This document shows, one piece after another, positions 1 through 64,000 of a DNA stretch of 64,000 nt; within the stretch, counting starts at the first letter, position 1; the number at the start of each line of letters is the position of its first letter. This stretch comes from Candidatus Magasanikiibacteriota bacterium (GTDB lineage Bacteria > Patescibacteriota > Patescibacteriia > Magasanikbacterales > GWA2-37-8). The stretch covers positions 88,980 through 152,979 of the forward strand of contig JACOYB010000006.1 in assembly GCA_016182085.1 (NCBI GenBank), read 5' to 3'. The translations under genes and the position numbers were made by a program. The notes below the pieces were generated by a model that was given only the letters and a program-made list of their open reading frames with translations, was not told the DNA's origin and ran no database searches.

Positions 1-112
1 GCAGTCCCAACGGATCTTTCAAGCGTCAACCTCCTGTTTCACTCTGACTCGCGCAGTCATAGTGAGGTGGGGGGTGTTGTTATTTTAAAATGACTTTTGA
101 ACAAATGAGGGG

Positions 113-141
113 TTGACATTTTCTTCAAAATCCTTTAGTAT
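113..141 (+). promoter_or_regulatory. sigma70-type promoter for the 159 ORF/rplY
   Basis: TTGACA(113-118)-17 bp-TAGTAT(136-141). Confidence 0.65.
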
Positions 142-158
142 TAGTCCATATTTAGTTT

Positions 159-503
159 ATGCTGCCAAATAACAGCAAGCCAGATTCCTGGCGAAAATCC
201 TTAAAATTGATCAGTCAGTGCCCGGTTTGCAATCGCGACTACCAGTCCGAAGCGATCAAATTATTCGCCAGCGGAAGCGAAGCTAAATTTGTGCACTTTA
301 CTTGCGGCAGCTGCCAGACGTATTTTGTGGCAATGGTTATGACGCTTGCCAAAGGCATCAGTACTGTTGGCATGATTACAGACCTCAGTTTTCAAGACGT
401 ACAAAAATTATATACCATACCGCCGCTTACGATAGATGAAATAATAGAAGGACGGCAATTTATAAACAGCGTAGATTTTATCACCGCCATTGGGCGGGTT
501 TAA
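159..503 (+). CDS. hypothetical protein with two CxxC motifs (possible zinc ribbon)
   Basis: 114-aa ORF with CPVC and CGSC, directly downstream of a consensus promoter. Confidence 0.7.
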   Translation: MLPNNSKPDSWRKSLKLISQCPVCNRDYQSEAIKLFASGSEAKFVHFTCGSCQTYFVAMVMTLAKGISTVGMITDLSFQDVQKLYTIPPLTIDEIIEGRQFINSVDFITAIGRV

Positions 504-568
504 TAAGCAGAAGGAGCACAGATGAGCAACCGCAAAATCTGAAGTCCGAAAGCAAATGTAATAAATAT

Positions 569-1267
569 ATGACCCTAAAATTATCAGCCAAAGTTCGTGA
601 AGCTAAAGGAGAAAAAGTCCGCACTAAAATTGTATTGCCAGCGGTTGTTTATGGTATGGGCGATAAAGCAAATTCGTTAACTGTAAATTATGACGAATTT
701 GTAAAATTATATAACGAAGCCGGTGAAGCCAGTTTGATTGATTTGTTTGTGGAGGATAAGGCTGACGGTAAAGTGCTTGTCCAAGATATTCAATATGATC
801 CGGTAACCGATCGCATGGTGCATGTGGATTTGCGCCGCATTGATATGAATAAAGAAATGACCGCGACTGTTGAGCTTCGTTTTATTGGTGAAGCGCCAGT
901 AATCAAGGAACAGGGCGGCACCTTGATGAATGCCATCAGTTCCGTTGAAGTAAAATGTTTGCCGAAAGATTTGGTTTCTCATATTGATGTTGATGTATCC
1001 GTACTTAAGACCTTTGATGATGTGGTAAAAGTAAAAAATTTGCCAGTTCCAGCCGGAATTACGATTACAAGCCCTCACGAAGAGGATCTGGTAGCCAAAG
1101 CTACTCCAGCTATGACCGAAGAAGAAATCAAAGCTATGGAAGCTGTTTCGGCCCCAGTTGATTTGAGCAAGATTGAAAGTGCCGGCAAGAAGAAAGAAGA
1201 AGAGGGTGAAGCTGCGGTTGAAGGCGCTGAGGCCGGTGAAAAGAAAGAAGAAGGTAAAAAAGAATAA
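569..1267 (+). CDS. rplY: 50S ribosomal protein bL25/Ctc (long form)
   Basis: PAVVYG, VQDIQYDPVTDRMVHVDL, VEVKCLP motifs; acidic C-terminal tail. Confidence 0.95.
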   Translation: MTLKLSAKVREAKGEKVRTKIVLPAVVYGMGDKANSLTVNYDEFVKLYNEAGEASLIDLFVEDKADGKVLVQDIQYDPVTDRMVHVDLRRIDMNKEMTATVELRFIGEAPVIKEQGGTLMNAISSVEVKCLPKDLVSHIDVDVSVLKTFDDVVKVKNLPVPAGITITSPHEEDLVAKATPAMTEEEIKAMEAVSAPVDLSKIESAGKKKEEEGEAAVEGAEAGEKKEEGKKE

Positions 1268-1290
1268 GATTAATCTTCCCAAAACTCAAG

Positions 1291-1320
1291 AAACAGACTA
1301 TACTATGTATAGTCTGTTTT
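1291..1320 (+). terminator. hairpin after rplY
   Basis: AAACAGACTATAC-TAT-GTATAGTCTGTTT inverted repeat followed by T. Confidence 0.55.
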
Positions 1321-1328
1321 CGTAATAT

Positions 1329-2390
1329 ATGCCTAAATCTAAACCAAAAAAACCATCTCATCTGCACTATTTTTTTAGCGCCATTGCCCTTTCTTTACTG
1401 GGAGTAGCCGGTGTTTTATGTGTTGGTTTTTATTCATTAAATTTTTCTCAAGCCACCACTAACGAAGTTACAATCAGTGCCGTGCGATATATGCACGGGC
1501 TTGATGGAACCGCAGTAAAGAAAAAATCCGATACCGCGTTTCAGGTAGTGGGGGTAATGATAGACAACCATCCGGACGCATATCCGCAAGCAGGGATTTC
1601 TAAAGCAAAAATAGTCTATGAAACGATGGTAGAGGGGGGCATTACCCGATATTTTGCGATCTTTGACAGCAAGCAAAATATAGCTGAAGTTGGTCCGGTG
1701 CGCAGCGCGCGGCTGTACTTTTTAGACTGGATCTCAGAATATGGCGACGGCCTCTATGTCCATTCTGGCGGTTCGCCGCAAGCGCTGGCTGCCATTGCTC
1801 CCCGCAAGATTTTTGATGCCAATGAATTTTTTTTAGGCCAGTATTTTTGGCGCAGTTCCAGTTATTTTGCTCCGCATAATTTGTTTATAAGCAGCGATAA
1901 TTGGAATAAAATTATCGCAAAAAACGGAAGCAAAAATAAGTTGTTTACCGCGGATAAGGCGTGGAAATATTCAAACATTGTTGGCAAAACAATCGGTAAG
2001 AGCGGCAAAATAATCATCCCGTTTAGTATCGGGTATGACATTATGTGGAGCTATGACGCAAAAAATTTAAATTATTTGCGCAGTATTAATGGCAGAGTGC
2101 ATATAGATAAAGATAAATCTGAAGTCCGCGCCAGAAATATTGTGGTACAGTTTGCCGATGTAAGCGCTATCAGCAATGATGACGCTGGCCGTCAGGAAAT
2201 AGAAACAGTCGGCAGCGGTGATGCTATAATCCTCAAAAAAGGCTCAGTTACTTATGGCACCTGGAAGAAAAAATCCACTACAGACAGGACCAGGTTTTAT
2301 GATAAAGCGGGTAAAGAGATAGTGTTAACACCGGGCAATACCTGGGTAGAGGTGGTGCCAAAAGAAACCAAGGCGCAAGTTGGAGTGTAA
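1329..2390 (+). CDS. DUF3048-family membrane-anchored protein
   Basis: N-terminal TM; VMIDNHPDAYPQAG, VEGGITR, GPVRSAR, APHN motifs. Confidence 0.85.
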   Translation: MPKSKPKKPSHLHYFFSAIALSLLGVAGVLCVGFYSLNFSQATTNEVTISAVRYMHGLDGTAVKKKSDTAFQVVGVMIDNHPDAYPQAGISKAKIVYETMVEGGITRYFAIFDSKQNIAEVGPVRSARLYFLDWISEYGDGLYVHSGGSPQALAAIAPRKIFDANEFFLGQYFWRSSSYFAPHNLFISSDNWNKIIAKNGSKNKLFTADKAWKYSNIVGKTIGKSGKIIIPFSIGYDIMWSYDAKNLNYLRSINGRVHIDKDKSEVRARNIVVQFADVSAISNDDAGRQEIETVGSGDAIILKKGSVTYGTWKKKSTTDRTRFYDKAGKEIVLTPGNTWVEVVPKETKAQVGV

Positions 2391-2393
2391 CAA

Positions 2394-3284
2394 TTAAACC
2401 TGCGCTATAACCAGACGATCAAGACCGGCCAGGTCTTTTTTAATTTTTACATTTGCTTTAGGCAAGAGTTTGTTTAGTATTTTTGTTATTGCCTCAGATT
2501 GAGACGGGTCAATTTCAAGAAATAGAAACATCTGGCAGGAATTGGGGAGCTTTCTTATTTGGTTTAGAAGTTTTATATAAAGATCCAAGCCGTTATATTG
2601 TGCGACCAGCGCGTTTTTCGGTTCGCGTTGAATTGATGGTTCTGATTTAAATTGAGCTGCGGTTAAATATGGCAGGTTGGCAGTGATTGTTACAAAACAC
2701 GGAGTGCCAAGCAGAAATGGATTTTTTAAAATTGGTTCTAAGAGATTGCCGTGTAGAAAATCTATATTAACTTTGTGCATCTTGGCATTTTTTTTTGCTA
2801 CTTTTAACGCCTTTTTGGAAATATCTGTGGCAAAAATTTGTATGTCATCCCGAACTTGTTTCGGGATCTCCCGGGATGCTGAAACAAGTTCAGCATGACA
2901 GGCGACAGAAATTGGTATGCAGCCACTGCCGGTGCCCACATCTATATATATGATATTGGTATTTTTAGTCTCCATTTCATGGCTAAGAACTTTTATAGCC
3001 TCATCCACCATTAGTTCGGTGTCCGGACGGGGGACAAGCACATGTTTGTTTACAAAAAAATCCAAGTTATAAAATTCTTTGTGGCCGATAATGGCGGCAA
3101 CTGAATAGCCTTTTTTATATAAAAAAATAGCATATCGCAAACGGATATGTTCAACTAAAGATAATTTATACTCTGGGTGAGAATAGAGAAACTCCTTTGG
3201 TTTTTTGATTGTGTCAGCTAACAGCAAGTCAAAATCTAGAGTTGGGAAAGTCTGGTATTTTTTACGCAAGTCGGAAATAGACAT
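2394..3284 (-). CDS. prmC: release factor glutamine methyltransferase PrmC/HemK (contains an in-frame palindromic insert)
   Basis: VLVPRPDTE, DVGTGSGCI, ANLPY motifs; directly downstream of prfA; start moved to ATG 3284. Confidence 0.92.
   Translation of the reverse strand: MSISDLRKKYQTFPTLDFDLLLADTIKKPKEFLYSHPEYKLSLVEHIRLRYAIFLYKKGYSVAAIIGHKEFYNLDFFVNKHVLVPRPDTELMVDEAIKVLSHEMETKNTNIIYIDVGTGSGCIPISVACHAELVSASREIPKQVRDDIQIFATDISKKALKVAKKNAKMHKVNIDFLHGNLLEPILKNPFLLGTPCFVTITANLPYLTAAQFKSEPSIQREPKNALVAQYNGLDLYIKLLNQIRKLPNSCQMFLFLEIDPSQSEAITKILNKLLPKANVKIKKDLAGLDRLVIAQV
2843..2900. repeat. TGTCAT...ATGACA palindromic (REP-like) element inside prmC
   Basis: tgtcatcccgaacttgtttcgggatctcccgggatgctgaaacaagttcagcatgaca; terminal inverted repeats plus two sub-hairpins; read as CHAELVSASREIPKQVRDD. 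Confidence 0.85.
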
Positions 3285-3285
3285 A

Positions 3286-4371
3286 TTAATCGTCATCTTC
3301 GTCTTCGTTTCCGGCGTTATCAAATCCAGCAAATTCAGCCGCGCGCACGGCGGTAATTATCGGTTCCAAAGCGCCATCCAAAATTTTGGGAATATTGTTC
3401 CAGTTTTGGCGAACGCGGTGGTCGGTAATGCGGTCTTGAGGAAAATTATAAGTGCGGATTTTTTCACTGCGGTCGCCGCTGCCGATTTGGGATCTGCGTT
3501 TTTCGGTAATAACTTTCATTTGCTCTTCGCGCTGGGCGGCGTAAATACGGGCGCGGAGCACAGTCATAGCCTTATCTTTGTTTGCAGTTTGCGAACGTTC
3601 GTCTTGGCACTGCACCATAATGCCGGTCGGAATATGGATAATACGCACCGCTGAATAGGTCGTGTTTACACTCTGTCCGCCCGCCCCGCCCGAACAGAAT
3701 GTGTCTATACGCAAATCTTTTGGTTCAATTTTAATTTCTGTTTCTTCAATTTCTGGAAGTACGGCTACAGTTACCGTAGAAGTATGAATACGTCCGGATT
3801 TTTCGGTATCAGGTACGCGCTGTACGCGGTGCACGCCCATTTCGTATTTCAGATCTTTGTATACATTTCTGCCTTTAATGGAGAAAATAACTTCTTTAAA
3901 GCCTCCAATACCAATACGATTAGCATCAAGCATCTGGGTTTTCCAGCCATGGGAGTCTGCATACCGGCTGTACATGCGGTAGAGTTCAGCGGTAAAAAGC
4001 GCGGACTCGTCGCCGCCCACGCCAGCCCGGATTTCCATAATCACATCTTTTTTATCAAATGGGTCTTGTGGACGCGTCATTTCTTCCAAAGTTTTTTCGA
4101 GGTCGGCTTTTTTTGTTTCCAAATCAGGCAATTCGGCTGCAGCCATTTCTTTGAGTTGCGGGTCGGTTTCGTTGTTTATAATATTTTGTGTTTCAGTTAA
4201 GCCTTTTTCAATCACAGCCAGTTCGTTTATTTTTTCCATGACCGGTTTTAATTCGGTGTATTCCTGAGATGTCTCTTTTATTTTTTTGGAATCATTAAGC
4301 ACGGCCGGATTTTGCAGATCAGCTTCCAGTTGTTTGAATTTTTGTTCTATCTCAAGATATTTTTTTTGCAT
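3286..4371 (-). CDS. prfA: peptide chain release factor 1
   Basis: [10 protein letters not shown] (GGQ), [11 protein letters not shown] (PxT), [14 protein letters not shown]. Confidence 0.97.
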
Positions 4372-4382
4372 ATGTTTTGTTT

Positions 4383-4481
4383 AGAGGCTCTTGACCATCT
4401 TTTCACTTTCCTCGCCCGCCAGGGGCTCAGGGATGTTCGCTGCGGCGACCATAACCCGTTCAAAGATAATCAAGAGCCTCT
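4383..4481. repeat. ~100-bp element bounded by 12-bp inverted repeats between rpmE and prfA
   Basis: AGAGGCTCTTGA(4383-4394)...TCAAGAGCCTCT(4470-4481) around a GC-rich core. Confidence 0.55.
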
Positions 4482-4500
4482 TTCGGGGTAAGTTTTATTA

Positions 4501-4536
4501 AAAAAACAGACTAAAAAGTATTATAGTCTGTTTTTT
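4501..4536 (-). terminator. intrinsic terminator after rpmE
   Basis: AAAAAACAGACTA...TAGTCTGTTTTTT, T-tracts on both strands. Confidence 0.6.
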
Positions 4537-4549
4537 AAAGTATGAGTAG

Positions 4550-4846
4550 TTATTTTTCAGCTTTGGCAGCTTTTTTAGCTGTCTTTTTGGCAACAGCAAC
4601 CGCTTTCTTTACTTTCTTGCCTTTGCGGGCGGCAGCGGCGGCAGTTTGCTTACTGAATTTTTCTTGGAATTTCTCTACGCGGCGAGCGGTATCAACGAAT
4701 TTCTGTTTGCCGGTATAAAAAGGATGGCACTTGCTGCAAAGTTCCACGCGGATAGATTTCATAGTGCTGCCAGTGGTAAATTTGTTGCCGCAAGCGCACA
4801 CTACTTCTGTATCATTGTGATATTCTGGATGAATGTCTTTCTTCAT
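4550..4846 (-). CDS. rpmE: 50S ribosomal protein bL31 (Zn-binding type, Lys/Ala-rich tail)
   Basis: [27 protein letters not shown]. Confidence 0.97.
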
Positions 4847-4863
4847 ATGAAATTAAGGTTTCA

Positions 4864-4927
4864 TATATTTGCAGCTCGTTCGGAAAAGGTCGCAAGCAAC
4901 CTTTTCTCTCACTTCACTACAATTATA
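4864..4927 (+). repeat. structured CTCRYTCGGAA-hairpin-CTCACTTC repeat, copy E (antisense to the rpmE leader)
   Basis: ctcgttcggaaaaggt-cgcaagca-accttttctctcacttc with flanking tatatttgcag/ctacaattata stem. Confidence 0.65.
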
Positions 4928-4956
4928 ATTTAGCAAAAATGTTATTTAGTGCTAAT

Positions 4957-4985
4957 ATACTAGCATTATATTAAATAAATGTCAA
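4957..4985 (-). promoter_or_regulatory. sigma70 promoter of rpmE(-prfA-prmC)
   Basis: minus strand TTGACA-17-TGcTAGTAT. Confidence 0.7.
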
Positions 4986-5056
4986 CCCCGCTAAGCGGGG
5001 TCAGCCGAGCGCATTATTCATATACAAAGGCTGTTTTTTAAACGAAATTCCACAGG

Positions 5057-5085
5057 TTGACAAACATGCCATTTTGTGGTATTAT
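5057..5085 (+). promoter_or_regulatory. sigma70 promoter divergent from rpmE
   Basis: TTGACA(5057)-17-TGgTATTAT(5080-5085). Confidence 0.7.
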
Positions 5086-5119
5086 TTCTCGTTATTTAAG
5101 ACAAATAATCTATAACTAT

Positions 5120-5515
5120 ATGTCAGAGATTGCCAGCGCTAGAGGTCAGATAGATGCACGACCAAAACGATCTAGCTTACCCAGCGCAGATCAGTTGCCG
5201 TCCATAATGATTGAGAAGGGTCTGGAAGCAGAAGAAAACGCTTTAAAACCAGCTCAAAGTGAAGTTGTGGGTGCAGAATCTGAAAGTGAAGATGAAGTTA
5301 TAAATAAAATGGCTAGTTTAGATGATGAGATAAAGAAAGTGATGGCTACCATTAAAACATATCAAAGTTTTACTAAAACACATGCTTCAAACCCAGATAT
5401 TATGGCTAAGCTAAATGAAGAAAGCAGGGTTTTTGCGGAAAAATATGACAATCTTTTGGCGCAACGGGAGGCTTTAAAATTGAAGCTGAGCAAATTGCGC
5501 GCCGCCAAAAACTAA
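5120..5515 (+). CDS. hypothetical coiled-coil protein
   Basis: ORF start reassigned to ATG 5120 because the annotated TTG start is the -35 box; heptad-like C-terminal half. Confidence 0.65.
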   Translation: MSEIASARGQIDARPKRSSLPSADQLPSIMIEKGLEAEENALKPAQSEVVGAESESEDEVINKMASLDDEIKKVMATIKTYQSFTKTHASNPDIMAKLNEESRVFAEKYDNLLAQREALKLKLSKLRAAKN

Positions 5516-5527
5516 AGCCATTACAGC

Positions 5528-5644
5528 TTGACTAATCTTCATTATTAATATATACTCCACCCATCTTAATTTATTCTCGCTAGCCAACTTTTTCCTCCCT
5601 TGGACCACTCCGGGGCAAGGCTAGGAGGCAATAATAAGGAAAAT
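5528..5644 (+). promoter_or_regulatory. rpsB promoter and structured 5' leader
   Basis: TTGACT(5528)-17-TATACT(5551-5556); ~80-nt leader with GC pairing (cctcc/ggagg, ccttg/caagg). Confidence 0.6.
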
Positions 5645-6433
5645 ATGTCAAAGAAAATGCCAACATTGTTGGAAATGCTTAAGGCCGGCGTTCATTTCGG
5701 CCATCAAAAATCACGCTGGCACCCGAAGATGGAACAATTCATCTTTGGTGTTAGAAACGGCGTGCATATTATTGATCTGGAGAAAACTCAGGCTCAAATT
5801 GAGAAAGCTCTAGAATATGTAAGAAACTTGGCCGCAAAGGGTCATGTTATTTTATTTGTGGGCACCAAACGTCAGGCCAGAGAAGCTATTCGCGCCGCGG
5901 CTATGTCTTGCGAAATGCCGTATTTGGTAGAACGCTGGATCGGCGGGCTTTTAACCAACTTTGAAGAAGTAAAACGCCGTTTGAAAAAGTATAAAAACTT
6001 GAAAGAAATGTTTGCCAGCGGTGAAATTGAAAAGTATACCAAAAAAGAACAGGTAGTAATGAAAAAACAATTAGATAAATTGGATAAGTACTTAATCGGT
6101 TTGACTGCTTTGGAAAAATTACCGGATGCAGTATATATTGCCGACATGAGAACTGAAAAAACAGCGCTCGCCGAAACCGAACGCACCGAAGTGCCAACCG
6201 TAGCCGTTTGCGACACCAACACCAATCCAAATAAAGTTAACTATCCGATTCCAGCTAACGATGATGCGGTAAACTCAATTACCATGATCGCTGATTTAAT
6301 TGCCGCAGCTGTAAATGAAGGCAAGAAAGAATTTGAAAAGAAAAAACTTGAAAAAGCTAAAGAAGAACCGGTTGTAAAACAACACGTAGAAAAAATTGAG
6401 AGACGAGCCTTGAAAAAAGAGGAGTCAGTCTAG
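5645..6433 (+). CDS. rpsB: 30S ribosomal protein uS2
   Basis: AGVHFGHQ, RWIGGLLTNF, DTNTNP, IPANDDA; start moved to ATG 5645. Confidence 0.97.
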   Translation: MSKKMPTLLEMLKAGVHFGHQKSRWHPKMEQFIFGVRNGVHIIDLEKTQAQIEKALEYVRNLAAKGHVILFVGTKRQAREAIRAAAMSCEMPYLVERWIGGLLTNFEEVKRRLKKYKNLKEMFASGEIEKYTKKEQVVMKKQLDKLDKYLIGLTALEKLPDAVYIADMRTEKTALAETERTEVPTVAVCDTNTNPNKVNYPIPANDDAVNSITMIADLIAAAVNEGKKEFEKKKLEKAKEEPVVKQHVEKIERRALKKEESV

Positions 6434-6444
6434 CGCTTCTTCAT

Positions 6445-6516
6445 TATTACCCCAAACTTGTTTTGGAAATTCTCTCGTAGTAAAATATAGATGCTGAAAA
6501 TTTGTTCAGCATGACA
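6445..6516. repeat. degenerate TGTCAT...ATGACA element between rpsB and tsf
   Basis: right half gatgctgaaaatttgttcagcatgaca matches the prmC copy; left half ccccaaacttgttttgg resembles cccgaacttgtttcggg. Confidence 0.7.
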
Positions 6517-6539
6517 GGTTATTATTAAACAAAAATTAT

Positions 6540-7412
6540 ATGTCAATCACAGCCGCAGATGTAGCCAAGCTCCGAACACTTACTGGCGCCGGTATGATGG
6601 ATTGCAAAAAAGCTTTGGACGAAGCAAACGGTGATATGGAAAAAGCCGGAGAAATTTTGCGTAAAAAAGGAATTGTGAAAGCTGCTAAAAGAACAGATAA
6701 AATCGCAGCTGAAGGCACCACCCAGGTAAAAGTAAATGGCGACACAGCTGTAGTTTTGGAAGTAAACTCCGAAACTGATTTTGTGGCGCAAAATGAAGAC
6801 TTCAAAAAGATGGTAGAAAATTTTGCCGATGCGCTGCTTGAGCAAAAACCGCAAAGTTTGGAGGGAGCCATGGCAGTTACCGCTGGAGGTAAAACCCTTC
6901 AGGAGCACTTGAACGATCTAACCGCTAAGATCGGTGAAAAGATTTCTTTGCGCCGTTTCATGGTAGTAGAGAAAACAGCTGGGGATGTTTTTGGCGCCTA
7001 TTCACATTTGGGCGGCAGGATTTCAGTGTTAGTAGTGCTAAAAAATAGTACTCACGCCGGTTTGGCTGCAGATATCGCCATGCACGCGGCTGCTTCTAAT
7101 CCAAAATATATAAGTCGCGATCAAGTTCCGGCAGGTATCGTAGAAAAGGAAAAGGAAATTTATGTTGAGCAGCTTAAGCAGCAGGGTAAGCCCGAAGCTG
7201 CCATCCCTAATATTTTAAAAGGCAAGTTAGATAAGTTCTATAGTGAAATTTGTCTGATGGAGCAAGCTTTTATTAAAGATGAGGAAAAAACCGTGCAAAA
7301 GTTATTAGGCGAGAGTATGTCTGTAGCCACAATGGTTCGCTTTGAATTGGGTGAAGGAATAGAGAAGGAAAAGACAGATTTTGCCGCCGAAGTGGAAGCG
7401 CAGCTGAAATAA
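6540..7412 (+). CDS. tsf: elongation factor Ts
   Basis: LRTLTGAGMMDCKKAL, EVNSETDFVA, follows rpsB. Confidence 0.97.
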   Translation: MSITAADVAKLRTLTGAGMMDCKKALDEANGDMEKAGEILRKKGIVKAAKRTDKIAAEGTTQVKVNGDTAVVLEVNSETDFVAQNEDFKKMVENFADALLEQKPQSLEGAMAVTAGGKTLQEHLNDLTAKIGEKISLRRFMVVEKTAGDVFGAYSHLGGRISVLVVLKNSTHAGLAADIAMHAAASNPKYISRDQVPAGIVEKEKEIYVEQLKQQGKPEAAIPNILKGKLDKFYSEICLMEQAFIKDEEKTVQKLLGESMSVATMVRFELGEGIEKEKTDFAAEVEAQLK

Positions 7413-7423
7413 ATTTTTACTTT

Positions 7424-7456
7424 AAATAAACCCTCGGGCTAACCGGGGGTTTATTT
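7424..7456 (+). terminator. intrinsic terminator after tsf
   Basis: aaataaaccctcgg-gctaa-ccgggggtttattt. Confidence 0.7.
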
Positions 7457-7635
7457 ATATTTTATTATTAGTTGAATTTAAGTTATCCACTGTTTTTATG
7501 TTGCAGAAGTTTTTTTTAAAAAAGTATGGTATACTAAAGCCAAATTAAATAACTTCTTCCAAAATGGCGCTTGTCACGTTTGTTATGGATTCTTAAAAGA
7601 AAAGGATTTTACCGATCCGGTTTTTTATTTTTTAA

Positions 7636-7754
7636 AAATTAAAAACATTTAATTCAAACCACTCACTCATTTCGTATATACTAAGGTATATACTCATTCG
7701 TTCGGAACTAAATTAAAAACATTTAATTTAATTTACTCACTCATTTCGTATATG
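7636..7754 (+). repeat. structured leader repeat, copy A (two tandem units, 74-bp period) ending at the ATG of the giant protein
   Basis: aaattaaaaacatttaatt and actcactcatttcgtatat each occur twice, 74 bp apart. Confidence 0.8.
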
Positions 7755-10700
7755 GCGAAAAAAATTATCCAACATGTTTGGAAGAAAAAGATTGTCTATA
7801 TGCTGTCTGTTATGGCAGTGGCAGTAGGCGTAGGTTTTTATGCTTCTTTTTTTATAGGGAGAAGCGCAAGCGCCTTATCTGGCGTAACTTTAGCCGATAA
7901 TGATACTACCGGATTCGGGCTTGATGGCAGGGATTTTTCTATAACTTGGACTCCCGGTGATCAGCCTGCGGGATTTTTATATACCAAAATTTTTATTACC
8001 ACTAATACGGTTAATTTAACCACAAGCACAGCCGAAACTACCGCGTGCGCCGGATCCGCTTGTGTGCCGGTTGGCTATTTTAGCCAGTGGACTAATGCCG
8101 CCCATGTAGCACCTCAGTTTATGGGTACAGATAGTTCGGGTGTTGCCTGGAGAACCAGCACATCGTATGTAGCCTGGGTATTTGCTTCCACTACAGATCC
8201 AAATAATGCTTTATTAGTTTCCTCTACGGTTGTTTCTTATGCTAATACTTTTGATATTGTTTCTGATACAAGTAAACCGCAAATAGATCACAGCCCAGCG
8301 CATGTGGCGACAGCAAATAAAACCGCCTATTTTAATGCCTTTGTATTTGACGATCAGACTTCCGGCGCTAGTTTTGCCAGCACTTCTGTAGGTACAGAAT
8401 ATTTTAGACTGTTTTATACTTCCAGCACTAATCCGTGGTCATCTGTTAATTCCACTACCGGGCAGGCTTATTCCGGAGAATCAGATTTTTATAGTTTTCA
8501 AGTTCCTACCACTTCAATGGGCGCGGCTGGCGCAACATTCAAGTATTATTTAGTAGCCGCTGATGCGACCGGTAATACTCGTTATTTTTGCGCCAATCCA
8601 TCGGCAGCCAGCGCCACGGATTGTCAAAATAATCCCTTTACTCTTACTACCGTGTCAGCTGGATCAAGAACTGTGGGCGGTACTATCACCAGCGGCGGTT
8701 CCGCTTTAGGCAGCGCGTTTGTTTTTGCCGGCGGTTTTGCCAGCTCTTTGCCGGCAGTTCTTACCAATGGAAGTGGTGTTTATTCTCTTACGGCTTTGCC
8801 AAATAACGACGCTTTTGATATTGCCGCGCATAAGGTGGGTTATTGTCGCAGTATGCGTTTTGAAACTATTGGCACTACCGACAAAACCGGCGTGGATATG
8901 AGTTTGGGAAATAGCAGTTGTGGTTTTTATGATCCGGGTATGGGCGGAGGCGCGGGCGGCGCGCCGATGGTAATGTTTTCCGGACCTCCGGAAGGAATGC
9001 AAGGAGTGTCGGTTTCTGAAAGTATCCGTGTTGGTTTTAATCAGCCCATGGACGGAGCGACTATAAACGATACCAATGCCGCCGATAGTGGCAGTAATGT
9101 TTATTTAACTACCGATGATGGTACAACCAAAGTGGCCGGAACGGTAACTTACTGCGCCAGCAATGCTTCCGCCGGCTGTTCATCTTTGTTTTCAATGGAT
9201 AATAATACTATTTTATTTGTACCAAGCAGCACGCTTGCTTCCAGCACTTTTTATACGCTGGTTATTACCAGTGCGGTAAAAGGTCAGGGCGGTCAGTCGG
9301 TGCAAGGAAATGTTTCCGGTGGCGGCCATAAAATATCCTTTGGCACAAGCGGTGGCGCATTAAATATTGGTTCTTTTGGCACAAGCGGACAATTCATGCC
9401 TCCGTATGTAAAATCAATGACTCCGGCTCCAGGTATGACTGTAGGTGGTAACGTAAGTCTGACTGTAGAATTTAGCGAAGCTATGAGTTCGGCTTCAATT
9501 AATCAGACTAACGTCAGATTATTTAATATAACAAATGGGGCTAATACCGAAGTTACTTTGATTGGAAGTAATATTACTTTAGATTCTAACGAACGTCGTT
9601 TTGTAACCATTACTCACAGCGCGTTAAGCGCCGGGACTTACGAAGTCAGAGTTTTGGGTGCAGCAGCCAATGCCAGCGGTATAAGCATGCGTCCGCCCGC
9701 GAACGGTTCTGATATTGCTTTTAAGTCTTCCTTTATTGTGTCTGGTACTGATAACACTGTTCCAACTGTTTATCCTTCATTTGCTTCAGGGACAACTGGC
9801 ATGGCCGTAAATAATGTGTTTACCTTTGGTTTTAATGAACAGTTATTATTTAATACGGTTAATACTACGAATGTAACTTTATCTAGAGGAGCAACATCTG
9901 TGGGTGTCACCGTAAAATATGATTCCGGTTTAAATAATGTATTTGTTGTTCCAAACACCGCTTTGGTGCCAAATACAGTTTATACGTTGGTATTTAGTTC
10001 TTCCGTAACCGATGCGGCCAGCAATCGTTTGCCTACCAGTACCTATACCTATACAACCGGTGGCGGTGATACTGTAATTCCTATTCTTAAAGAAGCGCAA
10101 TGTGATGATTATACCTGTAAATTTTTCTTTACCGAACCAATGAATCACGCTTCACAAGTTGACGGTGCGACGTCTTGGGTGAGCAGCACTTTAAATCATT
10201 TAAGAATATCTCTAACTCAAGGCGGCGCAGATAAAATAGTTACTTCCACCGCCATGGCTTATGATTCAGTTAATTTTGTTATTACGGCCACCGGAGTCGG
10301 TTTAACACCTCTTAATGCAGGTGGCGCCAACTTTAGTGCAACTATTAGCGGCGTTGGAGATCTTTCCGGCAACGTAATGGCTTCTACCGTATTATCCGGG
10401 CCAGTTAAAGATAGTAAAGAAACTTTTGGTAATTTTGGCGGCGGTGGCATGTTTGCTCCTCCTACCACCGGATTCACCGGCGGCACAATTGGCGGTGGAG
10501 AATTCACACCAATGGGCTTTGGTTCCTTTACCGTTGATCAGTTTGCTTTTGGCCAGGCCGATATGGCGTTTCCCTTTAATTCAATGGCCAGCCAAGATGC
10601 GAATGTATTTCAAATAAAGTTTAACCCGGGAGTAGCTGTGGCCGCAGGAGATAAAGTAGTAATCACTTTTCCAGTTGGCACCGATGTTAATAGCGCTGGC

Positions 10701-13700
10701 CTTGATACATTCTCTCCTTTCTACGATGACTTTAATCAGTTTGCGGCAGGAATAGTAACTAGTACGGCGGTGGCAACAGATACCGTGTCTCGTAAAGTTA
10801 CCGTTACCTTGGGTGTTTCTGGTTCTCCCGCGCCTAATGATAGTTTAACCATTGATTTGCGCAAAATAATTAACCCAGCTATTCCAAAAGATCCTTCAAC
10901 TGGTGGTTATACAGTAACGATCCAACTTACAAATAATGCCGGAACTACTGTTAAGGCCAGTAAAACAAGCATGCCATACTTTATTATGGCCGGTGGTACC
11001 AATACTTTAAATGTACAAGTAGTTGCTGGTGTAAATACCAGCACCCCGACTGCTGGTGCCAATGGTACGGTATTCATGCACGGTGGCGGTCCGGCAGGCC
11101 CTATGGATAAAAGTATTACTCTTACCAACGGTGTGATATCAGCCATTGACGGAACATCCGCTACCGGTATTAATTTTACCAATCTACCCAACGGTTGTTA
11201 CTTCCTGGGTACAGATCCGTTTGTTACTTTAGGCACGTTAGATTACTTTGGTCAGATGTCGCCGGAACCAATTTGTCTAAACGGCAGTGTCTCCACCACT
11301 AAGTATATCTTGCTTTCCCCAGCCACTAGCGGTGGCGGTTCGGTAACGGCTACAATTAAATTTTCTGGCATTACCAACTTTAATGGCGCAGATATTGATA
11401 TTTTTGCCGGTGGTCCGGGAAGATTTGTGGTTAAAACTTTATCAGGAGTCACCACTACTTTAGCTGCCGGCTATGATATAAAATTACCTGCCAATGGCCA
11501 GTGGTTTATTGGTGTGGGGCCAGCTATGCCAAAGGGAGCTTCAGGAGGTAAGCCCGTATCCCTTCCTGGCGTGCCACCATCTCCTATAACGTTAGAAGTA
11601 AGTGGTTTAGGCGGTGGTACTCCGACTCTAAGTCGTCCGTCTTCAATGCCGCTCGCTTCAGGCGTGGCGTTTAATGATACTACGGATATAATTACTTTTA
11701 GTTTTGCCACGGCGGATAAAGTAGTTACCGGAACAGTTAAAGATGGTGCCGGAAATGTATTATCAAGCATTGAAGTCTTTATGCATAGACAAGGTTTTGG
11801 CGCGCCTGTATTTGGCATAACCAATGCTTCCGGTACATTTAATTTATCCGTATCCGATTATGGATTATATGAAATAGGCGTGTTCAAAGACGGAATGCCG
11901 CCTTCCTTCAAGCAATTGGAAGTTAAGACAGATGGATCTGATGCCGACAGCAATCCGGATATATTCTTGCAAGGTAAACAAATAACGGGTTCCAATCCTT
12001 TGGTTTTGACTCTGAAAAAAGCTAATTATACAATCTCAGGTAAAGTTTTGGATTCCAGTAATAGTGCGGTAAGCTATGCTCCGGTTTTTGCTTCGGATGG
12101 TTCCGGCAATAGTGTGTTCGGACAAACAGGGTCTGATGGTAGTTATTCAGTATTTGTGGATGCTGGTACTTGGACAATTAGAGCAGAACTTCCTCCAAGC
12201 AAGACAGGTGATACTTGCGGAACATTCTCAAAGACCGTAACAGTAACTACCGAAAGTCAGTCCAGCCAAAATATTACTCCATCAACCGCCACCTGTTACA
12301 CATTAAGCGGAAGCGTGACAGTTGGTTCTGTTAACTTAAGTAATACGCCTATCTTTATTGAGGAGTGGGATGACGGAAGTAACAAGCCGGTACAAGGTGG
12401 TATAAAAAGAGGAACAGTTACAGATTCAAATGGCGCTTATTCAGCAAAAGTTATAGGCAGTAAAACCTACCGTATCGGCACGGTTGATCCTACCTATGGA
12501 GAATTGAGCGCAACTAAAGGGGTGGTGTCATCTGATGCAACTCAAAATATTTCAGTTGCTTCAACAAGCACAGTTAGCTTCGTATTTACTGGTGGAACAG
12601 CTAGTATGAACGGATTTATTGAATTAAAGAATACAAGCGATAAAACAAAGCGCGTGACCAAGCAAGTGACTGGTTTAAATACTACCACCGCACTCACAGT
12701 AGAAGCCTCTGTTACGTACAATTATTTTGTGGATGTATTCGGTGTCGGGAGGTTTACCGGAGAAGTGGTAGCTGGTAATACAGCTACCGTAAATCTCGGT
12801 GTTTCAGCCAATGCATTTATTACGGTTACCGGAACTATTTATAGTAACGAAACCGTATCTTCTACAGTCTTAGCAGGAACACTGGTTACATTCTTTAGTT
12901 CCAGTACTGGCATAACGCAAACTGCCACAGCTAATGCTAGCGGTACGTATAGTATAAATATCAAGGCTGGTACATATGAGGTTTCCGCGGATATTGCCAA
13001 CTATCTTCCTGGCCAAGCAGCTCAAATAACATCCTTTACTACAACTACTCCGGCCTACGACTTTGGTGGCGCAAGTCCAGATCAAGGATCCTTAATTGCT
13101 TCCAACCGTACTATAGAAGGATATGTTAGTAGTTCCGCCGGTGCCACGATTACTGATGGCTATGCCTGGGCAACGAACGCTTCCGGCACAGTCGTAACTG
13201 CAGCCATAGATTCAACCGGACGCTATTCATTGCCTGTAACGGATGGCAGTTGGACAGTAGAAGCTGTAGCAGCCGGTGCGTCCGAGACTACCAAATCTGG
13301 TGCAGTAACTATTTCTGGTTCAGATTCAGCAAATAATAATTTTGCTTTAACAAACGATGGTAGTCGTATAGCTACGTCTACAAGTGGCATAGTAGCAGCC
13401 AGTTCCGGAGGATCGGTTAATGATACAACCGGTACAGGAATTAAGATTTCAGCCGGGCAGGGAGTTTTGGAAACCGGTTCAGGAGATGTCTCAATAAGTT
13501 TAGAAAAAACCTTTACCGCGCCAGATACTAGTGGTTTTGATGCGTTAGCTAATGCAACCTTTAAAATATCTGCAACCGGTGATTCTACAATTAAGGACCT
13601 AAATGGCAACGCCGAAATTCAATTGGATTATTCGGCGATGGTCAGTCAAATCCCAAGCGGAGTTGCCGAGGCTGATTTGAAATTAATGTACTATTCAGCG

Positions 13701-14528
13701 GAAAAAGGAGACTATGTGCCGGTAGAAGGCGGGTTTACAATTGATGCAACCAACAATACTATTACCGGACAGGTAAACCACCTTACCGATTTCGTAATTG
13801 CCTACGATCCTCCAGCAGCTGCAGCCGCAGCCGCAAGCACAGGCAGTTCCGGCACCGCTGCCGGCGGGATGGCTTCGCCTGTACCTGCCGCACAAGCCAC
13901 TACTAGCTCTGTAGTTGTAAATACTGTCACTACCACTGCTTCCACATTGCCAGTCACAAATAAAATAGATAGCTCTAAAGCTTATGGTTCGGCTCCATCC
14001 GTTTCGGTTAAGGTGTTATTTATTCATAACTTGGGAATGGGATCAAAAGGCGAAGAAGTCAGACAGTTGCAAGCTAAACTTAGAGAATTAGGCTTCTTCA
14101 AGCATCCAACCAACACTGGATTATTCGGGCCAGCTACCAAAGCTGCAGTGGTAGCATTCCAAAAGGCACGAGGATTAAAACCTTACCCGGGCACGCTCGG
14201 ACCTGCTACCAGAGCAGCGCTGAATAGTTTGACAGAACCAAGCGAATCTCTAGTAGTTCCGCCAGTATCAACAGACTCAAGTTTGTTGCCGGCAGGATCT
14301 ACGGCAGGAGTATTTGTCAGCGCTTTGAAGCTCGGCTCTAAAGGAGAAGAAGTCAGGCAGCTGCAAGCTAAACTTAGAGAGTTAGGTTTCTTCACTTATC
14401 CTAATGACACGGGGGTATTCGGACCAGCTACCAAAGCGGCAGTTGTAGCCTTCCAAAAGGCGCAGGGATTAAAACCTTATCCGGGCTGGGTTGGTCCAGG
14501 CACGCGCGCCGCGCTAAACAGTCTCTAA
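7752..14528 (+). CDS. giant (2258 aa) secreted/surface protein: Ig-like (Big_5-type) and carboxypeptidase-regulatory-like repeats, two C-terminal peptidoglycan-binding (PGBD-like) domains
   Basis: N-terminal signal/TM; S/T/G-rich beta repeats (VGFNQPMD, VEFSEAMS, FGFNEQL; ISGKVLDS..TGSDGSY); two LGSKGEEVRQLQAKLRELGFF...TGxFGPATKAAVVAFQK modules. Confidence 0.8.
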   Translation: MAKKIIQHVWKKKIVYMLSVMAVAVGVGFYASFFIGRSASALSGVTLADNDTTGFGLDGRDFSITWTPGDQPAGFLYTKIFITTNTVNLTTSTAETTACAGSACVPVGYFSQWTNAAHVAPQFMGTDSSGVAWRTSTSYVAWVFASTTDPNNALLVSSTVVSYANTFDIVSDTSKPQIDHSPAHVATANKTAYFNAFVFDDQTSGASFASTSVGTEYFRLFYTSSTNPWSSVNSTTGQAYSGESDFYSFQVPTTSMGAAGATFKYYLVAADATGNTRYFCANPSAASATDCQNNPFTLTTVSAGSRTVGGTITSGGSALGSAFVFAGGFASSLPAVLTNGSGVYSLTALPNNDAFDIAAHKVGYCRSMRFETIGTTDKTGVDMSLGNSSCGFYDPGMGGGAGGAPMVMFSGPPEGMQGVSVSESIRVGFNQPMDGATINDTNAADSGSNVYLTTDDGTTKVAGTVTYCASNASAGCSSLFSMDNNTILFVPSSTLASSTFYTLVITSAVKGQGGQSVQGNVSGGGHKISFGTSGGALNIGSFGTSGQFMPPYVKSMTPAPGMTVGGNVSLTVEFSEAMSSASINQTNVRLFNITNGANTEVTLIGSNITLDSNERRFVTITHSALSAGTYEVRVLGAAANASGISMRPPANGSDIAFKSSFIVSGTDNTVPTVYPSFASGTTGMAVNNVFTFGFNEQLLFNTVNTTNVTLSRGATSVGVTVKYDSGLNNVFVVPNTALVPNTVYTLVFSSSVTDAASNRLPTSTYTYTTGGGDTVIPILKEAQCDDYTCKFFFTEPMNHASQVDGATSWVSSTLNHLRISLTQGGADKIVTSTAMAYDSVNFVITATGVGLTPLNAGGANFSATISGVGDLSGNVMASTVLSGPVKDSKETFGNFGGGGMFAPPTTGFTGGTIGGGEFTPMGFGSFTVDQFAFGQADMAFPFNSMASQDANVFQIKFNPGVAVAAGDKVVITFPVGTDVNSAGLDTFSPFYDDFNQFAAGIVTSTAVATDTVSRKVTVTLGVSGSPAPNDSLTIDLRKIINPAIPKDPSTGGYTVTIQLTNNAGTTVKASKTSMPYFIMAGGTNTLNVQVVAGVNTSTPTAGANGTVFMHGGGPAGPMDKSITLTNGVISAIDGTSATGINFTNLPNGCYFLGTDPFVTLGTLDYFGQMSPEPICLNGSVSTTKYILLSPATSGGGSVTATIKFSGITNFNGADIDIFAGGPGRFVVKTLSGVTTTLAAGYDIKLPANGQWFIGVGPAMPKGASGGKPVSLPGVPPSPITLEVSGLGGGTPTLSRPSSMPLASGVAFNDTTDIITFSFATADKVVTGTVKDGAGNVLSSIEVFMHRQGFGAPVFGITNASGTFNLSVSDYGLYEIGVFKDGMPPSFKQLEVKTDGSDADSNPDIFLQGKQITGSNPLVLTLKKANYTISGKVLDSSNSAVSYAPVFASDGSGNSVFGQTGSDGSYSVFVDAGTWTIRAELPPSKTGDTCGTFSKTVTVTTESQSSQNITPSTATCYTLSGSVTVGSVNLSNTPIFIEEWDDGSNKPVQGGIKRGTVTDSNGAYSAKVIGSKTYRIGTVDPTYGELSATKGVVSSDATQNISVASTSTVSFVFTGGTASMNGFIELKNTSDKTKRVTKQVTGLNTTTALTVEASVTYNYFVDVFGVGRFTGEVVAGNTATVNLGVSANAFITVTGTIYSNETVSSTVLAGTLVTFFSSSTGITQTATANASGTYSINIKAGTYEVSADIANYLPGQAAQITSFTTTTPAYDFGGASPDQGSLIASNRTIEGYVSSSAGATITDGYAWATNASGTVVTAAIDSTGRYSLPVTDGSWTVEAVAAGASETTKSGAVTISGSDSANNNFALTNDGSRIATSTSGIVAASSGGSVNDTTGTGIKISAGQGVLETGSGDVSISLEKTFTAPDTSGFDALANATFKISATGDSTIKDLNGNAEIQLDYSAMVSQIPSGVAEADLKLMYYSAEKGDYVPVEGGFTIDATNNTITGQVNHLTDFVIAYDPPAAAAAAASTGSSGTAAGGMASPVPAAQATTSSVVVNTVTTTASTLPVTNKIDSSKAYGSAPSVSVKVLFIHNLGMGSKGEEVRQLQAKLRELGFFKHPTNTGLFGPATKAAVVAFQKARGLKPYPGTLGPATRAALNSLTEPSESLVVPPVSTDSSLLPAGSTAGVFVSALKLGSKGEEVRQLQAKLRELGFFTYPNDTGVFGPATKAAVVAFQKAQGLKPYPGWVGPGTRAALNSL

Positions 14529-14580
14529 AATATTTTAACTTTTAAAAACCTGAGTTAAAATAGTTCAGCGCCAAGATTTA

Positions 14581-14610
14581 AAAATATCCCGAACCGGTCG
14601 GGGTATTTTT
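14581..14610 (+). terminator. intrinsic terminator after the giant gene
   Basis: aaaatatcccga-accgg-tcgggtattttt. Confidence 0.6.
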
Positions 14611-14641
14611 ATTTATTGCAAAAATTATATTTTATAGGTAG

Positions 14642-14650
14642 TTATCCACA
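14642..14650 (+). promoter_or_regulatory. perfect DnaA box upstream of a TATAAT promoter
   Basis: TTATCCACA; gtggtgTATAAT about 30 bp downstream. Confidence 0.5.
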
Positions 14651-14744
14651 GCAAAAAATTAACGGACAAACCAGAGTGGTGTATAATATATTAAGAAAAT
14701 CTTATTTTTTAATTCCCTAGGTTTAACTAGGGTAAATTTAATTT

Positions 14745-16622
14745 ATGGAATTGTCTTCTCTGCAAAAAAAGATGAGCGCATCCAAAATGTTGGTGCTCGC
14801 TTTTTTAGTCGGACTTTTAAGTCTGATCCTTTTAGTTTTCAATGCCCAAGCTGCGCCAGTGGCGCCAACCGGCACTCCGACCACTACGGTTTTAACAGCA
14901 CAGACTATTATGATCGGCGGTATTACCAGCGGCGCTAGTGACAGCGGTTTAAACTGGTCTTTTGCCACTTCTTTAAATAATGTTACCAGAACAATTGTTA
15001 ATGTAACTACCCCTACCACCACAAAACAATTTACATTTACCGGTTTAGCTACCAACACATTATACTATTTGGCTGTAGCCTCAGGCGATGGCGCGGCCAC
15101 TTCCAGTTATGCTACTTCTTCGGCTGTTTATACCCTAGCTGATACTCCCGGTTCTCCAACTCTTTCCACTGCGGCTGTGCAGGGTTTTAAAGTAACAATT
15201 AATTCTTCCTCCAACCCTTCAAATACTACCTATATTGTTCGTGATACGGTATCCTCCACCCTTACCAAGTACTTGCAATCAGATCAGACATGGGGAAATG
15301 CAACGGCCACATTTACTTATGCCCAACTTGGAGGTTTAAGCGGTACGACTACTGCTGGTTTAGCTACAAATACTTTGCACAGAATTAGTGTCGCAGCGGT
15401 TAATGGCGACGCTGTTACTACCACGTATAGTTCTACAGTTGATTTTTATACCCTTGCCGCAACTCCCGGCACCGCCACAGTTACTTCCAGCGCGGTAACT
15501 ACATTAAATGTTACTGTCAATGCCGGCACTAATCCTACAACCGCTTCCACAACCTTTATAGTAAAAGATACCGGTTCAACATTGCTTTATCTTCAGTCCA
15601 ATGGAACTTGGGGTTCTGCTACGGCTACGCTTACTTATGCCCAACTTGGCTCAGGAAGCGCCACTACGACCACTGGTTTGACTGCCAATACTTTACACAC
15701 TATCAGTGTGGCTGCGGTCAATGGAGACAGTTCTGCTACTACCAGTTATAGCACTGTCGCCAGTTCTTACACGCTCGCCAACACTCCGTCTTCCGTATCT
15801 TTATCAGCGGCGGCAAATGGTTTTAACTTAACTTGGAGCGGGGATGCTACCCAATACTATGTAGAAGATGAAACTGCAGGCTCAAACTCCGGATGGATCA
15901 CCGCAACAACATATTCAGTGGGGGGTATTAATTGCGGAACTTCGCGCACCTTCCGAGTTAAAGGAAGAAATGGAGATACTACAGATACTGCGTTTGCCAC
16001 ATCTGTTAGCGCCACTACCAATGCTTGTGGAGGAGGTGTTGCGGTAGCTGTCCCTGCCACTCCGGCTACACCTGCCACGCCTGCTGTGCCCGGCGTTTCT
16101 CCCGCTGTCCCTGCCACCCCAGCTTCAGTTTCCTTACCGCCTACCGCTTCTCCGGTTGCCGTCTTTGTTCATACTTTGCGCGCAGGTACAAGAGGTGGGG
16201 AAGTTAAACAGCTACAACAAAAACTTAGAGAGTTAGGTTTCTTCAAATATTCTAGCAATACCGGCTTGTTTGGGGCTATTACCAAAGCCGCAGTCGTATC
16301 TTTCCAGAAAGATCAAGGACTAACTCCTTCCGGCGTAGTTGATGCAGCCACACGAGACGCTCTTAATGGAGTAAGCGCTACGGCCCCTCAAGCAGCTGTT
16401 GGTCAGTTTGTAAGTAGTCTCGCTGTTGGTTCCAGAGGCGAGGAAGTAAGAATGTTGCAAGCCAAATTACGAGAATTAGGCTACTTTACTTATCCAACCG
16501 ACACCGGTGTATTTGGCCCCGCTACCCGAGCCGCAGTACAAGCGTTTCAAAGAGCGCAAGGGCTGGCTCCATTTCCAGGATTTGTTGGTCCGGGCACGCG
16601 CGCCGCGTTAAACAATCTCTAA
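14745..16622 (+). CDS. secreted Thr/Ser-rich protein with fibronectin-III-like repeats, Pro/Ala linker and two PGBD-like domains
   Basis: signal peptide (..AQA|AP); two ~105-aa internal repeats (YLQSxxTWG..TYAQLG..GLxxNTLH.ISVAAVNGD); PATPATPATP linker; same C-terminal module as the giant protein. Confidence 0.8.
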   Translation: MELSSLQKKMSASKMLVLAFLVGLLSLILLVFNAQAAPVAPTGTPTTTVLTAQTIMIGGITSGASDSGLNWSFATSLNNVTRTIVNVTTPTTTKQFTFTGLATNTLYYLAVASGDGAATSSYATSSAVYTLADTPGSPTLSTAAVQGFKVTINSSSNPSNTTYIVRDTVSSTLTKYLQSDQTWGNATATFTYAQLGGLSGTTTAGLATNTLHRISVAAVNGDAVTTTYSSTVDFYTLAATPGTATVTSSAVTTLNVTVNAGTNPTTASTTFIVKDTGSTLLYLQSNGTWGSATATLTYAQLGSGSATTTTGLTANTLHTISVAAVNGDSSATTSYSTVASSYTLANTPSSVSLSAAANGFNLTWSGDATQYYVEDETAGSNSGWITATTYSVGGINCGTSRTFRVKGRNGDTTDTAFATSVSATTNACGGGVAVAVPATPATPATPAVPGVSPAVPATPASVSLPPTASPVAVFVHTLRAGTRGGEVKQLQQKLRELGFFKYSSNTGLFGAITKAAVVSFQKDQGLTPSGVVDAATRDALNGVSATAPQAAVGQFVSSLAVGSRGEEVRMLQAKLRELGYFTYPTDTGVFGPATRAAVQAFQRAQGLAPFPGFVGPGTRAALNNL

Positions 16623-16690
16623 AATTCTACACTAAACAAACCAACACTCAGCCATTGTGCTGGGTGTTTTTGTCTGTTATACTCTTAAGC

Positions 16691-17953
16691 ATGACAAAAT
16701 TAACTGTTCACAAACAAAGAATCGGCCCTATTCTTGGCCGTCATCCTTGGGTATTTTCGGGTGCGCTTAAATTTATCCCAGAAGGATTAAAAAGCGGTGA
16801 TCCGGTAATGCTTTTAAATGAAGAAGGGGGTTTTTTGGCTCAAGGATATTTTAATTCTTATTCGCAAATAGCGGTACGGCTTTGGAGTTGGGACGAGCAA
16901 GAGGCGGTGGATGATAAGTTTTTTGAGAAAAGAATTAGCCAGGCATACCAGATAAGAAAAAATTTTGTTGAAAGCAAAAAGACGGATTCATATCGTTTGA
17001 TTTATAGTGAAAATGATTTATTGCCGGGGCTGATTGTAGATAAATATGCTGATTGTTTGGTTTTGCAGTTTCATACGCCTGGAATAGAGTTTTGGAAAGA
17101 CAAAATTGTAAAAGCTTTGGTAAAAATAGTGAAGCCCGACGGTATCTACGAAAGATCCGATGTTCGGGATCGTAAACGTTTTACCAATGTCATCCCGACC
17201 GAAGTGGAGGGATCCCTTAACCTAAACGAAAGGGGTTCTTTAGTAGAACCTCAGAATGACAGGCAGATAGATCGTGGTGGTGTGCTGTACGGCAAAGTAC
17301 CGGAACGCATAAAAATATCTGAAAATGGATACAAGTTTTGGGTGGACGTAATTGGCGGACAAAAAACCGGTTTCTTTTTGGATCAGCGAGACAAGCGACA
17401 GGCGCTTACAAGGTATGTGGATAAAAAGAGTGTCCTTAATTGTTTTTCTTATTCTGGTGGGTTTAGTGTCTATGCGCTTGGAGCCGGTGCCAAGCATGTA
17501 GTAAGCGTAGATGCCTCCGAAAGCGCGCTGGAACTGGCGGTAGAAAATGTAAAACTAAACAAAATGGATGTAAAAAAGTGTGAATTTGTTTGCGCAGACG
17601 TAAAGCAGTATTTGTTTAATGCGCAAGAAGAAAGAAAAAAGTTTGATGTGATAATTTTGGACCCGCCCGCCTTTGTAAAAGACAGGCACAAAGTAAAAGA
17701 AGGTTTAATGGGTTATAAAAAAATAAACGAAATGGCCTTGCGCGCTCTGGATTCCGAAGGGATTTTGGTTTCGGCTTCTTGTTCAGCTCATGTTACTCTG
17801 TCGGATTTTAGGTATATGCTATCTGAATCTGCCGGCCGATCTCGTCGTACTTTGCAGGTTTTGGAAACCTATACTCATGGCATAGACCACCCAGAATTGG
17901 TATCGTTTACCGAGGGAGAATATCTAAAATGCGTGTTTGCCAAAGTGGTTTAG
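16691..17953 (+). CDS. rlmI: RlmI/RlmK-family 23S rRNA SAM methyltransferase (PUA + MTase), contains an in-frame palindromic insert
   Basis: HPWVFSG, GQKTGFFLDQR, VLNCFSYSGGF, DVIILDPPAF, EGEYLK; start moved to ATG 16691. Confidence 0.85.
   Translation: MTKLTVHKQRIGPILGRHPWVFSGALKFIPEGLKSGDPVMLLNEEGGFLAQGYFNSYSQIAVRLWSWDEQEAVDDKFFEKRISQAYQIRKNFVESKKTDSYRLIYSENDLLPGLIVDKYADCLVLQFHTPGIEFWKDKIVKALVKIVKPDGIYERSDVRDRKRFTNVIPTEVEGSLNLNERGSLVEPQNDRQIDRGGVLYGKVPERIKISENGYKFWVDVIGGQKTGFFLDQRDKRQALTRYVDKKSVLNCFSYSGGFSVYALGAGAKHVVSVDASESALELAVENVKLNKMDVKKCEFVCADVKQYLFNAQEERKKFDVIILDPPAFVKDRHKVKEGLMGYKKINEMALRALDSEGILVSASCSAHVTLSDFRYMLSESAGRSRRTLQVLETYTHGIDHPELVSFTEGEYLKCVFAKVV
17188..17261. repeat. TGTCAT...ATGACA element inside rlmI
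   Basis: tgtcatcccgaccgaagtggagggatccctt...cagaatgaca; the 5' end is the near reverse complement of the 3' end of the 21659-21765 copy. Confidence 0.8.
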
Positions 17954-17978
17954 TTAGGGTACAATTTTAGTTATAAGT

Positions 17979-18380
17979 ATGGATAAACAACGATTTTTCG
18001 TTCTTATTAAAAGAACAGCTTTGGTCGTTTCAATCGTAATTATTTTAGCTTGGGTGGCAGGGCTCATAGCCGTATTTATTGTTCGTAGTTTGGATAACAG
18101 TGAAATGAAACCAAGCAAAAATCATACGGTTGATTATGTTTCCCCAAATAGCCGTTATGCGGTTAGTACGCTGTATGATGAAAATAAATATCCGATTGAT
18201 ATTGTGGTAATAGATGCAAAAAGCGGTGTATCTGTGACAAAAATTACGCCGGAAGCAGAAATTGCGCGGTATGAAATTGCGGAAGCAAGTTCAACCATCA
18301 CCTTTACTTTGTATAATAATAAAAATAATCCAATAAAATTTTATTATTTTAATACTAAAAACGGAGAATGGATTAAATAA
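17979..18380 (+). CDS. hypothetical membrane-anchored protein
   Basis: N-terminal hydrophobic helix, 133 aa. Confidence 0.65.
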   Translation: MDKQRFFVLIKRTALVVSIVIILAWVAGLIAVFIVRSLDNSEMKPSKNHTVDYVSPNSRYAVSTLYDENKYPIDIVVIDAKSGVSVTKITPEAEIARYEIAEASSTITFTLYNNKNNPIKFYYFNTKNGEWIK

Positions 18381-18391
18381 TTTTATCTTTT

Positions 18392-18577
18392 TATATATAG
18401 GTTCCCATATATACTCACTCGCTGCGCCACCGCTGAAGCTTTAGCGGCACGCGGTCGGAAATAATTAAGTACATTTAATTATTTCTCTTACTCACTTCGC
18501 ATATATTTAAGATATATTTTCATTCACTCGGAAATAAATAAGCAAGCTCATTTATTTCCTCATTCATTTCAAATATG
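18392..18577 (+). repeat. structured leader repeat, copy B (two tandem units plus a nested GC palindrome) ending at the gap ATG
   Basis: tcggaaataattaa-gtacat-ttaattatttc and tcattcactcggaaataaat...atttatttcctcattcatttcaaatATG; nested ccgctgaagctttagcgg. Confidence 0.8.
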
Positions 18578-19570
18578 AACATTGCTATAAATGGTTTTGG
18601 TAGAATAGGAAGACAAGCTTTTAAAGTCGCATTTGGCAGAAAAAAAATAAAAATTGTTGGCATCAATGATTTAACCGATACCAAAACCTTGGCCCATCTT
18701 TTAAAATATGACACTGCTTATGGAAAATATGGCAGTGAAGTGGATTTTGATGAAAAAAATTTAATTGTGGATGGCGAAAAAATTCCCGTGTTTGCGGAAA
18801 AAGATCCGAGCGTGTTGCCTTGGGAAAAATTAAAAGTAGATGTGGTTTTGGAGTGCACCGGCAGATTTACCAAAAAAGAAGATGCCGAGCTGCACCTCAA
18901 AGCCGGCGCTAAAAAAGTAGTAATTAGCGCTCCGGCCAAAGGCGGCGATGTACCAACCTATGTGCGCGCCGTAAATTGCGCCAAGTGCAACAAAGAAACT
19001 AGTACCGTAATAAATAACGCCTCCTGCACCACCAACAGCATTGGTCCGGTGATGGCCGTGCTTAATGAAACATTTGGTATAGAAAAAGCGATGATGACTA
19101 CCGCTCACGGCTATACTGCCGATCAGAATTTACAAGACGGCCCACACAAAGATTTACGTCGTGCTAGAGCTGCGGCCGAAAATATTGTGCCTACCACCAC
19201 CGGAGCGGCTATTGCCGTTACCGAAGTTATTCCTGGACTGGCCAATGTATTTGATGGGTTGGCTTTGCGTGTGCCAGTACCAACGGTTTCTGTATCAGAC
19301 ATGACGGTTTTGCTAAAGAAAAATGTTACTAAAGAAGAAATAAATCAAGCAATGATAGATGCTAGTAAGACAGGCAGATTTGCTGGCGTTTTAACCACTA
19401 CTACCGAACAATTAGTATCATCCGATTTTATCGGCAATACCCACTCTGCCATTGTGGATTTAAGCCTTACCAATGTAGTGGGTGGAAATTTGGTAAAAGT
19501 TGTATCTTGGTATGACAATGAAACCGGTTATGCGAATAGATTGGTGGAGATAGCGGAATTGTATGTTTAA
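18575..19570 (+). CDS. gap: type I glyceraldehyde-3-phosphate dehydrogenase
   Basis: INGFGRIGR, NASCTTN, RVPVPTVS, WYDNE. Confidence 0.97.
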   Translation: MNIAINGFGRIGRQAFKVAFGRKKIKIVGINDLTDTKTLAHLLKYDTAYGKYGSEVDFDEKNLIVDGEKIPVFAEKDPSVLPWEKLKVDVVLECTGRFTKKEDAELHLKAGAKKVVISAPAKGGDVPTYVRAVNCAKCNKETSTVINNASCTTNSIGPVMAVLNETFGIEKAMMTTAHGYTADQNLQDGPHKDLRRARAAAENIVPTTTGAAIAVTEVIPGLANVFDGLALRVPVPTVSVSDMTVLLKKNVTKEEINQAMIDASKTGRFAGVLTTTTEQLVSSDFIGNTHSAIVDLSLTNVVGGNLVKVVSWYDNETGYANRLVEIAELYV

Positions 19571-19572
19571 AT

Positions 19573-19920
19573 ATGTCAGAAATAAAAATAATAATTTCAA
19601 AAATATCAACGACAGAGATTAAAGCAATTGCCCAAGAACGTTTTGGCGATATGGTAAAATGTGTTGTTGATTTAGAAAAAGGTATAATGGCAATTGGCGG
19701 AGAAATGCATGCGGATGAAGAAGCTATTCTTTTAGAAAATGGTTCAAAACAAGAAAATTTATGGGGAATAAATTTGTATCCCGACAATAAAGGTGATGAT
19801 TTTGTGGAGTTTGATTCTATGATAAATATCAGACCAAGACAGAATAATCGTTCTCGCGGTGTAGAAAATGAAGAAATAAGAAAGAAAATTTTAGAGATTA
19901 TTAGTAAATTGGTTGGTTAA
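19573..19920 (+). CDS. DUF5674-like hypothetical protein
   Basis: KCVVD..GGEMHADEE.LLENGSKQENLWGINLYP..EFDSMINIRP pattern; family name from recall. Confidence 0.65.
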   Translation: MSEIKIIISKISTTEIKAIAQERFGDMVKCVVDLEKGIMAIGGEMHADEEAILLENGSKQENLWGINLYPDNKGDDFVEFDSMINIRPRQNNRSRGVENEEIRKKILEIISKLVG

Positions 19921-19921
19921 T

Positions 19922-20257
19922 ATGGTAGATTATATCCATCAAAATTTAGCGCAAGGAAAATGGTTTGCCATGTCTTTAAGCGAACAGCTCGGCAATGTTG
20001 GCAGTGAGGTAGGCCGTGCGGCCAAATGGCAGAGGCAGGGCAATGTAGTGTCGCGCGACAATGCTTTGGAGCGCGCCTTTGATTTATTAGATATGACTAT
20101 TGCCGACGTACGTAGAATAAAGTCATTAAAAGAATTATGTCGATCCCGTGAAGTGTTAGCCGATGTTTTCTATGGCGATAACCAGTACAAAGATTCGCCA
20201 GAGGCATTGGAAAAATATTTTTATCAATATGCCATGGCGGCGAGAAAAAATACATAA
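19922..20257 (+). CDS. hypothetical alpha-helical protein
   Basis: GKWFAMSLSEQLGNVGSEVGRA; closely coupled to both neighbours. Confidence 0.7.
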   Translation: MVDYIHQNLAQGKWFAMSLSEQLGNVGSEVGRAAKWQRQGNVVSRDNALERAFDLLDMTIADVRRIKSLKELCRSREVLADVFYGDNQYKDSPEALEKYFYQYAMAARKNT

Positions 20258-20259
20258 AT

Positions 20260-21648
20260 ATGAATCGTATTCTAACAACTGAAACTGTAAATAAAGTAGG
20301 AGAGGAAGTAGTGTTAAAAGGCTGGGTAAACGCTCGCCGTAATATGGGCAAGATTGTCTTTTTGGATTTGCGAGATCGCGGCGGTATTGTGCAGGTAGTG
20401 GGTGTGCCAAGCGAACTTGATGAAGCTTCAAATGAAAGTCTAAAAGAAGTCCGTCCGGAATGGGTAATCCAAATCAAAGGTATAGTAAAAGAACGTGGCG
20501 AGAAACAAAAAAATTCGGATATGCCAACCGGTACGGTTGAAATTTTGATGAAAGAATTAGTTGTATTAAACCAGGCCGAAACCCCGCCGTTTGAAATAGA
20601 TAAAGATACAAAAGGCATAAACGAAGAACTTCGTCTTAAGTATCGTTACTTGGATTTGCGTTCAGAACGCATGTTAAAGAATTTAATTTTACGCGATAAA
20701 GTAGAAACATTTTTCCGAGAGTATTTGCACGCCAAAAATTTTATTGAAGTAGAAACTCCAAATCTTACCAAGGGCACTCCGGAAGGTTCGCGTGAATTTT
20801 TGGTGCCATCTCGTGTGCACTCTGGCAAAATGTACGTGCTTCCTCAATCACCGCAGCAGTTTAAGCAGCTGCTTATGGTGGGTGGAGTAGAAAAGTATTT
20901 CCAAGTTGCCAGATGTTTCCGCGACGAAGACCAGCGCGGCGACCGTCAGCCGGAATTTACCCAGCTTGATTTGGAAATGAGTTTTGTAGAACAAGAAGAT
21001 GTTTTAAATCTGGTAGAAAATATGATGGTAGAGCTGGTGGCCAAAGTTGCGCCAGAAAAAAAGATTCAATCTGTGCCATTTCCACGTATTAGTTATAAAG
21101 AAGCAATGGAAAAATATAATTCTGACAAACCGGATTTACGAGAAGATAAAAACGATCCAAATTTATTTGCCTTTGAATGGGTGGTAGATTTCCCGATGTT
21201 TGAAAAAGCCGATGATGGTTCGGTGCAAGCTGTGCATCATCCATTTACTTCGCCACGCGCAGAAGATATGGACAAACTTGGTTCCGATCCGTTTAGTGTA
21301 CGTGCCAATGCCTATGATCTGGTTTTAAACGGCAACGAAATTTTTGGCGGCAGTATCCGTATCCACAAACGAGAATTACAAAACAAAGTATTTGAACTAC
21401 TGGGCTTGGATGAAAAAACAATTCAAGAACGTTTTGGCCACATGCTCGAAGCGTTTACTTTTGGCGCGCCTCCGCACGGCGGCATTGCTTCGGGAATAGA
21501 TCGTATTCTTATGTTGCTCGCCAACGAAGAAAATATTCGTGAAGTAATTCCGTTCCCAAAAACCGGTGATGCCAGAGATTTGATGATGAATGCGCCGTCG
21601 GAGATGCCAGAGCAGGCACTGAAAGATGTGCATATAAAATTAGCATAA
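20260..21648 (+). CDS. aspS: aspartate--tRNA ligase (short form lacking the GAD insertion)
   Basis: FLDLRDRGG, LPQSPQQFKQLLM, CFRDEDQRGDRQPEFTQLD, GAPPHGGIASGIDR; 462 aa. Confidence 0.95.
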   Translation: MNRILTTETVNKVGEEVVLKGWVNARRNMGKIVFLDLRDRGGIVQVVGVPSELDEASNESLKEVRPEWVIQIKGIVKERGEKQKNSDMPTGTVEILMKELVVLNQAETPPFEIDKDTKGINEELRLKYRYLDLRSERMLKNLILRDKVETFFREYLHAKNFIEVETPNLTKGTPEGSREFLVPSRVHSGKMYVLPQSPQQFKQLLMVGGVEKYFQVARCFRDEDQRGDRQPEFTQLDLEMSFVEQEDVLNLVENMMVELVAKVAPEKKIQSVPFPRISYKEAMEKYNSDKPDLREDKNDPNLFAFEWVVDFPMFEKADDGSVQAVHHPFTSPRAEDMDKLGSDPFSVRANAYDLVLNGNEIFGGSIRIHKRELQNKVFELLGLDEKTIQERFGHMLEAFTFGAPPHGGIASGIDRILMLLANEENIREVIPFPKTGDARDLMMNAPSEMPEQALKDVHIKLA

Positions 21649-21658
21649 CGAGTTTCGT

Positions 21659-21765
21659 TGTCATCCCGAGCGGACTCGCCTAGGCGAGGGAGTCGAGGGA
21701 TCCCTTACACTTGGGTATTGCAAGTATGATATTTAAGGGATTCCTCCACTTCGGTCGGAATGACA
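21659..21765. repeat. intergenic full TGTCAT...ATGACA palindromic element with nested ctcgcctaggcgag hairpin
   Basis: tgtcatcccgagcgga...gagggatccctta...taagggattcctccacttcggtcggaatgaca. Confidence 0.85.
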
Positions 21766-21781
21766 GTTGCGGAGAAAATAT

Positions 21782-22474
21782 ATGAAAGAACTAAAACTAG
21801 AAAAATTTGAAGGCCCTTTGGATTTGCTCTTGCAGCTCATTGATCAAGAAAAGTTAAGTATTACCGAAATCTCTTTATCCAAAGTTACGGAGCAGTTTTT
21901 TTCTTACTTGGATAAATTGGAAAAAAATCGTCCCGAGGAACTGGCAGATTTTTTGGTTGTTGCCGCCAGACTTATCTATTTAAAATCACACCATTTACTC
22001 CAGTATGCCAGCCCCCAGGAAGAAGAAAATGGCCCGGCACTAGCCGATCAATTAAAGCTTTATAAACAGTACGTAGACGCAAGCAAAACCATAAATATTT
22101 TATGGCAAGCTGGTAAATTAGCTTATGGCCGCGTGGAGCCGCCGATACCAATAAAAGAGTTTATTTTGCCTGCCAATGCGGACAAGGATAGTTTGTACAA
22201 AGCCATGGTATTTTTGGTAAATCGCCTTAAGCCGCTTGAGCCGCTGCCAAAAGTTACCATAGATCATTCGGTCTCGGTGAAGCAAAAAATTGACGTTATT
22301 AGAAATCTGTTAAAAGGCGCAAAACAATTTAGTTTTACGCACTTACTTTCCTCGGCAAAAAATAAAACCGAAGTCATTGTAAATTTTTTAGCCATTTTGG
22401 AACTGGTAAAAGAAAAATCGGTGCTGGTAAAACAAACCCTGGCTTTTGAAGATATGTTAATTGTAAGGAGATAA
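21782..22474 (+). CDS. scpA: segregation/condensation protein A (kleisin)
   Basis: FEGPLDLLLQLI, ADFLVVAARLIYLKS, FLAILELVK. Confidence 0.93.
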   Translation: MKELKLEKFEGPLDLLLQLIDQEKLSITEISLSKVTEQFFSYLDKLEKNRPEELADFLVVAARLIYLKSHHLLQYASPQEEENGPALADQLKLYKQYVDASKTINILWQAGKLAYGRVEPPIPIKEFILPANADKDSLYKAMVFLVNRLKPLEPLPKVTIDHSVSVKQKIDVIRNLLKGAKQFSFTHLLSSAKNKTEVIVNFLAILELVKEKSVLVKQTLAFEDMLIVRR

Positions 22475-22478
22475 GTAT

Positions 22479-23012
22479 ATGACTACGCAAGCAAAAATTG
22501 AGAGCATTTTATTTGTCGCTTCCAAGCCGCTGACCGCTAAAAAAATAGCAGGCGTCTTAAAGGCGCAAGAAAAAGACGTGTTGGAATCATTGCAGGCATT
22601 ACAAGCAAAACATAATCATGAAAATTCCGGTATTGTGGTGCTGAAAAATAATAATGAATGGCAAATGATGGCCAGTCCGGAAAATAGAGAAGAATCGGAG
22701 AATTTCATGAAAGCCGAAGTTTCGGAAGAGTTGACTCGACCGCAGCTGGAAACCCTAACGGTAATTTCATATTGCGGCCCGATTACCAAACCGGAACTGG
22801 AGCAAATCAGAGGTGTAAATTGCGGCCTTATCTTGCGCAATTTAATGTTACGGGGACTGGTAAAAGAAAATGAAGACAGCGCTAGTCTGTTGCCAACATA
22901 CGAAGTTACGATGGAATACTTACGGCACATGGGCGTGCATAGTTTGGAAGAATTGCCTAATTATGCCCAGTTGCATAATCATCCGTATATAATTGGCGTT
23001 AGTCAGGAATAG
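22479..23012 (+). CDS. scpB: segregation/condensation protein B
   Basis: IESILFVA, LETLTVISY.GPITKPELEQIRGVN, LEELP. Confidence 0.93.
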   Translation: MTTQAKIESILFVASKPLTAKKIAGVLKAQEKDVLESLQALQAKHNHENSGIVVLKNNNEWQMMASPENREESENFMKAEVSEELTRPQLETLTVISYCGPITKPELEQIRGVNCGLILRNLMLRGLVKENEDSASLLPTYEVTMEYLRHMGVHSLEELPNYAQLHNHPYIIGVSQE

Positions 23013-23022
23013 CTGTATTTAT

Positions 23023-24042
23023 ATGTTATCTAAATTTTCCGATTTTCTATCATCAATTGGCGTAATGCTGGCGGGGATTTTTCTATTATTTTTTTCTTCA
23101 GTTTATTTTGCCTCGGCAGACACCCCTTCTTTTTTGCAATTTCCAACCAGCGGAAAAAGAGCGCAAGTCGCAGAGGGCGCAGCTTTGGAAAATTTGCCAA
23201 TCAGTAAACCGGCCGTGCCGCTGTTAAAAAATCCCGATTTAAAAATTGACAATTTGGCCACAGTAGCGGCAGCTTCAGCCGTGGCAGTTGATGCCAAAAC
23301 GAAAACTATTTTATTTAATAAAAATGCCGGTGAAATAAGGTCCTTGGCCAGTATCACTAAACTTATGACCGCGATGGTGCTGTTGGATTTGCCGATGCAA
23401 TGGAATTCAAGCGCCACCATAACCGAAGAAGATATGGCCGGCGATCATCACGTGGAAGTGGGGGAACGATTTACATTGGAAGATCTGTGGCATGTAGCGT
23501 TAATCGGTTCTTCCAACACAGCCATCAAGGCGCTCGTTAGAAGCAGTGGTCTTAGCCAAGAACAGTTTGTGGCGCTGATGAATCAAAAAGCAAAAGAATT
23601 ACGATTGTCCTCCGCTCGTTTTAACGAACCAACAGGTCTGTCGGAAAAGAATATGGCGAGCGGTGTGGATACTGCCCGGCTGCTTATTGACGCGTTAACA
23701 TTTGATAAAATTTATTCAACCGTTCAAATTGGTGAATATTACGCGCATCCGCTGGGCGGCAAAAAAGCCCGAAGGGTATGGACAACCAACTGGCTGCTCA
23801 CCGACTGGATTCCAAATAATTTTAAAGTTGAAAATATTGCCGGAAAAACTGGTTATATAGACAGTTCAGGATATAATTTTGTCGTCAGTTTAAGCAATGA
23901 AAAAACACACACCATTACGGTGGCAGTTTTAGGCGCGGCCAGCAACGAAGCCAGATTCAGCGAGGCGCGCGATTTGGCCGAATGGGTTTTTGCAAATTAC
24001 ACCTGGCCCGATGAAGAAGGATATGGCAAGCTTATACAGTAG
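23023..24042 (+). CDS. D-alanyl-D-alanine carboxypeptidase/endopeptidase (peptidase S11)
   Basis: ASITKLMT (SxxK), SSN (SxN), GKTGY; N-terminal TM. Confidence 0.88.
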   Translation: MLSKFSDFLSSIGVMLAGIFLLFFSSVYFASADTPSFLQFPTSGKRAQVAEGAALENLPISKPAVPLLKNPDLKIDNLATVAAASAVAVDAKTKTILFNKNAGEIRSLASITKLMTAMVLLDLPMQWNSSATITEEDMAGDHHVEVGERFTLEDLWHVALIGSSNTAIKALVRSSGLSQEQFVALMNQKAKELRLSSARFNEPTGLSEKNMASGVDTARLLIDALTFDKIYSTVQIGEYYAHPLGGKKARRVWTTNWLLTDWIPNNFKVENIAGKTGYIDSSGYNFVVSLSNEKTHTITVAVLGAASNEARFSEARDLAEWVFANYTWPDEEGYGKLIQ

Positions 24043-24078
24043 TGTCGTGTTTAGTGTACAAGATAATACATTGTCATT

Positions 24079-24525
24079 ATGGAAAAGAATATTGTAATAA
24101 AAGAAGATTCTATAGAAATCGCAGTTGCTGTTAACGCGACGATAGCGGAATTTGAATCCAAGTACAGTAAAGAGTATTTTCAGGAACGCATTAATGGTAA
24201 AGACAGTTTGATCCTAGTTGCATATGCTGACAATCAGCCTGTCGGATATATGGTGTCATACAAAAAACATGACGACAGTTCATTTTATTGCTGGATGACT
24301 GGTGTCAATCCGGTTTTTCGTAGACTGGGCATATTGAATAAATTGATGCGCCGATTAACTGAGTGGGCAAAACAGCATGGTTATAAAAAAATAACCATTA
24401 AAACCAGGAATAGCCGTAGAGAAATGCTGTCGTATTTAGTTAAATCCGGTTTTAACTTTACTGAGGTCCAGCCGCAAATTTTGATTGAAGATAATAGAAT
24501 CCTGCTGGAAAAGATGGTGGCGTAA
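24079..24525 (+). CDS. GNAT-family N-acetyltransferase
   Basis: GVNPVFRRLGI acetyl-CoA motif A, KSGF. Confidence 0.85.
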   Translation: MEKNIVIKEDSIEIAVAVNATIAEFESKYSKEYFQERINGKDSLILVAYADNQPVGYMVSYKKHDDSSFYCWMTGVNPVFRRLGILNKLMRRLTEWAKQHGYKKITIKTRNSRREMLSYLVKSGFNFTEVQPQILIEDNRILLEKMVA

Positions 24526-24621
24526 GTTTGTTATATAAATGTCTTCTCAGGATGTAACAAAAAGAGTATAATATGTATTATCAAATATATAGGTATTTTG
24601 TTACTCAAGCAACATATTAAA

Positions 24622-25794
24622 ATGTCATTCAAAAACCTGGATCAAGCTGGCAAGTTATTCGGTAAAACCGTATTATTACGGACAGATTTTAATGTGCCCC
24701 TAAAAGGCAAAATAGTTCAGGATAATTTTAAAATTAAAAAAGGCTTGGTTACCATAAAGGATTTAATGGAAAAAGGCGCGAAAGTAGTAGTTATCAGCCA
24801 CTTGGGACGGCCAAAAGGCATGGATAAAAAACTAAGCCTGCGTCCAGTAGCGGCGGAACTCAGCAAATTTTTGCAAAAGAGCATTCCCGTGCTGGATGTG
24901 CGGAGTTTAGAAAAAACCAAGATAAAAATTGATAAATTATTGCCAGGTTCGGTGGTTATGCTGGAAAATATTCGATTTGCCAAAGGCGAGGTGGAAAATT
25001 CCGATGCTTTTGCCAAAGAATTGGCGGATTTGGGAGACGCCTTTGTGCTAGACGGTTTCGCGGTGGCGCACCGAGAAGCGCCGTCTGTATCCGGAGTTGC
25101 CAAGTATTTATTCGCCTATGCCGGATTTTTACTCGAAGAAGAAATAGAAGGATTAAATCAAATAATTAAAAAACCGAAAAAACCGCTCGTAGCAATACTC
25201 GGCGGTATTAAAATGGAAACCAAGATTCCGGTATTAAAAAATTTGTTAAAAAAAGCCGATTATATTTTGGTGGGCGGAGGGATTGTAAACACGTATCTGT
25301 GGGCCAGAGGCCATAAGGTCGGCAGTTCAGTAGTTGATAAAAATTTTAAAAAAGAAATATTGCGCTACTGTTCAAATAAAAAAGTTATTTTACCGGTAGA
25401 CGTGATTGTGGGGCCGAAAAACGGAAAAAAGGCGAAAGCGGTGAGCGTTAAAAATTTAAATGTAAAAAAAGAGCTCGGAATTTTTGATATTGGTCCGCAA
25501 AGCATAAAATTATTCGCGCGTTATATAAAGAAAGCGAAAACCTTGGTTTGGAATGGGGCTATGGGAAATTTTGAGCAGCATCCGTACCAGTACGGTACCC
25601 ATTCAATGGCGCGGCTAGTCGCGTCTCGATCAAAAGGCAAGGCGTTCGGTGTAGCTGGCGGCGGAGAAACAATTGAAGTTATGAAAAAATTGCACGTGCT
25701 AAACGATCTGGATTTAGCTTCAACCGGCGGCGGATCTATGTTAGAATACTTAAGCGGAAGAAGTTTGCCTGGTATAGAGGCATTAAAAAATTAA
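24622..25794 (+). CDS. pgk: phosphoglycerate kinase
   Basis: RTDFNVP, SHLGRP, LENIRF, WNGAMG, STGGGSMLEYL. Confidence 0.95.
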   Translation: MSFKNLDQAGKLFGKTVLLRTDFNVPLKGKIVQDNFKIKKGLVTIKDLMEKGAKVVVISHLGRPKGMDKKLSLRPVAAELSKFLQKSIPVLDVRSLEKTKIKIDKLLPGSVVMLENIRFAKGEVENSDAFAKELADLGDAFVLDGFAVAHREAPSVSGVAKYLFAYAGFLLEEEIEGLNQIIKKPKKPLVAILGGIKMETKIPVLKNLLKKADYILVGGGIVNTYLWARGHKVGSSVVDKNFKKEILRYCSNKKVILPVDVIVGPKNGKKAKAVSVKNLNVKKELGIFDIGPQSIKLFARYIKKAKTLVWNGAMGNFEQHPYQYGTHSMARLVASRSKGKAFGVAGGGETIEVMKKLHVLNDLDLASTGGGSMLEYLSGRSLPGIEALKN

Positions 25795-25850
25795 TTATTA
25801 ACTTTAATTGGACCCTTCGCTTTACGCGGAGTAGTCCGGAGGACAACTAT

Positions 25851-26687
25851 ATGGCCTTACCAACAGGTGGAAATAAAATGGATCAAACAACATCGGGTGG
25901 TATGTGTGGAAGATGGGGGTGCTATAACAGCCATCACTTTGGACATAGAATTCTTATGACCGTGGTGGGGATTCTCTTGGTGTATGGAGTTTTTTATGTT
26001 GGCACGCTTATCCGTAACAACATGAAAGAGTATGATTTCATTGGCAAAGCCGACCGCGCGGAAAGAACTGTAATTATCAATGGATTTGGAAAAGTCACGG
26101 GTAAAAATGATATTGCGGTTACCACTATCGGTTTTTCCAATACCGATAAAGACGTGGCTAAAGCTCAAGCTGATAATAAAAAGGTAATGGATCAAGTGTA
26201 TTTGGATCTAAAGGCCATGGGAATTGAAGAAAAAGATTTACAGAGCAGCTATACAATTAGTCCGGATTATAATTATACCGAACAGCGAGGTCAGGAGCTG
26301 CGCGGATACAGAGTATCAAACAGTTTGACTGTAAAAATTAGAGATTTAAGCAAGGTAAGTAATGTCTTGGCGTTGGCCGGCAAACATGGCGCAACCGAAG
26401 TCGGGGGTTTAAGCTTTACCATAGATGATCCGGAAAATTTAAAAACCGAAGCCAGGGAAAAGGCTTTAGTTGACGCGAAAACTAAAGCTGAACGTTTAGG
26501 ACAAAAATTGGGTTTACGTTTAGGCGGTATCATTTCTTATAGTGAATACGAAGGTCCTGACTACGGCCCATACGCAGCTAATAAAATGTATGATGTAGGC
26601 GGTATGGGTGGGTCTGCGCCAATAGCCGTGCCAGGTGGAAGTATGGATGTAACAATGAACGTGAGCGTAGTGTACGAGGTTTTATAG
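25851..26687 (+). CDS. SIMPL (DUF541) domain membrane-anchored protein
   Basis: TM near N-terminus; GYRVSNSLTVKIRDL, AREKALVDAKTKAE, VSVVYE; GGAGG upstream. Confidence 0.85.
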   Translation: MALPTGGNKMDQTTSGGMCGRWGCYNSHHFGHRILMTVVGILLVYGVFYVGTLIRNNMKEYDFIGKADRAERTVIINGFGKVTGKNDIAVTTIGFSNTDKDVAKAQADNKKVMDQVYLDLKAMGIEEKDLQSSYTISPDYNYTEQRGQELRGYRVSNSLTVKIRDLSKVSNVLALAGKHGATEVGGLSFTIDDPENLKTEAREKALVDAKTKAERLGQKLGLRLGGIISYSEYEGPDYGPYAANKMYDVGGMGGSAPIAVPGGSMDVTMNVSVVYEVL

Positions 26688-26698
26688 TAAAAACAGAG

Positions 26699-26737
26699 AA
26701 AGAGGCCCTGTAATTAGCAAAAAGGGGCCTCTTTTTT
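26699..26737 (+). terminator. intrinsic terminator
   Basis: aaagaggccct...ggggcctcttttttt. Confidence 0.65.
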
Positions 26738-26785
26738 GTTAAATTAAAGTATGATATAATTATCTTTATAACTTCTTTATCTTGT

Positions 26786-28033
26786 ATGAAAATAAAACAA
26801 ATCAGCGCTCGTGAAATCCTAGATTCGCGCGGTAATCCTACGGTAGAGGCAAAAGTAGTGTTGGAAAACGGCCTAAGCGCGGTTGCTAAAGTCCCTTCCG
26901 GCGCTTCAACTGGAACGCATGAAGCCCTAGAGCTTCGTGATGGCGGTAAAAGATATGGAGGAAAAGGGGTGCTGCAGGCTGTAAAGAACGTAAATACCGC
27001 GATTGCTAAAGCGCTACTTGGCATGGAAATAACTGAAATGGAAAAAATAGACGCGGCTATGATCGCGCTTGATGGCACCAAAAATAAATCAAAATTAGGC
27101 GCAAACGCGATTTTATCCGTGTCGCTCGCCGCGGCCCGAGTCGGCGCGCTTTCCGTAAATGTACCGCTCTATAAATATATAAGACAAGTATATAAAATTC
27201 CGGCAACAGATTTCAGAATGCCTGTTTTAGGCATGAATATTATAAACGGCGGCCGGCACGCGGATAACGGATTGTCCATTCAAGAATTTATGATCATGCC
27301 GCGCCATAAATTATTGCGAGAACGAGTGCGCATGGGTTCGCAAATTTTTCACGCTTTGGCGGGCTTATTGAGCCAGAAAGGGTATTCAACCGGCGTGGGT
27401 GATGAAGGTGGCTTCGCGCCAGAATTATCCAATAACGAACGAGGCATACAACTAATCTTGGAAGCAATAAAATTGGCCGGTTGGGAACCGGGCAAACAGG
27501 TATTTTTGGGCCTGGATGTCGCCGCATCCGAGTTTTATCGTCATGGAAATTATTATTTTTTGGGCAACAAACAGCCATGGCGCGCGGCAAAAATGATAGA
27601 CACCTTAAAACAATGGGTGAAAAAGTATCCGATTATTGCGATTGAGGATGGCCTTGCCGAAGATGATTGGCAAAATTGGGCAATGTTAACAAAAGAATTG
27701 GGGAAGAAAATAGTTTTGGTCGGCGATGATTTATTTGTAACTAATCCCAAGCGAATCTCCCGAGGCATAAAAGAGCAGGTGGCTAATGCCGTACTTATCA
27801 AAGTAAATCAAATCGGCACCTTATCCGAAACTGTTGCGGCTATAAAGTTGGCTCGCGCTCATAAGTATCAAATATTTGTGTCGCACCGCAGCGGTGAAAC
27901 CGCCGATACATTCATTGCCGATTTGGCGGTGGCGGTAAATTCTGAATTTATTAAAACCGGTTCCATGTCGCGTTCCGAACGAGTAGAAAAGTACAATCGT
28001 TTAATGGAAATTGAAATGGAATTAGAGGGTTAG
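26786..28033 (+). CDS. eno: enolase
   Basis: DSRGNPTVE, VPSGASTG, GDEGGFAP, SHRSGET, IKTGS..RSERVEKYN. Confidence 0.97.
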   Translation: MKIKQISAREILDSRGNPTVEAKVVLENGLSAVAKVPSGASTGTHEALELRDGGKRYGGKGVLQAVKNVNTAIAKALLGMEITEMEKIDAAMIALDGTKNKSKLGANAILSVSLAAARVGALSVNVPLYKYIRQVYKIPATDFRMPVLGMNIINGGRHADNGLSIQEFMIMPRHKLLRERVRMGSQIFHALAGLLSQKGYSTGVGDEGGFAPELSNNERGIQLILEAIKLAGWEPGKQVFLGLDVAASEFYRHGNYYFLGNKQPWRAAKMIDTLKQWVKKYPIIAIEDGLAEDDWQNWAMLTKELGKKIVLVGDDLFVTNPKRISRGIKEQVANAVLIKVNQIGTLSETVAAIKLARAHKYQIFVSHRSGETADTFIADLAVAVNSEFIKTGSMSRSERVEKYNRLMEIEMELEG

Positions 28034-28046
28034 ATGCGCATGATTT

Positions 28047-29603
28047 ATGGCTATAAAAAAACTTAGAACAACTCTTTTAGTAATTGTAGACGGTTGGGGC
28101 GTAGGCAACAGTGAGGAACCGGGGAATCCAATTACTCCAAAAAGCGCCCCTAATTATTTTTCGTTTTTGAAAAAATACCCAAATTGTCAGCTGGAAGCCA
28201 GTGGTTTAAGCGTGGGCTTATTCAAAGGCCAAGAAGGCAATAGTGAAGCCGGCCATTTGAATTTGGGGGCGGGAAGAGTAGTAAAACAAGACGCGCTGTA
28301 TATATCCGACTCAATCGCCGATGGCACATTTTTTAAAAACAGCGTTTTTCAGCAGGCGATCAGTCAGGTAAAAAAATATAAATCGTCAGTTCATTTAATG
28401 GGATTACTTTCCAATCACAATAGCGCGCACTCTTGTCCGGAACATGCATACGCTTTGTTGGATTTATTACATAGAGAAAATATAGAAAAAGTTTATTTGC
28501 ATCTTTTTACGGACGGCAGGGACTCCGGGCAATTTGAAGCGCATAAACACTTAAGACTGTTGAAGAAATTTTTTCATGGAAACGAGAAAGTAGCCACTGT
28601 TATGGGGCGATTCTATGCCATGGATAGAAATAAAAATTGGGAACGAACAGGGGCCGCCTATAAAGCTATGGTGTTGGGACAGGGGCAAAAATTTGCTAGC
28701 GCCGAAGAAGCGCTCAGAAATTCCTATAACAGCGAAGAAACTGATGAGTTTTTACAGCCCAGCGTTATTACCGAGAAAGGGCGTCCGGTAGCGACCATAA
28801 AAGAAAATGACGCGCTTATATTTTTTAATTTACGCAGCGATCGCGCCCGCCAGCTTACCAAAGCGTTTGTGCAGCCAAATTTTAAAGAAGTTAATCCCGG
28901 AGCGTTTAATAGAACTAAGCAAATAAAAAATCTTAACTTTGTCGCTTTAACCGATTTTGGCCCCGATTTGCCGGGAGTAGTGTCCGCGTTTCCCAGTCGT
29001 GACGTAAAAAAGAGTTTAGTGCAAGTTTTATGTCCCCGCAAACAACTATACTTAGCCGAATCAGAGAAGTTCGCTCACGTTACCTATTTTTTGAACGGAG
29101 GTTATGCGCAGCATTTTTGCGATGAAAACTGGGTAAAAATAGATTCGGATGATGTGAAAAATTATGCGAGTAAACCGGAAATGAGCGCGGAACGACTGAC
29201 TGATTATGTCATAAACGCCATTGAGTCTGGAAATTACGAATTTATTGCGATGAATTTTGCCAATATGGATATGGTGGGTCATACGGGCAATTTTGCGGCT
29301 GCGCAAAAGGCAGTGAGCGCCGTAGATGCGGCTCTAGGCCGGATTGTAAAAGCTTTGCTTAAAAATCAGGGGCAGGGTATCATAACGGCCGATCATGGCA
29401 ATATTGAAGTAATGATAAATCCAGAAAGCGGCGAACCGGACACTGAACATTCAACCAATCCGGTGCCGTTTATCTTGATAAATAGCTGGATTAAAACCCC
29501 GGACAAATTACCTGATGGAAAATTGGCAAATGTCGCGCCGACTGTTTTGAAAATGATGGGGGTTGATAAGCCAGTTGAGATGACTGCCAAGAGCCTTATT
29601 TAG
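28047..29603 (+). CDS. gpmI: 2,3-BPG-independent phosphoglycerate mutase, paralog 1
   Basis: DGWG, GNSEAGH, DGRD, GRFYAMDR, DMVGHTG, TADHGN, TEHSTNPVP. Confidence 0.9.
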   Translation: MAIKKLRTTLLVIVDGWGVGNSEEPGNPITPKSAPNYFSFLKKYPNCQLEASGLSVGLFKGQEGNSEAGHLNLGAGRVVKQDALYISDSIADGTFFKNSVFQQAISQVKKYKSSVHLMGLLSNHNSAHSCPEHAYALLDLLHRENIEKVYLHLFTDGRDSGQFEAHKHLRLLKKFFHGNEKVATVMGRFYAMDRNKNWERTGAAYKAMVLGQGQKFASAEEALRNSYNSEETDEFLQPSVITEKGRPVATIKENDALIFFNLRSDRARQLTKAFVQPNFKEVNPGAFNRTKQIKNLNFVALTDFGPDLPGVVSAFPSRDVKKSLVQVLCPRKQLYLAESEKFAHVTYFLNGGYAQHFCDENWVKIDSDDVKNYASKPEMSAERLTDYVINAIESGNYEFIAMNFANMDMVGHTGNFAAAQKAVSAVDAALGRIVKALLKNQGQGIITADHGNIEVMINPESGEPDTEHSTNPVPFILINSWIKTPDKLPDGKLANVAPTVLKMMGVDKPVEMTAKSLI

Positions 29604-29623
29604 AAATTAGAAGCAGAGAAAAT

Positions 29624-31201
29624 ATGAGTTATAAACCTGTAGTACTAATAATTATGGATGGTTGGGGGATTGCTCCGCATGTTGATGGCAATGCGATTAC
29701 AAAAGCTGATACACCCAACCTGAATAAATTTTTGAAGAATTATCCGACCATGACTATTCACGCTTCTGGAAATGAGGTGGGACTTATGTTTGGAGAAATG
29801 GGAAATTCCGAAGTGGGCCACCTAAATATTGGCGCGGGCCGTGTGTACTATCAAAGTTGTCCAAGAATAAACCGGGCCATAGATGACAGTAGTTTTTTTG
29901 AAATACCGGCATTTTTACAGGCCCTGGAAAGAGTAAAACAAAATAATTCAAGTTTGCATTTGGTGGGGCTTGTTAGTTCCGGCAATGTTCATTCCAGCAA
30001 TCAGCACCTGTACGCGCTTTTGGAGTTATGCAAAAAGCAAAAATTAACAAAAAATGTTTTTATTCATGCGGTTCTAGACGGCCGCGATGCTTTGTATAAT
30101 TCCGGAAAGGAATTTATTTCCGAATTACAGCAAAAAATTTCCGAAATAAAAGTAGGAAAAATTGCAACACTATCCGGTCGCTACTTTGCCATGGACAGAG
30201 ATAATCGCTGGGACAGATGCGAAAAAGCGTATCGCGCTATTGCCGAAGGCAAAGCTGATCGCTACGCCGAAGACCCGATAAAAGTAATTGATGAATCTTA
30301 TGCTCAGAAAAATTATGATGAAGAGTTTGTCCCCACGGTTTTAACTTCCAAAAATAAACCAGTGGCAACGATTGCCAAAGATGATGCGGTAATTTTCTTT
30401 AATTTCAGACCGGATCGCGCCAGAGAGTTGGCCGAAGCCTTTGCCGTGCCGTCTTTTAATAAATTTTCCAAAGAGTATTTGAAAGATTTGCTCGTTGTAA
30501 CCATGACCGAATATGAAAAAGATTTACCAGTGGCGGTAGCTTTTGCGCCGGTGGTGGTTCATAATTCTCTTGCCGAAGTTATCAGTAAAGCCGGGCTCAA
30601 ACAAATACATGTGGCGGAAACGGAAAAATACGCGCACGTTACTTTCTTTTTAAATGGTACCGTAGAGGCGCCATTTCCCGGCGAAGACCGATTGCTCATT
30701 CCATCAGCGCGGGTTGCCAGTTATGACCAAAAACCAGAGATGTCAGCTCCGGAAATTACCAAAGAAGTAAACAAAATAATAGACCGCGGCAAGTATGATT
30801 TTATAGTTTTAAATCTTGCCAATGCCGATATGGTAGGGCATACGGGCGATTTGCAGGCTGGAATCAAAGCCTGTGAGATAATCGATAAATGTTTGGGGGA
30901 AATAATTGATCATGCCTTGGCGCAAAACGGAGCCGTAGCGATAACTGCCGATCATGGCAATGCCGAAGAGATGAAAAATTTACAGACTGGCGAAATAGAT
31001 AAAGAACATTCTACCAACCCAGTACCGCTTATTATTATCAGCAAAGATTTCTTGGGCCAAGCTGGCCCGTCCGGAGATCCGCCCGAGGGCGACCTTAGTT
31101 TAATGCAACCGGTGGGTATTTTGGCCGATGTCGCGCCAACTGTTTTAAAATTACTGGGTATTGATCAGCCAGAAGACATGACCGGGCAGGCTTTGATTTA
31201 G
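29624..31201 (+). CDS. gpmI: 2,3-BPG-independent phosphoglycerate mutase, paralog 2
   Basis: MDGWG, MGNSEVGHLNIGAGR, AETEKYAHVTFF, DMVGHTG, TADHGNAE. Confidence 0.93.
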   Translation: MSYKPVVLIIMDGWGIAPHVDGNAITKADTPNLNKFLKNYPTMTIHASGNEVGLMFGEMGNSEVGHLNIGAGRVYYQSCPRINRAIDDSSFFEIPAFLQALERVKQNNSSLHLVGLVSSGNVHSSNQHLYALLELCKKQKLTKNVFIHAVLDGRDALYNSGKEFISELQQKISEIKVGKIATLSGRYFAMDRDNRWDRCEKAYRAIAEGKADRYAEDPIKVIDESYAQKNYDEEFVPTVLTSKNKPVATIAKDDAVIFFNFRPDRARELAEAFAVPSFNKFSKEYLKDLLVVTMTEYEKDLPVAVAFAPVVVHNSLAEVISKAGLKQIHVAETEKYAHVTFFLNGTVEAPFPGEDRLLIPSARVASYDQKPEMSAPEITKEVNKIIDRGKYDFIVLNLANADMVGHTGDLQAGIKACEIIDKCLGEIIDHALAQNGAVAITADHGNAEEMKNLQTGEIDKEHSTNPVPLIIISKDFLGQAGPSGDPPEGDLSLMQPVGILADVAPTVLKLLGIDQPEDMTGQALI

Positions 31202-31232
31202 CTTAATTTAGCAAAAATAATATAAAAAAGCC

Positions 31233-31261
31233 TTGACAAGAAGGTTTTTTTGTGATATCAT
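31233..31261 (+). promoter_or_regulatory. sigma70 promoter for the 31426 ORF
   Basis: TTGACA(31233)-17-TGaTATCAT. Confidence 0.55.
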
Positions 31262-31425
31262 TTTTTATTCAATAATAACTGTCCTTTATAAATAAGAGCC
31301 TTTATTCTAGCTTATTTTAAATAAAAAATAATTTATAATGAAGGCTGGTATACCAGATCTTCCTCTTTGCCATGGTGGTAAGGAGTAAACCCTTTACAAA
31401 AAGGGTAGATAGAAAGGAAGCCGCT

Positions 31426-31926
31426 ATGAAGAGCGTCTTTCGCACATTGGCACATTTACAGGAGCAGCTCGGTGAGCAGTGCTTTGCGGAGCTGTTGAGT
31501 TCAGACAACACTCGCGCTGTACGGAAGTTCGCCATCAAGCTGGCTTTAGCGAAACTCCCTACCGAGATCACTCTTGGTCGGCGTAGGTACGAAGTCCTCA
31601 GCTTCCACAAGCCAGGGGAAGAAGAGTATGTCGACAGTGATACCATGGTCAGCAGGACTGCAGAGATGAATGCCAGCCTCGATGCCAAGGAGCGACGGTA
31701 TATCCTCAAACATCAGGCTGATTTCCCTCCAGAATGCCGTATCGTTAGTTTCTTCTTCACTAACGACTTCCGGCTGGGTTCTGCGCCAGCGTGGTCAAAG
31801 GAGCGTCCGAAGCAGATGTGTAGCATCGGCTGGAGCTACGGTTCGGATTCCTGGCTTGAGAGTTGGCAGCCCCTGGAAGGCAGGGTGTACGATGTGAATT
31901 GTCAAGTTCTCCGTCCTAAGATGTGA
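31426..31926 (+). CDS. hypothetical protein with atypical higher-GC codon usage and Trp-rich C-terminus
   Basis: AAGGA SD before ATG 31426; own promoter; long 3' hairpin. Confidence 0.65.
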   Translation: MKSVFRTLAHLQEQLGEQCFAELLSSDNTRAVRKFAIKLALAKLPTEITLGRRRYEVLSFHKPGEEEYVDSDTMVSRTAEMNASLDAKERRYILKHQADFPPECRIVSFFFTNDFRLGSAPAWSKERPKQMCSIGWSYGSDSWLESWQPLEGRVYDVNCQVLRPKM

Positions 31927-32021
31927 ACAGTTGGTACCAAGCGGAGAGCCTTTACAGTTCGCCGCCCAACACCACTTTGTAAGGATAAATTATTTTTATA
32001 AAGTGGTGCGGCGAACTTTAA

Positions 32022-32062
32022 TTATATAAAAAGACCCCGAATATATCGAGGTCTTTTTATAT
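32022..32062. terminator. bidirectional terminator between convergent genes
   Basis: atataaaaagacc-ccgaatatatcga-ggtctttttatat. Confidence 0.7.
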
Positions 32063-32069
32063 TAAAATT

Positions 32070-33215
32070 TTAAATATTACCAAGTGCCTTCTTAATCTTT
32101 TCAATAATTTCTATCTCAACCTCTTTAATAGTTTTATTATTTAACGCAAATGTCGCGGTTTTTTTGTTCCCTTCCGACTGCAGTCCTTGTAAAAGTATTT
32201 TGGCATCATGGTGACGATCGGCATACAAAAAGCCGTGAATTTTGTTTTCTGCGCCCATGTCTTCGTATAGGAGTAAAATAATTTTTGCTTCCGGAGAATT
32301 ATGTATGAGTTCTTCGGTTAGTCCGCGCAGTTCTTCTTGGGTAGCGCCGGCTCGGGAAAAATCATCCCTCGTAATAGTTGTCCAAACTAGTCCTAGTTTG
32401 GGGTCATTTTGCATATGGGTTAGCGCGGTGCCCCAAATGCGAAGTGAAGCGATAGATTTAGTGCGGTAGAGGTTTTTAACAATCTTTTCTCTGTCTGCGC
32501 CCAGCGTTATGAGTTTGCTGGCAATGCTAAGCGTGGCCGGGCTTACATTGGCGGTTTTAAAACTTTGAGTTTGGCTAATCATGCCAGTTAGCAGCAGGGT
32601 AGCAATCTCGGCATCAATATCATGTTCAAATAATTGGGCGATAGTTTTATAAATATTTTCAGTTATGGCCGTACTATTTAAATCCACGAAATTGATTTGT
32701 CCGAAATGTTCGTTGCCCGGGTGATTATCAAAATTGATTACCGGTACTTTATAAAATAAATCCGTGTTATTAAAAAAAACATTCCCTAAGGATGCCAAAT
32801 CTTGGGAGTTTAAGACGATAATTAGATCATATTTTAATCCGGACTGAGCCGTGCGCAGTTCGTTTTTGGTAATGATGCCTTGTTTGGGCGTCAAATAAAT
32901 TGATAGCCAATTATCTTTAATATCATAGCTTAGGGTATCAATCTTAACATTACTAACGTCAACTTTGAGGATAAATTTTTGTAAATGGGAAAGTTGCGGC
33001 TGGATTCCTTCCAGGCCTTTAAGGAAGTTAAGGTTTTTTGGCACGACAAAACCGCTCGCGACAATATCAACCTGCTTGCGGTGTTTTTCAAGCAGTTTTT
33101 TAAGCGCCACACCGCCACAGATCGAATCAGTATTGTGATTGGCACTCGTTACTATCAAAATATGCTGGCTTTTTTCAACAGCTTGTCGTAATTGTTCAAT
33201 TTCGTTAAGAGCCAT
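32070..33215 (-). CDS. DHH-family phosphoesterase-like protein with degenerate motifs
   Basis: DHH fold (ILIVT..D, INFDNHPGNEHFGQIN, ATLLLTGMISQT.SF); DNH instead of DHH; minus-strand promoter TTGACA-17-TAAGAT at 33298-33270. Confidence 0.75.
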   Translation of the reverse strand: MALNEIEQLRQAVEKSQHILIVTSANHNTDSICGGVALKKLLEKHRKQVDIVASGFVVPKNLNFLKGLEGIQPQLSHLQKFILKVDVSNVKIDTLSYDIKDNWLSIYLTPKQGIITKNELRTAQSGLKYDLIIVLNSQDLASLGNVFFNNTDLFYKVPVINFDNHPGNEHFGQINFVDLNSTAITENIYKTIAQLFEHDIDAEIATLLLTGMISQTQSFKTANVSPATLSIASKLITLGADREKIVKNLYRTKSIASLRIWGTALTHMQNDPKLGLVWTTITRDDFSRAGATQEELRGLTEELIHNSPEAKIILLLYEDMGAENKIHGFLYADRHHDAKILLQGLQSEGNKKTATFALNNKTIKEVEIEIIEKIKKALGNI

Positions 33216-33361
33216 GGTGTTAAGTTAGTTATGGGTAGAACTAGGTTTAATTATTTTAAATAACAGCCTATCTTAGCAGAGTTTTCCCGGCTTGTCAACC
33301 CGTATTCTGGGGGGCAGTTCGTTTGATTTTTTTCCTTAATTTTAGTATTATACTAGTCGTT

Positions 33362-35953
33362 ATGACCGAATTGTCCAAGGCCTACGAGCCAAAGCAGTAC
33401 GAAGATGCAATCTATAAAAAATGGGAAGAATCAGGGTTATTTAACCCTGATGTTTGTGTTGAGAAAGGGGTAACAGAGCCAAAATCAGAACATTTCTCTA
33501 TTGTTCTGCCACCACCCAACGTTACTGGTACCTTGCATATGGGCCATGCTGCCATGCTGGCCATAGAAGATGTAATGGTGCGATACCACCGCATGAAGGG
33601 TGACCGTACACTATGGGTGCCTGGTACCGACCATGCTGCTATTGCTACCCAGGCCAAGGTAGAAAAGTTACTGATAGAGAATGAAGGCAAAACCAAATAT
33701 GATTTAGGAAGACCAGAATTTCTCAAACGAGTAGAGAAATTTGCTCAAGAAAGTCACGACACGATTGTAAATCAGGCCCGCAAAATGGGCGCATCTTTGG
33801 ATTGGAGCAGGGAAGCCTATACTTTGGATGAAAAAAGAAATTTGGCCGTGCGTACGGTGTTTAAAAAAATGTATGATGATGGGCTTATTTATCGCGGGCA
33901 CCGCATTGTAAATTGGGATCCAAAAGGTCAGACAGTTATCTCGGATGATGAAATTGTTTATGAAGAAAGAAAAAATAAGTTCTATACATTTAAGTATGGT
34001 CCGTTTGAGATAGGTACAGCCAGACCAGAAACAAAATTTGGTGATAAGTATGTGGTAATGCATCCGGATGATAAGAGGTATAAAAAATGGAAACACATGC
34101 AAAAAATTACCGTGGAATGGATTAATGCTCCGATTGAGGCGACTGTTATTAAAGACCCAATGATTGATATGGAATTTGGTACGGGAGTTATGACAATCAC
34201 CCCTTGGCATTCCCACGAAGATTTTGCGTTGGCAGAAAAATATAAATTAGATAAGGAGCAAATTATTGATAAAGAAGGAAAGTTATTGCCAATCGCGCAA
34301 GAATTTTCTGGAATGAAAATTACCGAAGCAAAAGATAAAATAGTTGAAAAATTAAAAACTAAAGGTCTGCTCGTTAGTGTAGATGAAAATTATATTAATA
34401 GAATTGCAACTGCCGAAAGAACCGGTGGTGTTGTAGAGCCTCAAGTTATGGAGCAATGGTTTGTAAACGTAAATAAACCTGTAAAAGAACGAGGCAATAA
34501 GACATTGAAAGAATTGATGCAGGACGTAGTAAAAAATAAGAAAATAGAAATAGTGCCTGATCATTTTGAAAAAACATATTTCCATTGGATAGATAATCTG
34601 CGTGACTGGTGTATTAGCCGTCAGATTTGGTTTGGACACCAGATTCCGGTTTGGTATAAAGGCGAAGAGGTTTATGTTGGTGTTGATGCTCCGGCAGGTG
34701 ATGGTTGGCAGCAAGACTCAGACACTTTGGATACTTGGTTTTCTTCTGGTCTGTGGACTTTTTCTACCTTGGGTTATCCAGATTTAAAGGCAGAAGATTT
34801 AAAAAACTATCATCCAACATCAGTAATGGAAACTGGTTATGATATCTTGTTTTTCTGGGTGGCGCGTATGATTCTTATGACCACCTATGTTTTGGGTGAT
34901 GTGCCGTTTAAAACTGTATACTTGCATGGACTAGTTCGAGACGAGCAAGGAAGAAAGATGAGTAAATCTTTGGGTAATGTTATCAATCCGCTAGATATGA
35001 TTGCCAAGTATGGTACAGATGCCACGCGCTTGTCTCTGTTGCTTGGAAATACACCTGGCAATGATATGAAGTTATCCGAAGAAAAAATTGCTGGCTTTAG
35101 AAATTTTACCAATAAACTTTGGAATATTTCTAGGTTTATGTTGTTAAATATCGAAGAGCCAAAAATAGACGTTAAAGAACCAAAAGCAAAAACTTTGGCT
35201 GATGAATGGATTTTGGAATCGCTGGAGATTATGAAATCTTTAGTTGAAGGCAGTATTGTAAAGTATAATTTTGCAATAGCAGGAGAAATGCTAAAAGAAT
35301 TTACATGGAATCATTTAGCAGATTGGTACTTGGAAATAGCAAAGGTAGAGGGTGGGAAGTCAGAAATTTTAAATTATATTTTAAACAATATTCTGAAGTT
35401 ATGGCATCCGTATATGCCATTTGTAACTGAATCAATTTGGCAGGAAGTTTATGGGGAGGGTAGGTCGCTAATGGTAGAAAAATGGCCATCGTCAGTACAT
35501 AGCTTAGGTTCATTTGGAGATGAAAGAAATGTGGACTTTTTAATCGTTAAAGAAGTGATAGAAAAAATTCGTTCTCTTAGGGCTGAATACAAAATTGAAC
35601 CAGCAAAAAAGATAGGTGCAAAAATTAATATTGGAAAGAAAGAAAAAGTAGTAAAAGATAATGAAGATATAATTAAAGCTTTAGCTCGGTTAGAAAAGTT
35701 AGAGTTTGTAGAATCTGGAGCAGAAATTGCTTTGGATTTGGCTGGGGCAGTAGATGTAGAAAAAGAAAAGCCAAGACTAGAAAAAGAAATTGCCGAAATA
35801 AAAAAGTATGTAACTGGTTTGGAAAATAAAGTATCAAATAAAGAATTTGTAGATAATGCGCCAAAAGCAGTAGTAGAAAAAGAACAAGAAAAATTAAGTG
35901 AAGCACAAAGTAAATTAGCTAAATTACAAGAACAACTTGCTAACCTAAAATAA
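33362..35953 (+). CDS. valS: valine--tRNA ligase
   Basis: PPPNVTGTLHMGH (HIGH), DWCISRQIWFGH, KMSKS, C-terminal coiled coil; start moved to ATG 33362. Confidence 0.96.
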   Translation: MTELSKAYEPKQYEDAIYKKWEESGLFNPDVCVEKGVTEPKSEHFSIVLPPPNVTGTLHMGHAAMLAIEDVMVRYHRMKGDRTLWVPGTDHAAIATQAKVEKLLIENEGKTKYDLGRPEFLKRVEKFAQESHDTIVNQARKMGASLDWSREAYTLDEKRNLAVRTVFKKMYDDGLIYRGHRIVNWDPKGQTVISDDEIVYEERKNKFYTFKYGPFEIGTARPETKFGDKYVVMHPDDKRYKKWKHMQKITVEWINAPIEATVIKDPMIDMEFGTGVMTITPWHSHEDFALAEKYKLDKEQIIDKEGKLLPIAQEFSGMKITEAKDKIVEKLKTKGLLVSVDENYINRIATAERTGGVVEPQVMEQWFVNVNKPVKERGNKTLKELMQDVVKNKKIEIVPDHFEKTYFHWIDNLRDWCISRQIWFGHQIPVWYKGEEVYVGVDAPAGDGWQQDSDTLDTWFSSGLWTFSTLGYPDLKAEDLKNYHPTSVMETGYDILFFWVARMILMTTYVLGDVPFKTVYLHGLVRDEQGRKMSKSLGNVINPLDMIAKYGTDATRLSLLLGNTPGNDMKLSEEKIAGFRNFTNKLWNISRFMLLNIEEPKIDVKEPKAKTLADEWILESLEIMKSLVEGSIVKYNFAIAGEMLKEFTWNHLADWYLEIAKVEGGKSEILNYILNNILKLWHPYMPFVTESIWQEVYGEGRSLMVEKWPSSVHSLGSFGDERNVDFLIVKEVIEKIRSLRAEYKIEPAKKIGAKINIGKKEKVVKDNEDIIKALARLEKLEFVESGAEIALDLAGAVDVEKEKPRLEKEIAEIKKYVTGLENKVSNKEFVDNAPKAVVEKEQEKLSEAQSKLAKLQEQLANLK

Positions 35954-35957
35954 CTTT

Positions 35958-37142
35958 ATGTCAGTAAATACCGGCGCGCAAAAAATCGAGGAGCTGTTAT
36001 CTAGGGGTGTAGAAAATATTTATCCGAAAAAAGAATTTTTGGAATCCAGGCTAAAATCCGGTGAGCAATTAACTTTGTATACCGGCTATGATCCAACTGC
36101 GCCGTCGCTTCATATTGGCCATGGTATTACCATGCTTAAACTGCGCCAATTTCAAGATTTGGGGCACAAAATTATTATGCTTATCGGAGATTTTACCGGC
36201 ATGATTGGCGACCCTACAGACAAAACTTCAGCCAGACAAAAATTAACCCGCAAACAAGTTTTGGAAAATTGCAAAAATTATAAAAAACAAGCAGAGGCTA
36301 TTTTGAATTTCAAAGGTTCAAACAAAGTAGAAGTAAAGTTTAATAGTAAATGGCTTGGTAAAATGAGTTTTGAAGATGTGGTAGAACTATCATCGCATTT
36401 TACTGTGCAAAGAATGTTGGAACGAGATATGTTTGAAAACAGAATGAAAGAAGAAAAGCCAATTTACCTTCATGAATTTTTGTATCCGCTTATGCAAGGC
36501 TATGATAGCGTGGCAATGGATGTGGATGGAGAAGTGGGTGGCAATGACCAGACATTTAATATGTTGGCCGGCCGAACGCTGATGAAAGGTTTAAAAAACA
36601 AAGAAAAATTTGTACTCACTACCAAGTTATTAGTAGATGCCAGTGGAAAGAAAATGGGCAAAACCGAAGGCAACATGGTTTCTCTTTCCGATAAACCGGA
36701 AGATATGTTTGGCAAAGTTATGAGCTGGACAGACGAAATGATGAGCAAAGGATTTGAGCTATGCACCACTTTGCCAATGGATGAGGTAAAGAAGTTGGAA
36801 TCATCTACGCCAAATCCGCGTGATCTAAAATTAAAATTGGCCTTCGAGATTGTAAAAACATTTTTAGGAGAAAAGTTTGCCAAGTCTGCGCAAGAGAATT
36901 TTCACAGGGTTTTTCAAGAAAGATCTAAACCGCAAGAAATTCCAGAATTAAAACCAAGCGTCAATGATATTATTACAGTTTTGGTGGAGTCGCAAATTTG
37001 CAAGAGTAAATCCGAAGCGCGCCAGGTAATAGCCCAGGGCGGGGTAAAAATAAATGATAAGAAGGTAGAAGCTATAGACGTTCAGGTAAAAGCGGGCGAT
37101 GTAGTGCAAAAAGGCAGTAGATTTTTTGTGAAAATTGTTTAG
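35958..37142 (+). CDS. tyrS: tyrosine--tRNA ligase
   Basis: GYDPTAPSLHIGH, YPLMQGYD, GGNDQTFN, KMGKT, C-terminal S4 domain. Confidence 0.96.
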   Translation: MSVNTGAQKIEELLSRGVENIYPKKEFLESRLKSGEQLTLYTGYDPTAPSLHIGHGITMLKLRQFQDLGHKIIMLIGDFTGMIGDPTDKTSARQKLTRKQVLENCKNYKKQAEAILNFKGSNKVEVKFNSKWLGKMSFEDVVELSSHFTVQRMLERDMFENRMKEEKPIYLHEFLYPLMQGYDSVAMDVDGEVGGNDQTFNMLAGRTLMKGLKNKEKFVLTTKLLVDASGKKMGKTEGNMVSLSDKPEDMFGKVMSWTDEMMSKGFELCTTLPMDEVKKLESSTPNPRDLKLKLAFEIVKTFLGEKFAKSAQENFHRVFQERSKPQEIPELKPSVNDIITVLVESQICKSKSEARQVIAQGGVKINDKKVEAIDVQVKAGDVVQKGSRFFVKIV

Positions 37143-37200
37143 GGAGTAGGGCGTAAGAAGTAAGGAGTAGTGAGTAGAGAAAATTTATCCTTTTTGTGGT

Positions 37201-37292
37201 TCCTCCCCCTATAAGGGGGAGGATAAAGGAGGGGGTTTAAAGACAATAAAAATAAAACCCCACCCTCTGTCCCTCCCCTTATAGGGGAGGGA
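37201..37292. repeat. CCCCT-TATA-AGGGG double-hairpin palindromic element between tyrS and argS
   Basis: tcctcccccTATAAgggggagga (37201-37223) and tccctccccTTATAggggaggga (37270-37292) linked by ggggttt/aaacccc arms. Confidence 0.75.
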
Positions 37293-37331
37293 GCCACCTA
37301 CTAGTAGTCGTGGCAATGACGAATAAAAATT

Positions 37332-39107
37332 ATGGAAAAATTTCTTGGTGAAATAAAAAAAGTATTAAATAAAGTCGGAGTGTCTGGTGAAATTGATCTG
37401 ACAACCCCGCCAAATCCGGAAATGGGTGATTTTGCCTTTGCTTGTTTTAATATTGCTAAAGAGTGGAAAATGAGCCCAGTAGAGGCGGCCAAAACGATTG
37501 AAGCAAGAATCAAGAATTATGAATTAAGAATTATAGACAGAGTACAAGCCATGGGCCCGTACGTTAATTTTTATTTAAAAGCATCAGAGTTAGCTAAAAT
37601 TGTGCTTGGTGAAATTCAGAAAAAAGGTAAAAAATACGGCATAAATAATTCCGGCAAAGGTAAAAAAGTTTTGATTGAGTATCCGTCCAATAATACCCAC
37701 AAAGAATTTCATATTGGCCACCTGCGCAATGTTTGTATTGGAAATTCTTTGGTGCAGCTTTATGAACAAAATGGCTATAAAGTTTATCCGGTAAATTATC
37801 TAAATGATTTTGGCAATCATGTGGCCAAATGTTTGTGGGGCTTAATTAAATTTCATAAAGATGAAAAACCGCCAGCCAATAAACAAAAATGGCTGGGAGA
37901 AATTTACGCGGAGGCTTCAAAAAAATTAACTGAACCCGATGCTTTGGCTATTAAAACACCTGGTTTGGCAGAGCAGGTAGGCGATATGGGTAAAGCTGAA
38001 GATCTTGAATATACAGTACAGAAATATAGAGAAGAAGTCGCTGAAATCCAAAAGCAAATAGAGAGCCAAGACCCAAAGATCTGGAAAGTATTTATGCAAA
38101 CCAGGCAGTGGAGCATAGATAAGTTTGAAGAAATATTTAAACAGTTGGGTGTAGAGCATAAAGCCGTTTTTTATGAAAAAGACCTAAAGGATAAAGGGCA
38201 AAAAATGGTAGATGATTTGCTAAAAAAGGGTATAGCCCAAGTAGGCGAGGGTGGAGCGATTATTATAGATTTAAGCGAATATAAACTTGATATAGCATTG
38301 CTTCGCAAATCAAATGGCGCAGGACTGTATTTAACTAGCGACTTGCCGCTAGCCATGGAAAAGTTCAAAAAATGCAACGCAGACGAAAGTATTGTGATTA
38401 CCGGCACGGAACAAAATTTTTATTTCAAACAACTTTATAAAATTTTGGAACTAATTGGGTTTAACAAAAAGTTAACTCATATTGGCTATGGACTCGTAAA
38501 TCTAAAAGAAGGAAAAATGTCTTCGCGCTTAGGCAATGTTATTTTGTACGAAGATTTATATGCAGAAGTTTTTGCAATGTTAAAAGCCGAATCCGTGGAA
38601 CGACATCCGGATTGGAGTGAGAAGAAGATAAACAACAATGTAAGTGTGCTGGCTATGGCCGCCCTCAAGTTTGATATGCAAAAGCACGAAGCTGCCAAAA
38701 ATATTACTTTTGATGCCAAAGAAGCCACTTCTTTTGAAGGGTTTAGCGGTCTTTATGTACTCTATGCCATCGCCAGAATAAATAGCATTTTAAAACAATC
38801 AAAAAAATCCAAAGCGAAAATAGATTATAATCTGCTGGATAAGCCGGAAGAAAAACACCTGGTATTATTTTTGGCAAAATATGAAGAAGTGGTTAAAAGC
38901 GCTTTGATGAACTACAACCCATCGGAAATTACTCGTTATTCTTTTGATTTAGCGCAATCATTCAATGATTTTTATAACAAACATAGTATTCTGAAAGCGG
39001 AGACAGAAAGTTTGGTGGCCGCTCGTTTGCAGTTAGTTGGCGCCGCCAAAAATGTTTTGGAAAATTCGCTTGGATTGCTCACAATTGGAACTGTAGAGGA
39101 AATGTAA
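37332..39107 (+). CDS. argS: arginine--tRNA ligase
   Basis: GDFA, EYPSNNTHKEFHIGHLRN, KMSSRLG, YVLYAIARINSIL, FNDFYNK. Confidence 0.95.
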   Translation: MEKFLGEIKKVLNKVGVSGEIDLTTPPNPEMGDFAFACFNIAKEWKMSPVEAAKTIEARIKNYELRIIDRVQAMGPYVNFYLKASELAKIVLGEIQKKGKKYGINNSGKGKKVLIEYPSNNTHKEFHIGHLRNVCIGNSLVQLYEQNGYKVYPVNYLNDFGNHVAKCLWGLIKFHKDEKPPANKQKWLGEIYAEASKKLTEPDALAIKTPGLAEQVGDMGKAEDLEYTVQKYREEVAEIQKQIESQDPKIWKVFMQTRQWSIDKFEEIFKQLGVEHKAVFYEKDLKDKGQKMVDDLLKKGIAQVGEGGAIIIDLSEYKLDIALLRKSNGAGLYLTSDLPLAMEKFKKCNADESIVITGTEQNFYFKQLYKILELIGFNKKLTHIGYGLVNLKEGKMSSRLGNVILYEDLYAEVFAMLKAESVERHPDWSEKKINNNVSVLAMAALKFDMQKHEAAKNITFDAKEATSFEGFSGLYVLYAIARINSILKQSKKSKAKIDYNLLDKPEEKHLVLFLAKYEEVVKSALMNYNPSEITRYSFDLAQSFNDFYNKHSILKAETESLVAARLQLVGAAKNVLENSLGLLTIGTVEEM

Positions 39108-39130
39108 AATATTTGTTGAATATTTTGTTT

Positions 39131-40150
39131 ATGGCGCAAGACAATTATAAGTCGTGGCTTATCAATACAGAAGATTTTCCTAAGGAGTCTGCGCTACCGG
39201 CGCAGCTTAAATTTTTATTGCAGTTTGCGATTTTGGCTCCCTCTACGCACAATTCTCAGCCTTGGCAGTTCAAAATAGATAGCAACAAGATTTATATTTT
39301 GCCAAATTTTGATAAAGCGCTGCCTGTGGGAGATAAGGAAAACCATTTTCTTTTTTTAAGTTTGGGTTGCGCGTTAGAAAATTTATTAGTCGCGGCGCAG
39401 TATTATGGTTTTAGTTTTATAATAAAATATCCTTCTTCTGGTGACAAAAAAATTGAAATTACTCTTACAAAAATAGAAAAGTCGGGCGTTGCAGAAGAAA
39501 GCCTGGTTTCTTATATCGCCAAGCGCATTACGAATCGTCATAAGTTTACAGATAAGTTGCCGGCAGAAGAATTTTTAAATACAGTTCGTAGTTTGGGCAC
39601 AGAAAGTATGAGTGTAGATGTGCTTTCTCCGGGAGAAAAAAATAATAAGGTAAAACAGCTAGTGGGGAGAATCACTCCCAAGTTATTAAATGAGCCAAGT
39701 TTTCGCAGGGAATTATCCGGCTATGTAAAAACAAATATTACAAAATCAAAATTTGGGATGCCGGCTTTTGTGATGGATGTTCCCAACTTTTTATCTCTTT
39801 TTGTGCCAACCATACTAAAGTTTGTAAATATTGAAAAATTAAATAAAAAAAAGCAGGAGGGCGCCATAAGCGCCGCGATTTTTATTGTGATTAGCGCTAA
39901 AAATAACAACGAAGAAGATTGGGTTAAAACCGGACAAGCTTTTCAGAAAATTAATTTGTTGGCTACAAAATTTAATTTATTTACTCATCCAATGGCCGCG
40001 CCTTTACACGATATAGAAAGCCGTAAGGAATTGCAGGAAATATTACAGACCAGCTTTAATCCGCACTTTTTGTTTCGTCTTGGGTACGGAGCGGTAGAAC
40101 CAAAGCATAGTCCGCGAATGACAGTAGACGATTGTATGATCGTAGAATAG
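39131..40150 (+). CDS. Acg/Rv3127-like FMN-binding nitroreductase-superfamily protein
   Basis: LAPSTHNSQPWQF, SLGCALENL, RITNR, GQAFQK, LFRLGY...HSPR. Confidence 0.85.
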   Translation: MAQDNYKSWLINTEDFPKESALPAQLKFLLQFAILAPSTHNSQPWQFKIDSNKIYILPNFDKALPVGDKENHFLFLSLGCALENLLVAAQYYGFSFIIKYPSSGDKKIEITLTKIEKSGVAEESLVSYIAKRITNRHKFTDKLPAEEFLNTVRSLGTESMSVDVLSPGEKNNKVKQLVGRITPKLLNEPSFRRELSGYVKTNITKSKFGMPAFVMDVPNFLSLFVPTILKFVNIEKLNKKKQEGAISAAIFIVISAKNNNEEDWVKTGQAFQKINLLATKFNLFTHPMAAPLHDIESRKELQEILQTSFNPHFLFRLGYGAVEPKHSPRMTVDDCMIVE

Positions 40151-40156
40151 TAATTT

Positions 40157-41227
40157 ATGGATATTTCTAAGTATAAAAATTTAAAAGAGTTTGATAGCCA
40201 TGCTTTGGTTGTAGAGTTGGATGAGCCAAGCGTTGGTTTAAAAGGTTTTATAGCTATAGATAGAAAAGCCGAAAATTTTCCAGCCTTGGGAGCTACTCGT
40301 TTGTGGAAGTATCCTTTGGAAGAGGACGCTTTAAATGATGCTCTGCGTTTGGCAAAGTTAATGGGTAAAAAATCAGCGATGGCAGGCCTGCCTTATACAG
40401 GCGCCAAAGCGGTGCTTATGTTGCCCGAAGAAGGAATAAAGAATCGCGAAGAATATTTTAAAGTATATGCTCAAAAAGTAAATGAACTCTCTGGTCAGTT
40501 TATTACCGGTACGGATGTTGGTTTGACCGATAATGATCTAGAGATAATGAGCAAAAATTCTAAATTTGTAATTGGAATGAATGTTCCGGCGGCGTATTAT
40601 ACAGCTGTCGGTGTTTTTAATGTTATTAGAGAAAGTTTGGAATATAAATTTGGCAGTGAAAATATTTCCAGCAGAACTTTTGCTATACAAGGTTTGGGAA
40701 AAACGGGTTATGAATTATTAAAATTACTGTATGCAGAAGGGGCAAAAATATTTGTTTCCGAAATAAATATAGATATTTTAGAACAAGTTTGTCGTGATTT
40801 TCCCCTGGTAAAAAAAGTTTTACCGGCAGATATACATAAGCAAGAAGTGGATGTTTTTTGTCCTTGCGCTATGAGTCATTCTATAAATAGTCGCACGGTC
40901 AGCGAATTGAAGTGTGTGATTGTGGCTGGTTCTGCAAACAACCAGCTAGAAGATGAAGAGGCGGGAGAAAAACTGCATAAGATGGGCATTGTGTATGCTC
41001 CGGATTATTTATCAAATTCCGGCGGTTTGATTAGCGTGGTAGATCAATTTGAAAATAAAAAACATGACAATAAAAGAATATTATTAAAATTGAGCAAGAT
41101 ACCGGCAGTTTTACGAGCTATTTTTTTAAGAAGTGAAAAAGAGCGCAGATCGATTAGTAGTGTTGCAGACGATATGGTGCAAGAATCTTTAGTCAAAGAG
41201 GTTAGTGTTGGGGTGCGTAGTTATTAA
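40157..41227 (+). CDS. Glu/Leu/Phe/Val dehydrogenase (Leu/Phe-DH-like)
   Basis: PALGATR, RLAKLMGKK..AGLPYTGAKAV, FITGTDVG, QGLGKTG, PCA, AGSANNQL, YAPDYLSNSGG. Confidence 0.9.
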   Translation: MDISKYKNLKEFDSHALVVELDEPSVGLKGFIAIDRKAENFPALGATRLWKYPLEEDALNDALRLAKLMGKKSAMAGLPYTGAKAVLMLPEEGIKNREEYFKVYAQKVNELSGQFITGTDVGLTDNDLEIMSKNSKFVIGMNVPAAYYTAVGVFNVIRESLEYKFGSENISSRTFAIQGLGKTGYELLKLLYAEGAKIFVSEINIDILEQVCRDFPLVKKVLPADIHKQEVDVFCPCAMSHSINSRTVSELKCVIVAGSANNQLEDEEAGEKLHKMGIVYAPDYLSNSGGLISVVDQFENKKHDNKRILLKLSKIPAVLRAIFLRSEKERRSISSVADDMVQESLVKEVSVGVRSY

Positions 41228-41234
41228 ATATAGT

Positions 41235-42767
41235 ATGAATAAATATTTTTTAAGCTTATATAAAAAAAGCCTTGTTTCCAAGCTATCTTTTCTTAAAAGA
41301 AAAGATTCTGAAGTTATGGACAGAGTGGGGGAAAAGGAATCAGTTAAATTGTTTAACTTTGTAAGTAGGCGCGTGGTTGCGTACCAAAAATTTTTAAAAG
41401 AAAATAAAGTAGCTATCAAAAAGATTGTAAATATTAAAGACTTTAAAAAATTACCATTAATTTCAAAAGAAAATTATATAAGAAAGCACGATTTAGCAGA
41501 TTTGCTCCCCCCCAAAGAATTTGCCAACGCTACTACTTTTTCTGCCACTTCCGGCTCTACAGGTGAGCCGACGTTTTTTCCGCGCGGCGAAGATCAGGAC
41601 AAGAATTATGAATTTATTTCTGAAATATTTTTAACAAATCAACTCGGTCTGTCCAAGAAAAAAAGTACGCTTGTTATAATAGGTTTTGGACTGGGTGTTT
41701 GGATAGGCGGTATTTTTACTTATAAAAATTTTAATAAATTGGCCAGCAAGGGCTACAAGATATCTATATTGCCGGTCGGTCCTCAAAAAGACATGTTTCT
41801 AAAGTCTCTAAAGAAATTTGGAAGATTGTTTGATCAAGTTATTTTGGCAGGTTATCCGCCTTTTATCAAGGATATAGTTGATGAAAGCGCTGGTTATGGC
41901 ATTGATTGGGCTAAATGCAATACAAAAATTTTAACCGCAGCCGAGAGCTATTCGGAAGATTTTAGAGACTATATTGCAAAAAAAATTAAAGCCAAAAATA
42001 TTTTTACTGATTTTATAAATATATATGGAACAGTCGAGTTGGGAACTATGGCGCACGAAACCCCTTTGGCAATTTTGATACGCAGATTAGCCTGCAAAAA
42101 TAAAGATATTTTTAAGGCAGTTTTTAACAATTCTGCCAGGCTTCCTACGTTGGGGCAGTATCATCCGTATCTGGTTTATTTCGAAGAGTTAGAGGGCGAA
42201 TTGGTAGGAACGGGTGTTGGTTCATCCATACCATTAATTCGTTACAAATTTGCCGATCGCGGGGGCGTTATTTCTTTTAAAGAGATGGTAGGGCGCCTAA
42301 AGAGTGTGGGGGTAGATATTATAAAAGAAGCTGCAAAAAATGGAATTGGTAAAACTGTTCTTAATCTTCCGTTTGTATATGTATATGAGAGAAGTGATTT
42401 GGTCGTAAATTTAATGGGAATAAATATATATCCGGAGTATATTAAAAGCGGGTTGCAAAAAAGCGGCATAGAAGAAAAAGTTACCGGTAAATTTTCTATG
42501 GCGACTAAAAATGATAAAAATCAGGATCAGTTTTTGGAAATTAATGTGGAATTAAAAAATGGCGAAGCGCCCTCATCGCAGTTGGTAAAATTAATTGAAA
42601 ATTTTGTTGTGATTTCCTTGCAAGAAAAATCCACGGAGTATGATTATTTGTACAAAAATAGTTCGGAAGAATCCAGGAAAAAAATAACTCCCAAAGTTTT
42701 ATTATTTAATTATGAAGATAAAACCTATTTTGCTCCCGGAGCAAAGCAGAAATGGGTCTTAAAATAA
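41235..42767 (+). CDS. phenylacetate-CoA ligase (PaaK)-like adenylate-forming enzyme
   Basis: FKKLPLISK, ATSGSTGEP, NIYGTVE, PLIRYKFADRG, GINIYPE; start moved to ATG 41235. Confidence 0.85.
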   Translation: MNKYFLSLYKKSLVSKLSFLKRKDSEVMDRVGEKESVKLFNFVSRRVVAYQKFLKENKVAIKKIVNIKDFKKLPLISKENYIRKHDLADLLPPKEFANATTFSATSGSTGEPTFFPRGEDQDKNYEFISEIFLTNQLGLSKKKSTLVIIGFGLGVWIGGIFTYKNFNKLASKGYKISILPVGPQKDMFLKSLKKFGRLFDQVILAGYPPFIKDIVDESAGYGIDWAKCNTKILTAAESYSEDFRDYIAKKIKAKNIFTDFINIYGTVELGTMAHETPLAILIRRLACKNKDIFKAVFNNSARLPTLGQYHPYLVYFEELEGELVGTGVGSSIPLIRYKFADRGGVISFKEMVGRLKSVGVDIIKEAAKNGIGKTVLNLPFVYVYERSDLVVNLMGINIYPEYIKSGLQKSGIEEKVTGKFSMATKNDKNQDQFLEINVELKNGEAPSSQLVKLIENFVVISLQEKSTEYDYLYKNSSEESRKKITPKVLLFNYEDKTYFAPGAKQKWVLK

Positions 42768-42772
42768 TTTTT

Positions 42773-43837
42773 ATGCAGTTTCCAATTATATTGGCTGAAG
42801 GCAGTTACAACCAAGCAGATTTGGATTTGTTAATAAAAAATAACGAGATCGTAAAAACGGTTGATATTTATGCTCAGCAAATGACCGAGTATTTTGAAAT
42901 TTCAAACCCAGCCTTGAAGGGGAGTACAGATTTGCCCGCGGCCGCAAAAAAGTATGTGGATGAAAATATGAGCAAGGGAAAGCTCTTTGGTAGTTGGATA
43001 TATTATCCTTGGAGCAGGGTTTTGGTTCACTCGGTAACGCAGGATAAATATTTTGAACTGCGAACTAACCGTAATAAAAATTTAATAGATGCAAAAGAAC
43101 AAGAAAAGCTGTATAATTTAAATGTGGGCGTGCTCGGGCTATCTATAGGGAGCAGTATGGCCATTGGTTTGGCATATAGCGCCATAGCAGGGCAAATGAA
43201 GTTGGCAGATTTTGATACTCTGTCTACTTCTAATTTAAACAGGTTGAAAGCGAAGATGTCCGATGTGGGAAGAAAAAAAATAGAGATAGCCGCGGAACAG
43301 ATATTTGAAATAAATCCGTATCAAAATCTAGAGCTATTTGAAAATGGAGTAGATAAAAATTCGTTGGATAGTTTTTTGGCAGAAAACCCTAAACCGGAAT
43401 TAATTTTTGAAGCAATTGATGATTTTGAAATAAAAATTCGTCTGCGTATGGCGGCGCGAAATCTGGGTATTCCGGTTATTATGTTGACCAACTTGGGCGA
43501 TAGCTTGCTTGTAGATGTGGAAAGATACGACAAGGATAAAACAACCCCTATTTTAAATGGGATGATTGAGCAGTCGGTGGTAGAAGAGATTTTGTCTGGG
43601 CGCTGTAGTGAGGCGGATAAAAATAGATTTGCCGTACAGGTGGTGGGTGTAGAAAATGTGCCCAAGAGAGCGATGGATTCTCTAAAAGAGATAGGGTTAA
43701 GCCTTGTCGGTCGCCCGCAGCTTATGAGCACAGTTACGATAGGGGGCGGTCTAGCTTCTTTTTTAGCTAGGAAGATTGCTCTTGGAGAAGATTTGCCAAG
43801 TGGAAGAAAAATAATAAAGTGGGATGAGCTAATTTAA
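42773..43837 (+). CDS. ThiF/MoeB E1-like adenylyltransferase, Rv1355c(MoeY)-like N-terminal part
   Basis: WIYYPW, LRTNRNKNLI..EQ, GVLGLSIG, LADFDTLSTSNLNR, DVERYD, RPQL. Confidence 0.85.
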   Translation: MQFPIILAEGSYNQADLDLLIKNNEIVKTVDIYAQQMTEYFEISNPALKGSTDLPAAAKKYVDENMSKGKLFGSWIYYPWSRVLVHSVTQDKYFELRTNRNKNLIDAKEQEKLYNLNVGVLGLSIGSSMAIGLAYSAIAGQMKLADFDTLSTSNLNRLKAKMSDVGRKKIEIAAEQIFEINPYQNLELFENGVDKNSLDSFLAENPKPELIFEAIDDFEIKIRLRMAARNLGIPVIMLTNLGDSLLVDVERYDKDKTTPILNGMIEQSVVEEILSGRCSEADKNRFAVQVVGVENVPKRAMDSLKEIGLSLVGRPQLMSTVTIGGGLASFLARKIALGEDLPSGRKIIKWDELI

Positions 43838-43841
43838 TTTT

Positions 43842-44717
43842 ATGGATGCGGAGAAAAAACTCGCAGACAAAATGGGGGTGAGCTATAAAATTAATCAGTG
43901 TTTAATAGACGGTTTTAACATTAATTATTTGGTGGCCGGAGAAGGCGAGCCGTTATTGCTCATACATGGGGCAAACATAGGCTGGGGAATGTGGTATTTA
44001 AATATACCGGAGTTGTCAAAAAAATATAAAGTTATCGCCCTAGACTTGCCTGGTGCCGGCGTTTCCGATAGCTTAGATTTTAAAAATATTGACCTGGAAA
44101 AAATATTTGTTCAGTTAATAGAAAACTTTTTGCATTTTTTAGAAGTAGATAATATAAGGGTGGTTGGGCATTCTTTCGGCGGTTGGATCGCCATGAAGCT
44201 GGCTATTGTGAGTAAGATAAATATTAAAAAAATTGTACTAAGCGATTCTTTGGGGTTTAGTACAAGTATTCCGGCATCTCAGTGGCCTGCAACGGTTGGC
44301 GCGCTCGCAAAATTTATTTCTAAAACATTTTTTAGAGCTACAAGATCAAACATGGATAGGTTTTTAAGCAGCGCTTTTTATAGTAAAACGTCTGTATCCG
44401 AATTGTTTTATCAGTATTATTTTGAATCATTGCTTGGTTCCGATATGCGCCACCCTTTATTATTTTTTAACGGGCTGTCATCTTTTTTGAGAATGCGGAA
44501 AGAATTAGATTTGAGAAGTAGCCTTAGTTTAATTAAGCAGCCGGTATTGGTGGTATGGGGAAGCGAAGACAAAAACGTAGTATATAAAAATAGTAAAGAT
44601 TTTTTTAAACTAATACCAAACCATAAGGTGGAGATTATAAAAGAGGCAGGGCATGTGCCGTCTTTAGAAAAAAGTAATTTATTTAACAGTTTGGTTTTAA
44701 ATTTTTTTCAAGATTAA
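43842..44717 (+). CDS. alpha/beta-fold hydrolase
   Basis: LLIHG, ALDLPGAG, GHSFGG nucleophile elbow, WGSED, AGHVP. Confidence 0.9.
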   Translation: MDAEKKLADKMGVSYKINQCLIDGFNINYLVAGEGEPLLLIHGANIGWGMWYLNIPELSKKYKVIALDLPGAGVSDSLDFKNIDLEKIFVQLIENFLHFLEVDNIRVVGHSFGGWIAMKLAIVSKINIKKIVLSDSLGFSTSIPASQWPATVGALAKFISKTFFRATRSNMDRFLSSAFYSKTSVSELFYQYYFESLLGSDMRHPLLFFNGLSSFLRMRKELDLRSSLSLIKQPVLVVWGSEDKNVVYKNSKDFFKLIPNHKVEIIKEAGHVPSLEKSNLFNSLVLNFFQD

Positions 44718-44727
44718 TTAGTATAGT

Positions 44728-46347
44728 ATGTTGGGGGACGTTTTATATTTTAAAGAAGTTATCGTTGGGGCCGTGGTGATTTGTAATATACTTATTACTT
44801 ACGCGGTATATGTAAGTAATAAAAAAAGCGCCACAAATAGAGTATTTTTGCTGTTAGGCCTAGTCATCTCTTTTTGGCTTTTAGCCATGTATTTATCGGT
44901 AAATCCTCAGGTAAACCTATTTTGGACGCGCCAGAGCGCTTTTTGGGCCACGTTTATGAGCTTTTTGCTATTTTTGCTGGCCTATGTTTTGCCGGGAGAA
45001 AGGTTTTTGTTAAGTAAAAAGAACCTTTTTTATACAGTCGCACCAACGATTTTTATAACAGCCTTGACATTTACGCCTTATGTTTTTGAAAAAATAACTA
45101 TTAGCGCCGCAGGTTCAAAGGTGGCTGTGGGATTTGGGATAATTCCATTTAGTTTACTCACAACATTTTTTAGCGTATTCGCTGTTTATTTATTATTAAA
45201 AAAATTACACAAGTCATCACAAGTGGAGCGTCGCCAGCTGGGACTTGTTTTAACAGGATTTTTCTTAATGCTCGGACTCATCATTTTTACGATTCTAATC
45301 CCCGTTATTTTTTTAAGAGATAATTTTTTTGTTCAGTTTGCGCCGGTGTATGTTTTTTTCTTCTTGGCCGCTACCGCTATCGCAATCATAAAGTATCATT
45401 TGTTTAATATTAAAGTTATTGCCACAGAGGTCTTAGTATTGATTTTGATAATGGTTTTATTAATTGAAGGCGCTCTCTCCGGTTCTATATTTACAGTTAT
45501 TTTTAAAGTCTCATTTGCGATTTTGGTAGGTATTATCGGTATTTTATTGGTACGAAGCGTGCAAAAAGAAATTAAACAAAAAGATGAATTATCTAATCTG
45601 GCTGCTTCTTTGGAAAAAGCCAATACGCGTTTGCAAGAACTGGATAAACAGAAAACCGAATTTTTAACAATTGCCTCTCATCAGCTGCGCACCCCGCTTT
45701 CTATTTTAAAAGGATATATAGAGCTGATAAAAGACGGTAGTTATGGCAAGATTGAACCTGCTACAGCCAAAGTATTGGATGATATGGATCTTAACAACGA
45801 GCATTTGGTAAAGTTGGTAGATACGCTACTCGATATTACTCGCATCGAACAGGGCCGCACTAAATATTCATTTGCCATGAATAATATCTGTGCTTTAATT
45901 GACGAATCAGTAAGCGACTTAAAATTAAAAGCTAAAGAAAAGAAAATGAAATTAGTTTGGACATGTCCTAAGAAAATGACTGATGTGTGCTGTGATCAAG
46001 AAAAAATGCACCATGTTATTTATAACTTTATTGATAACGCCTTAAAGTATAGCGAGAAAGGTTCTGTAAAAGTAACGCTGAAAGAAGAAGGTGGGGGCAT
46101 TGCGATGAAGGTAGTCGACAATGGGATTGGCTTTAATAAAGTGGATGAAAATAATTTTTTTCATAAATTTTATCGCGGTGACAATGTACGGACTATTGGC
46201 ATCAGCGGCACCGGTTTGGGGCTCTATGTCTGCCGAAAATTCGTGGAAGCGCATAGCGGCCGGGTGTGGGCTCATAGCGAAGGATTGGGAAAAGGCAGTG
46301 AATTTGGCTTTTGGATTCCGGTTAAACCCCCCGCTCCAGCCGGGTAG
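44728..46347 (+). CDS. membrane sensor histidine kinase with a multi-TM N-terminal input domain
   Basis: about 8-9 hydrophobic helices; SHQLRTPL H-box, NFIDNALKYS, DNGIG, GTGLGL, GKGSEF. Confidence 0.92.
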   Translation: MLGDVLYFKEVIVGAVVICNILITYAVYVSNKKSATNRVFLLLGLVISFWLLAMYLSVNPQVNLFWTRQSAFWATFMSFLLFLLAYVLPGERFLLSKKNLFYTVAPTIFITALTFTPYVFEKITISAAGSKVAVGFGIIPFSLLTTFFSVFAVYLLLKKLHKSSQVERRQLGLVLTGFFLMLGLIIFTILIPVIFLRDNFFVQFAPVYVFFFLAATAIAIIKYHLFNIKVIATEVLVLILIMVLLIEGALSGSIFTVIFKVSFAILVGIIGILLVRSVQKEIKQKDELSNLAASLEKANTRLQELDKQKTEFLTIASHQLRTPLSILKGYIELIKDGSYGKIEPATAKVLDDMDLNNEHLVKLVDTLLDITRIEQGRTKYSFAMNNICALIDESVSDLKLKAKEKKMKLVWTCPKKMTDVCCDQEKMHHVIYNFIDNALKYSEKGSVKVTLKEEGGGIAMKVVDNGIGFNKVDENNFFHKFYRGDNVRTIGISGTGLGLYVCRKFVEAHSGRVWAHSEGLGKGSEFGFWIPVKPPAPAG

Positions 46348-46427
46348 TTGGTTTTTTTATAAAAATAGTATATAATTACTCTGTATAATTTAATCATTTT
46401 TTCACTACATAATTAATATCCATTACT

Positions 46428-46898
46428 ATGATTTTCCAAAGAAATTCCTCCAAAGTGGCTCCAGAAAATAATGAGCCAGAAGTTCTTGATGAATCGCGAC
46501 CGGATATTCATGATGAAGTGGAAACCGTGGTTGGTCCATCGGTAAATGTAGAGGGTGATTTTGCCTCCGAAGGAAATATCGTTGTAAAAGGAACGGTATC
46601 GGGCAGCGTGTTTACCAGCAAACATTTAACCGTGGAAATGGGCGCAAAGATTATTGCCAATGTCCGGGCAGGCAGCGCTACAATTGCCGGAGAGGTAAAG
46701 GGAAATATGAAAATTAAGGAGTCGCTTGAATTAACTTCCACGTCAAAAGTTATTGGCGATATAGACATGAAAGATTTGAGGATTGAATCCGGTGCGACGC
46801 TGTATGGTAAAGTAACCATGCCGGGAGTAGAAGCTGAAAAACCGATCAAAACAAAAACTTTTAAAAAATCCGAAGAAGCCGCGCCGCTTTTTGGTTAA
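46428..46898 (+). CDS. bactofilin (polymer-forming cytoskeletal protein)
   Basis: TVVGPSVNVEGD..SEGNIVVKG.VSG, IAGEVKGN, IESGATLYG beta-helix repeats. Confidence 0.9.
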   Translation: MIFQRNSSKVAPENNEPEVLDESRPDIHDEVETVVGPSVNVEGDFASEGNIVVKGTVSGSVFTSKHLTVEMGAKIIANVRAGSATIAGEVKGNMKIKESLELTSTSKVIGDIDMKDLRIESGATLYGKVTMPGVEAEKPIKTKTFKKSEEAAPLFG

Positions 46899-46934
46899 AT
46901 TGGTTTGAAAAAGGAGTAAGAGCCTACTGGTGTT

Positions 46935-47699
46935 ATGTATGTGTATATCTACGACAATTTTTTACGTCAAAAAAATTTTCTTCCCATCGTCCACTCCATG
47001 GAAGTCGTACTTACCGACTACGGCATAGCTGGAAAAATTTTACGCTTGCAGAATTACACGGATTGTAAAACTATTATTGAGGATGAGATAAAGCGCGGCG
47101 CCAAAACCATCGTGATTGTTGGCAACGACGCCACGTTTGGACAAATTCTGTCTCGCAGCGCCACCGCCAATTGTACGTTTGGTTTTTTGCCTGTGGGACC
47201 AAACAACACCATTGCCGAAGTCTTGGGCATTCCGGTTGGAGTAGAAGCCTGTACGGTGCTTTCACGCCGCCGCAAAGAGTTTTTGGATGTGGGGTGGATG
47301 AATAACAGATATTTTGTTTCCCAGCTAAAAGTCATGCCTTCTAATTTGGAGGTAGTTTATGATGAGCGATTTAAAGTAACGGCCACTGATAAAATGGAAG
47401 TAATTGTTTGTAATTTGCAGCCATTTTTTTGGAAGCGGGATAAAAAAGATAAAGAACAGCACGTGGTACATCCCCAAGATGGCAAGCTGGAAGCCTTTAT
47501 TAGGCCATTGACAAAAAGCGGCTGGTGGGGATATAAATATGAGGAACCAAGCATTTTTCCCTTTGAAGAAATGATAATTACCGGTCGGGAACCCTTTACC
47601 GTGGAAGCCGACGGAAAGATATCTAAAGAGATTAAGGTAAAAATAAAGCTGGCTCATAGCAAGGTAGAGATGATTGTTGGCAGGGATAGAAAATTTTAA
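46935..47699 (+). CDS. diacylglycerol-kinase-like family protein
   Basis: TIVIVGNDATF, GFLPVGPNNTIAEVLGIP, LDVG, PQDGKLE, EADG. Confidence 0.7.
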   Translation: MYVYIYDNFLRQKNFLPIVHSMEVVLTDYGIAGKILRLQNYTDCKTIIEDEIKRGAKTIVIVGNDATFGQILSRSATANCTFGFLPVGPNNTIAEVLGIPVGVEACTVLSRRRKEFLDVGWMNNRYFVSQLKVMPSNLEVVYDERFKVTATDKMEVIVCNLQPFFWKRDKKDKEQHVVHPQDGKLEAFIRPLTKSGWWGYKYEEPSIFPFEEMIITGREPFTVEADGKISKEIKVKIKLAHSKVEMIVGRDRKF

Positions 47700-47707
47700 A
47701 TATTAAT

Positions 47708-47791
47708 GCCCAGGTGGCGAAATTGGTAGACGCACTACCTTGAGGTGGTAGCTCTCGCAAGGGAATGGAGGTTCGAGTCCTCTCCTGGGCA
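47708..47791 (+). tRNA. tRNA-Leu(GAG), CCA not encoded
   Basis: GCCCAGG/CCTGGGC acceptor stem, GGTAGACGC D-arm, CTACC-TTGAGGT-GGTAG anticodon arm, long variable arm, GGTTCGAGTCC T-arm. Confidence 0.95.
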
Positions 47792-47861
47792 CTGAAGAAG
47801 TCTCTCCTTTAACTTTTTAGAGAAAAGTGCTACTATTTAAGTAGTATTTTTAACATTCTTT

Positions 47862-48104
47862 ATGCGTTATATAATCGGAATTATCATGGTGCTTGTTGGT
47901 ATTTTGTTAGTTCTTAAAACCGAATGGTTCGTTCAAAATTTTGGATCCAATGCCTGGGCCGAAGAACATCTGGGCACGAGCGGCGGCACGCGACTTATGT
48001 ATAAACTTATCGGAATCGCGTTTATATTTTTTGGGTTTTTAGCAATTACCAACTTACATCAAAGTTTCCTGCTTGGAACAATTGGTAAAATTTTTATAAG
48101 ATAA
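47862..48104 (+). CDS. small hypothetical membrane protein
   Basis: two hydrophobic helices flanking FG...WAEEHLG. Confidence 0.7.
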   Translation: MRYIIGIIMVLVGILLVLKTEWFVQNFGSNAWAEEHLGTSGGTRLMYKLIGIAFIFFGFLAITNLHQSFLLGTIGKIFIR

Positions 48105-48140
48105 TTTAGAATATAGAACATAGTTTTAGAATTTAGTCTT

Positions 48141-48689
48141 ATGGCACATTCCGGTACAGCTTTAATTGATCCGTATAAAATTTTTGAAAAAATATCTCTG
48201 TCCCAAGGGCAGCGCGTGGCCGATTTGGGCTGTGGCCGAACGGGCCATTTTGTGTTTCCGGCAGTGAAGGTAGTGGGAGACAAGGGTATAGTCTATGCCG
48301 TAGACGTGGTAAAGAATATTTTAGAAAGCATAAAAAGCCTGGCTCGGAGCGAAGGTTTTGATAACGTACAGACCGTATGGTCTGATATAGAGTTGCCGGG
48401 CAAGACCCCTATCCCGGATGGCTCCCTTGACGTATGTTTTTATGTTAATGTATTATTTCAGCTAAAGAATAAGCAAGCTTCTTTGCAAGAAGGCGCGCGT
48501 ATGTTAAAAAAGGGCGGATACCTGGTGATAGTAGATTGGGCAAAAAAACTCGGCATGCTTGGGCCGTCGCCGGAACTGATGGTTAATCCGGACGAAATAA
48601 CCAGTTTAGCCGCAAAACAGAATTTAAAATTTATAGATAAGTTGCTCCCTGGAGATTATCATTTTTCTTTAATCTTTGAAAAAGTTTAG
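48141..48689 (+). CDS. class I SAM-dependent methyltransferase
   Basis: VADLGCGRTG, VYAVDV, RMLKKGGYLVIVDW. Confidence 0.88.
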   Translation: MAHSGTALIDPYKIFEKISLSQGQRVADLGCGRTGHFVFPAVKVVGDKGIVYAVDVVKNILESIKSLARSEGFDNVQTVWSDIELPGKTPIPDGSLDVCFYVNVLFQLKNKQASLQEGARMLKKGGYLVIVDWAKKLGMLGPSPELMVNPDEITSLAAKQNLKFIDKLLPGDYHFSLIFEKV

Positions 48690-48690
48690 T

Positions 48691-49098
48691 ATGAATATCG
48701 CAAATTTGTTTACGTTGGATTATTGGTTTGGCCAGCCGTTTGCGGCTCAGGGGTCGTCGCTGTGGTTGCTCATCGGCGGATTTTTATTGTGTATCGTAGC
48801 GGGTTTAATTTGTAAAATAGCATCTCAGTTTAAAGAAGAAAAATTTAAAAAAATAATCTTAAAAAGATTAGGTAACTTAGGCACGGTCATGGGTTTTTTG
48901 GGATTGGTGTGGATGTTCTTCCGTCAGGAAGGGGCTGTATTTTTAGCTTGGCGTTTTTGGTTATTATTGTGGCTGGCAGGATTTTTCTGGCGGTTATCAA
49001 TTATAGTGCGTTACATGGTTAAAAGAGTTCCCGATATCAAGCAGGAAGAAGAAAAGCGCGTTCAAATAGAAAAATACTTGCCAAAATCAAATAAATAA
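48691..49098 (+). CDS. hypothetical membrane protein
   Basis: three hydrophobic segments, ends KYLPK; start at ATG 48691. Confidence 0.7.
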   Translation: MNIANLFTLDYWFGQPFAAQGSSLWLLIGGFLLCIVAGLICKIASQFKEEKFKKIILKRLGNLGTVMGFLGLVWMFFRQEGAVFLAWRFWLLLWLAGFFWRLSIIVRYMVKRVPDIKQEEEKRVQIEKYLPKSNK

Positions 49099-49106
49099 AA
49101 AATTTC

Positions 49107-49463
49107 ATGCCAAGGAGGAGAAAAAATTTAGGCGATTGGGGTGAGACACAGGCCTGTAAATTTTTAGAGCGCCACGGATTTAAAATAATTGAACGTAACT
49201 ATCATACAACTATGGGTGAAATAGATGTCATCGCCGCCAAAAGCGATGATTATTATTTTATTGAAGTAAAAACTAGAAGGGACAGCGAACTGGCTCACGA
49301 CGATTCCATTACATATACTAAAAAGAGGCGCATGGCTAAAACAGTTCGCGCTTATTGCTACGCTCGTAATATCAAAGATAAGGCCATTATTATGGCCGGC
49401 TTAATTACGCAAGTGAAGCAGGCAGAAAAGAAGGTGGGCTTTAGATTTTATGTTATTTCCTAG
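49107..49463 (+). CDS. YraN/UPF0102-family PD-(D/E)xK protein
   Basis: LGDWGE, IIERNY..GEIDVIA, FIEVKTR. Confidence 0.88.
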   Translation: MPRRRKNLGDWGETQACKFLERHGFKIIERNYHTTMGEIDVIAAKSDDYYFIEVKTRRDSELAHDDSITYTKKRRMAKTVRAYCYARNIKDKAIIMAGLITQVKQAEKKVGFRFYVIS

Positions 49464-49544
49464 CTTTGGTGCGGGGTTGACTTTTTATCTGTTTTAGACT
49501 ATTATTAAACAAATTAAATCTTATTAACCACTAAAGAATTTATT

Positions 49545-50147
49545 ATGACTCACCCTTCCGCAGAAAGAACGTTTGTGATGATCAAACCCGATGGCGTGCA
49601 GCGTGGTTTGGTTGGAGAAATTTTAAAAAGAATAGAGCGAGTTGGTTTAAAGATTAGCGCTTTAAAAATGGTAGTGCCCACCGAAGAGCAGTGCTGGACC
49701 CATTACAATAAAGACGAAGCTTGGTTTCTTAAAAAAGGCGAGCGTACTATAAACGATCGCCAATCATTAGGACTTCTGGTGGATAAGGAAGCTATAGAAT
49801 ATGGCAAAGATATCGTGCGAGCACTCGTAAAATTCATGACTTCCGGACCAGTGGTTGCTATGGTGCTTTCTGGAAATCAGGCTGTGGGTATTGTGACAAA
49901 ATTAGTAGGCGGCACCGAACCGCTTACTTCCGATGTTGGTACAATTCGCGGTGATTTTACTTTGGATTCATATAACCTTTCCAGCCAAGACGAGCGCGCC
50001 GTACGAAATTTAATCCACTGTTCCGATAAGCCGGAAGAAGCCGAGCGAGAAATGAAAATCTGGTTTAAACCGGAAGAAATCATCGGTTACCGTCAGTTAA
50101 ATGAAGAGATACTGTACGACGTGAACTTGGATGGAATCTTGGAATAA
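49545..50147 (+). CDS. ndk: nucleoside diphosphate kinase
   Basis: ERTFVMIKPDGVQRGL, FMTSGPVV, GTIRGDF, NLIHCSD; promoter TTGACT-17-TATTAT upstream. Confidence 0.93.
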   Translation: MTHPSAERTFVMIKPDGVQRGLVGEILKRIERVGLKISALKMVVPTEEQCWTHYNKDEAWFLKKGERTINDRQSLGLLVDKEAIEYGKDIVRALVKFMTSGPVVAMVLSGNQAVGIVTKLVGGTEPLTSDVGTIRGDFTLDSYNLSSQDERAVRNLIHCSDKPEEAEREMKIWFKPEEIIGYRQLNEEILYDVNLDGILE

Positions 50148-50151
50148 TAAC

Positions 50152-50183
50152 AAAAAATACCCCTCATATGGGGTGTTTTTTTA
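50152..50183 (+). terminator. intrinsic terminator after ndk
   Basis: aaaaaatacccc-tcatat-ggggtgtttttt. Confidence 0.65.
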
Positions 50184-50248
50184 TTGAAAAACCGGTAAAA
50201 TAGAGATATAATAGGAACCCGTTTAAGATGGGTATTTGCTGTAATTTT

Positions 50249-51976
50249 ATGATTAAAAAAGAGAATGATAAATCATTACGAGTTGCTTCAGTGTTAATAT
50301 TATTAGGAGCGTTTGCGATCGTCGTACGATTGTTTGTTCTGCAATTTGTTGAACATACATATTACTTAGCTCTGGCTGCAAGTAACTATGAAATTTACGA
50401 ACAACTCTATCCGCATCGCGGCAGTATTTTTTTTCAAGATACCCGCGGTAATCATAAAGAATATGCGGCTGCCGTAAATCGCCAGTATTATTCCGTTTAC
50501 GCGGTGCCGCGCGACGTGCCGGCTGACACCCTCGCTTCCACAACCAATTTTTTGGCCGGTATCCTTAATTTTTCTGACGAAGAAAAAAATAGTTTGGCCA
50601 TGAAGCTGGCAAAGAAGAATGATCCGTATGAGCCAATTGCTAAAAAAATTCATGAAGACCTCAAGGATATAATCCAATCGGCCGGTTTGCCGGGAATATA
50701 CACGACCGGACAGGAGTTTAGATATTATCCGGAGGGCAACTTGGCCGCCAATGTCTTGGGGTTTACGGCCCAGGATGATAAGGGTCAATTATTGGGACGC
50801 TATGGCATAGAGGGTTTTTGGGACAGTACCCTCACCGGTAAAAGCGGTTTTTTGGCAGGTGAAAAAGGGGCGCTGGGCAGTATTATATCTGTTGCCAATC
50901 GCACCTTAAAACCAGCCGAAGATGGCGCTGGCTTGCTCCTGACAATAGATAGAAATTTGCAATATAAAGCTTGCCAGCGTCTACAGGAAGGATTTATTCA
51001 GCATCAAGCCAGGAGCGCGGCTTTAGTGCTTATGAATCCAAAAACCGGCGCTGTACTTGCGATGTGCAGTTTGCCGGATTTTGATCCGAATAATTATTCC
51101 AATGTCGGCGATGTAAGCACCTATAATAACACGACTGTGTTTACTCCCTATGAACCAGGTTCGGTATTTAAGCCGCTCATTATGTCGGTAGCGCTGGATT
51201 TGGATTTGGTAAGTCCATTTACTACCTACGTTGATACGGGTGAGCGAGTTATAAATGGATACCATATCCGCAATGCCCTAGAGAAGGTTTACGGTCTTTC
51301 CACGATGACAAAAGTTTTGGAAAGTTCCATAAATACCGGTATGATCTGGGTGGCGGAAAAAATTGGCCGCGAGCGTTTTAAGGAATACGTGGCCACATTT
51401 GGTTTTGGCCAGAAAACCGGTATTGGTTTAGATACGGAAAGTTCAGGTAATATTGCCAGCCTTGATCAGAGGGCTGAAGTAAATATGGCCGCCGCGTCCT
51501 TTGGGCAGGGGCTGACAGCTACGCCGATTCAACTCGCAACCGCATATTCGGCGCTCGCAAACGAAGGCAAAATGCCCAAGCCATATATTGTGGAAGAAAT
51601 ACGACATCCGAGCGGTCAGGTTGAAAAAACCGAACCGCAGACCGAGGTTGTAATTTCTGCCAGTACTGCTAAACTGATTACGGCCATGCTTATATCGGTA
51701 GTGGAAAAAACATACGCGGCTTCGGCAGGTATGAAAAATTATTTTGTGGCTGCTAAAACCGGTACGGCTCAAATTCCGGAAAAGGGCGGTTATAAAAAAG
51801 ACGAAACTAACCACACATTTGTCGGGTATTTTCCAGCCAAGAATCCGCAGTTTGTATTGCTGGTAAAATACGAAGCGCCAAAACAAAATTGGGCCGAATC
51901 CACAGCCGCGCCCGTATTTAAAGATATAGCTAAATTTACCTTGGATTATTACGGCACCCCAGGAGATAAAAATTAA
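50249..51976 (+). CDS. class B penicillin-binding protein (FtsI/PBP2-like)
   Basis: N-terminal TM, RGSI, RYYP, YEPGSVFK (SxxK), SIN, KTGTAQ. Confidence 0.9.
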   Translation: MIKKENDKSLRVASVLILLGAFAIVVRLFVLQFVEHTYYLALAASNYEIYEQLYPHRGSIFFQDTRGNHKEYAAAVNRQYYSVYAVPRDVPADTLASTTNFLAGILNFSDEEKNSLAMKLAKKNDPYEPIAKKIHEDLKDIIQSAGLPGIYTTGQEFRYYPEGNLAANVLGFTAQDDKGQLLGRYGIEGFWDSTLTGKSGFLAGEKGALGSIISVANRTLKPAEDGAGLLLTIDRNLQYKACQRLQEGFIQHQARSAALVLMNPKTGAVLAMCSLPDFDPNNYSNVGDVSTYNNTTVFTPYEPGSVFKPLIMSVALDLDLVSPFTTYVDTGERVINGYHIRNALEKVYGLSTMTKVLESSINTGMIWVAEKIGRERFKEYVATFGFGQKTGIGLDTESSGNIASLDQRAEVNMAAASFGQGLTATPIQLATAYSALANEGKMPKPYIVEEIRHPSGQVEKTEPQTEVVISASTAKLITAMLISVVEKTYAASAGMKNYFVAAKTGTAQIPEKGGYKKDETNHTFVGYFPAKNPQFVLLVKYEAPKQNWAESTAAPVFKDIAKFTLDYYGTPGDKN

Positions 51977-52039
51977 TTTGCCACGCGTCAAATTGCGTTG
52001 CACGAGATAATTATGGTTTAATCAATTTCGTTCAATCAT

Positions 52040-53329
52040 ATGCTTAAATCATGGCTGCAATATTTATTGGCAAAACTATCAAAGCAAATCCTTAAAAAAT
52101 ATAAACCGGATATTGTTGGTATTACCGGTTCAGTGGGAAAAACCTCTAGCAAGGAAGCGGTCGCGGTCGTGCTGGAAGTTAAGTTTTCCGTTCGCCGCAC
52201 GACTAAAAATTATAATAATGAGATAGGCGTACCCCTAACCATCATTGGCGTAGAAAAAACACCTGGTAAATCAATCCTGGGTTGGCTTAGCGTAATTATT
52301 AAAGCAAAGAAACTACTCTGGCAGCGAGATCCAAGCTATCCGGAAGTTTTGGTTTTGGAAATGGGCGCTGACAAACCGGGTGATATTGAATATTTAACCG
52401 AACTTGCCCCATGCAAAGTAGGAGTTCTTACCTTTATCTCTCATGCCCACACGGAATTTTTTAAGACTATTAAAAAAATCGCTCAAGAAAAAAGAATTAT
52501 TATTTCCCATCTCAAGCAAGATGGGTTTGCGGTGCTTAATTTTGATAATGATTTGGTGATGCAAAATAGCAATATGACCAAAGCCGAAGTTGTAACCTAC
52601 GGTTTTAAAGACGGAGCCGATTTGAGAGCTACGGACGTTAATATTATAAAAGATGAAGCGAGCGGTTGGCCCGCTGGTTTAAATTTTAAAGTTTTATATA
52701 AAGGCAGCGTGGTGCCGGTATTTTTACCCGGCGTTATTTCTAAATCAGTTATTTCAGCCGCCCTGTCGGGTTTGGCGGTGGGCACGGTATTTGGCGTGAA
52801 TTTAGTAGAGGGCGCGCAGGCGCTTAGCAATTTGGAAGGTATGCCTAGTCGTATGCGGCTTATTGAAGGGATTAAACATACCTTAATTATAGATGATTCA
52901 TATAATTCCAGCCCAGAAGCAGCTAGGGCTGCAGTAGAAACATTAGGCCAGCTTGAACTCAAAGACGGGGCCAGGCGGTATGTAGCTTTGGGAGATATGT
53001 TAGAGTTAGGTTCAGAAACTGAAAATACTCACCGCGAGCTGGGGTTTAAGGTGGCAGAATTAGGATTGGATTTTTTAATAACCGTGGGGGAAGCGGCTAA
53101 ATATATTGCCGCCGCCGCGCAAGAAGCCGGACTAGACCAGGATAAAATAGCTTCATTTGCGAGCAGTGTAGAAGCCGGCAAATTTTTGCAGGAAAAAATA
53201 AAAGAAGGCGATGTGGTGCTCGTAAAGGGATCGCAAGGGGTGCGGATGGAAAAAATAGTTAAAGAAATAATGGCTGAACCGTTGCAAGCGCCCGTTTTGC
53301 TTTGTCGCCAGAGTAAGGAGTGGGAATAG
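52040..53329 (+). CDS. murF: UDP-MurNAc-tripeptide--D-Ala-D-Ala ligase
   Basis: GITGSVGKTS, NNEIGVP, LEMG, DDSYNSSP, LGDMLELG, LVKGSQG. Confidence 0.92.
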   Translation: MLKSWLQYLLAKLSKQILKKYKPDIVGITGSVGKTSSKEAVAVVLEVKFSVRRTTKNYNNEIGVPLTIIGVEKTPGKSILGWLSVIIKAKKLLWQRDPSYPEVLVLEMGADKPGDIEYLTELAPCKVGVLTFISHAHTEFFKTIKKIAQEKRIIISHLKQDGFAVLNFDNDLVMQNSNMTKAEVVTYGFKDGADLRATDVNIIKDEASGWPAGLNFKVLYKGSVVPVFLPGVISKSVISAALSGLAVGTVFGVNLVEGAQALSNLEGMPSRMRLIEGIKHTLIIDDSYNSSPEAARAAVETLGQLELKDGARRYVALGDMLELGSETENTHRELGFKVAELGLDFLITVGEAAKYIAAAAQEAGLDQDKIASFASSVEAGKFLQEKIKEGDVVLVKGSQGVRMEKIVKEIMAEPLQAPVLLCRQSKEWE

Positions 53330-53335
53330 AAAGGT

Positions 53336-54199
53336 ATGCCGGAACTTCCAGAGGTGGAAACAATTAGACGCGATCTGCTGCCCGTACTTATTGGTAAAAA
53401 AATAACCGGTGTCAGCGTGCTGCACAAAGCGCCCATTAAAGACGGAGTAAAAAAATTTCAAGCGGCGCTGCGATATAAAACCATACGAGGTATTGAGCGA
53501 ATCGGAAAACTTTTGATGTTTGATTTGTCAGACGGTAATTTTTTGTTGATACATTTAAAAATGACCGGTCAGCTTGTTTACGAGTACGACAAAAAGTTTG
53601 TGGCCGGAGGTCATAGCTTCTCATCATTTGACGCCGCAGCCTTACCCGATAGGTATACCTGGGTGGTAGTGCGTTTTAACGATGGATCAAGTTTATACTT
53701 TAATGACATGCGTAAGTTTGGATATTTAAAAATTGTTGATATAAAACAAAAAGAAAAAATTATGGCCGGCTATGGCGCGGAGCCGTTAACCAAATATTTT
53801 ACATTAAAAAATTTTTTCAATATTTTGGAAAGAAGAAACGCGCCGATAAAATCGGTTTTACTTAACCAGTCGCTGATAGCCGGTATTGGAAATATCTATG
53901 CCGATGAAATTTGTTTTGAAGCTGGTATTTTTCCCGGTACCAAGGCGAATCGTTTAAGCATTGTGGAAAAAAATAAACTGTTTAAGGCTATTAATAAAAT
54001 TTTAAAAAAAGCCATAAAGTACAAAGGCACGACATTTAAAACATATATTGGCGCTGGTGGAAGAAAAGGCAATTTTTCGGATTTTTTACGCGTGTATCAA
54101 AAAGATGGAGAGTCGTGCACGCGTTGCCGTAAAGCTATAATTATAGTCAAGAAAATTGGCGGCCGCAGTTCGCGCTATTGTCCGGTTTGTCAAAAGTGA
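53336..54199 (+). CDS. mutM: formamidopyrimidine-DNA glycosylase
   Basis: MPELPEVET, HLKMTG, AGIGNIYADE, C-terminal CTRC..CPVCQ zinc finger. Confidence 0.96.
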   Translation: MPELPEVETIRRDLLPVLIGKKITGVSVLHKAPIKDGVKKFQAALRYKTIRGIERIGKLLMFDLSDGNFLLIHLKMTGQLVYEYDKKFVAGGHSFSSFDAAALPDRYTWVVVRFNDGSSLYFNDMRKFGYLKIVDIKQKEKIMAGYGAEPLTKYFTLKNFFNILERRNAPIKSVLLNQSLIAGIGNIYADEICFEAGIFPGTKANRLSIVEKNKLFKAINKILKKAIKYKGTTFKTYIGAGGRKGNFSDFLRVYQKDGESCTRCRKAIIIVKKIGGRSSRYCPVCQK

Positions 54200-54233
54200 T
54201 ACAATACGATCAATTTTCAAGAGGGAGGCGCGC

Positions 54234-54356
54234 ATGATCAGCCAAGAGACAATGGAGAGATTGGACAAGACAGTTACGTTTGTCTGGATCACAGGGTTTG
54301 TCATAGGCTACTTTGCCTGGTCCATGTATAGACCGCGGTTGTGGACTAGGCGGTAG
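54234..54356 (+). CDS. putative 40-aa single-TM small protein
   Basis: TGaTACAAT -10 and GGGAGG SD upstream; hydrophobic core; 3' hairpin gcgctccga...tcggagcgc. Confidence 0.5.
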   Translation: MISQETMERLDKTVTFVWITGFVIGYFAWSMYRPRLWTRR

Positions 54357-54477
54357 CTATTCACGGTACTTGCGCAAGCAGAGCGCTCCGACCTATAATC
54401 GGAGCGCGCGTTATTTATTATTGTAATTTCTTTGCTTTTAACAAAATCTTGTGATATTATAAAATTAATTTTGAGCT

Positions 54478-54903
54478 ATGTTTAATGATCAGTTAAAAAA
54501 AATTTCTTTTTCTGTTTCGCCAGGTAATCAGGCTGATTTTCTATATACAAAAAATCAAATGGGGGAGCATGCGGCCGAAGGGCAGTTAGCGGTGGATGTG
54601 GCGCAGACGGAGGATGAGCTCGTAATAGTCGCGGCTATGGCCGGCACCAAACCCGAACATATTCAGTTGCATTTACACAATGATCTGCTCACAATCCGCG
54701 GCGAGCGTTTTTCTCCGGTTGGATTATCCGGAGAACATTTTTATGAGGAGTGCTACTGGGGGAAGTTTTCACGCAGCATTATTCTGCCAATAGACGTTAA
54801 GGCCGAGCTGGCTCAAGCGCAATATAATAACGGTGTCTTAGTTATACGGCTGCCTAAAGCAAATCGCAATACAAATATTCCTATTATGGTGGTAGAAGAC
54901 TAA
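54478..54903 (+). CDS. Hsp20/alpha-crystallin small heat-shock protein
   Basis: LAVDV, LLTIRGER, ECYWGKFSRSIILP, NGVLVIRLPK. Confidence 0.92.
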   Translation: MFNDQLKKISFSVSPGNQADFLYTKNQMGEHAAEGQLAVDVAQTEDELVIVAAMAGTKPEHIQLHLHNDLLTIRGERFSPVGLSGEHFYEECYWGKFSRSIILPIDVKAELAQAQYNNGVLVIRLPKANRNTNIPIMVVED

Positions 54904-54912
54904 GCCGCGCAT

Positions 54913-56844
54913 ATGCCTAAGGATTTTCAAGAACAAGTAAAGCAGATTATTCCAATTCAGGAAAAGAAACGATGGCCTCAAAAATTAATGATCGGGGCCG
55001 GTATTTTTTTATTTGTAATCGTAATTCTTTTTAGTGGAAGTTGGGCATATGCCAGACTCTATAAAGGTAGGATTTATCCGGGGGTATATCTTGGCAGTCA
55101 TCATTTTGGCGGCCTTACCAGACAAGAAGCCAAAGATTTTATTGAAAATTTCAACAACCGAATGGTTAAGGAAAATCTGGATTTTAATTTTTCCAAAGAT
55201 AATGGCGCGCAAAATTTTAAATTAAGCGTAGTTTCAGTTGATGACAGTTCGGTGGAGATGGTGCGGGTAGATAGCGACAGTTCAGCGGATAAACTAATGG
55301 CAGCGGGCAGGTCAAATAATTTTTTTACAAATGTACTGCGCCCGATAAGGATTCTTTTTTCAAAGTTTAAGGGGAAGGCGGATGTGGCCATTGAAGATCG
55401 GTTTATTTCTAGCCTGGAGGATTATTTGACGCCATTTAGCGACATGCCGCGCAATGCTAATGTTAAAATTACAGATCTTTCCGCACTGGCCTACTCCGTT
55501 GAAAAAGAAAAAAGCGGGTATGTCTTTGATTATGAAGAGTTACGTTCCCGGTTGCAAGATCAGATTTTTATGTTGTCGCTCGCGCCGCTTACTGTCAATA
55601 AAAAACAATTTAACCCAGACGTGTTTGAGCCGGATTTAGCGCCCCTCATACCAAAACTTGGAGAAATATTTAATTACGGCGATCTGGGACTAAATTATAC
55701 GGATCCGCAAACGGGTGCCAAGCGTGATTGGAGTATTGGTCCGACTATATATTCCCAGTGGTTGGAAGCGCGCCGAGAAAATGGAGAGCCGGTATTTGCG
55801 TTAAATAGAGAAAAAGTAAAAAGCTATTTGGAAACTTTGCGCCCCGATATAGATGTTCCGGCCAAGGATGCAAAATTTGTTATGGAGAATGATAAAGTAA
55901 AAGAATTTCAAGCCCACCAATCAGGCATCAGTTTGAATGAAGAAAAGACATATCATGATCTGGATGCAATATTTAGAGAAAGAAATTATAGGCCGGCGGA
56001 ACTGGCAAAGACAATTACAGTTTCAACAGATATTGTGGAGCCGAATATTTTAATATCAAACCTCAATGATTTAGGTATTATGGAGATAGTGGGAGTGGGA
56101 TTGTCAACATTTAGAGATAGCCATACCAATCGTATAAAAAATATTGCTAATGCGGTGAAACGATTGAATGGCACTTTAATTAAGCCGGATGAAGAGTTTT
56201 CGGCCAATAAATATGCCGGTCCATACACGACTGCGAATGGATTTTTGCCGGAGCAGGTGATAAAAGGAAATAAAATAACACCCGAAGTTGGCGGCGGCAT
56301 GTGTCAAATTGGCACGACGCTATTTAGAGGGGCCATGAATTCAGGTATGCCAATTACCGAACGCCGCAATCATTCGTTGGTTGTAGGCTATTATGCCGAC
56401 CCGGTAAATGGAAACCCGGGAACTGATGCGACGCTATATGAACCGAGCGTTGATTTTAAATTCAAAAATGACACGGGTAATTATTTGCTTTTACAAACTT
56501 CTATAGATTATAAAAAACAAGAACTCGTCTTTACATTTTGGGGTAAAAGCGATGGGCGAAAAGGTTCTTACACTCATCCCAAGGTTAGTAAATGGATTCC
56601 AGTGGGCGAACCGCAGGAAGTGGTAGTTACCACTTTAAAACCAGGTGAACGTAAATGTCAAAATGCGTTCCGCGGCGCGGTGGCATCTTTTACCTATACC
56701 GTAATTAACCCAGCCGGCGAGAAAATCGAACGTGTGTTTGATAGTTATTATAGACCGTTATCGCAGATCTGTATGGTTGGGGCGCCGCTGGCTACGACCA
56801 CCCCGGCGGCAGACGCGCCGCTGGAAGTCAGTGATAGTATTTAA
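54913..56844 (+). CDS. VanW-family protein with N-terminal TM and PG_binding_4-like region
   Basis: IYPGV, NRIKNI, GGGMCQIGTTLFR, ERRNHS, GTDAT, DFKFKNDT. Confidence 0.88.
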   Translation: MPKDFQEQVKQIIPIQEKKRWPQKLMIGAGIFLFVIVILFSGSWAYARLYKGRIYPGVYLGSHHFGGLTRQEAKDFIENFNNRMVKENLDFNFSKDNGAQNFKLSVVSVDDSSVEMVRVDSDSSADKLMAAGRSNNFFTNVLRPIRILFSKFKGKADVAIEDRFISSLEDYLTPFSDMPRNANVKITDLSALAYSVEKEKSGYVFDYEELRSRLQDQIFMLSLAPLTVNKKQFNPDVFEPDLAPLIPKLGEIFNYGDLGLNYTDPQTGAKRDWSIGPTIYSQWLEARRENGEPVFALNREKVKSYLETLRPDIDVPAKDAKFVMENDKVKEFQAHQSGISLNEEKTYHDLDAIFRERNYRPAELAKTITVSTDIVEPNILISNLNDLGIMEIVGVGLSTFRDSHTNRIKNIANAVKRLNGTLIKPDEEFSANKYAGPYTTANGFLPEQVIKGNKITPEVGGGMCQIGTTLFRGAMNSGMPITERRNHSLVVGYYADPVNGNPGTDATLYEPSVDFKFKNDTGNYLLLQTSIDYKKQELVFTFWGKSDGRKGSYTHPKVSKWIPVGEPQEVVVTTLKPGERKCQNAFRGAVASFTYTVINPAGEKIERVFDSYYRPLSQICMVGAPLATTTPAADAPLEVSDSI

Positions 56845-56855
56845 AATTTTTTCTA

Positions 56856-56898
56856 AAAAAATCCACCCCCGACGAGATGTCGGGGGTGGTTAATTTTT
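56856..56898. terminator. bidirectional intrinsic terminator
   Basis: aaaaaaatccacccccgac-gagat-gtcgggggtggttaattttt. Confidence 0.8.
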
Positions 56899-57182
56899 GT
56901 TGAGGGAAGTTACTCCCCCTTAAACCGCACCCAAGAAGATGTATTAAAGAAGAAAACGAGCCGAAGCCTGTTGTTCCCTCTAACACACCTCCATGCTTGT
57001 CGTGGATACGGGATGATACATGTTAGCGTAACGTTTAGATCTCTACCATGCACTACCCGCTTCCACTCTTTGCCAGTAGTAATTTTACTACCAGGAGGGG
57101 TTATTTGCCCCGCAGCGAACCTAAGTTCTTCTGCCGAGGTTATCCGATACCTACTAACTTGGGGTATCTATATTTAGATAAC
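56860..57182 (-). ncRNA. candidate structured non-coding RNA (~320 nt), family unassigned
   Basis: perfect promoter upstream, terminator downstream, several hairpins, no minus-strand ORF of 60 aa or more. Confidence 0.45.
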
Positions 57183-57187
57183 GCTGA

Positions 57188-57216
57188 ATTATATCAGAAT
57201 ATTACAGTTTTGTCAA
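57188..57216 (-). promoter_or_regulatory. perfect consensus sigma70 promoter
   Basis: minus strand TTGACA(57216-57211)-17-TGaTATAAT(57193-57188). Confidence 0.8.
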
Positions 57217-57327
57217 GGGGGGTGGGGTGGATAAAGTTATATCTTAGCTAATTTTAGCCAAAATACAACTAAAAAAGACCCTTATGCAGGGCCTTTTAGC
57301 TGTTAAAACAGGGTTATGTACAGGAAA

Positions 57328-57930
57328 TTATTGTTTTTCAATCACTTTATCAATAATGCCGTATTTCAGCGCTTCTTCGGCACTCATAAAATTATCTCTA
57401 TCCGTATCTTTTTCAATCGTAGCCAAGTCTTTGCCAGTATGTTTTGACATAAGCTGGTTTAGTCTTTCTTTGATCTTTAAGATTCGTTCGGCGCGGATTT
57501 TGATGTCGCTCGCCTGGCCTTCCATACCGCCCATAACCTGGTGGATCATAATTTCGGAATTAGGCAGGGCAAATCGTTTGCCTTTGGCGCCAGCGCCCAA
57601 AAGGAACGCGCCCATGCTTGCAGCCATGCCGATACAAATAGTGCTTACATCTGGTTTGATATATTGCATGGTGTCAAAGATAGCCATGCCAGCGGTTACC
57701 GATCCACCCGGAGAATTGATGTATAATTTGATATCTTTTTCCGGATTTTGATTTTCCAAAAACAACAGTTGAGCAATAATTACATTGGCCACGTTATCGT
57801 CTACTTGGGTGCCTAGAAATATAATACGGTCCTGCAGCAAGCGGGAATAAATATCGTATGCTCGTTCGCCAAAGTTGGTTTTTTCAATTACGGTTGGAAT
57901 AAGGTATTGGGATTTAATTTCATTATTCAT
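57328..57930 (-). CDS. clpP: ATP-dependent Clp protease proteolytic subunit
   Basis: [37 protein letters not shown]. Confidence 0.97.
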
Positions 57931-58082
57931 AATGGAAATGAATGAGTAAAATATTTAGCTTGCTAAAGTATTTTCGAATGAATGAGATTATTTACAAGCG
58001 AAGTGAGTGAAAAGGACATTTATGTACTTTTCCGAACAAGCGCAGTAAATATGGAATATATATGGGCTTTAGTCCATATATA
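57928..58082 (-). repeat. structured leader repeat, copy C (two tandem units) ending at the clpP ATG
   Basis: minus strand cttgttcggaaaagtacat-aa-atgtccttttcactcacttcg and ctcattcattcgaaaata..tttagc-aa-gctaaa..tattttactcattcatttccattATG. Confidence 0.75.
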
Positions 58083-58121
58083 ATATGTAAAAGTTAATTT
58101 AGATTTAATTCTACCTTGTTT

Positions 58122-58956
58122 TTAGCGTAGCGTCAAAATTCGGTTAATCGTGCTCTCTATAGTGCCATCCACCGTAAAACCAGCTGCCTTTTTATGTCCG
58201 CCGCCGCCCAGTTTTTTGGCGAGCGCGGCCACATCCACAGTATCATGAGTCGTGCGGAAGCTGCCTTTAATTTTTCCATCATCTGTTTCTTTTATAAATA
58301 ACGAAATGGTCGCGTCATTTAGTTTGTTTAAGAAATTTGATATGCCTTCCACATCCGTATCTCCAGCTCCGTGCTGGATCAAATCTTTCTTGGTTAAGTA
58401 TGTATAAGCAATATCGGTTTCAGGCTTTTTAGTTAATCTGCTTAGGACCAGTCCCCATAATTTAAGTAGGTGTATAGATTTATTTTGCAACAGTGATTTG
58501 TTTATAATATTCCAATTGCCGCCCAGGCGCAGTAGCTCTCCGGCCGCGGTCAGAGCGGTATACGATGTAGCGGAATTAGTAAAATTATCCGTATCAGTGA
58601 TAAGTCCGGTTAACAGAGACGTGGCCATCGGGGGAGTGATACGAATGCTATTTACTTTGAAAAAACTATAGACCACTTCAGTTGTGGAAGCCCATTTATC
58701 CATAACGATTAATTGTATCGGCGTCTTTAAATACCTCCGGATCATTACTAACAATATCTATATTATGAAGAAAATTGAATTTATCCGGCACGGGTGAGAG
58801 GCAGAAAATTTTGACTTTTTTCCCTAAGGATTGGAGGTACTGGGCAAAGGCCGTGGAGGCGCCCAAAGTGTCTCCGTCCGGGCTGGGATGGGAAACCAAA
58901 GCGAGGGTGTTGGCACCCTGGATATGCTTATGAATTTGTTTGGCGGCGGTTTGCAT
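58122..58956 (-). pseudogene. NrnA-like DHH/DHHA1 phosphoesterase disrupted by an apparent deletion and frameshift near 58710
   Basis: N-part HPSPDGDTLGAS (58696-58956) and C-part ASTTEV..GLITDTDNF..SFR..GGGGHKKAAG (58122-58754) lie in different frames; no DHH motif in between. Confidence 0.8.
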
Positions 58957-59102
58957 AATTTGTTTGAACTAGCGATTATATATGCATTATTTGTTTTTGT
59001 CAACCCCGGTACCATCGCGGATTTCACTTGAGGTATGGGGGGAGGATATGGTATATTATAGCCCGTAAAGCTTGGTAAGTCCTTAAAGTTCAGTGGGCCG
59101 TT

Positions 59103-61760
59103 ATGTACTTAAAGCGCCTAGAAATAAAAGGTTTTAAATCCTTTGCCGAAAAAACGGTATTGGATTTTTTTCCGTATAAAAATAATCGTTACAGCATTAC
59201 CGCCGTTGTCGGCCCTAATGGTTCGGGTAAATCCAACGTAGCCGATGCTATCCGCTGGGTAATGGGCGAGCAGAGTCTCAAAAATTTGCGTGGCAAGAAA
59301 AATGAAGATATTATTTTTAGCGGTTCGCAGGTCAAAGGCCAGCTGGGCGCGGCCGAAGTAACGATGGTTTTAGACAATAGCGTAGAAAGCGTTGGTCCGG
59401 AACAGAATCGGATCATGTCTGATTATCCCGAAATTACGGTTTCACGCCGTCTGTACCGTTCCGGCGAAGGGGAATATTTGATAAATAATAATCCGGTACG
59501 TCTGCTTGATATCTATTTATTTTTAGCCCAGGCGCAATTTGCGCAGCACTCATATAGTGTGGTGGGGCAAGGCATGATAGATAAATTGCTTACGGTTAGT
59601 CCGGCCGAACGAAAAGATTTTCTGGACGAAGCATCCGGCATAAAAGAGTTCCAAATCAAACAACATCAAGCAGATTTAAAATTAACTCGCACCAGAGAAA
59701 ATTTAACTCAAGCCCAGCGTTTGGTTGAAGAAGTTGAGCCGCGGCTAAAAATTTTGGCCCGCCAAGTTAAAAAATTGGAACAGCGCCAGGAAGTGGAATT
59801 AAAGTTGCGTGAAAACCAGGAGAAATATTACGCCTCTATTTATTTAGTCAATAAATCTGAATTGGATAGGTTAAATTTAGTTTTAGCTGGAGTGGAAACA
59901 AATTATCGTGAGGCATTTAAAGAATTGGAAGAAGCGCAAAGAGAAATGGCGGCGCTGGCTCGCGATGCGGCTGAAACGGAAGAAAAAAGCAAGAACAGCG
60001 CGGGGCAGATGATTCACGAACAAAGAAAGTTATTAGACCAAATTGCCAAAGATAAGACGAGCGCACAGTTAAAAATATTTAATTTGGAAAAACAGATTTT
60101 CCAAGATCAGTCCGAACAAAATTATCGACAGGTAAGCGGTCTTTTTGCTGCCCAGGCGGTACTAGAAAACAAAGATAAGTTTGGGCAGGTGGATGGTTTG
60201 GTAGCGCAGCTGGGCGAAGTGGAAGAGCAGTATCAGTTGGCTTTGGAAGTCGCCGCCGGATCATATTTGTCCGCGTTGGTAGTAGAAAGCGATGAAGTGG
60301 CCAAACGAGCCATTGAATTTTTGCGCAATAACCGATTGGGTTCGGCGACCTTTTTACCGTTAAACAAAATCAATCCTCGGCCAGCCGAAAAGGATATAGG
60401 CAGTATCTTGTCCATGCCAGGTGTGGTTGGGCTCGCGGCCGATATTATTAAACACGAAGATAAATTTAATAATATTTTTTCTTTTATCTTTGGCCAGACA
60501 GTGGTAGTGGAAAGTTTAGCCGCGGCCCAAAAAATAGGTATTGGCCGCGCGCGCATGGTTACGCTCACCGGAGACCTGGTAGAAAAAACCGGCGTGATGA
60601 AAGGCGGATATAAACACATCAAAAAAGATGGCTTAAGATTTTCCAGCCATATTTCCTGGAGCAAGGACAGGTTAGCCGAATACCAGGCGCAGATAAATTC
60701 CGAAAAGGAAAAAATTATACAGTTTGAAGCTGAGTATGAACAAGCCAAAGCGGCATTATTAGAACTTGAATCAAAAAGAGAGGCCGCAAATTCTAAGACC
60801 AAATTGCTTAAGGCCTTTTCTTTGCAAGAAGTAATGCAAAAAAAGCAAAATTTGGTAAATGAAATTTTGGCCAAAAGAAACGATTTAAAAATTGAAGCTG
60901 CCAGGCTAGAAACAAAACAAACCGCGATTTCCGAAGAAGTGCAAGCTGAAATAAATTCTACAATTGAAGCTATCGTAGAGCGCCAGCCGCCGCAGGTAAG
61001 CGCCCACCAGCTGCCGGATGTGCTTGGTGAAATTCAAAAATTGAAATACCAGCTGAGCCTGATTGGCGGTATTGATAAGGAAGTGGTGGAAGAATATGAG
61101 CAAAGCAAAGAACGCTTTGATTTTCTTTCCGATCAAATAAAAGATCTAACGCTCGCGCTCGCAGATTTGGAAAAAATGATTTTGGAACTTGATGAAATCA
61201 TGAAGAAAAAACGAGCCGCGTCGTTTAAGAAAATCCGCAAGGAGTTTGATCGGTATGTAAAGATATTATTTGGCGGCGGCGATGGCGATATCTTTGAAAT
61301 TTATGGCGAAGAAAAGGATGAAGATGAGATGAGCGCCGAAAGTATGGGCGAGGAGACGCCAGAAGAAAAACCGAAACGCAGAGAGAAAATTTTGACCGGT
61401 ATAGATATTTCCATAAATCCTCCGGGGAAAAAGATTAAAAATATTAGCACGCTTTCCGGCGGCGAAAGAACCCTGGTATCTATCGCGCTCATTTGCGCAA
61501 TCTTAAGTTATAATCCGGCGCCATTTGTGGTGCTAGACGAAGTAGAAGCCGCGCTCGATGAATCCAATACGCGCCGGTTTGCCGAAATTTTAGCCGAATT
61601 ATCATCTCGATCTCAATTTATTATTATTACCCATAATCGAGTTACTATGCATGCGGCCGATGCGTTGTATGGGGTGGTTATGGGGAATGACGGTATTTCC
61701 AAATTGCTTAGCGTAAAGCTGGAAGAAGTGCCGAAATACGAAACGGCTGTGATAGATTAG
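59103..61760 (+). CDS. smc: chromosome segregation protein SMC with hinge and shortened coiled-coil arms
   Basis: GFKSFA, GPNGSGKSN, hinge (GSATFLPLNKI, VTLTGD), LSGGE, LDEVEAALD, ITHN; only 885 aa. Confidence 0.92.
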   Translation: MYLKRLEIKGFKSFAEKTVLDFFPYKNNRYSITAVVGPNGSGKSNVADAIRWVMGEQSLKNLRGKKNEDIIFSGSQVKGQLGAAEVTMVLDNSVESVGPEQNRIMSDYPEITVSRRLYRSGEGEYLINNNPVRLLDIYLFLAQAQFAQHSYSVVGQGMIDKLLTVSPAERKDFLDEASGIKEFQIKQHQADLKLTRTRENLTQAQRLVEEVEPRLKILARQVKKLEQRQEVELKLRENQEKYYASIYLVNKSELDRLNLVLAGVETNYREAFKELEEAQREMAALARDAAETEEKSKNSAGQMIHEQRKLLDQIAKDKTSAQLKIFNLEKQIFQDQSEQNYRQVSGLFAAQAVLENKDKFGQVDGLVAQLGEVEEQYQLALEVAAGSYLSALVVESDEVAKRAIEFLRNNRLGSATFLPLNKINPRPAEKDIGSILSMPGVVGLAADIIKHEDKFNNIFSFIFGQTVVVESLAAAQKIGIGRARMVTLTGDLVEKTGVMKGGYKHIKKDGLRFSSHISWSKDRLAEYQAQINSEKEKIIQFEAEYEQAKAALLELESKREAANSKTKLLKAFSLQEVMQKKQNLVNEILAKRNDLKIEAARLETKQTAISEEVQAEINSTIEAIVERQPPQVSAHQLPDVLGEIQKLKYQLSLIGGIDKEVVEEYEQSKERFDFLSDQIKDLTLALADLEKMILELDEIMKKKRAASFKKIRKEFDRYVKILFGGGDGDIFEIYGEEKDEDEMSAESMGEETPEEKPKRREKILTGIDISINPPGKKIKNISTLSGGERTLVSIALICAILSYNPAPFVVLDEVEAALDESNTRRFAEILAELSSRSQFIIITHNRVTMHAADALYGVVMGNDGISKLLSVKLEEVPKYETAVID

Positions 61761-61834
61761 GGGTACCACAAAGTCGCCCAAGTTAGAATTATCAAAAATC
61801 ACCATAATTTTTTTGGTGATTTTTTTGTAAAAAG

Positions 61835-61891
61835 TTATCCACATTGACGGTTACTACATAAGGTAGTATTCTAGTAATTACTAGAATACTA
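61835..61891 (+). promoter_or_regulatory. DnaA box, promoter and perfect 28-bp palindromic operator upstream of the ArsR gene
   Basis: TTATCCACA(61835), TTGACG, TAGTATTCTAGTAATTACTAGAATACTA (61864-61891, identical to its reverse complement). Confidence 0.75.
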
Positions 61892-61909
61892 GAATGTTAA
61901 TATTTGTCT

Positions 61910-62209
61910 ATGTGGGGAAAAGCAAAAACCTATCCATTAACTCCGGAACTTATTGAAAAGGCGCGCCTTTTGGAATTGGCCGGCGACCCGACTCGCATTA
62001 GAATTTTATGTTTCATGTTCGAACATGAAAAGGCCTGCGTGTCGGAAATTTCCGATGCTCTGGAAATGAGTATCGGCAGTATTTCCCACCACTTGCAAAT
62101 TATGCGCGACAACGACTATTTTATTACCGAAAGAATGGGCAATATGATCTGTTATATTTTGGTTCAAAATAAATTTATCAAACAATTAAAAAAATTAATT
62201 TGCGAATAA
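61910..62209 (+). CDS. ArsR/SmtB-family transcriptional regulator
   Basis: GDPTRIRIL, CVSEIS, SISHHLQIMR, ERMGNMICY. Confidence 0.9.
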   Translation: MWGKAKTYPLTPELIEKARLLELAGDPTRIRILCFMFEHEKACVSEISDALEMSIGSISHHLQIMRDNDYFITERMGNMICYILVQNKFIKQLKKLICE

Positions 62210-62225
62210 ATTATATAACATATAT

Positions 62226-62708
62226 ATGACCAAAAAATCAGCGGCCAAAAGTATGGCGTCCATGCACGCCCCAGCCATCGATCACGATCATATTATTGAT
62301 GGCATTTATATCGGCACCAATCAGTGCTGCCAAATGCACTTTGATGATTTGCTGAAAAATAAAGAGGGGATTACGGCTGATATTTCTTTGGAAAAAGACC
62401 GTTTAGACGCACCGTTTGGCATTGATTTTTATCTCTGGCTGCCCGTAAAAGATCATTCTTCACCCAGTCCGGATCAACTGCTCTTGGGCGTATCGGTCTT
62501 GCAGCAGTTGGTGGCTATGGGGCATAAAGTTTATGTGCATTGCAAAAATGGGCATGGGCGCGCGCCTACACTGGTGGCCGCGTACCTTCTTCTAAAGGGT
62601 TATACGGTTAAAGAAGCGCTAGATTTGCTTAAAAAAATGCGTTCAGTTATACATCTGCAAAACGCGCAAATAAAAGCTTTGGATCAGTTTAAAAAACATA
62701 TAAGTTAA
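62226..62708 (+). CDS. dual-specificity (CX5R) phosphatase-family protein
   Basis: LPVKDHSSP, VYVHCKNGHGRAPTLVAAYL. Confidence 0.88.
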   Translation: MTKKSAAKSMASMHAPAIDHDHIIDGIYIGTNQCCQMHFDDLLKNKEGITADISLEKDRLDAPFGIDFYLWLPVKDHSSPSPDQLLLGVSVLQQLVAMGHKVYVHCKNGHGRAPTLVAAYLLLKGYTVKEALDLLKKMRSVIHLQNAQIKALDQFKKHIS

Positions 62709-62709
62709 T

Positions 62710-63462
62710 ATGGATATATCGCTTGTCATTCCGGCTTTCATAGCCGGGCTCCTTACTTTTTTGGCTCCTTGCACCCTGCCTTTGGTGCCCGGATACCTGG
62801 GTTTTATCAGCGGCGTTTCTCTAGCTGATATCAATGATCCGCTCAAAGCGCGCGCCGCCAAAAGAAAAATATTTATCAATGGCCTGTTATATGTAGTTGG
62901 CTTTAGCTCTATTTTTATTTTGTTGGGCGCCTTGCTGGGACTAGGCGGCATATTGTTTGCTCCATACAAACTCTGGCTGACGCGCGCGGCCGGAGTTTTA
63001 GTTATTATTTTTGGTTTGCAAATGATGCATGTTTTAGACATATCATTTCTGAACCGCGAAGCGCGTTTTAAAACTAATTTTCTAAAACCGGGCGACCCGC
63101 TTAGCTCTCTGCTTTTTGGAATGGCCTTTGCCTTTGGCTGGACTCCTTGCGTAGGGCCGGTTTTAGCCACGGTGTTGGCTCTGGCATCCTCCACCGCCAC
63201 AGTGGGGCAAGCTGTTTTTTTGCTTTTTGTCTTCTCGCTTGGTCTGGCCGTGCCGTTTCTACTAATCGCCGCCGGCATCGGTTCGGCCAGCAGCCGCATA
63301 AAACAATTAAGCCATTACTTAAAAACAATTTCAATTATCGGAGGAATATTTTTGGTGGCTCTGGGTGTTTTGCTTTTAACCGGCAAAATGAATTTATGGA
63401 TTGGTTATTTTTATCAATTATTAACATTTATCGGCTATGATAGATTAATTAATTATCTTTAA
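62710..63462 (+). CDS. ccdA: cytochrome c biogenesis/thiol-disulfide transporter CcdA
   Basis: AGLLTFLAPCTLPLVPGY, GWTPCVGPVL, multi-TM. Confidence 0.9.
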   Translation: MDISLVIPAFIAGLLTFLAPCTLPLVPGYLGFISGVSLADINDPLKARAAKRKIFINGLLYVVGFSSIFILLGALLGLGGILFAPYKLWLTRAAGVLVIIFGLQMMHVLDISFLNREARFKTNFLKPGDPLSSLLFGMAFAFGWTPCVGPVLATVLALASSTATVGQAVFLLFVFSLGLAVPFLLIAAGIGSASSRIKQLSHYLKTISIIGGIFLVALGVLLLTGKMNLWIGYFYQLLTFIGYDRLINYL

Positions 63463-63465
63463 TTT

Positions 63466-63548
63466 TATATATAGGTAAACCATATATTCTCATTCACTCG
63501 GAAATAATCAAAAACATTTGATTATTTCTCTCATTCATTTCGAATATG
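63466..63548 (+). repeat. structured leader repeat, copy D ending at the TlpA ATG
   Basis: atattc-tcattcactcg-gaaataatcaa-aacat-ttgattatttc-tctcattcatttc-gaatATG. Confidence 0.8.
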
Positions 63549-64000
63549 GATAAAAAAACATTTGGTATAATTTTGTTTGTAGGAGTATTTCTGGTCGTTG
63601 GCGGCGCCACGGTGTTGGCGTTTGGAAATTTTAATTCCGGTAGCGACCCCGTATCTGCCTATAAGGCAAGTGTGGCCGCTTCGGACAAGGAGGTTGAAAA
63701 GCATGCGCAAGGGGTAGCTGCTCCAAATTTTACCCTGCCATTACTAGGCGGAGGTACCGTTAGCATGGCCGATTTTCGCGGCAAAAAACCGGTAGTATTG
63801 GCTTTTTGGGCCAGCTGGTGCCCTAATTGTCGGCGCGATATGCCCAAGATGAACGCTTATTATGAAAAATACAAAGACAAAGTGGCTGTGGTGACTATAA
63901 ATATGCAAGAAGATGTTAAAACCGTAGCGGATTTTATGGCCGCTGGGAACCTTACCTTGCCGGTGGCGCTTGATGCCGGTTCCGCGGCGCAAACTTACGG
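63546..64000 (+). CDS. TlpA/redoxin-family thiol-disulfide oxidoreductase (runs off the window end; absent from the ORF track)
   Basis: own translation: MDKKTFGIILFVG(TM)...APNFTLP...FWASWCPNCRRDMP. Confidence 0.88.
   Translation, partial: MDKKTFGIILFVGVFLVVGGATVLAFGNFNSGSDPVSAYKASVAASDKEVEKHAQGVAAPNFTLPLLGGGTVSMADFRGKKPVVLAFWASWCPNCRRDMPKMNAYYEKYKDKVAVVTINMQEDVKTVADFMAAGNLTLPVALDAGSAAQTY

Follow-up and report, generated by a model that had tools for sequence, protein, structure and literature searches.

Six intact, co-oriented ORFs on the + strand fill the interval between argS (37332..39107, +) and a bactofilin gene (46428..46898, +) in the window, a 64,000-nucleotide stretch of DNA from an uncultured Magasanikbacteria-type CPR bacterium with a tiny genome and an assembly that is 98.9% complete. 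The first gene starts 23 bp after argS, and the six genes, separated by 6, 7, 5, 4, and 10 bp, encode in order a nitroreductase-fold protein, an amino-acid dehydrogenase, a PaaK-like adenylating ligase, a ThiF protein, an alpha/beta hydrolase, and a membrane histidine kinase; the cassette contains no exporter gene. The ORF coordinates bear out the spans, orientation, order, 4-10 bp gaps, and placement between argS and bactofilin given in the initial annotation, and profile searches bear out the family names of all six genes, the PaaK match being weak and the fold agreeing with it. From the 4-10 bp spacing we infer that the synthase genes and the membrane kinase gene are co-transcribed; promoter and terminator scans gave no excess over shuffled sequences (47 vs. 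43.3 and 17 vs. 12.6, respectively) and a single weak hairpin with a T-run at 46336-46351. The G+C content of the cassette (0.368) lies below the genome mean (0.418), and only 1.2% of 988 windows of the same length are equally low. The reported contrast with the flanks holds downstream (0.421) and fails upstream, because the valS-tyrS-argS block is equally low (0.373); base composition therefore does not prove that the cassette is a foreign island. Each of the six genes is under purifying selection (dN/dS 0.06-0.09 against one congener), and the identical six-gene order recurs in six genomes of the order; the cassette is therefore not a chance assembly.

The Acg/FDO-type nitroreductase-fold protein (39131..40150, +; 339 aa), a predicted flavin-dependent desaturase, scores 205.5 bits against the Acg-type model NF047509 (cut-off 199) and conserves the FMN-site motifs (S38-N41-Q43-P44-W45, R132, R136, R316, and R329). 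Among CPR nitroreductases the positions equivalent to TrzS R540/Q651 are not conserved; 12 of 43 ThiF loci lack a nitroreductase. The TrzS/Rv1355c-type ThiF (42773..43837, +; 354 aa), a core gene and a predicted ATP-dependent cyclase, matches the ThiF half of the Rv1355c family model NF005901 (E 4.2e-85) and reaches 286 bits on the TrzS family as against at most 72 on other families. Its D216 is kept in 46 of 46 CPR homologues and aligns with the Asp corresponding to TrzS D217, a mapping made by an offset from other mycobacterial homologues. Judged by the NF005901 score and D216, the protein belongs to the TrzS group, ATP-site Asp included. TyzB and TyzC, like the cyclase and oxidase of the cassette, are encoded by separate genes (PMC10404671), and we therefore reject the separation of ThiF and nitroreductase as a novelty. 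The characterised oxidases require O2 (PMC12856293, PMC10404671).

The dehydrogenase (40157..41227, +; 356 aa; PF00208/PF02812), an accessory Leu/Phe/Trp-type enzyme of the ELFV family and the predicted supplier of a 2-oxo acid, has LeuDH (E 5e-65), TrpDH (2e-54), and PheDH (1e-39) as its top PDB matches, which do not single out one substrate. Its GxGxxG motif aligns with LeuDH, as do K72, K84, and D120, which we take to be functional residues of that enzyme. The ligase (41235..42767, +; 510 aa), a core gene and predicted amide-bond former, matches the PaaK model TIGR02155 weakly (E 2.7e-10; 39 bits against a cut-off of 646). In a structure search, its model (pLDDT 89) matched the folds of PaaK, NatL2, ClxA, AjiA1, and GH3, the best matches being true CoA ligases; the SGSTG loop, YG, D341, and K504 are conserved across 36 homologues. 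Neither CoaE nor CoaB was found in the 98.9% complete genome, and CoA could be scavenged. Since the ligase tree (fasttree) clusters only partially by feeder gene, it gives no acyl donor. The hydrolase (43842..44717, +; 291 aa; PF00561) is a cytoplasmic accessory of this allele with the triad S111-D243-H271. It had been assigned a "destroy" step, which we find unsupported: because the enzyme occurs in only 3 of 42 distinct ThiF loci, has no membrane anchor, and in three database proteins (P0001, P0003, and P0006) forms a fusion with ThiF, a tailoring or release step would fit these sequence features better than erasure of a signal.

The kinase (44728-46347; PF16927 HisKA_7TM, HisKA, and HATPase_c) is a mosaic. 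Its sensor half (44728..45600, +), a HisKA_7TM domain with about eight predicted helices, travels with the enzymes, being 92% identical to that of a congener with the identical cassette and 16-28% identical to those of congeners with other enzymes. The kinase core (45601..46347, +) retains H318 and the N, G1, and G2 boxes and goes with the host lineage: it shares 89% identity with the core of one congener, although the two sensors share 22%, and its tree supports the genus clade at 99/97. In five congeners with other enzyme sets, blastn breakpoints fall at 39007-39114 and 45382-45607, DNA similarity being lost at the argS stop and regained near kinase codon 290. AU tests reject monophyly of the genus in the sensor tree (p 9e-37) and of the cassette in the core tree (p 6e-123). 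The sensor tree sorts by enzyme set, with all eight multi-member groups monophyletic (support 98-100), and for held-out genomes the enzyme type was called correctly from the sensor in 19 of 19 cases and from the core in 2 of 19. Median sensor identity is 63% within enzyme types and 19% between them; one genome that is nearly conspecific (pilM 99%, bactofilin 100%) has another enzyme in this place, and its sensor is 21% identical. Phylum-wide, partial correlations are higher with the sensor than with the core for both ligase (0.36 vs. 0.21) and ThiF (0.48 vs. 0.22), the kin in this comparison being non-independent. The five enzymes and the sensor half (39114-45600, +) thus constitute one exchangeable module in which the sensor co-varies with the enzymes while the core tracks the host. 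Neither the mosaic structure of the kinase nor the swapping of the block among relatives had been noticed in the initial annotation.

At the argS-bactofilin locus, relatives carry nine enzyme sets including this one, among them GNAT-ThiF-nitroreductase, two reductase types, a methyltransferase, a FabH-like enzyme, and a decarboxylase. No acyl-CoA:amino-acid N-acyltransferase is present among the six cassette genes; in six genomes, a GNAT-fold gene with a weak fold match to LasI, RpaI, and FeeM occupies the place of dehydrogenase and ligase alongside ThiF and nitroreductase, which supports the earlier proposal that the dehydrogenase/ligase pair stands in for an OxzA-type acyltransferase. The conserved core of PaaK-like ligase, TrzS-type ThiF, and 7TM kinase, often with a nitroreductase, is found in about 10% of 401 phylum genomes (ligase in 43, ThiF in 41, and both in 36). 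Of 50 ligase gene rows, 43 have a 7TM kinase at most five genes downstream, and ligase and kinase are neighbours at many chromosomal sites unrelated to one another; several ligase-kinase pairs lack a nearby ThiF. Many loci have no feeder gene; its identity varies, the types seen being enzymes that deaminate amino acids (dehydrogenase, aromatic ammonia-lyase, or aminotransferase). The core and, in six genomes, the six-gene order are conserved, and dehydrogenase and hydrolase are accessories. Natural fusions (DH-PaaK-ThiF, PaaK-ThiF, ThiF-NR, ThiF-ABH, and ThiF-NR-ABH) join all five enzymes. A pattern-based locus scan of the genome contigs found only two loci. Of the original make/sense/destroy reading, the make and sense parts draw support from synteny, from gene fusions, and from the way sensor and enzymes vary together; the substitution for the acyltransferase is supported as well, and the destroy part is not.

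No response regulator is adjacent to the cassette. Among the five receivers encoded in the genome, a candidate (G000:C3:52195-52581) lies inside the type IV pilus operon. It is intact in all 34 scorable kinase-bearing genomes. Of 45 genomes with no kinase detected, 18 keep it intact and 27 have it decayed or lost, and these 27 are all the decayed or lost receivers. We predicted a kinase wherever the receiver was intact, which proved right for G223, G441, G334, and G447 and wrong for G448, G407, G412, and 15 more fragmented genomes; the converse held in G308. An independent-pair test of the kinase-receiver link gave three pairs in the same direction, none opposite, and nine without difference (p 0.25), a subset chosen afterwards gave five of five (p 0.06), and all phylogenetically independent tests had p > 0.05. 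We consider the chances slightly better than even that the kinase signals to the pilus receiver.

Altogether, we favor, with some confidence, a model whereby an exchangeable module of enzymes and sensor makes what is likely a small, amino-acid-derived signal molecule, the co-travelling sensor likely detects it, and a fixed core relays it, maybe to the pilus receiver. In this allele, the product would be an N-acyl-amino-acid oxazolone made without an acyltransferase. The dehydrogenase would convert a branched or aromatic amino acid, obtained by scavenging, to its 2-oxo acid, and the ligase would adenylate this acid, or a derivative, and, with no need for CoA, couple it to an amino acid, taking the role of OxzA, TyzA, or TrzA; ThiF would then close the oxazolone ring of the N-acyl amino acid, the nitroreductase-fold protein would desaturate it, and the hydrolase would trim, release, or ring-open the product. 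We rate the odds of such an oxazolone, intact or ring-opened, as just short of even. The absence of CoaE and CoaB and the fold kinship with NatL2 and ClxA speak for the CoA-free step. Against the model weigh the unconserved TrzS R540/Q651 equivalents, the ThiF loci lacking a nitroreductase, the O2 requirement of the characterised oxidases, the ligase-kinase pairs without ThiF, the loci without a feeder gene, the best fold matches of the ligase, the 18 intact receivers in genomes with no kinase detected, and the lack of an exporter in the cassette. The sensor half would detect the product and signal via the fixed core to the pilus-operon receiver, and each enzyme set with its sensor would form one dialect of kin- or density-specific signalling, by analogy to agr and ComQXP. 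The sensor is probably specific for the product of its own cassette; against this, the types have diverged too far to recombine and enzymes and sensor are physically linked, which by itself would hold the pairs together as well. Because the block is replaced among relatives by unrelated enzymes with another sensor half, it suggests interchangeable chemical dialects, maybe steering pili. It is tempting to speculate, and we do so tentatively, that the whole is a plug-in communication locus, with a host-tracking core wired to the pilus receiver and at least nine swappable sets, in which near-identical strains use unrelated dialects to control pilus-driven host attachment or movement, the dialect here being oxazolones made by a CoA-free route.

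Alternatively, the product might be retained in the producer cell or membrane and accumulate only with host amino acids (or O2), in which case the kinase would read the feeding state and not the neighbours. The substrates are amino acids, the 23 bp past argS leave no space for a promoter of the cassette's own, an exporter is missing, tryptazolones remain mostly in the cell pellet (PMC12856293), and Saccharibacteria pili mediate host attachment (PMC11623550). Nevertheless, we regard this reading as unlikely, for a private sensor has little to gain from repeated swaps among nine chemistries in close kin, and such diversification is typical of pherotype loci (PMC12935306). The depth of sensor divergence bears on the idea that the enzymes produce an effector against host or competitors while the kinase senses something else, their association reflecting linkage between conserved flanks. 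For each enzyme type the sensors form a separate, deeply diverged clade (63% within vs. 19% between), ligase-kinase adjacency recurs at unrelated sites, and phylum-wide the sensor is a closer correlate of ligase and ThiF similarity than the core is, if among non-independent kin; we judge this idea distinctly improbable, even though N-acyl tyrosines are antimicrobial or community-shaping (cited in PMC12856293) and linkage is forced where the flanks are the sole homology. Least probable of all, in our estimate, is an E1-like or RiPP-like chemistry by which ThiF and ligase, instead of making a free small molecule, would modify a tRNA, a peptide, or a protein, possibly the kinase or a pilin: no precursor peptide could be encoded in gaps of 4-10 bp, the TrzS family gives ThiF 286 bits and no other family more than 72, and the alternative alleles are small-molecule enzymes, which together outweigh the location among tRNA-synthetase genes and the protein, peptide, or tRNA targets of most characterised ThiF enzymes (PMC12596934).

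The locus offers enzymes and sensors in matched pairs, open to testing in E. coli with no culture of the organism itself, nine alleles on one kinase core as a natural specificity panel, and, for the uncharacterised HisKA_7TM domain, a candidate class of ligands. Apart from homology predictions, the literature searched yielded no CPR bacterium that makes its own signal and carries the matching receptor, and our search, covering mainly open-access papers, listed no description of the cassette. How CPR pili are controlled has been described as an open question (PMC11623550). A signalling role of oxazolones has been put forward earlier as a suggestion (PMC12856293; OxzB preprint); the locus would provide a first test of this idea and possibly a CoA-free route to oxazolones.

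TrzAS (Rv1356c-Rv1355c), TyzACB, and OxzAB share with the cassette a TrzS-type ThiF and an Acg/FDO-type oxidase, which in the cassette is a predicted one. Unlike them, the cassette lacks an acyl-CoA N-acyltransferase, has a PaaK-like ligase and an amino-acid dehydrogenase, and includes a dedicated 7TM kinase, its oxidase being optional. Ind3 presumably belongs among the PaaK-like CoA-independent ligases. The cassette ligase shares its fold with NatL2, AjiA1, and ClxA of benzoxazole pathways at 12-16% identity; NatL2 and ClxA are CoA-independent amide/ester ligases, AjiA1 is likewise CoA-independent, and in all three pathways formation of the amide or ester bond precedes heterocyclisation (PMC12519233). 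Ring closure is carried out by an amidohydrolase in those pathways and, as predicted here, by ThiF in the cassette. Bernard et al. 2020 described CqsA, LuxI, and PpyS homologues beside sensor kinases in CPR genomes (PMC7567580). Unlike the cassette, these pairs were found via homology to known synthases, and the available text describes no swapping or output for them; ThiF occurs zero times in its main text and 7TM zero times in nine supplements (PMC7567580). Parallels in organisation are ComQXP of Bacillus and agr of Staphylococcus, in which, as in the cassette, the genes that make the signal co-vary with the sensor half of the kinase while the core stays with the host. The agr locus is a pherotype locus, and in pherotype loci the sensor half of the kinase varies. 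Pherotypes are likewise described for ComQXPA (PMC12935306). In contrast to ComQXP and agr, the cassette has no adjacent response regulator, and whereas their alleles are variants of one peptide pathway, the alleles of the cassette are unrelated enzyme families that replace each other.

The cassette between argS and bactofilin (window 39131..46347, forward strand) consists of nitroreductase, dehydrogenase, PaaK-like ligase, ThiF, alpha/beta hydrolase and kinase genes on a shared strand with gaps of 4-10 bp; re-reading of the ORF positions and family searches confirmed both this layout and the families named in the initial annotation, and the kinase contains a HisKA_7TM domain. Purifying selection acts on each of the six genes (dN/dS 0.06-0.09 against one congener), and a Candidatus Magasanikbacteria sequence encodes a ligase 92% identical to that of the window. 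The AT-richness reported relative to the flanks holds as a dip (G+C 0.368 versus a genome mean of 0.418) but does not mark the cassette alone because it spans the upstream valS-tyrS-argS block (33001-39107; 0.373), which is equally AT-rich. A weak hairpin and T-run across the kinase stop codon (46336-46358) do not rise above chance.

The kinase is a mosaic whose sensor and core have separate histories. Relative to G442, a genome with a reductase allele, the window kinase is 89% identical in the core (45601-46347) and 22% in the sensor, while relative to G071, which has the same allele, it is 92% identical in the sensor and 77% in the core; similarly, G158 and G450 share 93% identity in argS, 98% in the core and 18% in the sensor. 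Compared with congeners carrying other alleles, the window loses DNA similarity at the argS stop and regains it near 45600, and the synonymous distance to G071 is 0.56-0.79 within the module of enzymes and sensor (39114-45600) and at least 1.3 outside, which fits exchange of the module after the flanks had split. The groups in the sensor tree are the alleles, with a genus clade rejected (p 9e-37, with long branches among the other alleles); in the core tree the genus groups together (99/97), with an allele clade rejected (p 6e-123). For 19 later, held-out kinases (leaving out three untyped loci, the two divergent kinases of G334, the sensor-less kinase of G417 and the second kinase of G449), the nearest earlier sensor predicted the allele in 19/19 and the nearest core in 2/19, and sensor identity is 36-93% within and 11-32% between allele types. 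G506 carries a reductase allele despite pilM and bactofilin near-identical to those of this genome; in this near-conspecific, argS (79% identical) was exchanged together with the slot. The pattern shows that sensor and enzymes have travelled together and co-diverged over a long time; it is not proof of binding, because linkage alone would keep divergent modules intact. We infer that the sensor may bind a ligand and that the locus may act from cell to cell.

Additional kinases occur. In G449, a sensor-less kinase core lies ahead of the cassette and a second kinase with a same-type sensor and a divergent core (no HisKA match) lies behind the first (L087:2057-5279 and 10983-11822). The second HisKA_7TM kinase of the genome under study (G000:C11:219704-222480; L103:5705-8481) has upstream an OmpR-type regulator followed by a 248-aa gene, GNAT-like by eye and matching no Pfam or NCBIfam family, possibly a second enzyme–sensor pair.

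The argS-bactofilin interval has its contents swapped among relatives, as read from the window plus 64 further loci fetched in batches of 4, 20, 20 and 20 (the last 20 picked for having the kinase; G158 counted twice). The six-gene order of the window recurs in G071, G281, G449, G439 and G523. Elsewhere the kinase is preceded by ligase-ThiF-nitroreductase with a different feeder, the gene that would supply the ligase substrate (3 loci), by GNAT-ThiF-nitroreductase (6) or by a reductase-like gene of two types (8 and 6). In the same position three loci have a methyltransferase, two a FabH-like gene, two a GNAT-like gene together with a pyruvoyl decarboxylase, and one an ATP-grasp gene; at many loci both enzyme and kinase are absent, and three were left untyped. 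Within the order, searches detected the kinase in 140 of 201 genomes. For the ThiF-associated gene, the GNAT label reflects weak fold similarity (LasI, E 9e-4; RpaI; FeeM) and atlas leads below 0.9, and the reductase-like genes weakly match PigE and acyl-ACP reductase, type a being named from motifs only. The pair of GNAT-like and pyruvoyl histidine-decarboxylase-like genes (L079:3670-5176, L250:3009-4441) would suggest an acylated amine product, e.g. N-acyl histamine.

Across the phylum, ThiF occurs in 41/401 and the ligase in 43/401 genomes, and both in 36 against ~4 expected under independence, although kin are not independent. At 43 ThiF loci (40 fetched through their handles, the window, and two more of which one repeats a handle), the partners are ligase (35), kinase (35), nitroreductase (31), dehydrogenase (10) and hydrolase (4), the duplicate being counted. 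A 7TM kinase, scored with a profile made from the locus kinases, lies at most five genes downstream of the ligase in 43 of 50 ligase gene rows (duplicate excluded, some rows ended by contig edges). Where the dehydrogenase is missing, the ligase neighbors an aromatic ammonia-lyase, aminotransferase, SDR-like gene, methyltransferase or none of these. The SDR-like family (~370 aa, NAD-binding, divergently transcribed, no assigned family) precedes ligase-ThiF-kinase at L049, L050, L056 and L057, whose sensors group together in part. In one family (L105, L106, L107 with L059, L060, L062), the ligase-kinase pair and ThiF are on different contigs, ThiF adjoining sugar-epimerase and aminotransferase genes. 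Two genomes pair the ligase and kinase with a different, shorter type of ThiF (263-276 aa; L094:9146-9937, L096:6471-7301). The nitroreductase of several lineages, among them the six GNAT-type alleles without exception, is on the opposite strand between the remaining cassette genes and the kinase (L036:8359-9321, L043:2289-3257, L054:7035-8042, L069:1813-2937, L070:8356-9468).

All chemical steps proposed for the cassette enzymes are predictions. ThiF falls in the TrzS/Rv1355c group by family search, and 46/46 CPR ThiF homologs keep the Asp matching, by offset, TrzS D217; the nitroreductase scores above the Acg-family cut-off, and an alignment revealed no conserved equivalents of TrzS R540 and Q651 in the CPR nitroreductases (reference sites from PMC12856293). 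The predicted ligase structure (pLDDT 89) matches PaaK first, then NatL2, ClxA, AjiA1 and GH3, and according to PMC12519233, NatL2 and ClxA make amides or esters straight from adenylates. Neither CoaE nor CoaB was found in this 1.06 Mb genome (98.9% complete), whereas a single carrier protein and a single TPP enzyme were. In its lysines, aspartate and nucleotide motif, the dehydrogenase lines up with LeuDH. The split of ThiF and nitroreductase stands as an observation but not as a novelty, since separate genes for TyzB and TyzC precede it (PMC10404671). By analogy with ThiF-nitroreductase clusters that can yield ring-open dehydro-tyrosines (PMC12479983), one possible role of the hydrolase might be in forming a ring-open dehydro product. 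Single proteins fuse dehydrogenase-PaaK-ThiF (P0002), PaaK-ThiF (P0004), ThiF-nitroreductase (P0005), ThiF-hydrolase (P0003) and ThiF-nitroreductase-hydrolase (P0001, P0006); these are known from protein sequences, two of them NCBI records, and could include read-through artifacts.

The likely output is one of the five receivers of the genome; four are beside other kinases, and the fifth stands alone within pilM-receiver-pilin-pilD (G000:C3:52195-52581; L101:7196-7585). This arrangement was present in 29/30 genomes first examined; in 15 genomes sampled outside the order no receiver was observed next to pilM, so the link is order-specific. Among 82 genomes scored (G433 from its empty locus only; the G417 kinase without sensor), those with the kinase have the receiver intact in 34, broken in 0 and cut by contig ends in 2, and those without a found kinase have it broken or lost in 27 and intact in 18, with one lacking a call. 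The 27 comprise replacement of the phospho-acceptor Asp by Glu (11), a change that often mimics phosphorylation, Asp to Ser/Ala (6), degenerate receivers (3) and no match (7). Post hoc, all 18 kinase-less genomes with an intact receiver have at least 30 contigs, and the receiver is broken in 14/14 kinase-less genomes with at most 20 contigs. Receiver state requires 10 changes on the tree, and independent-pair tests gave p 0.25, 0.06 and 0.125, making the kinase–receiver linkage suggestive, not established. The cassette kinase may control the pilus.

No description of the cassette turned up among the papers listed in literature searches; other synthase–kinase pairs have been predicted in CPR (Bernard et al., PMC7567580). 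In agreement with the initial annotation, the cassette has no OxzA-type acyltransferase, and it is on this point that membership in the N-acyl oxazolone family fails. In its logic the locus would work like pherotype quorum-sensing loci, with oxazolone-type chemistry, but it differs from these in exchanging unrelated enzyme families.
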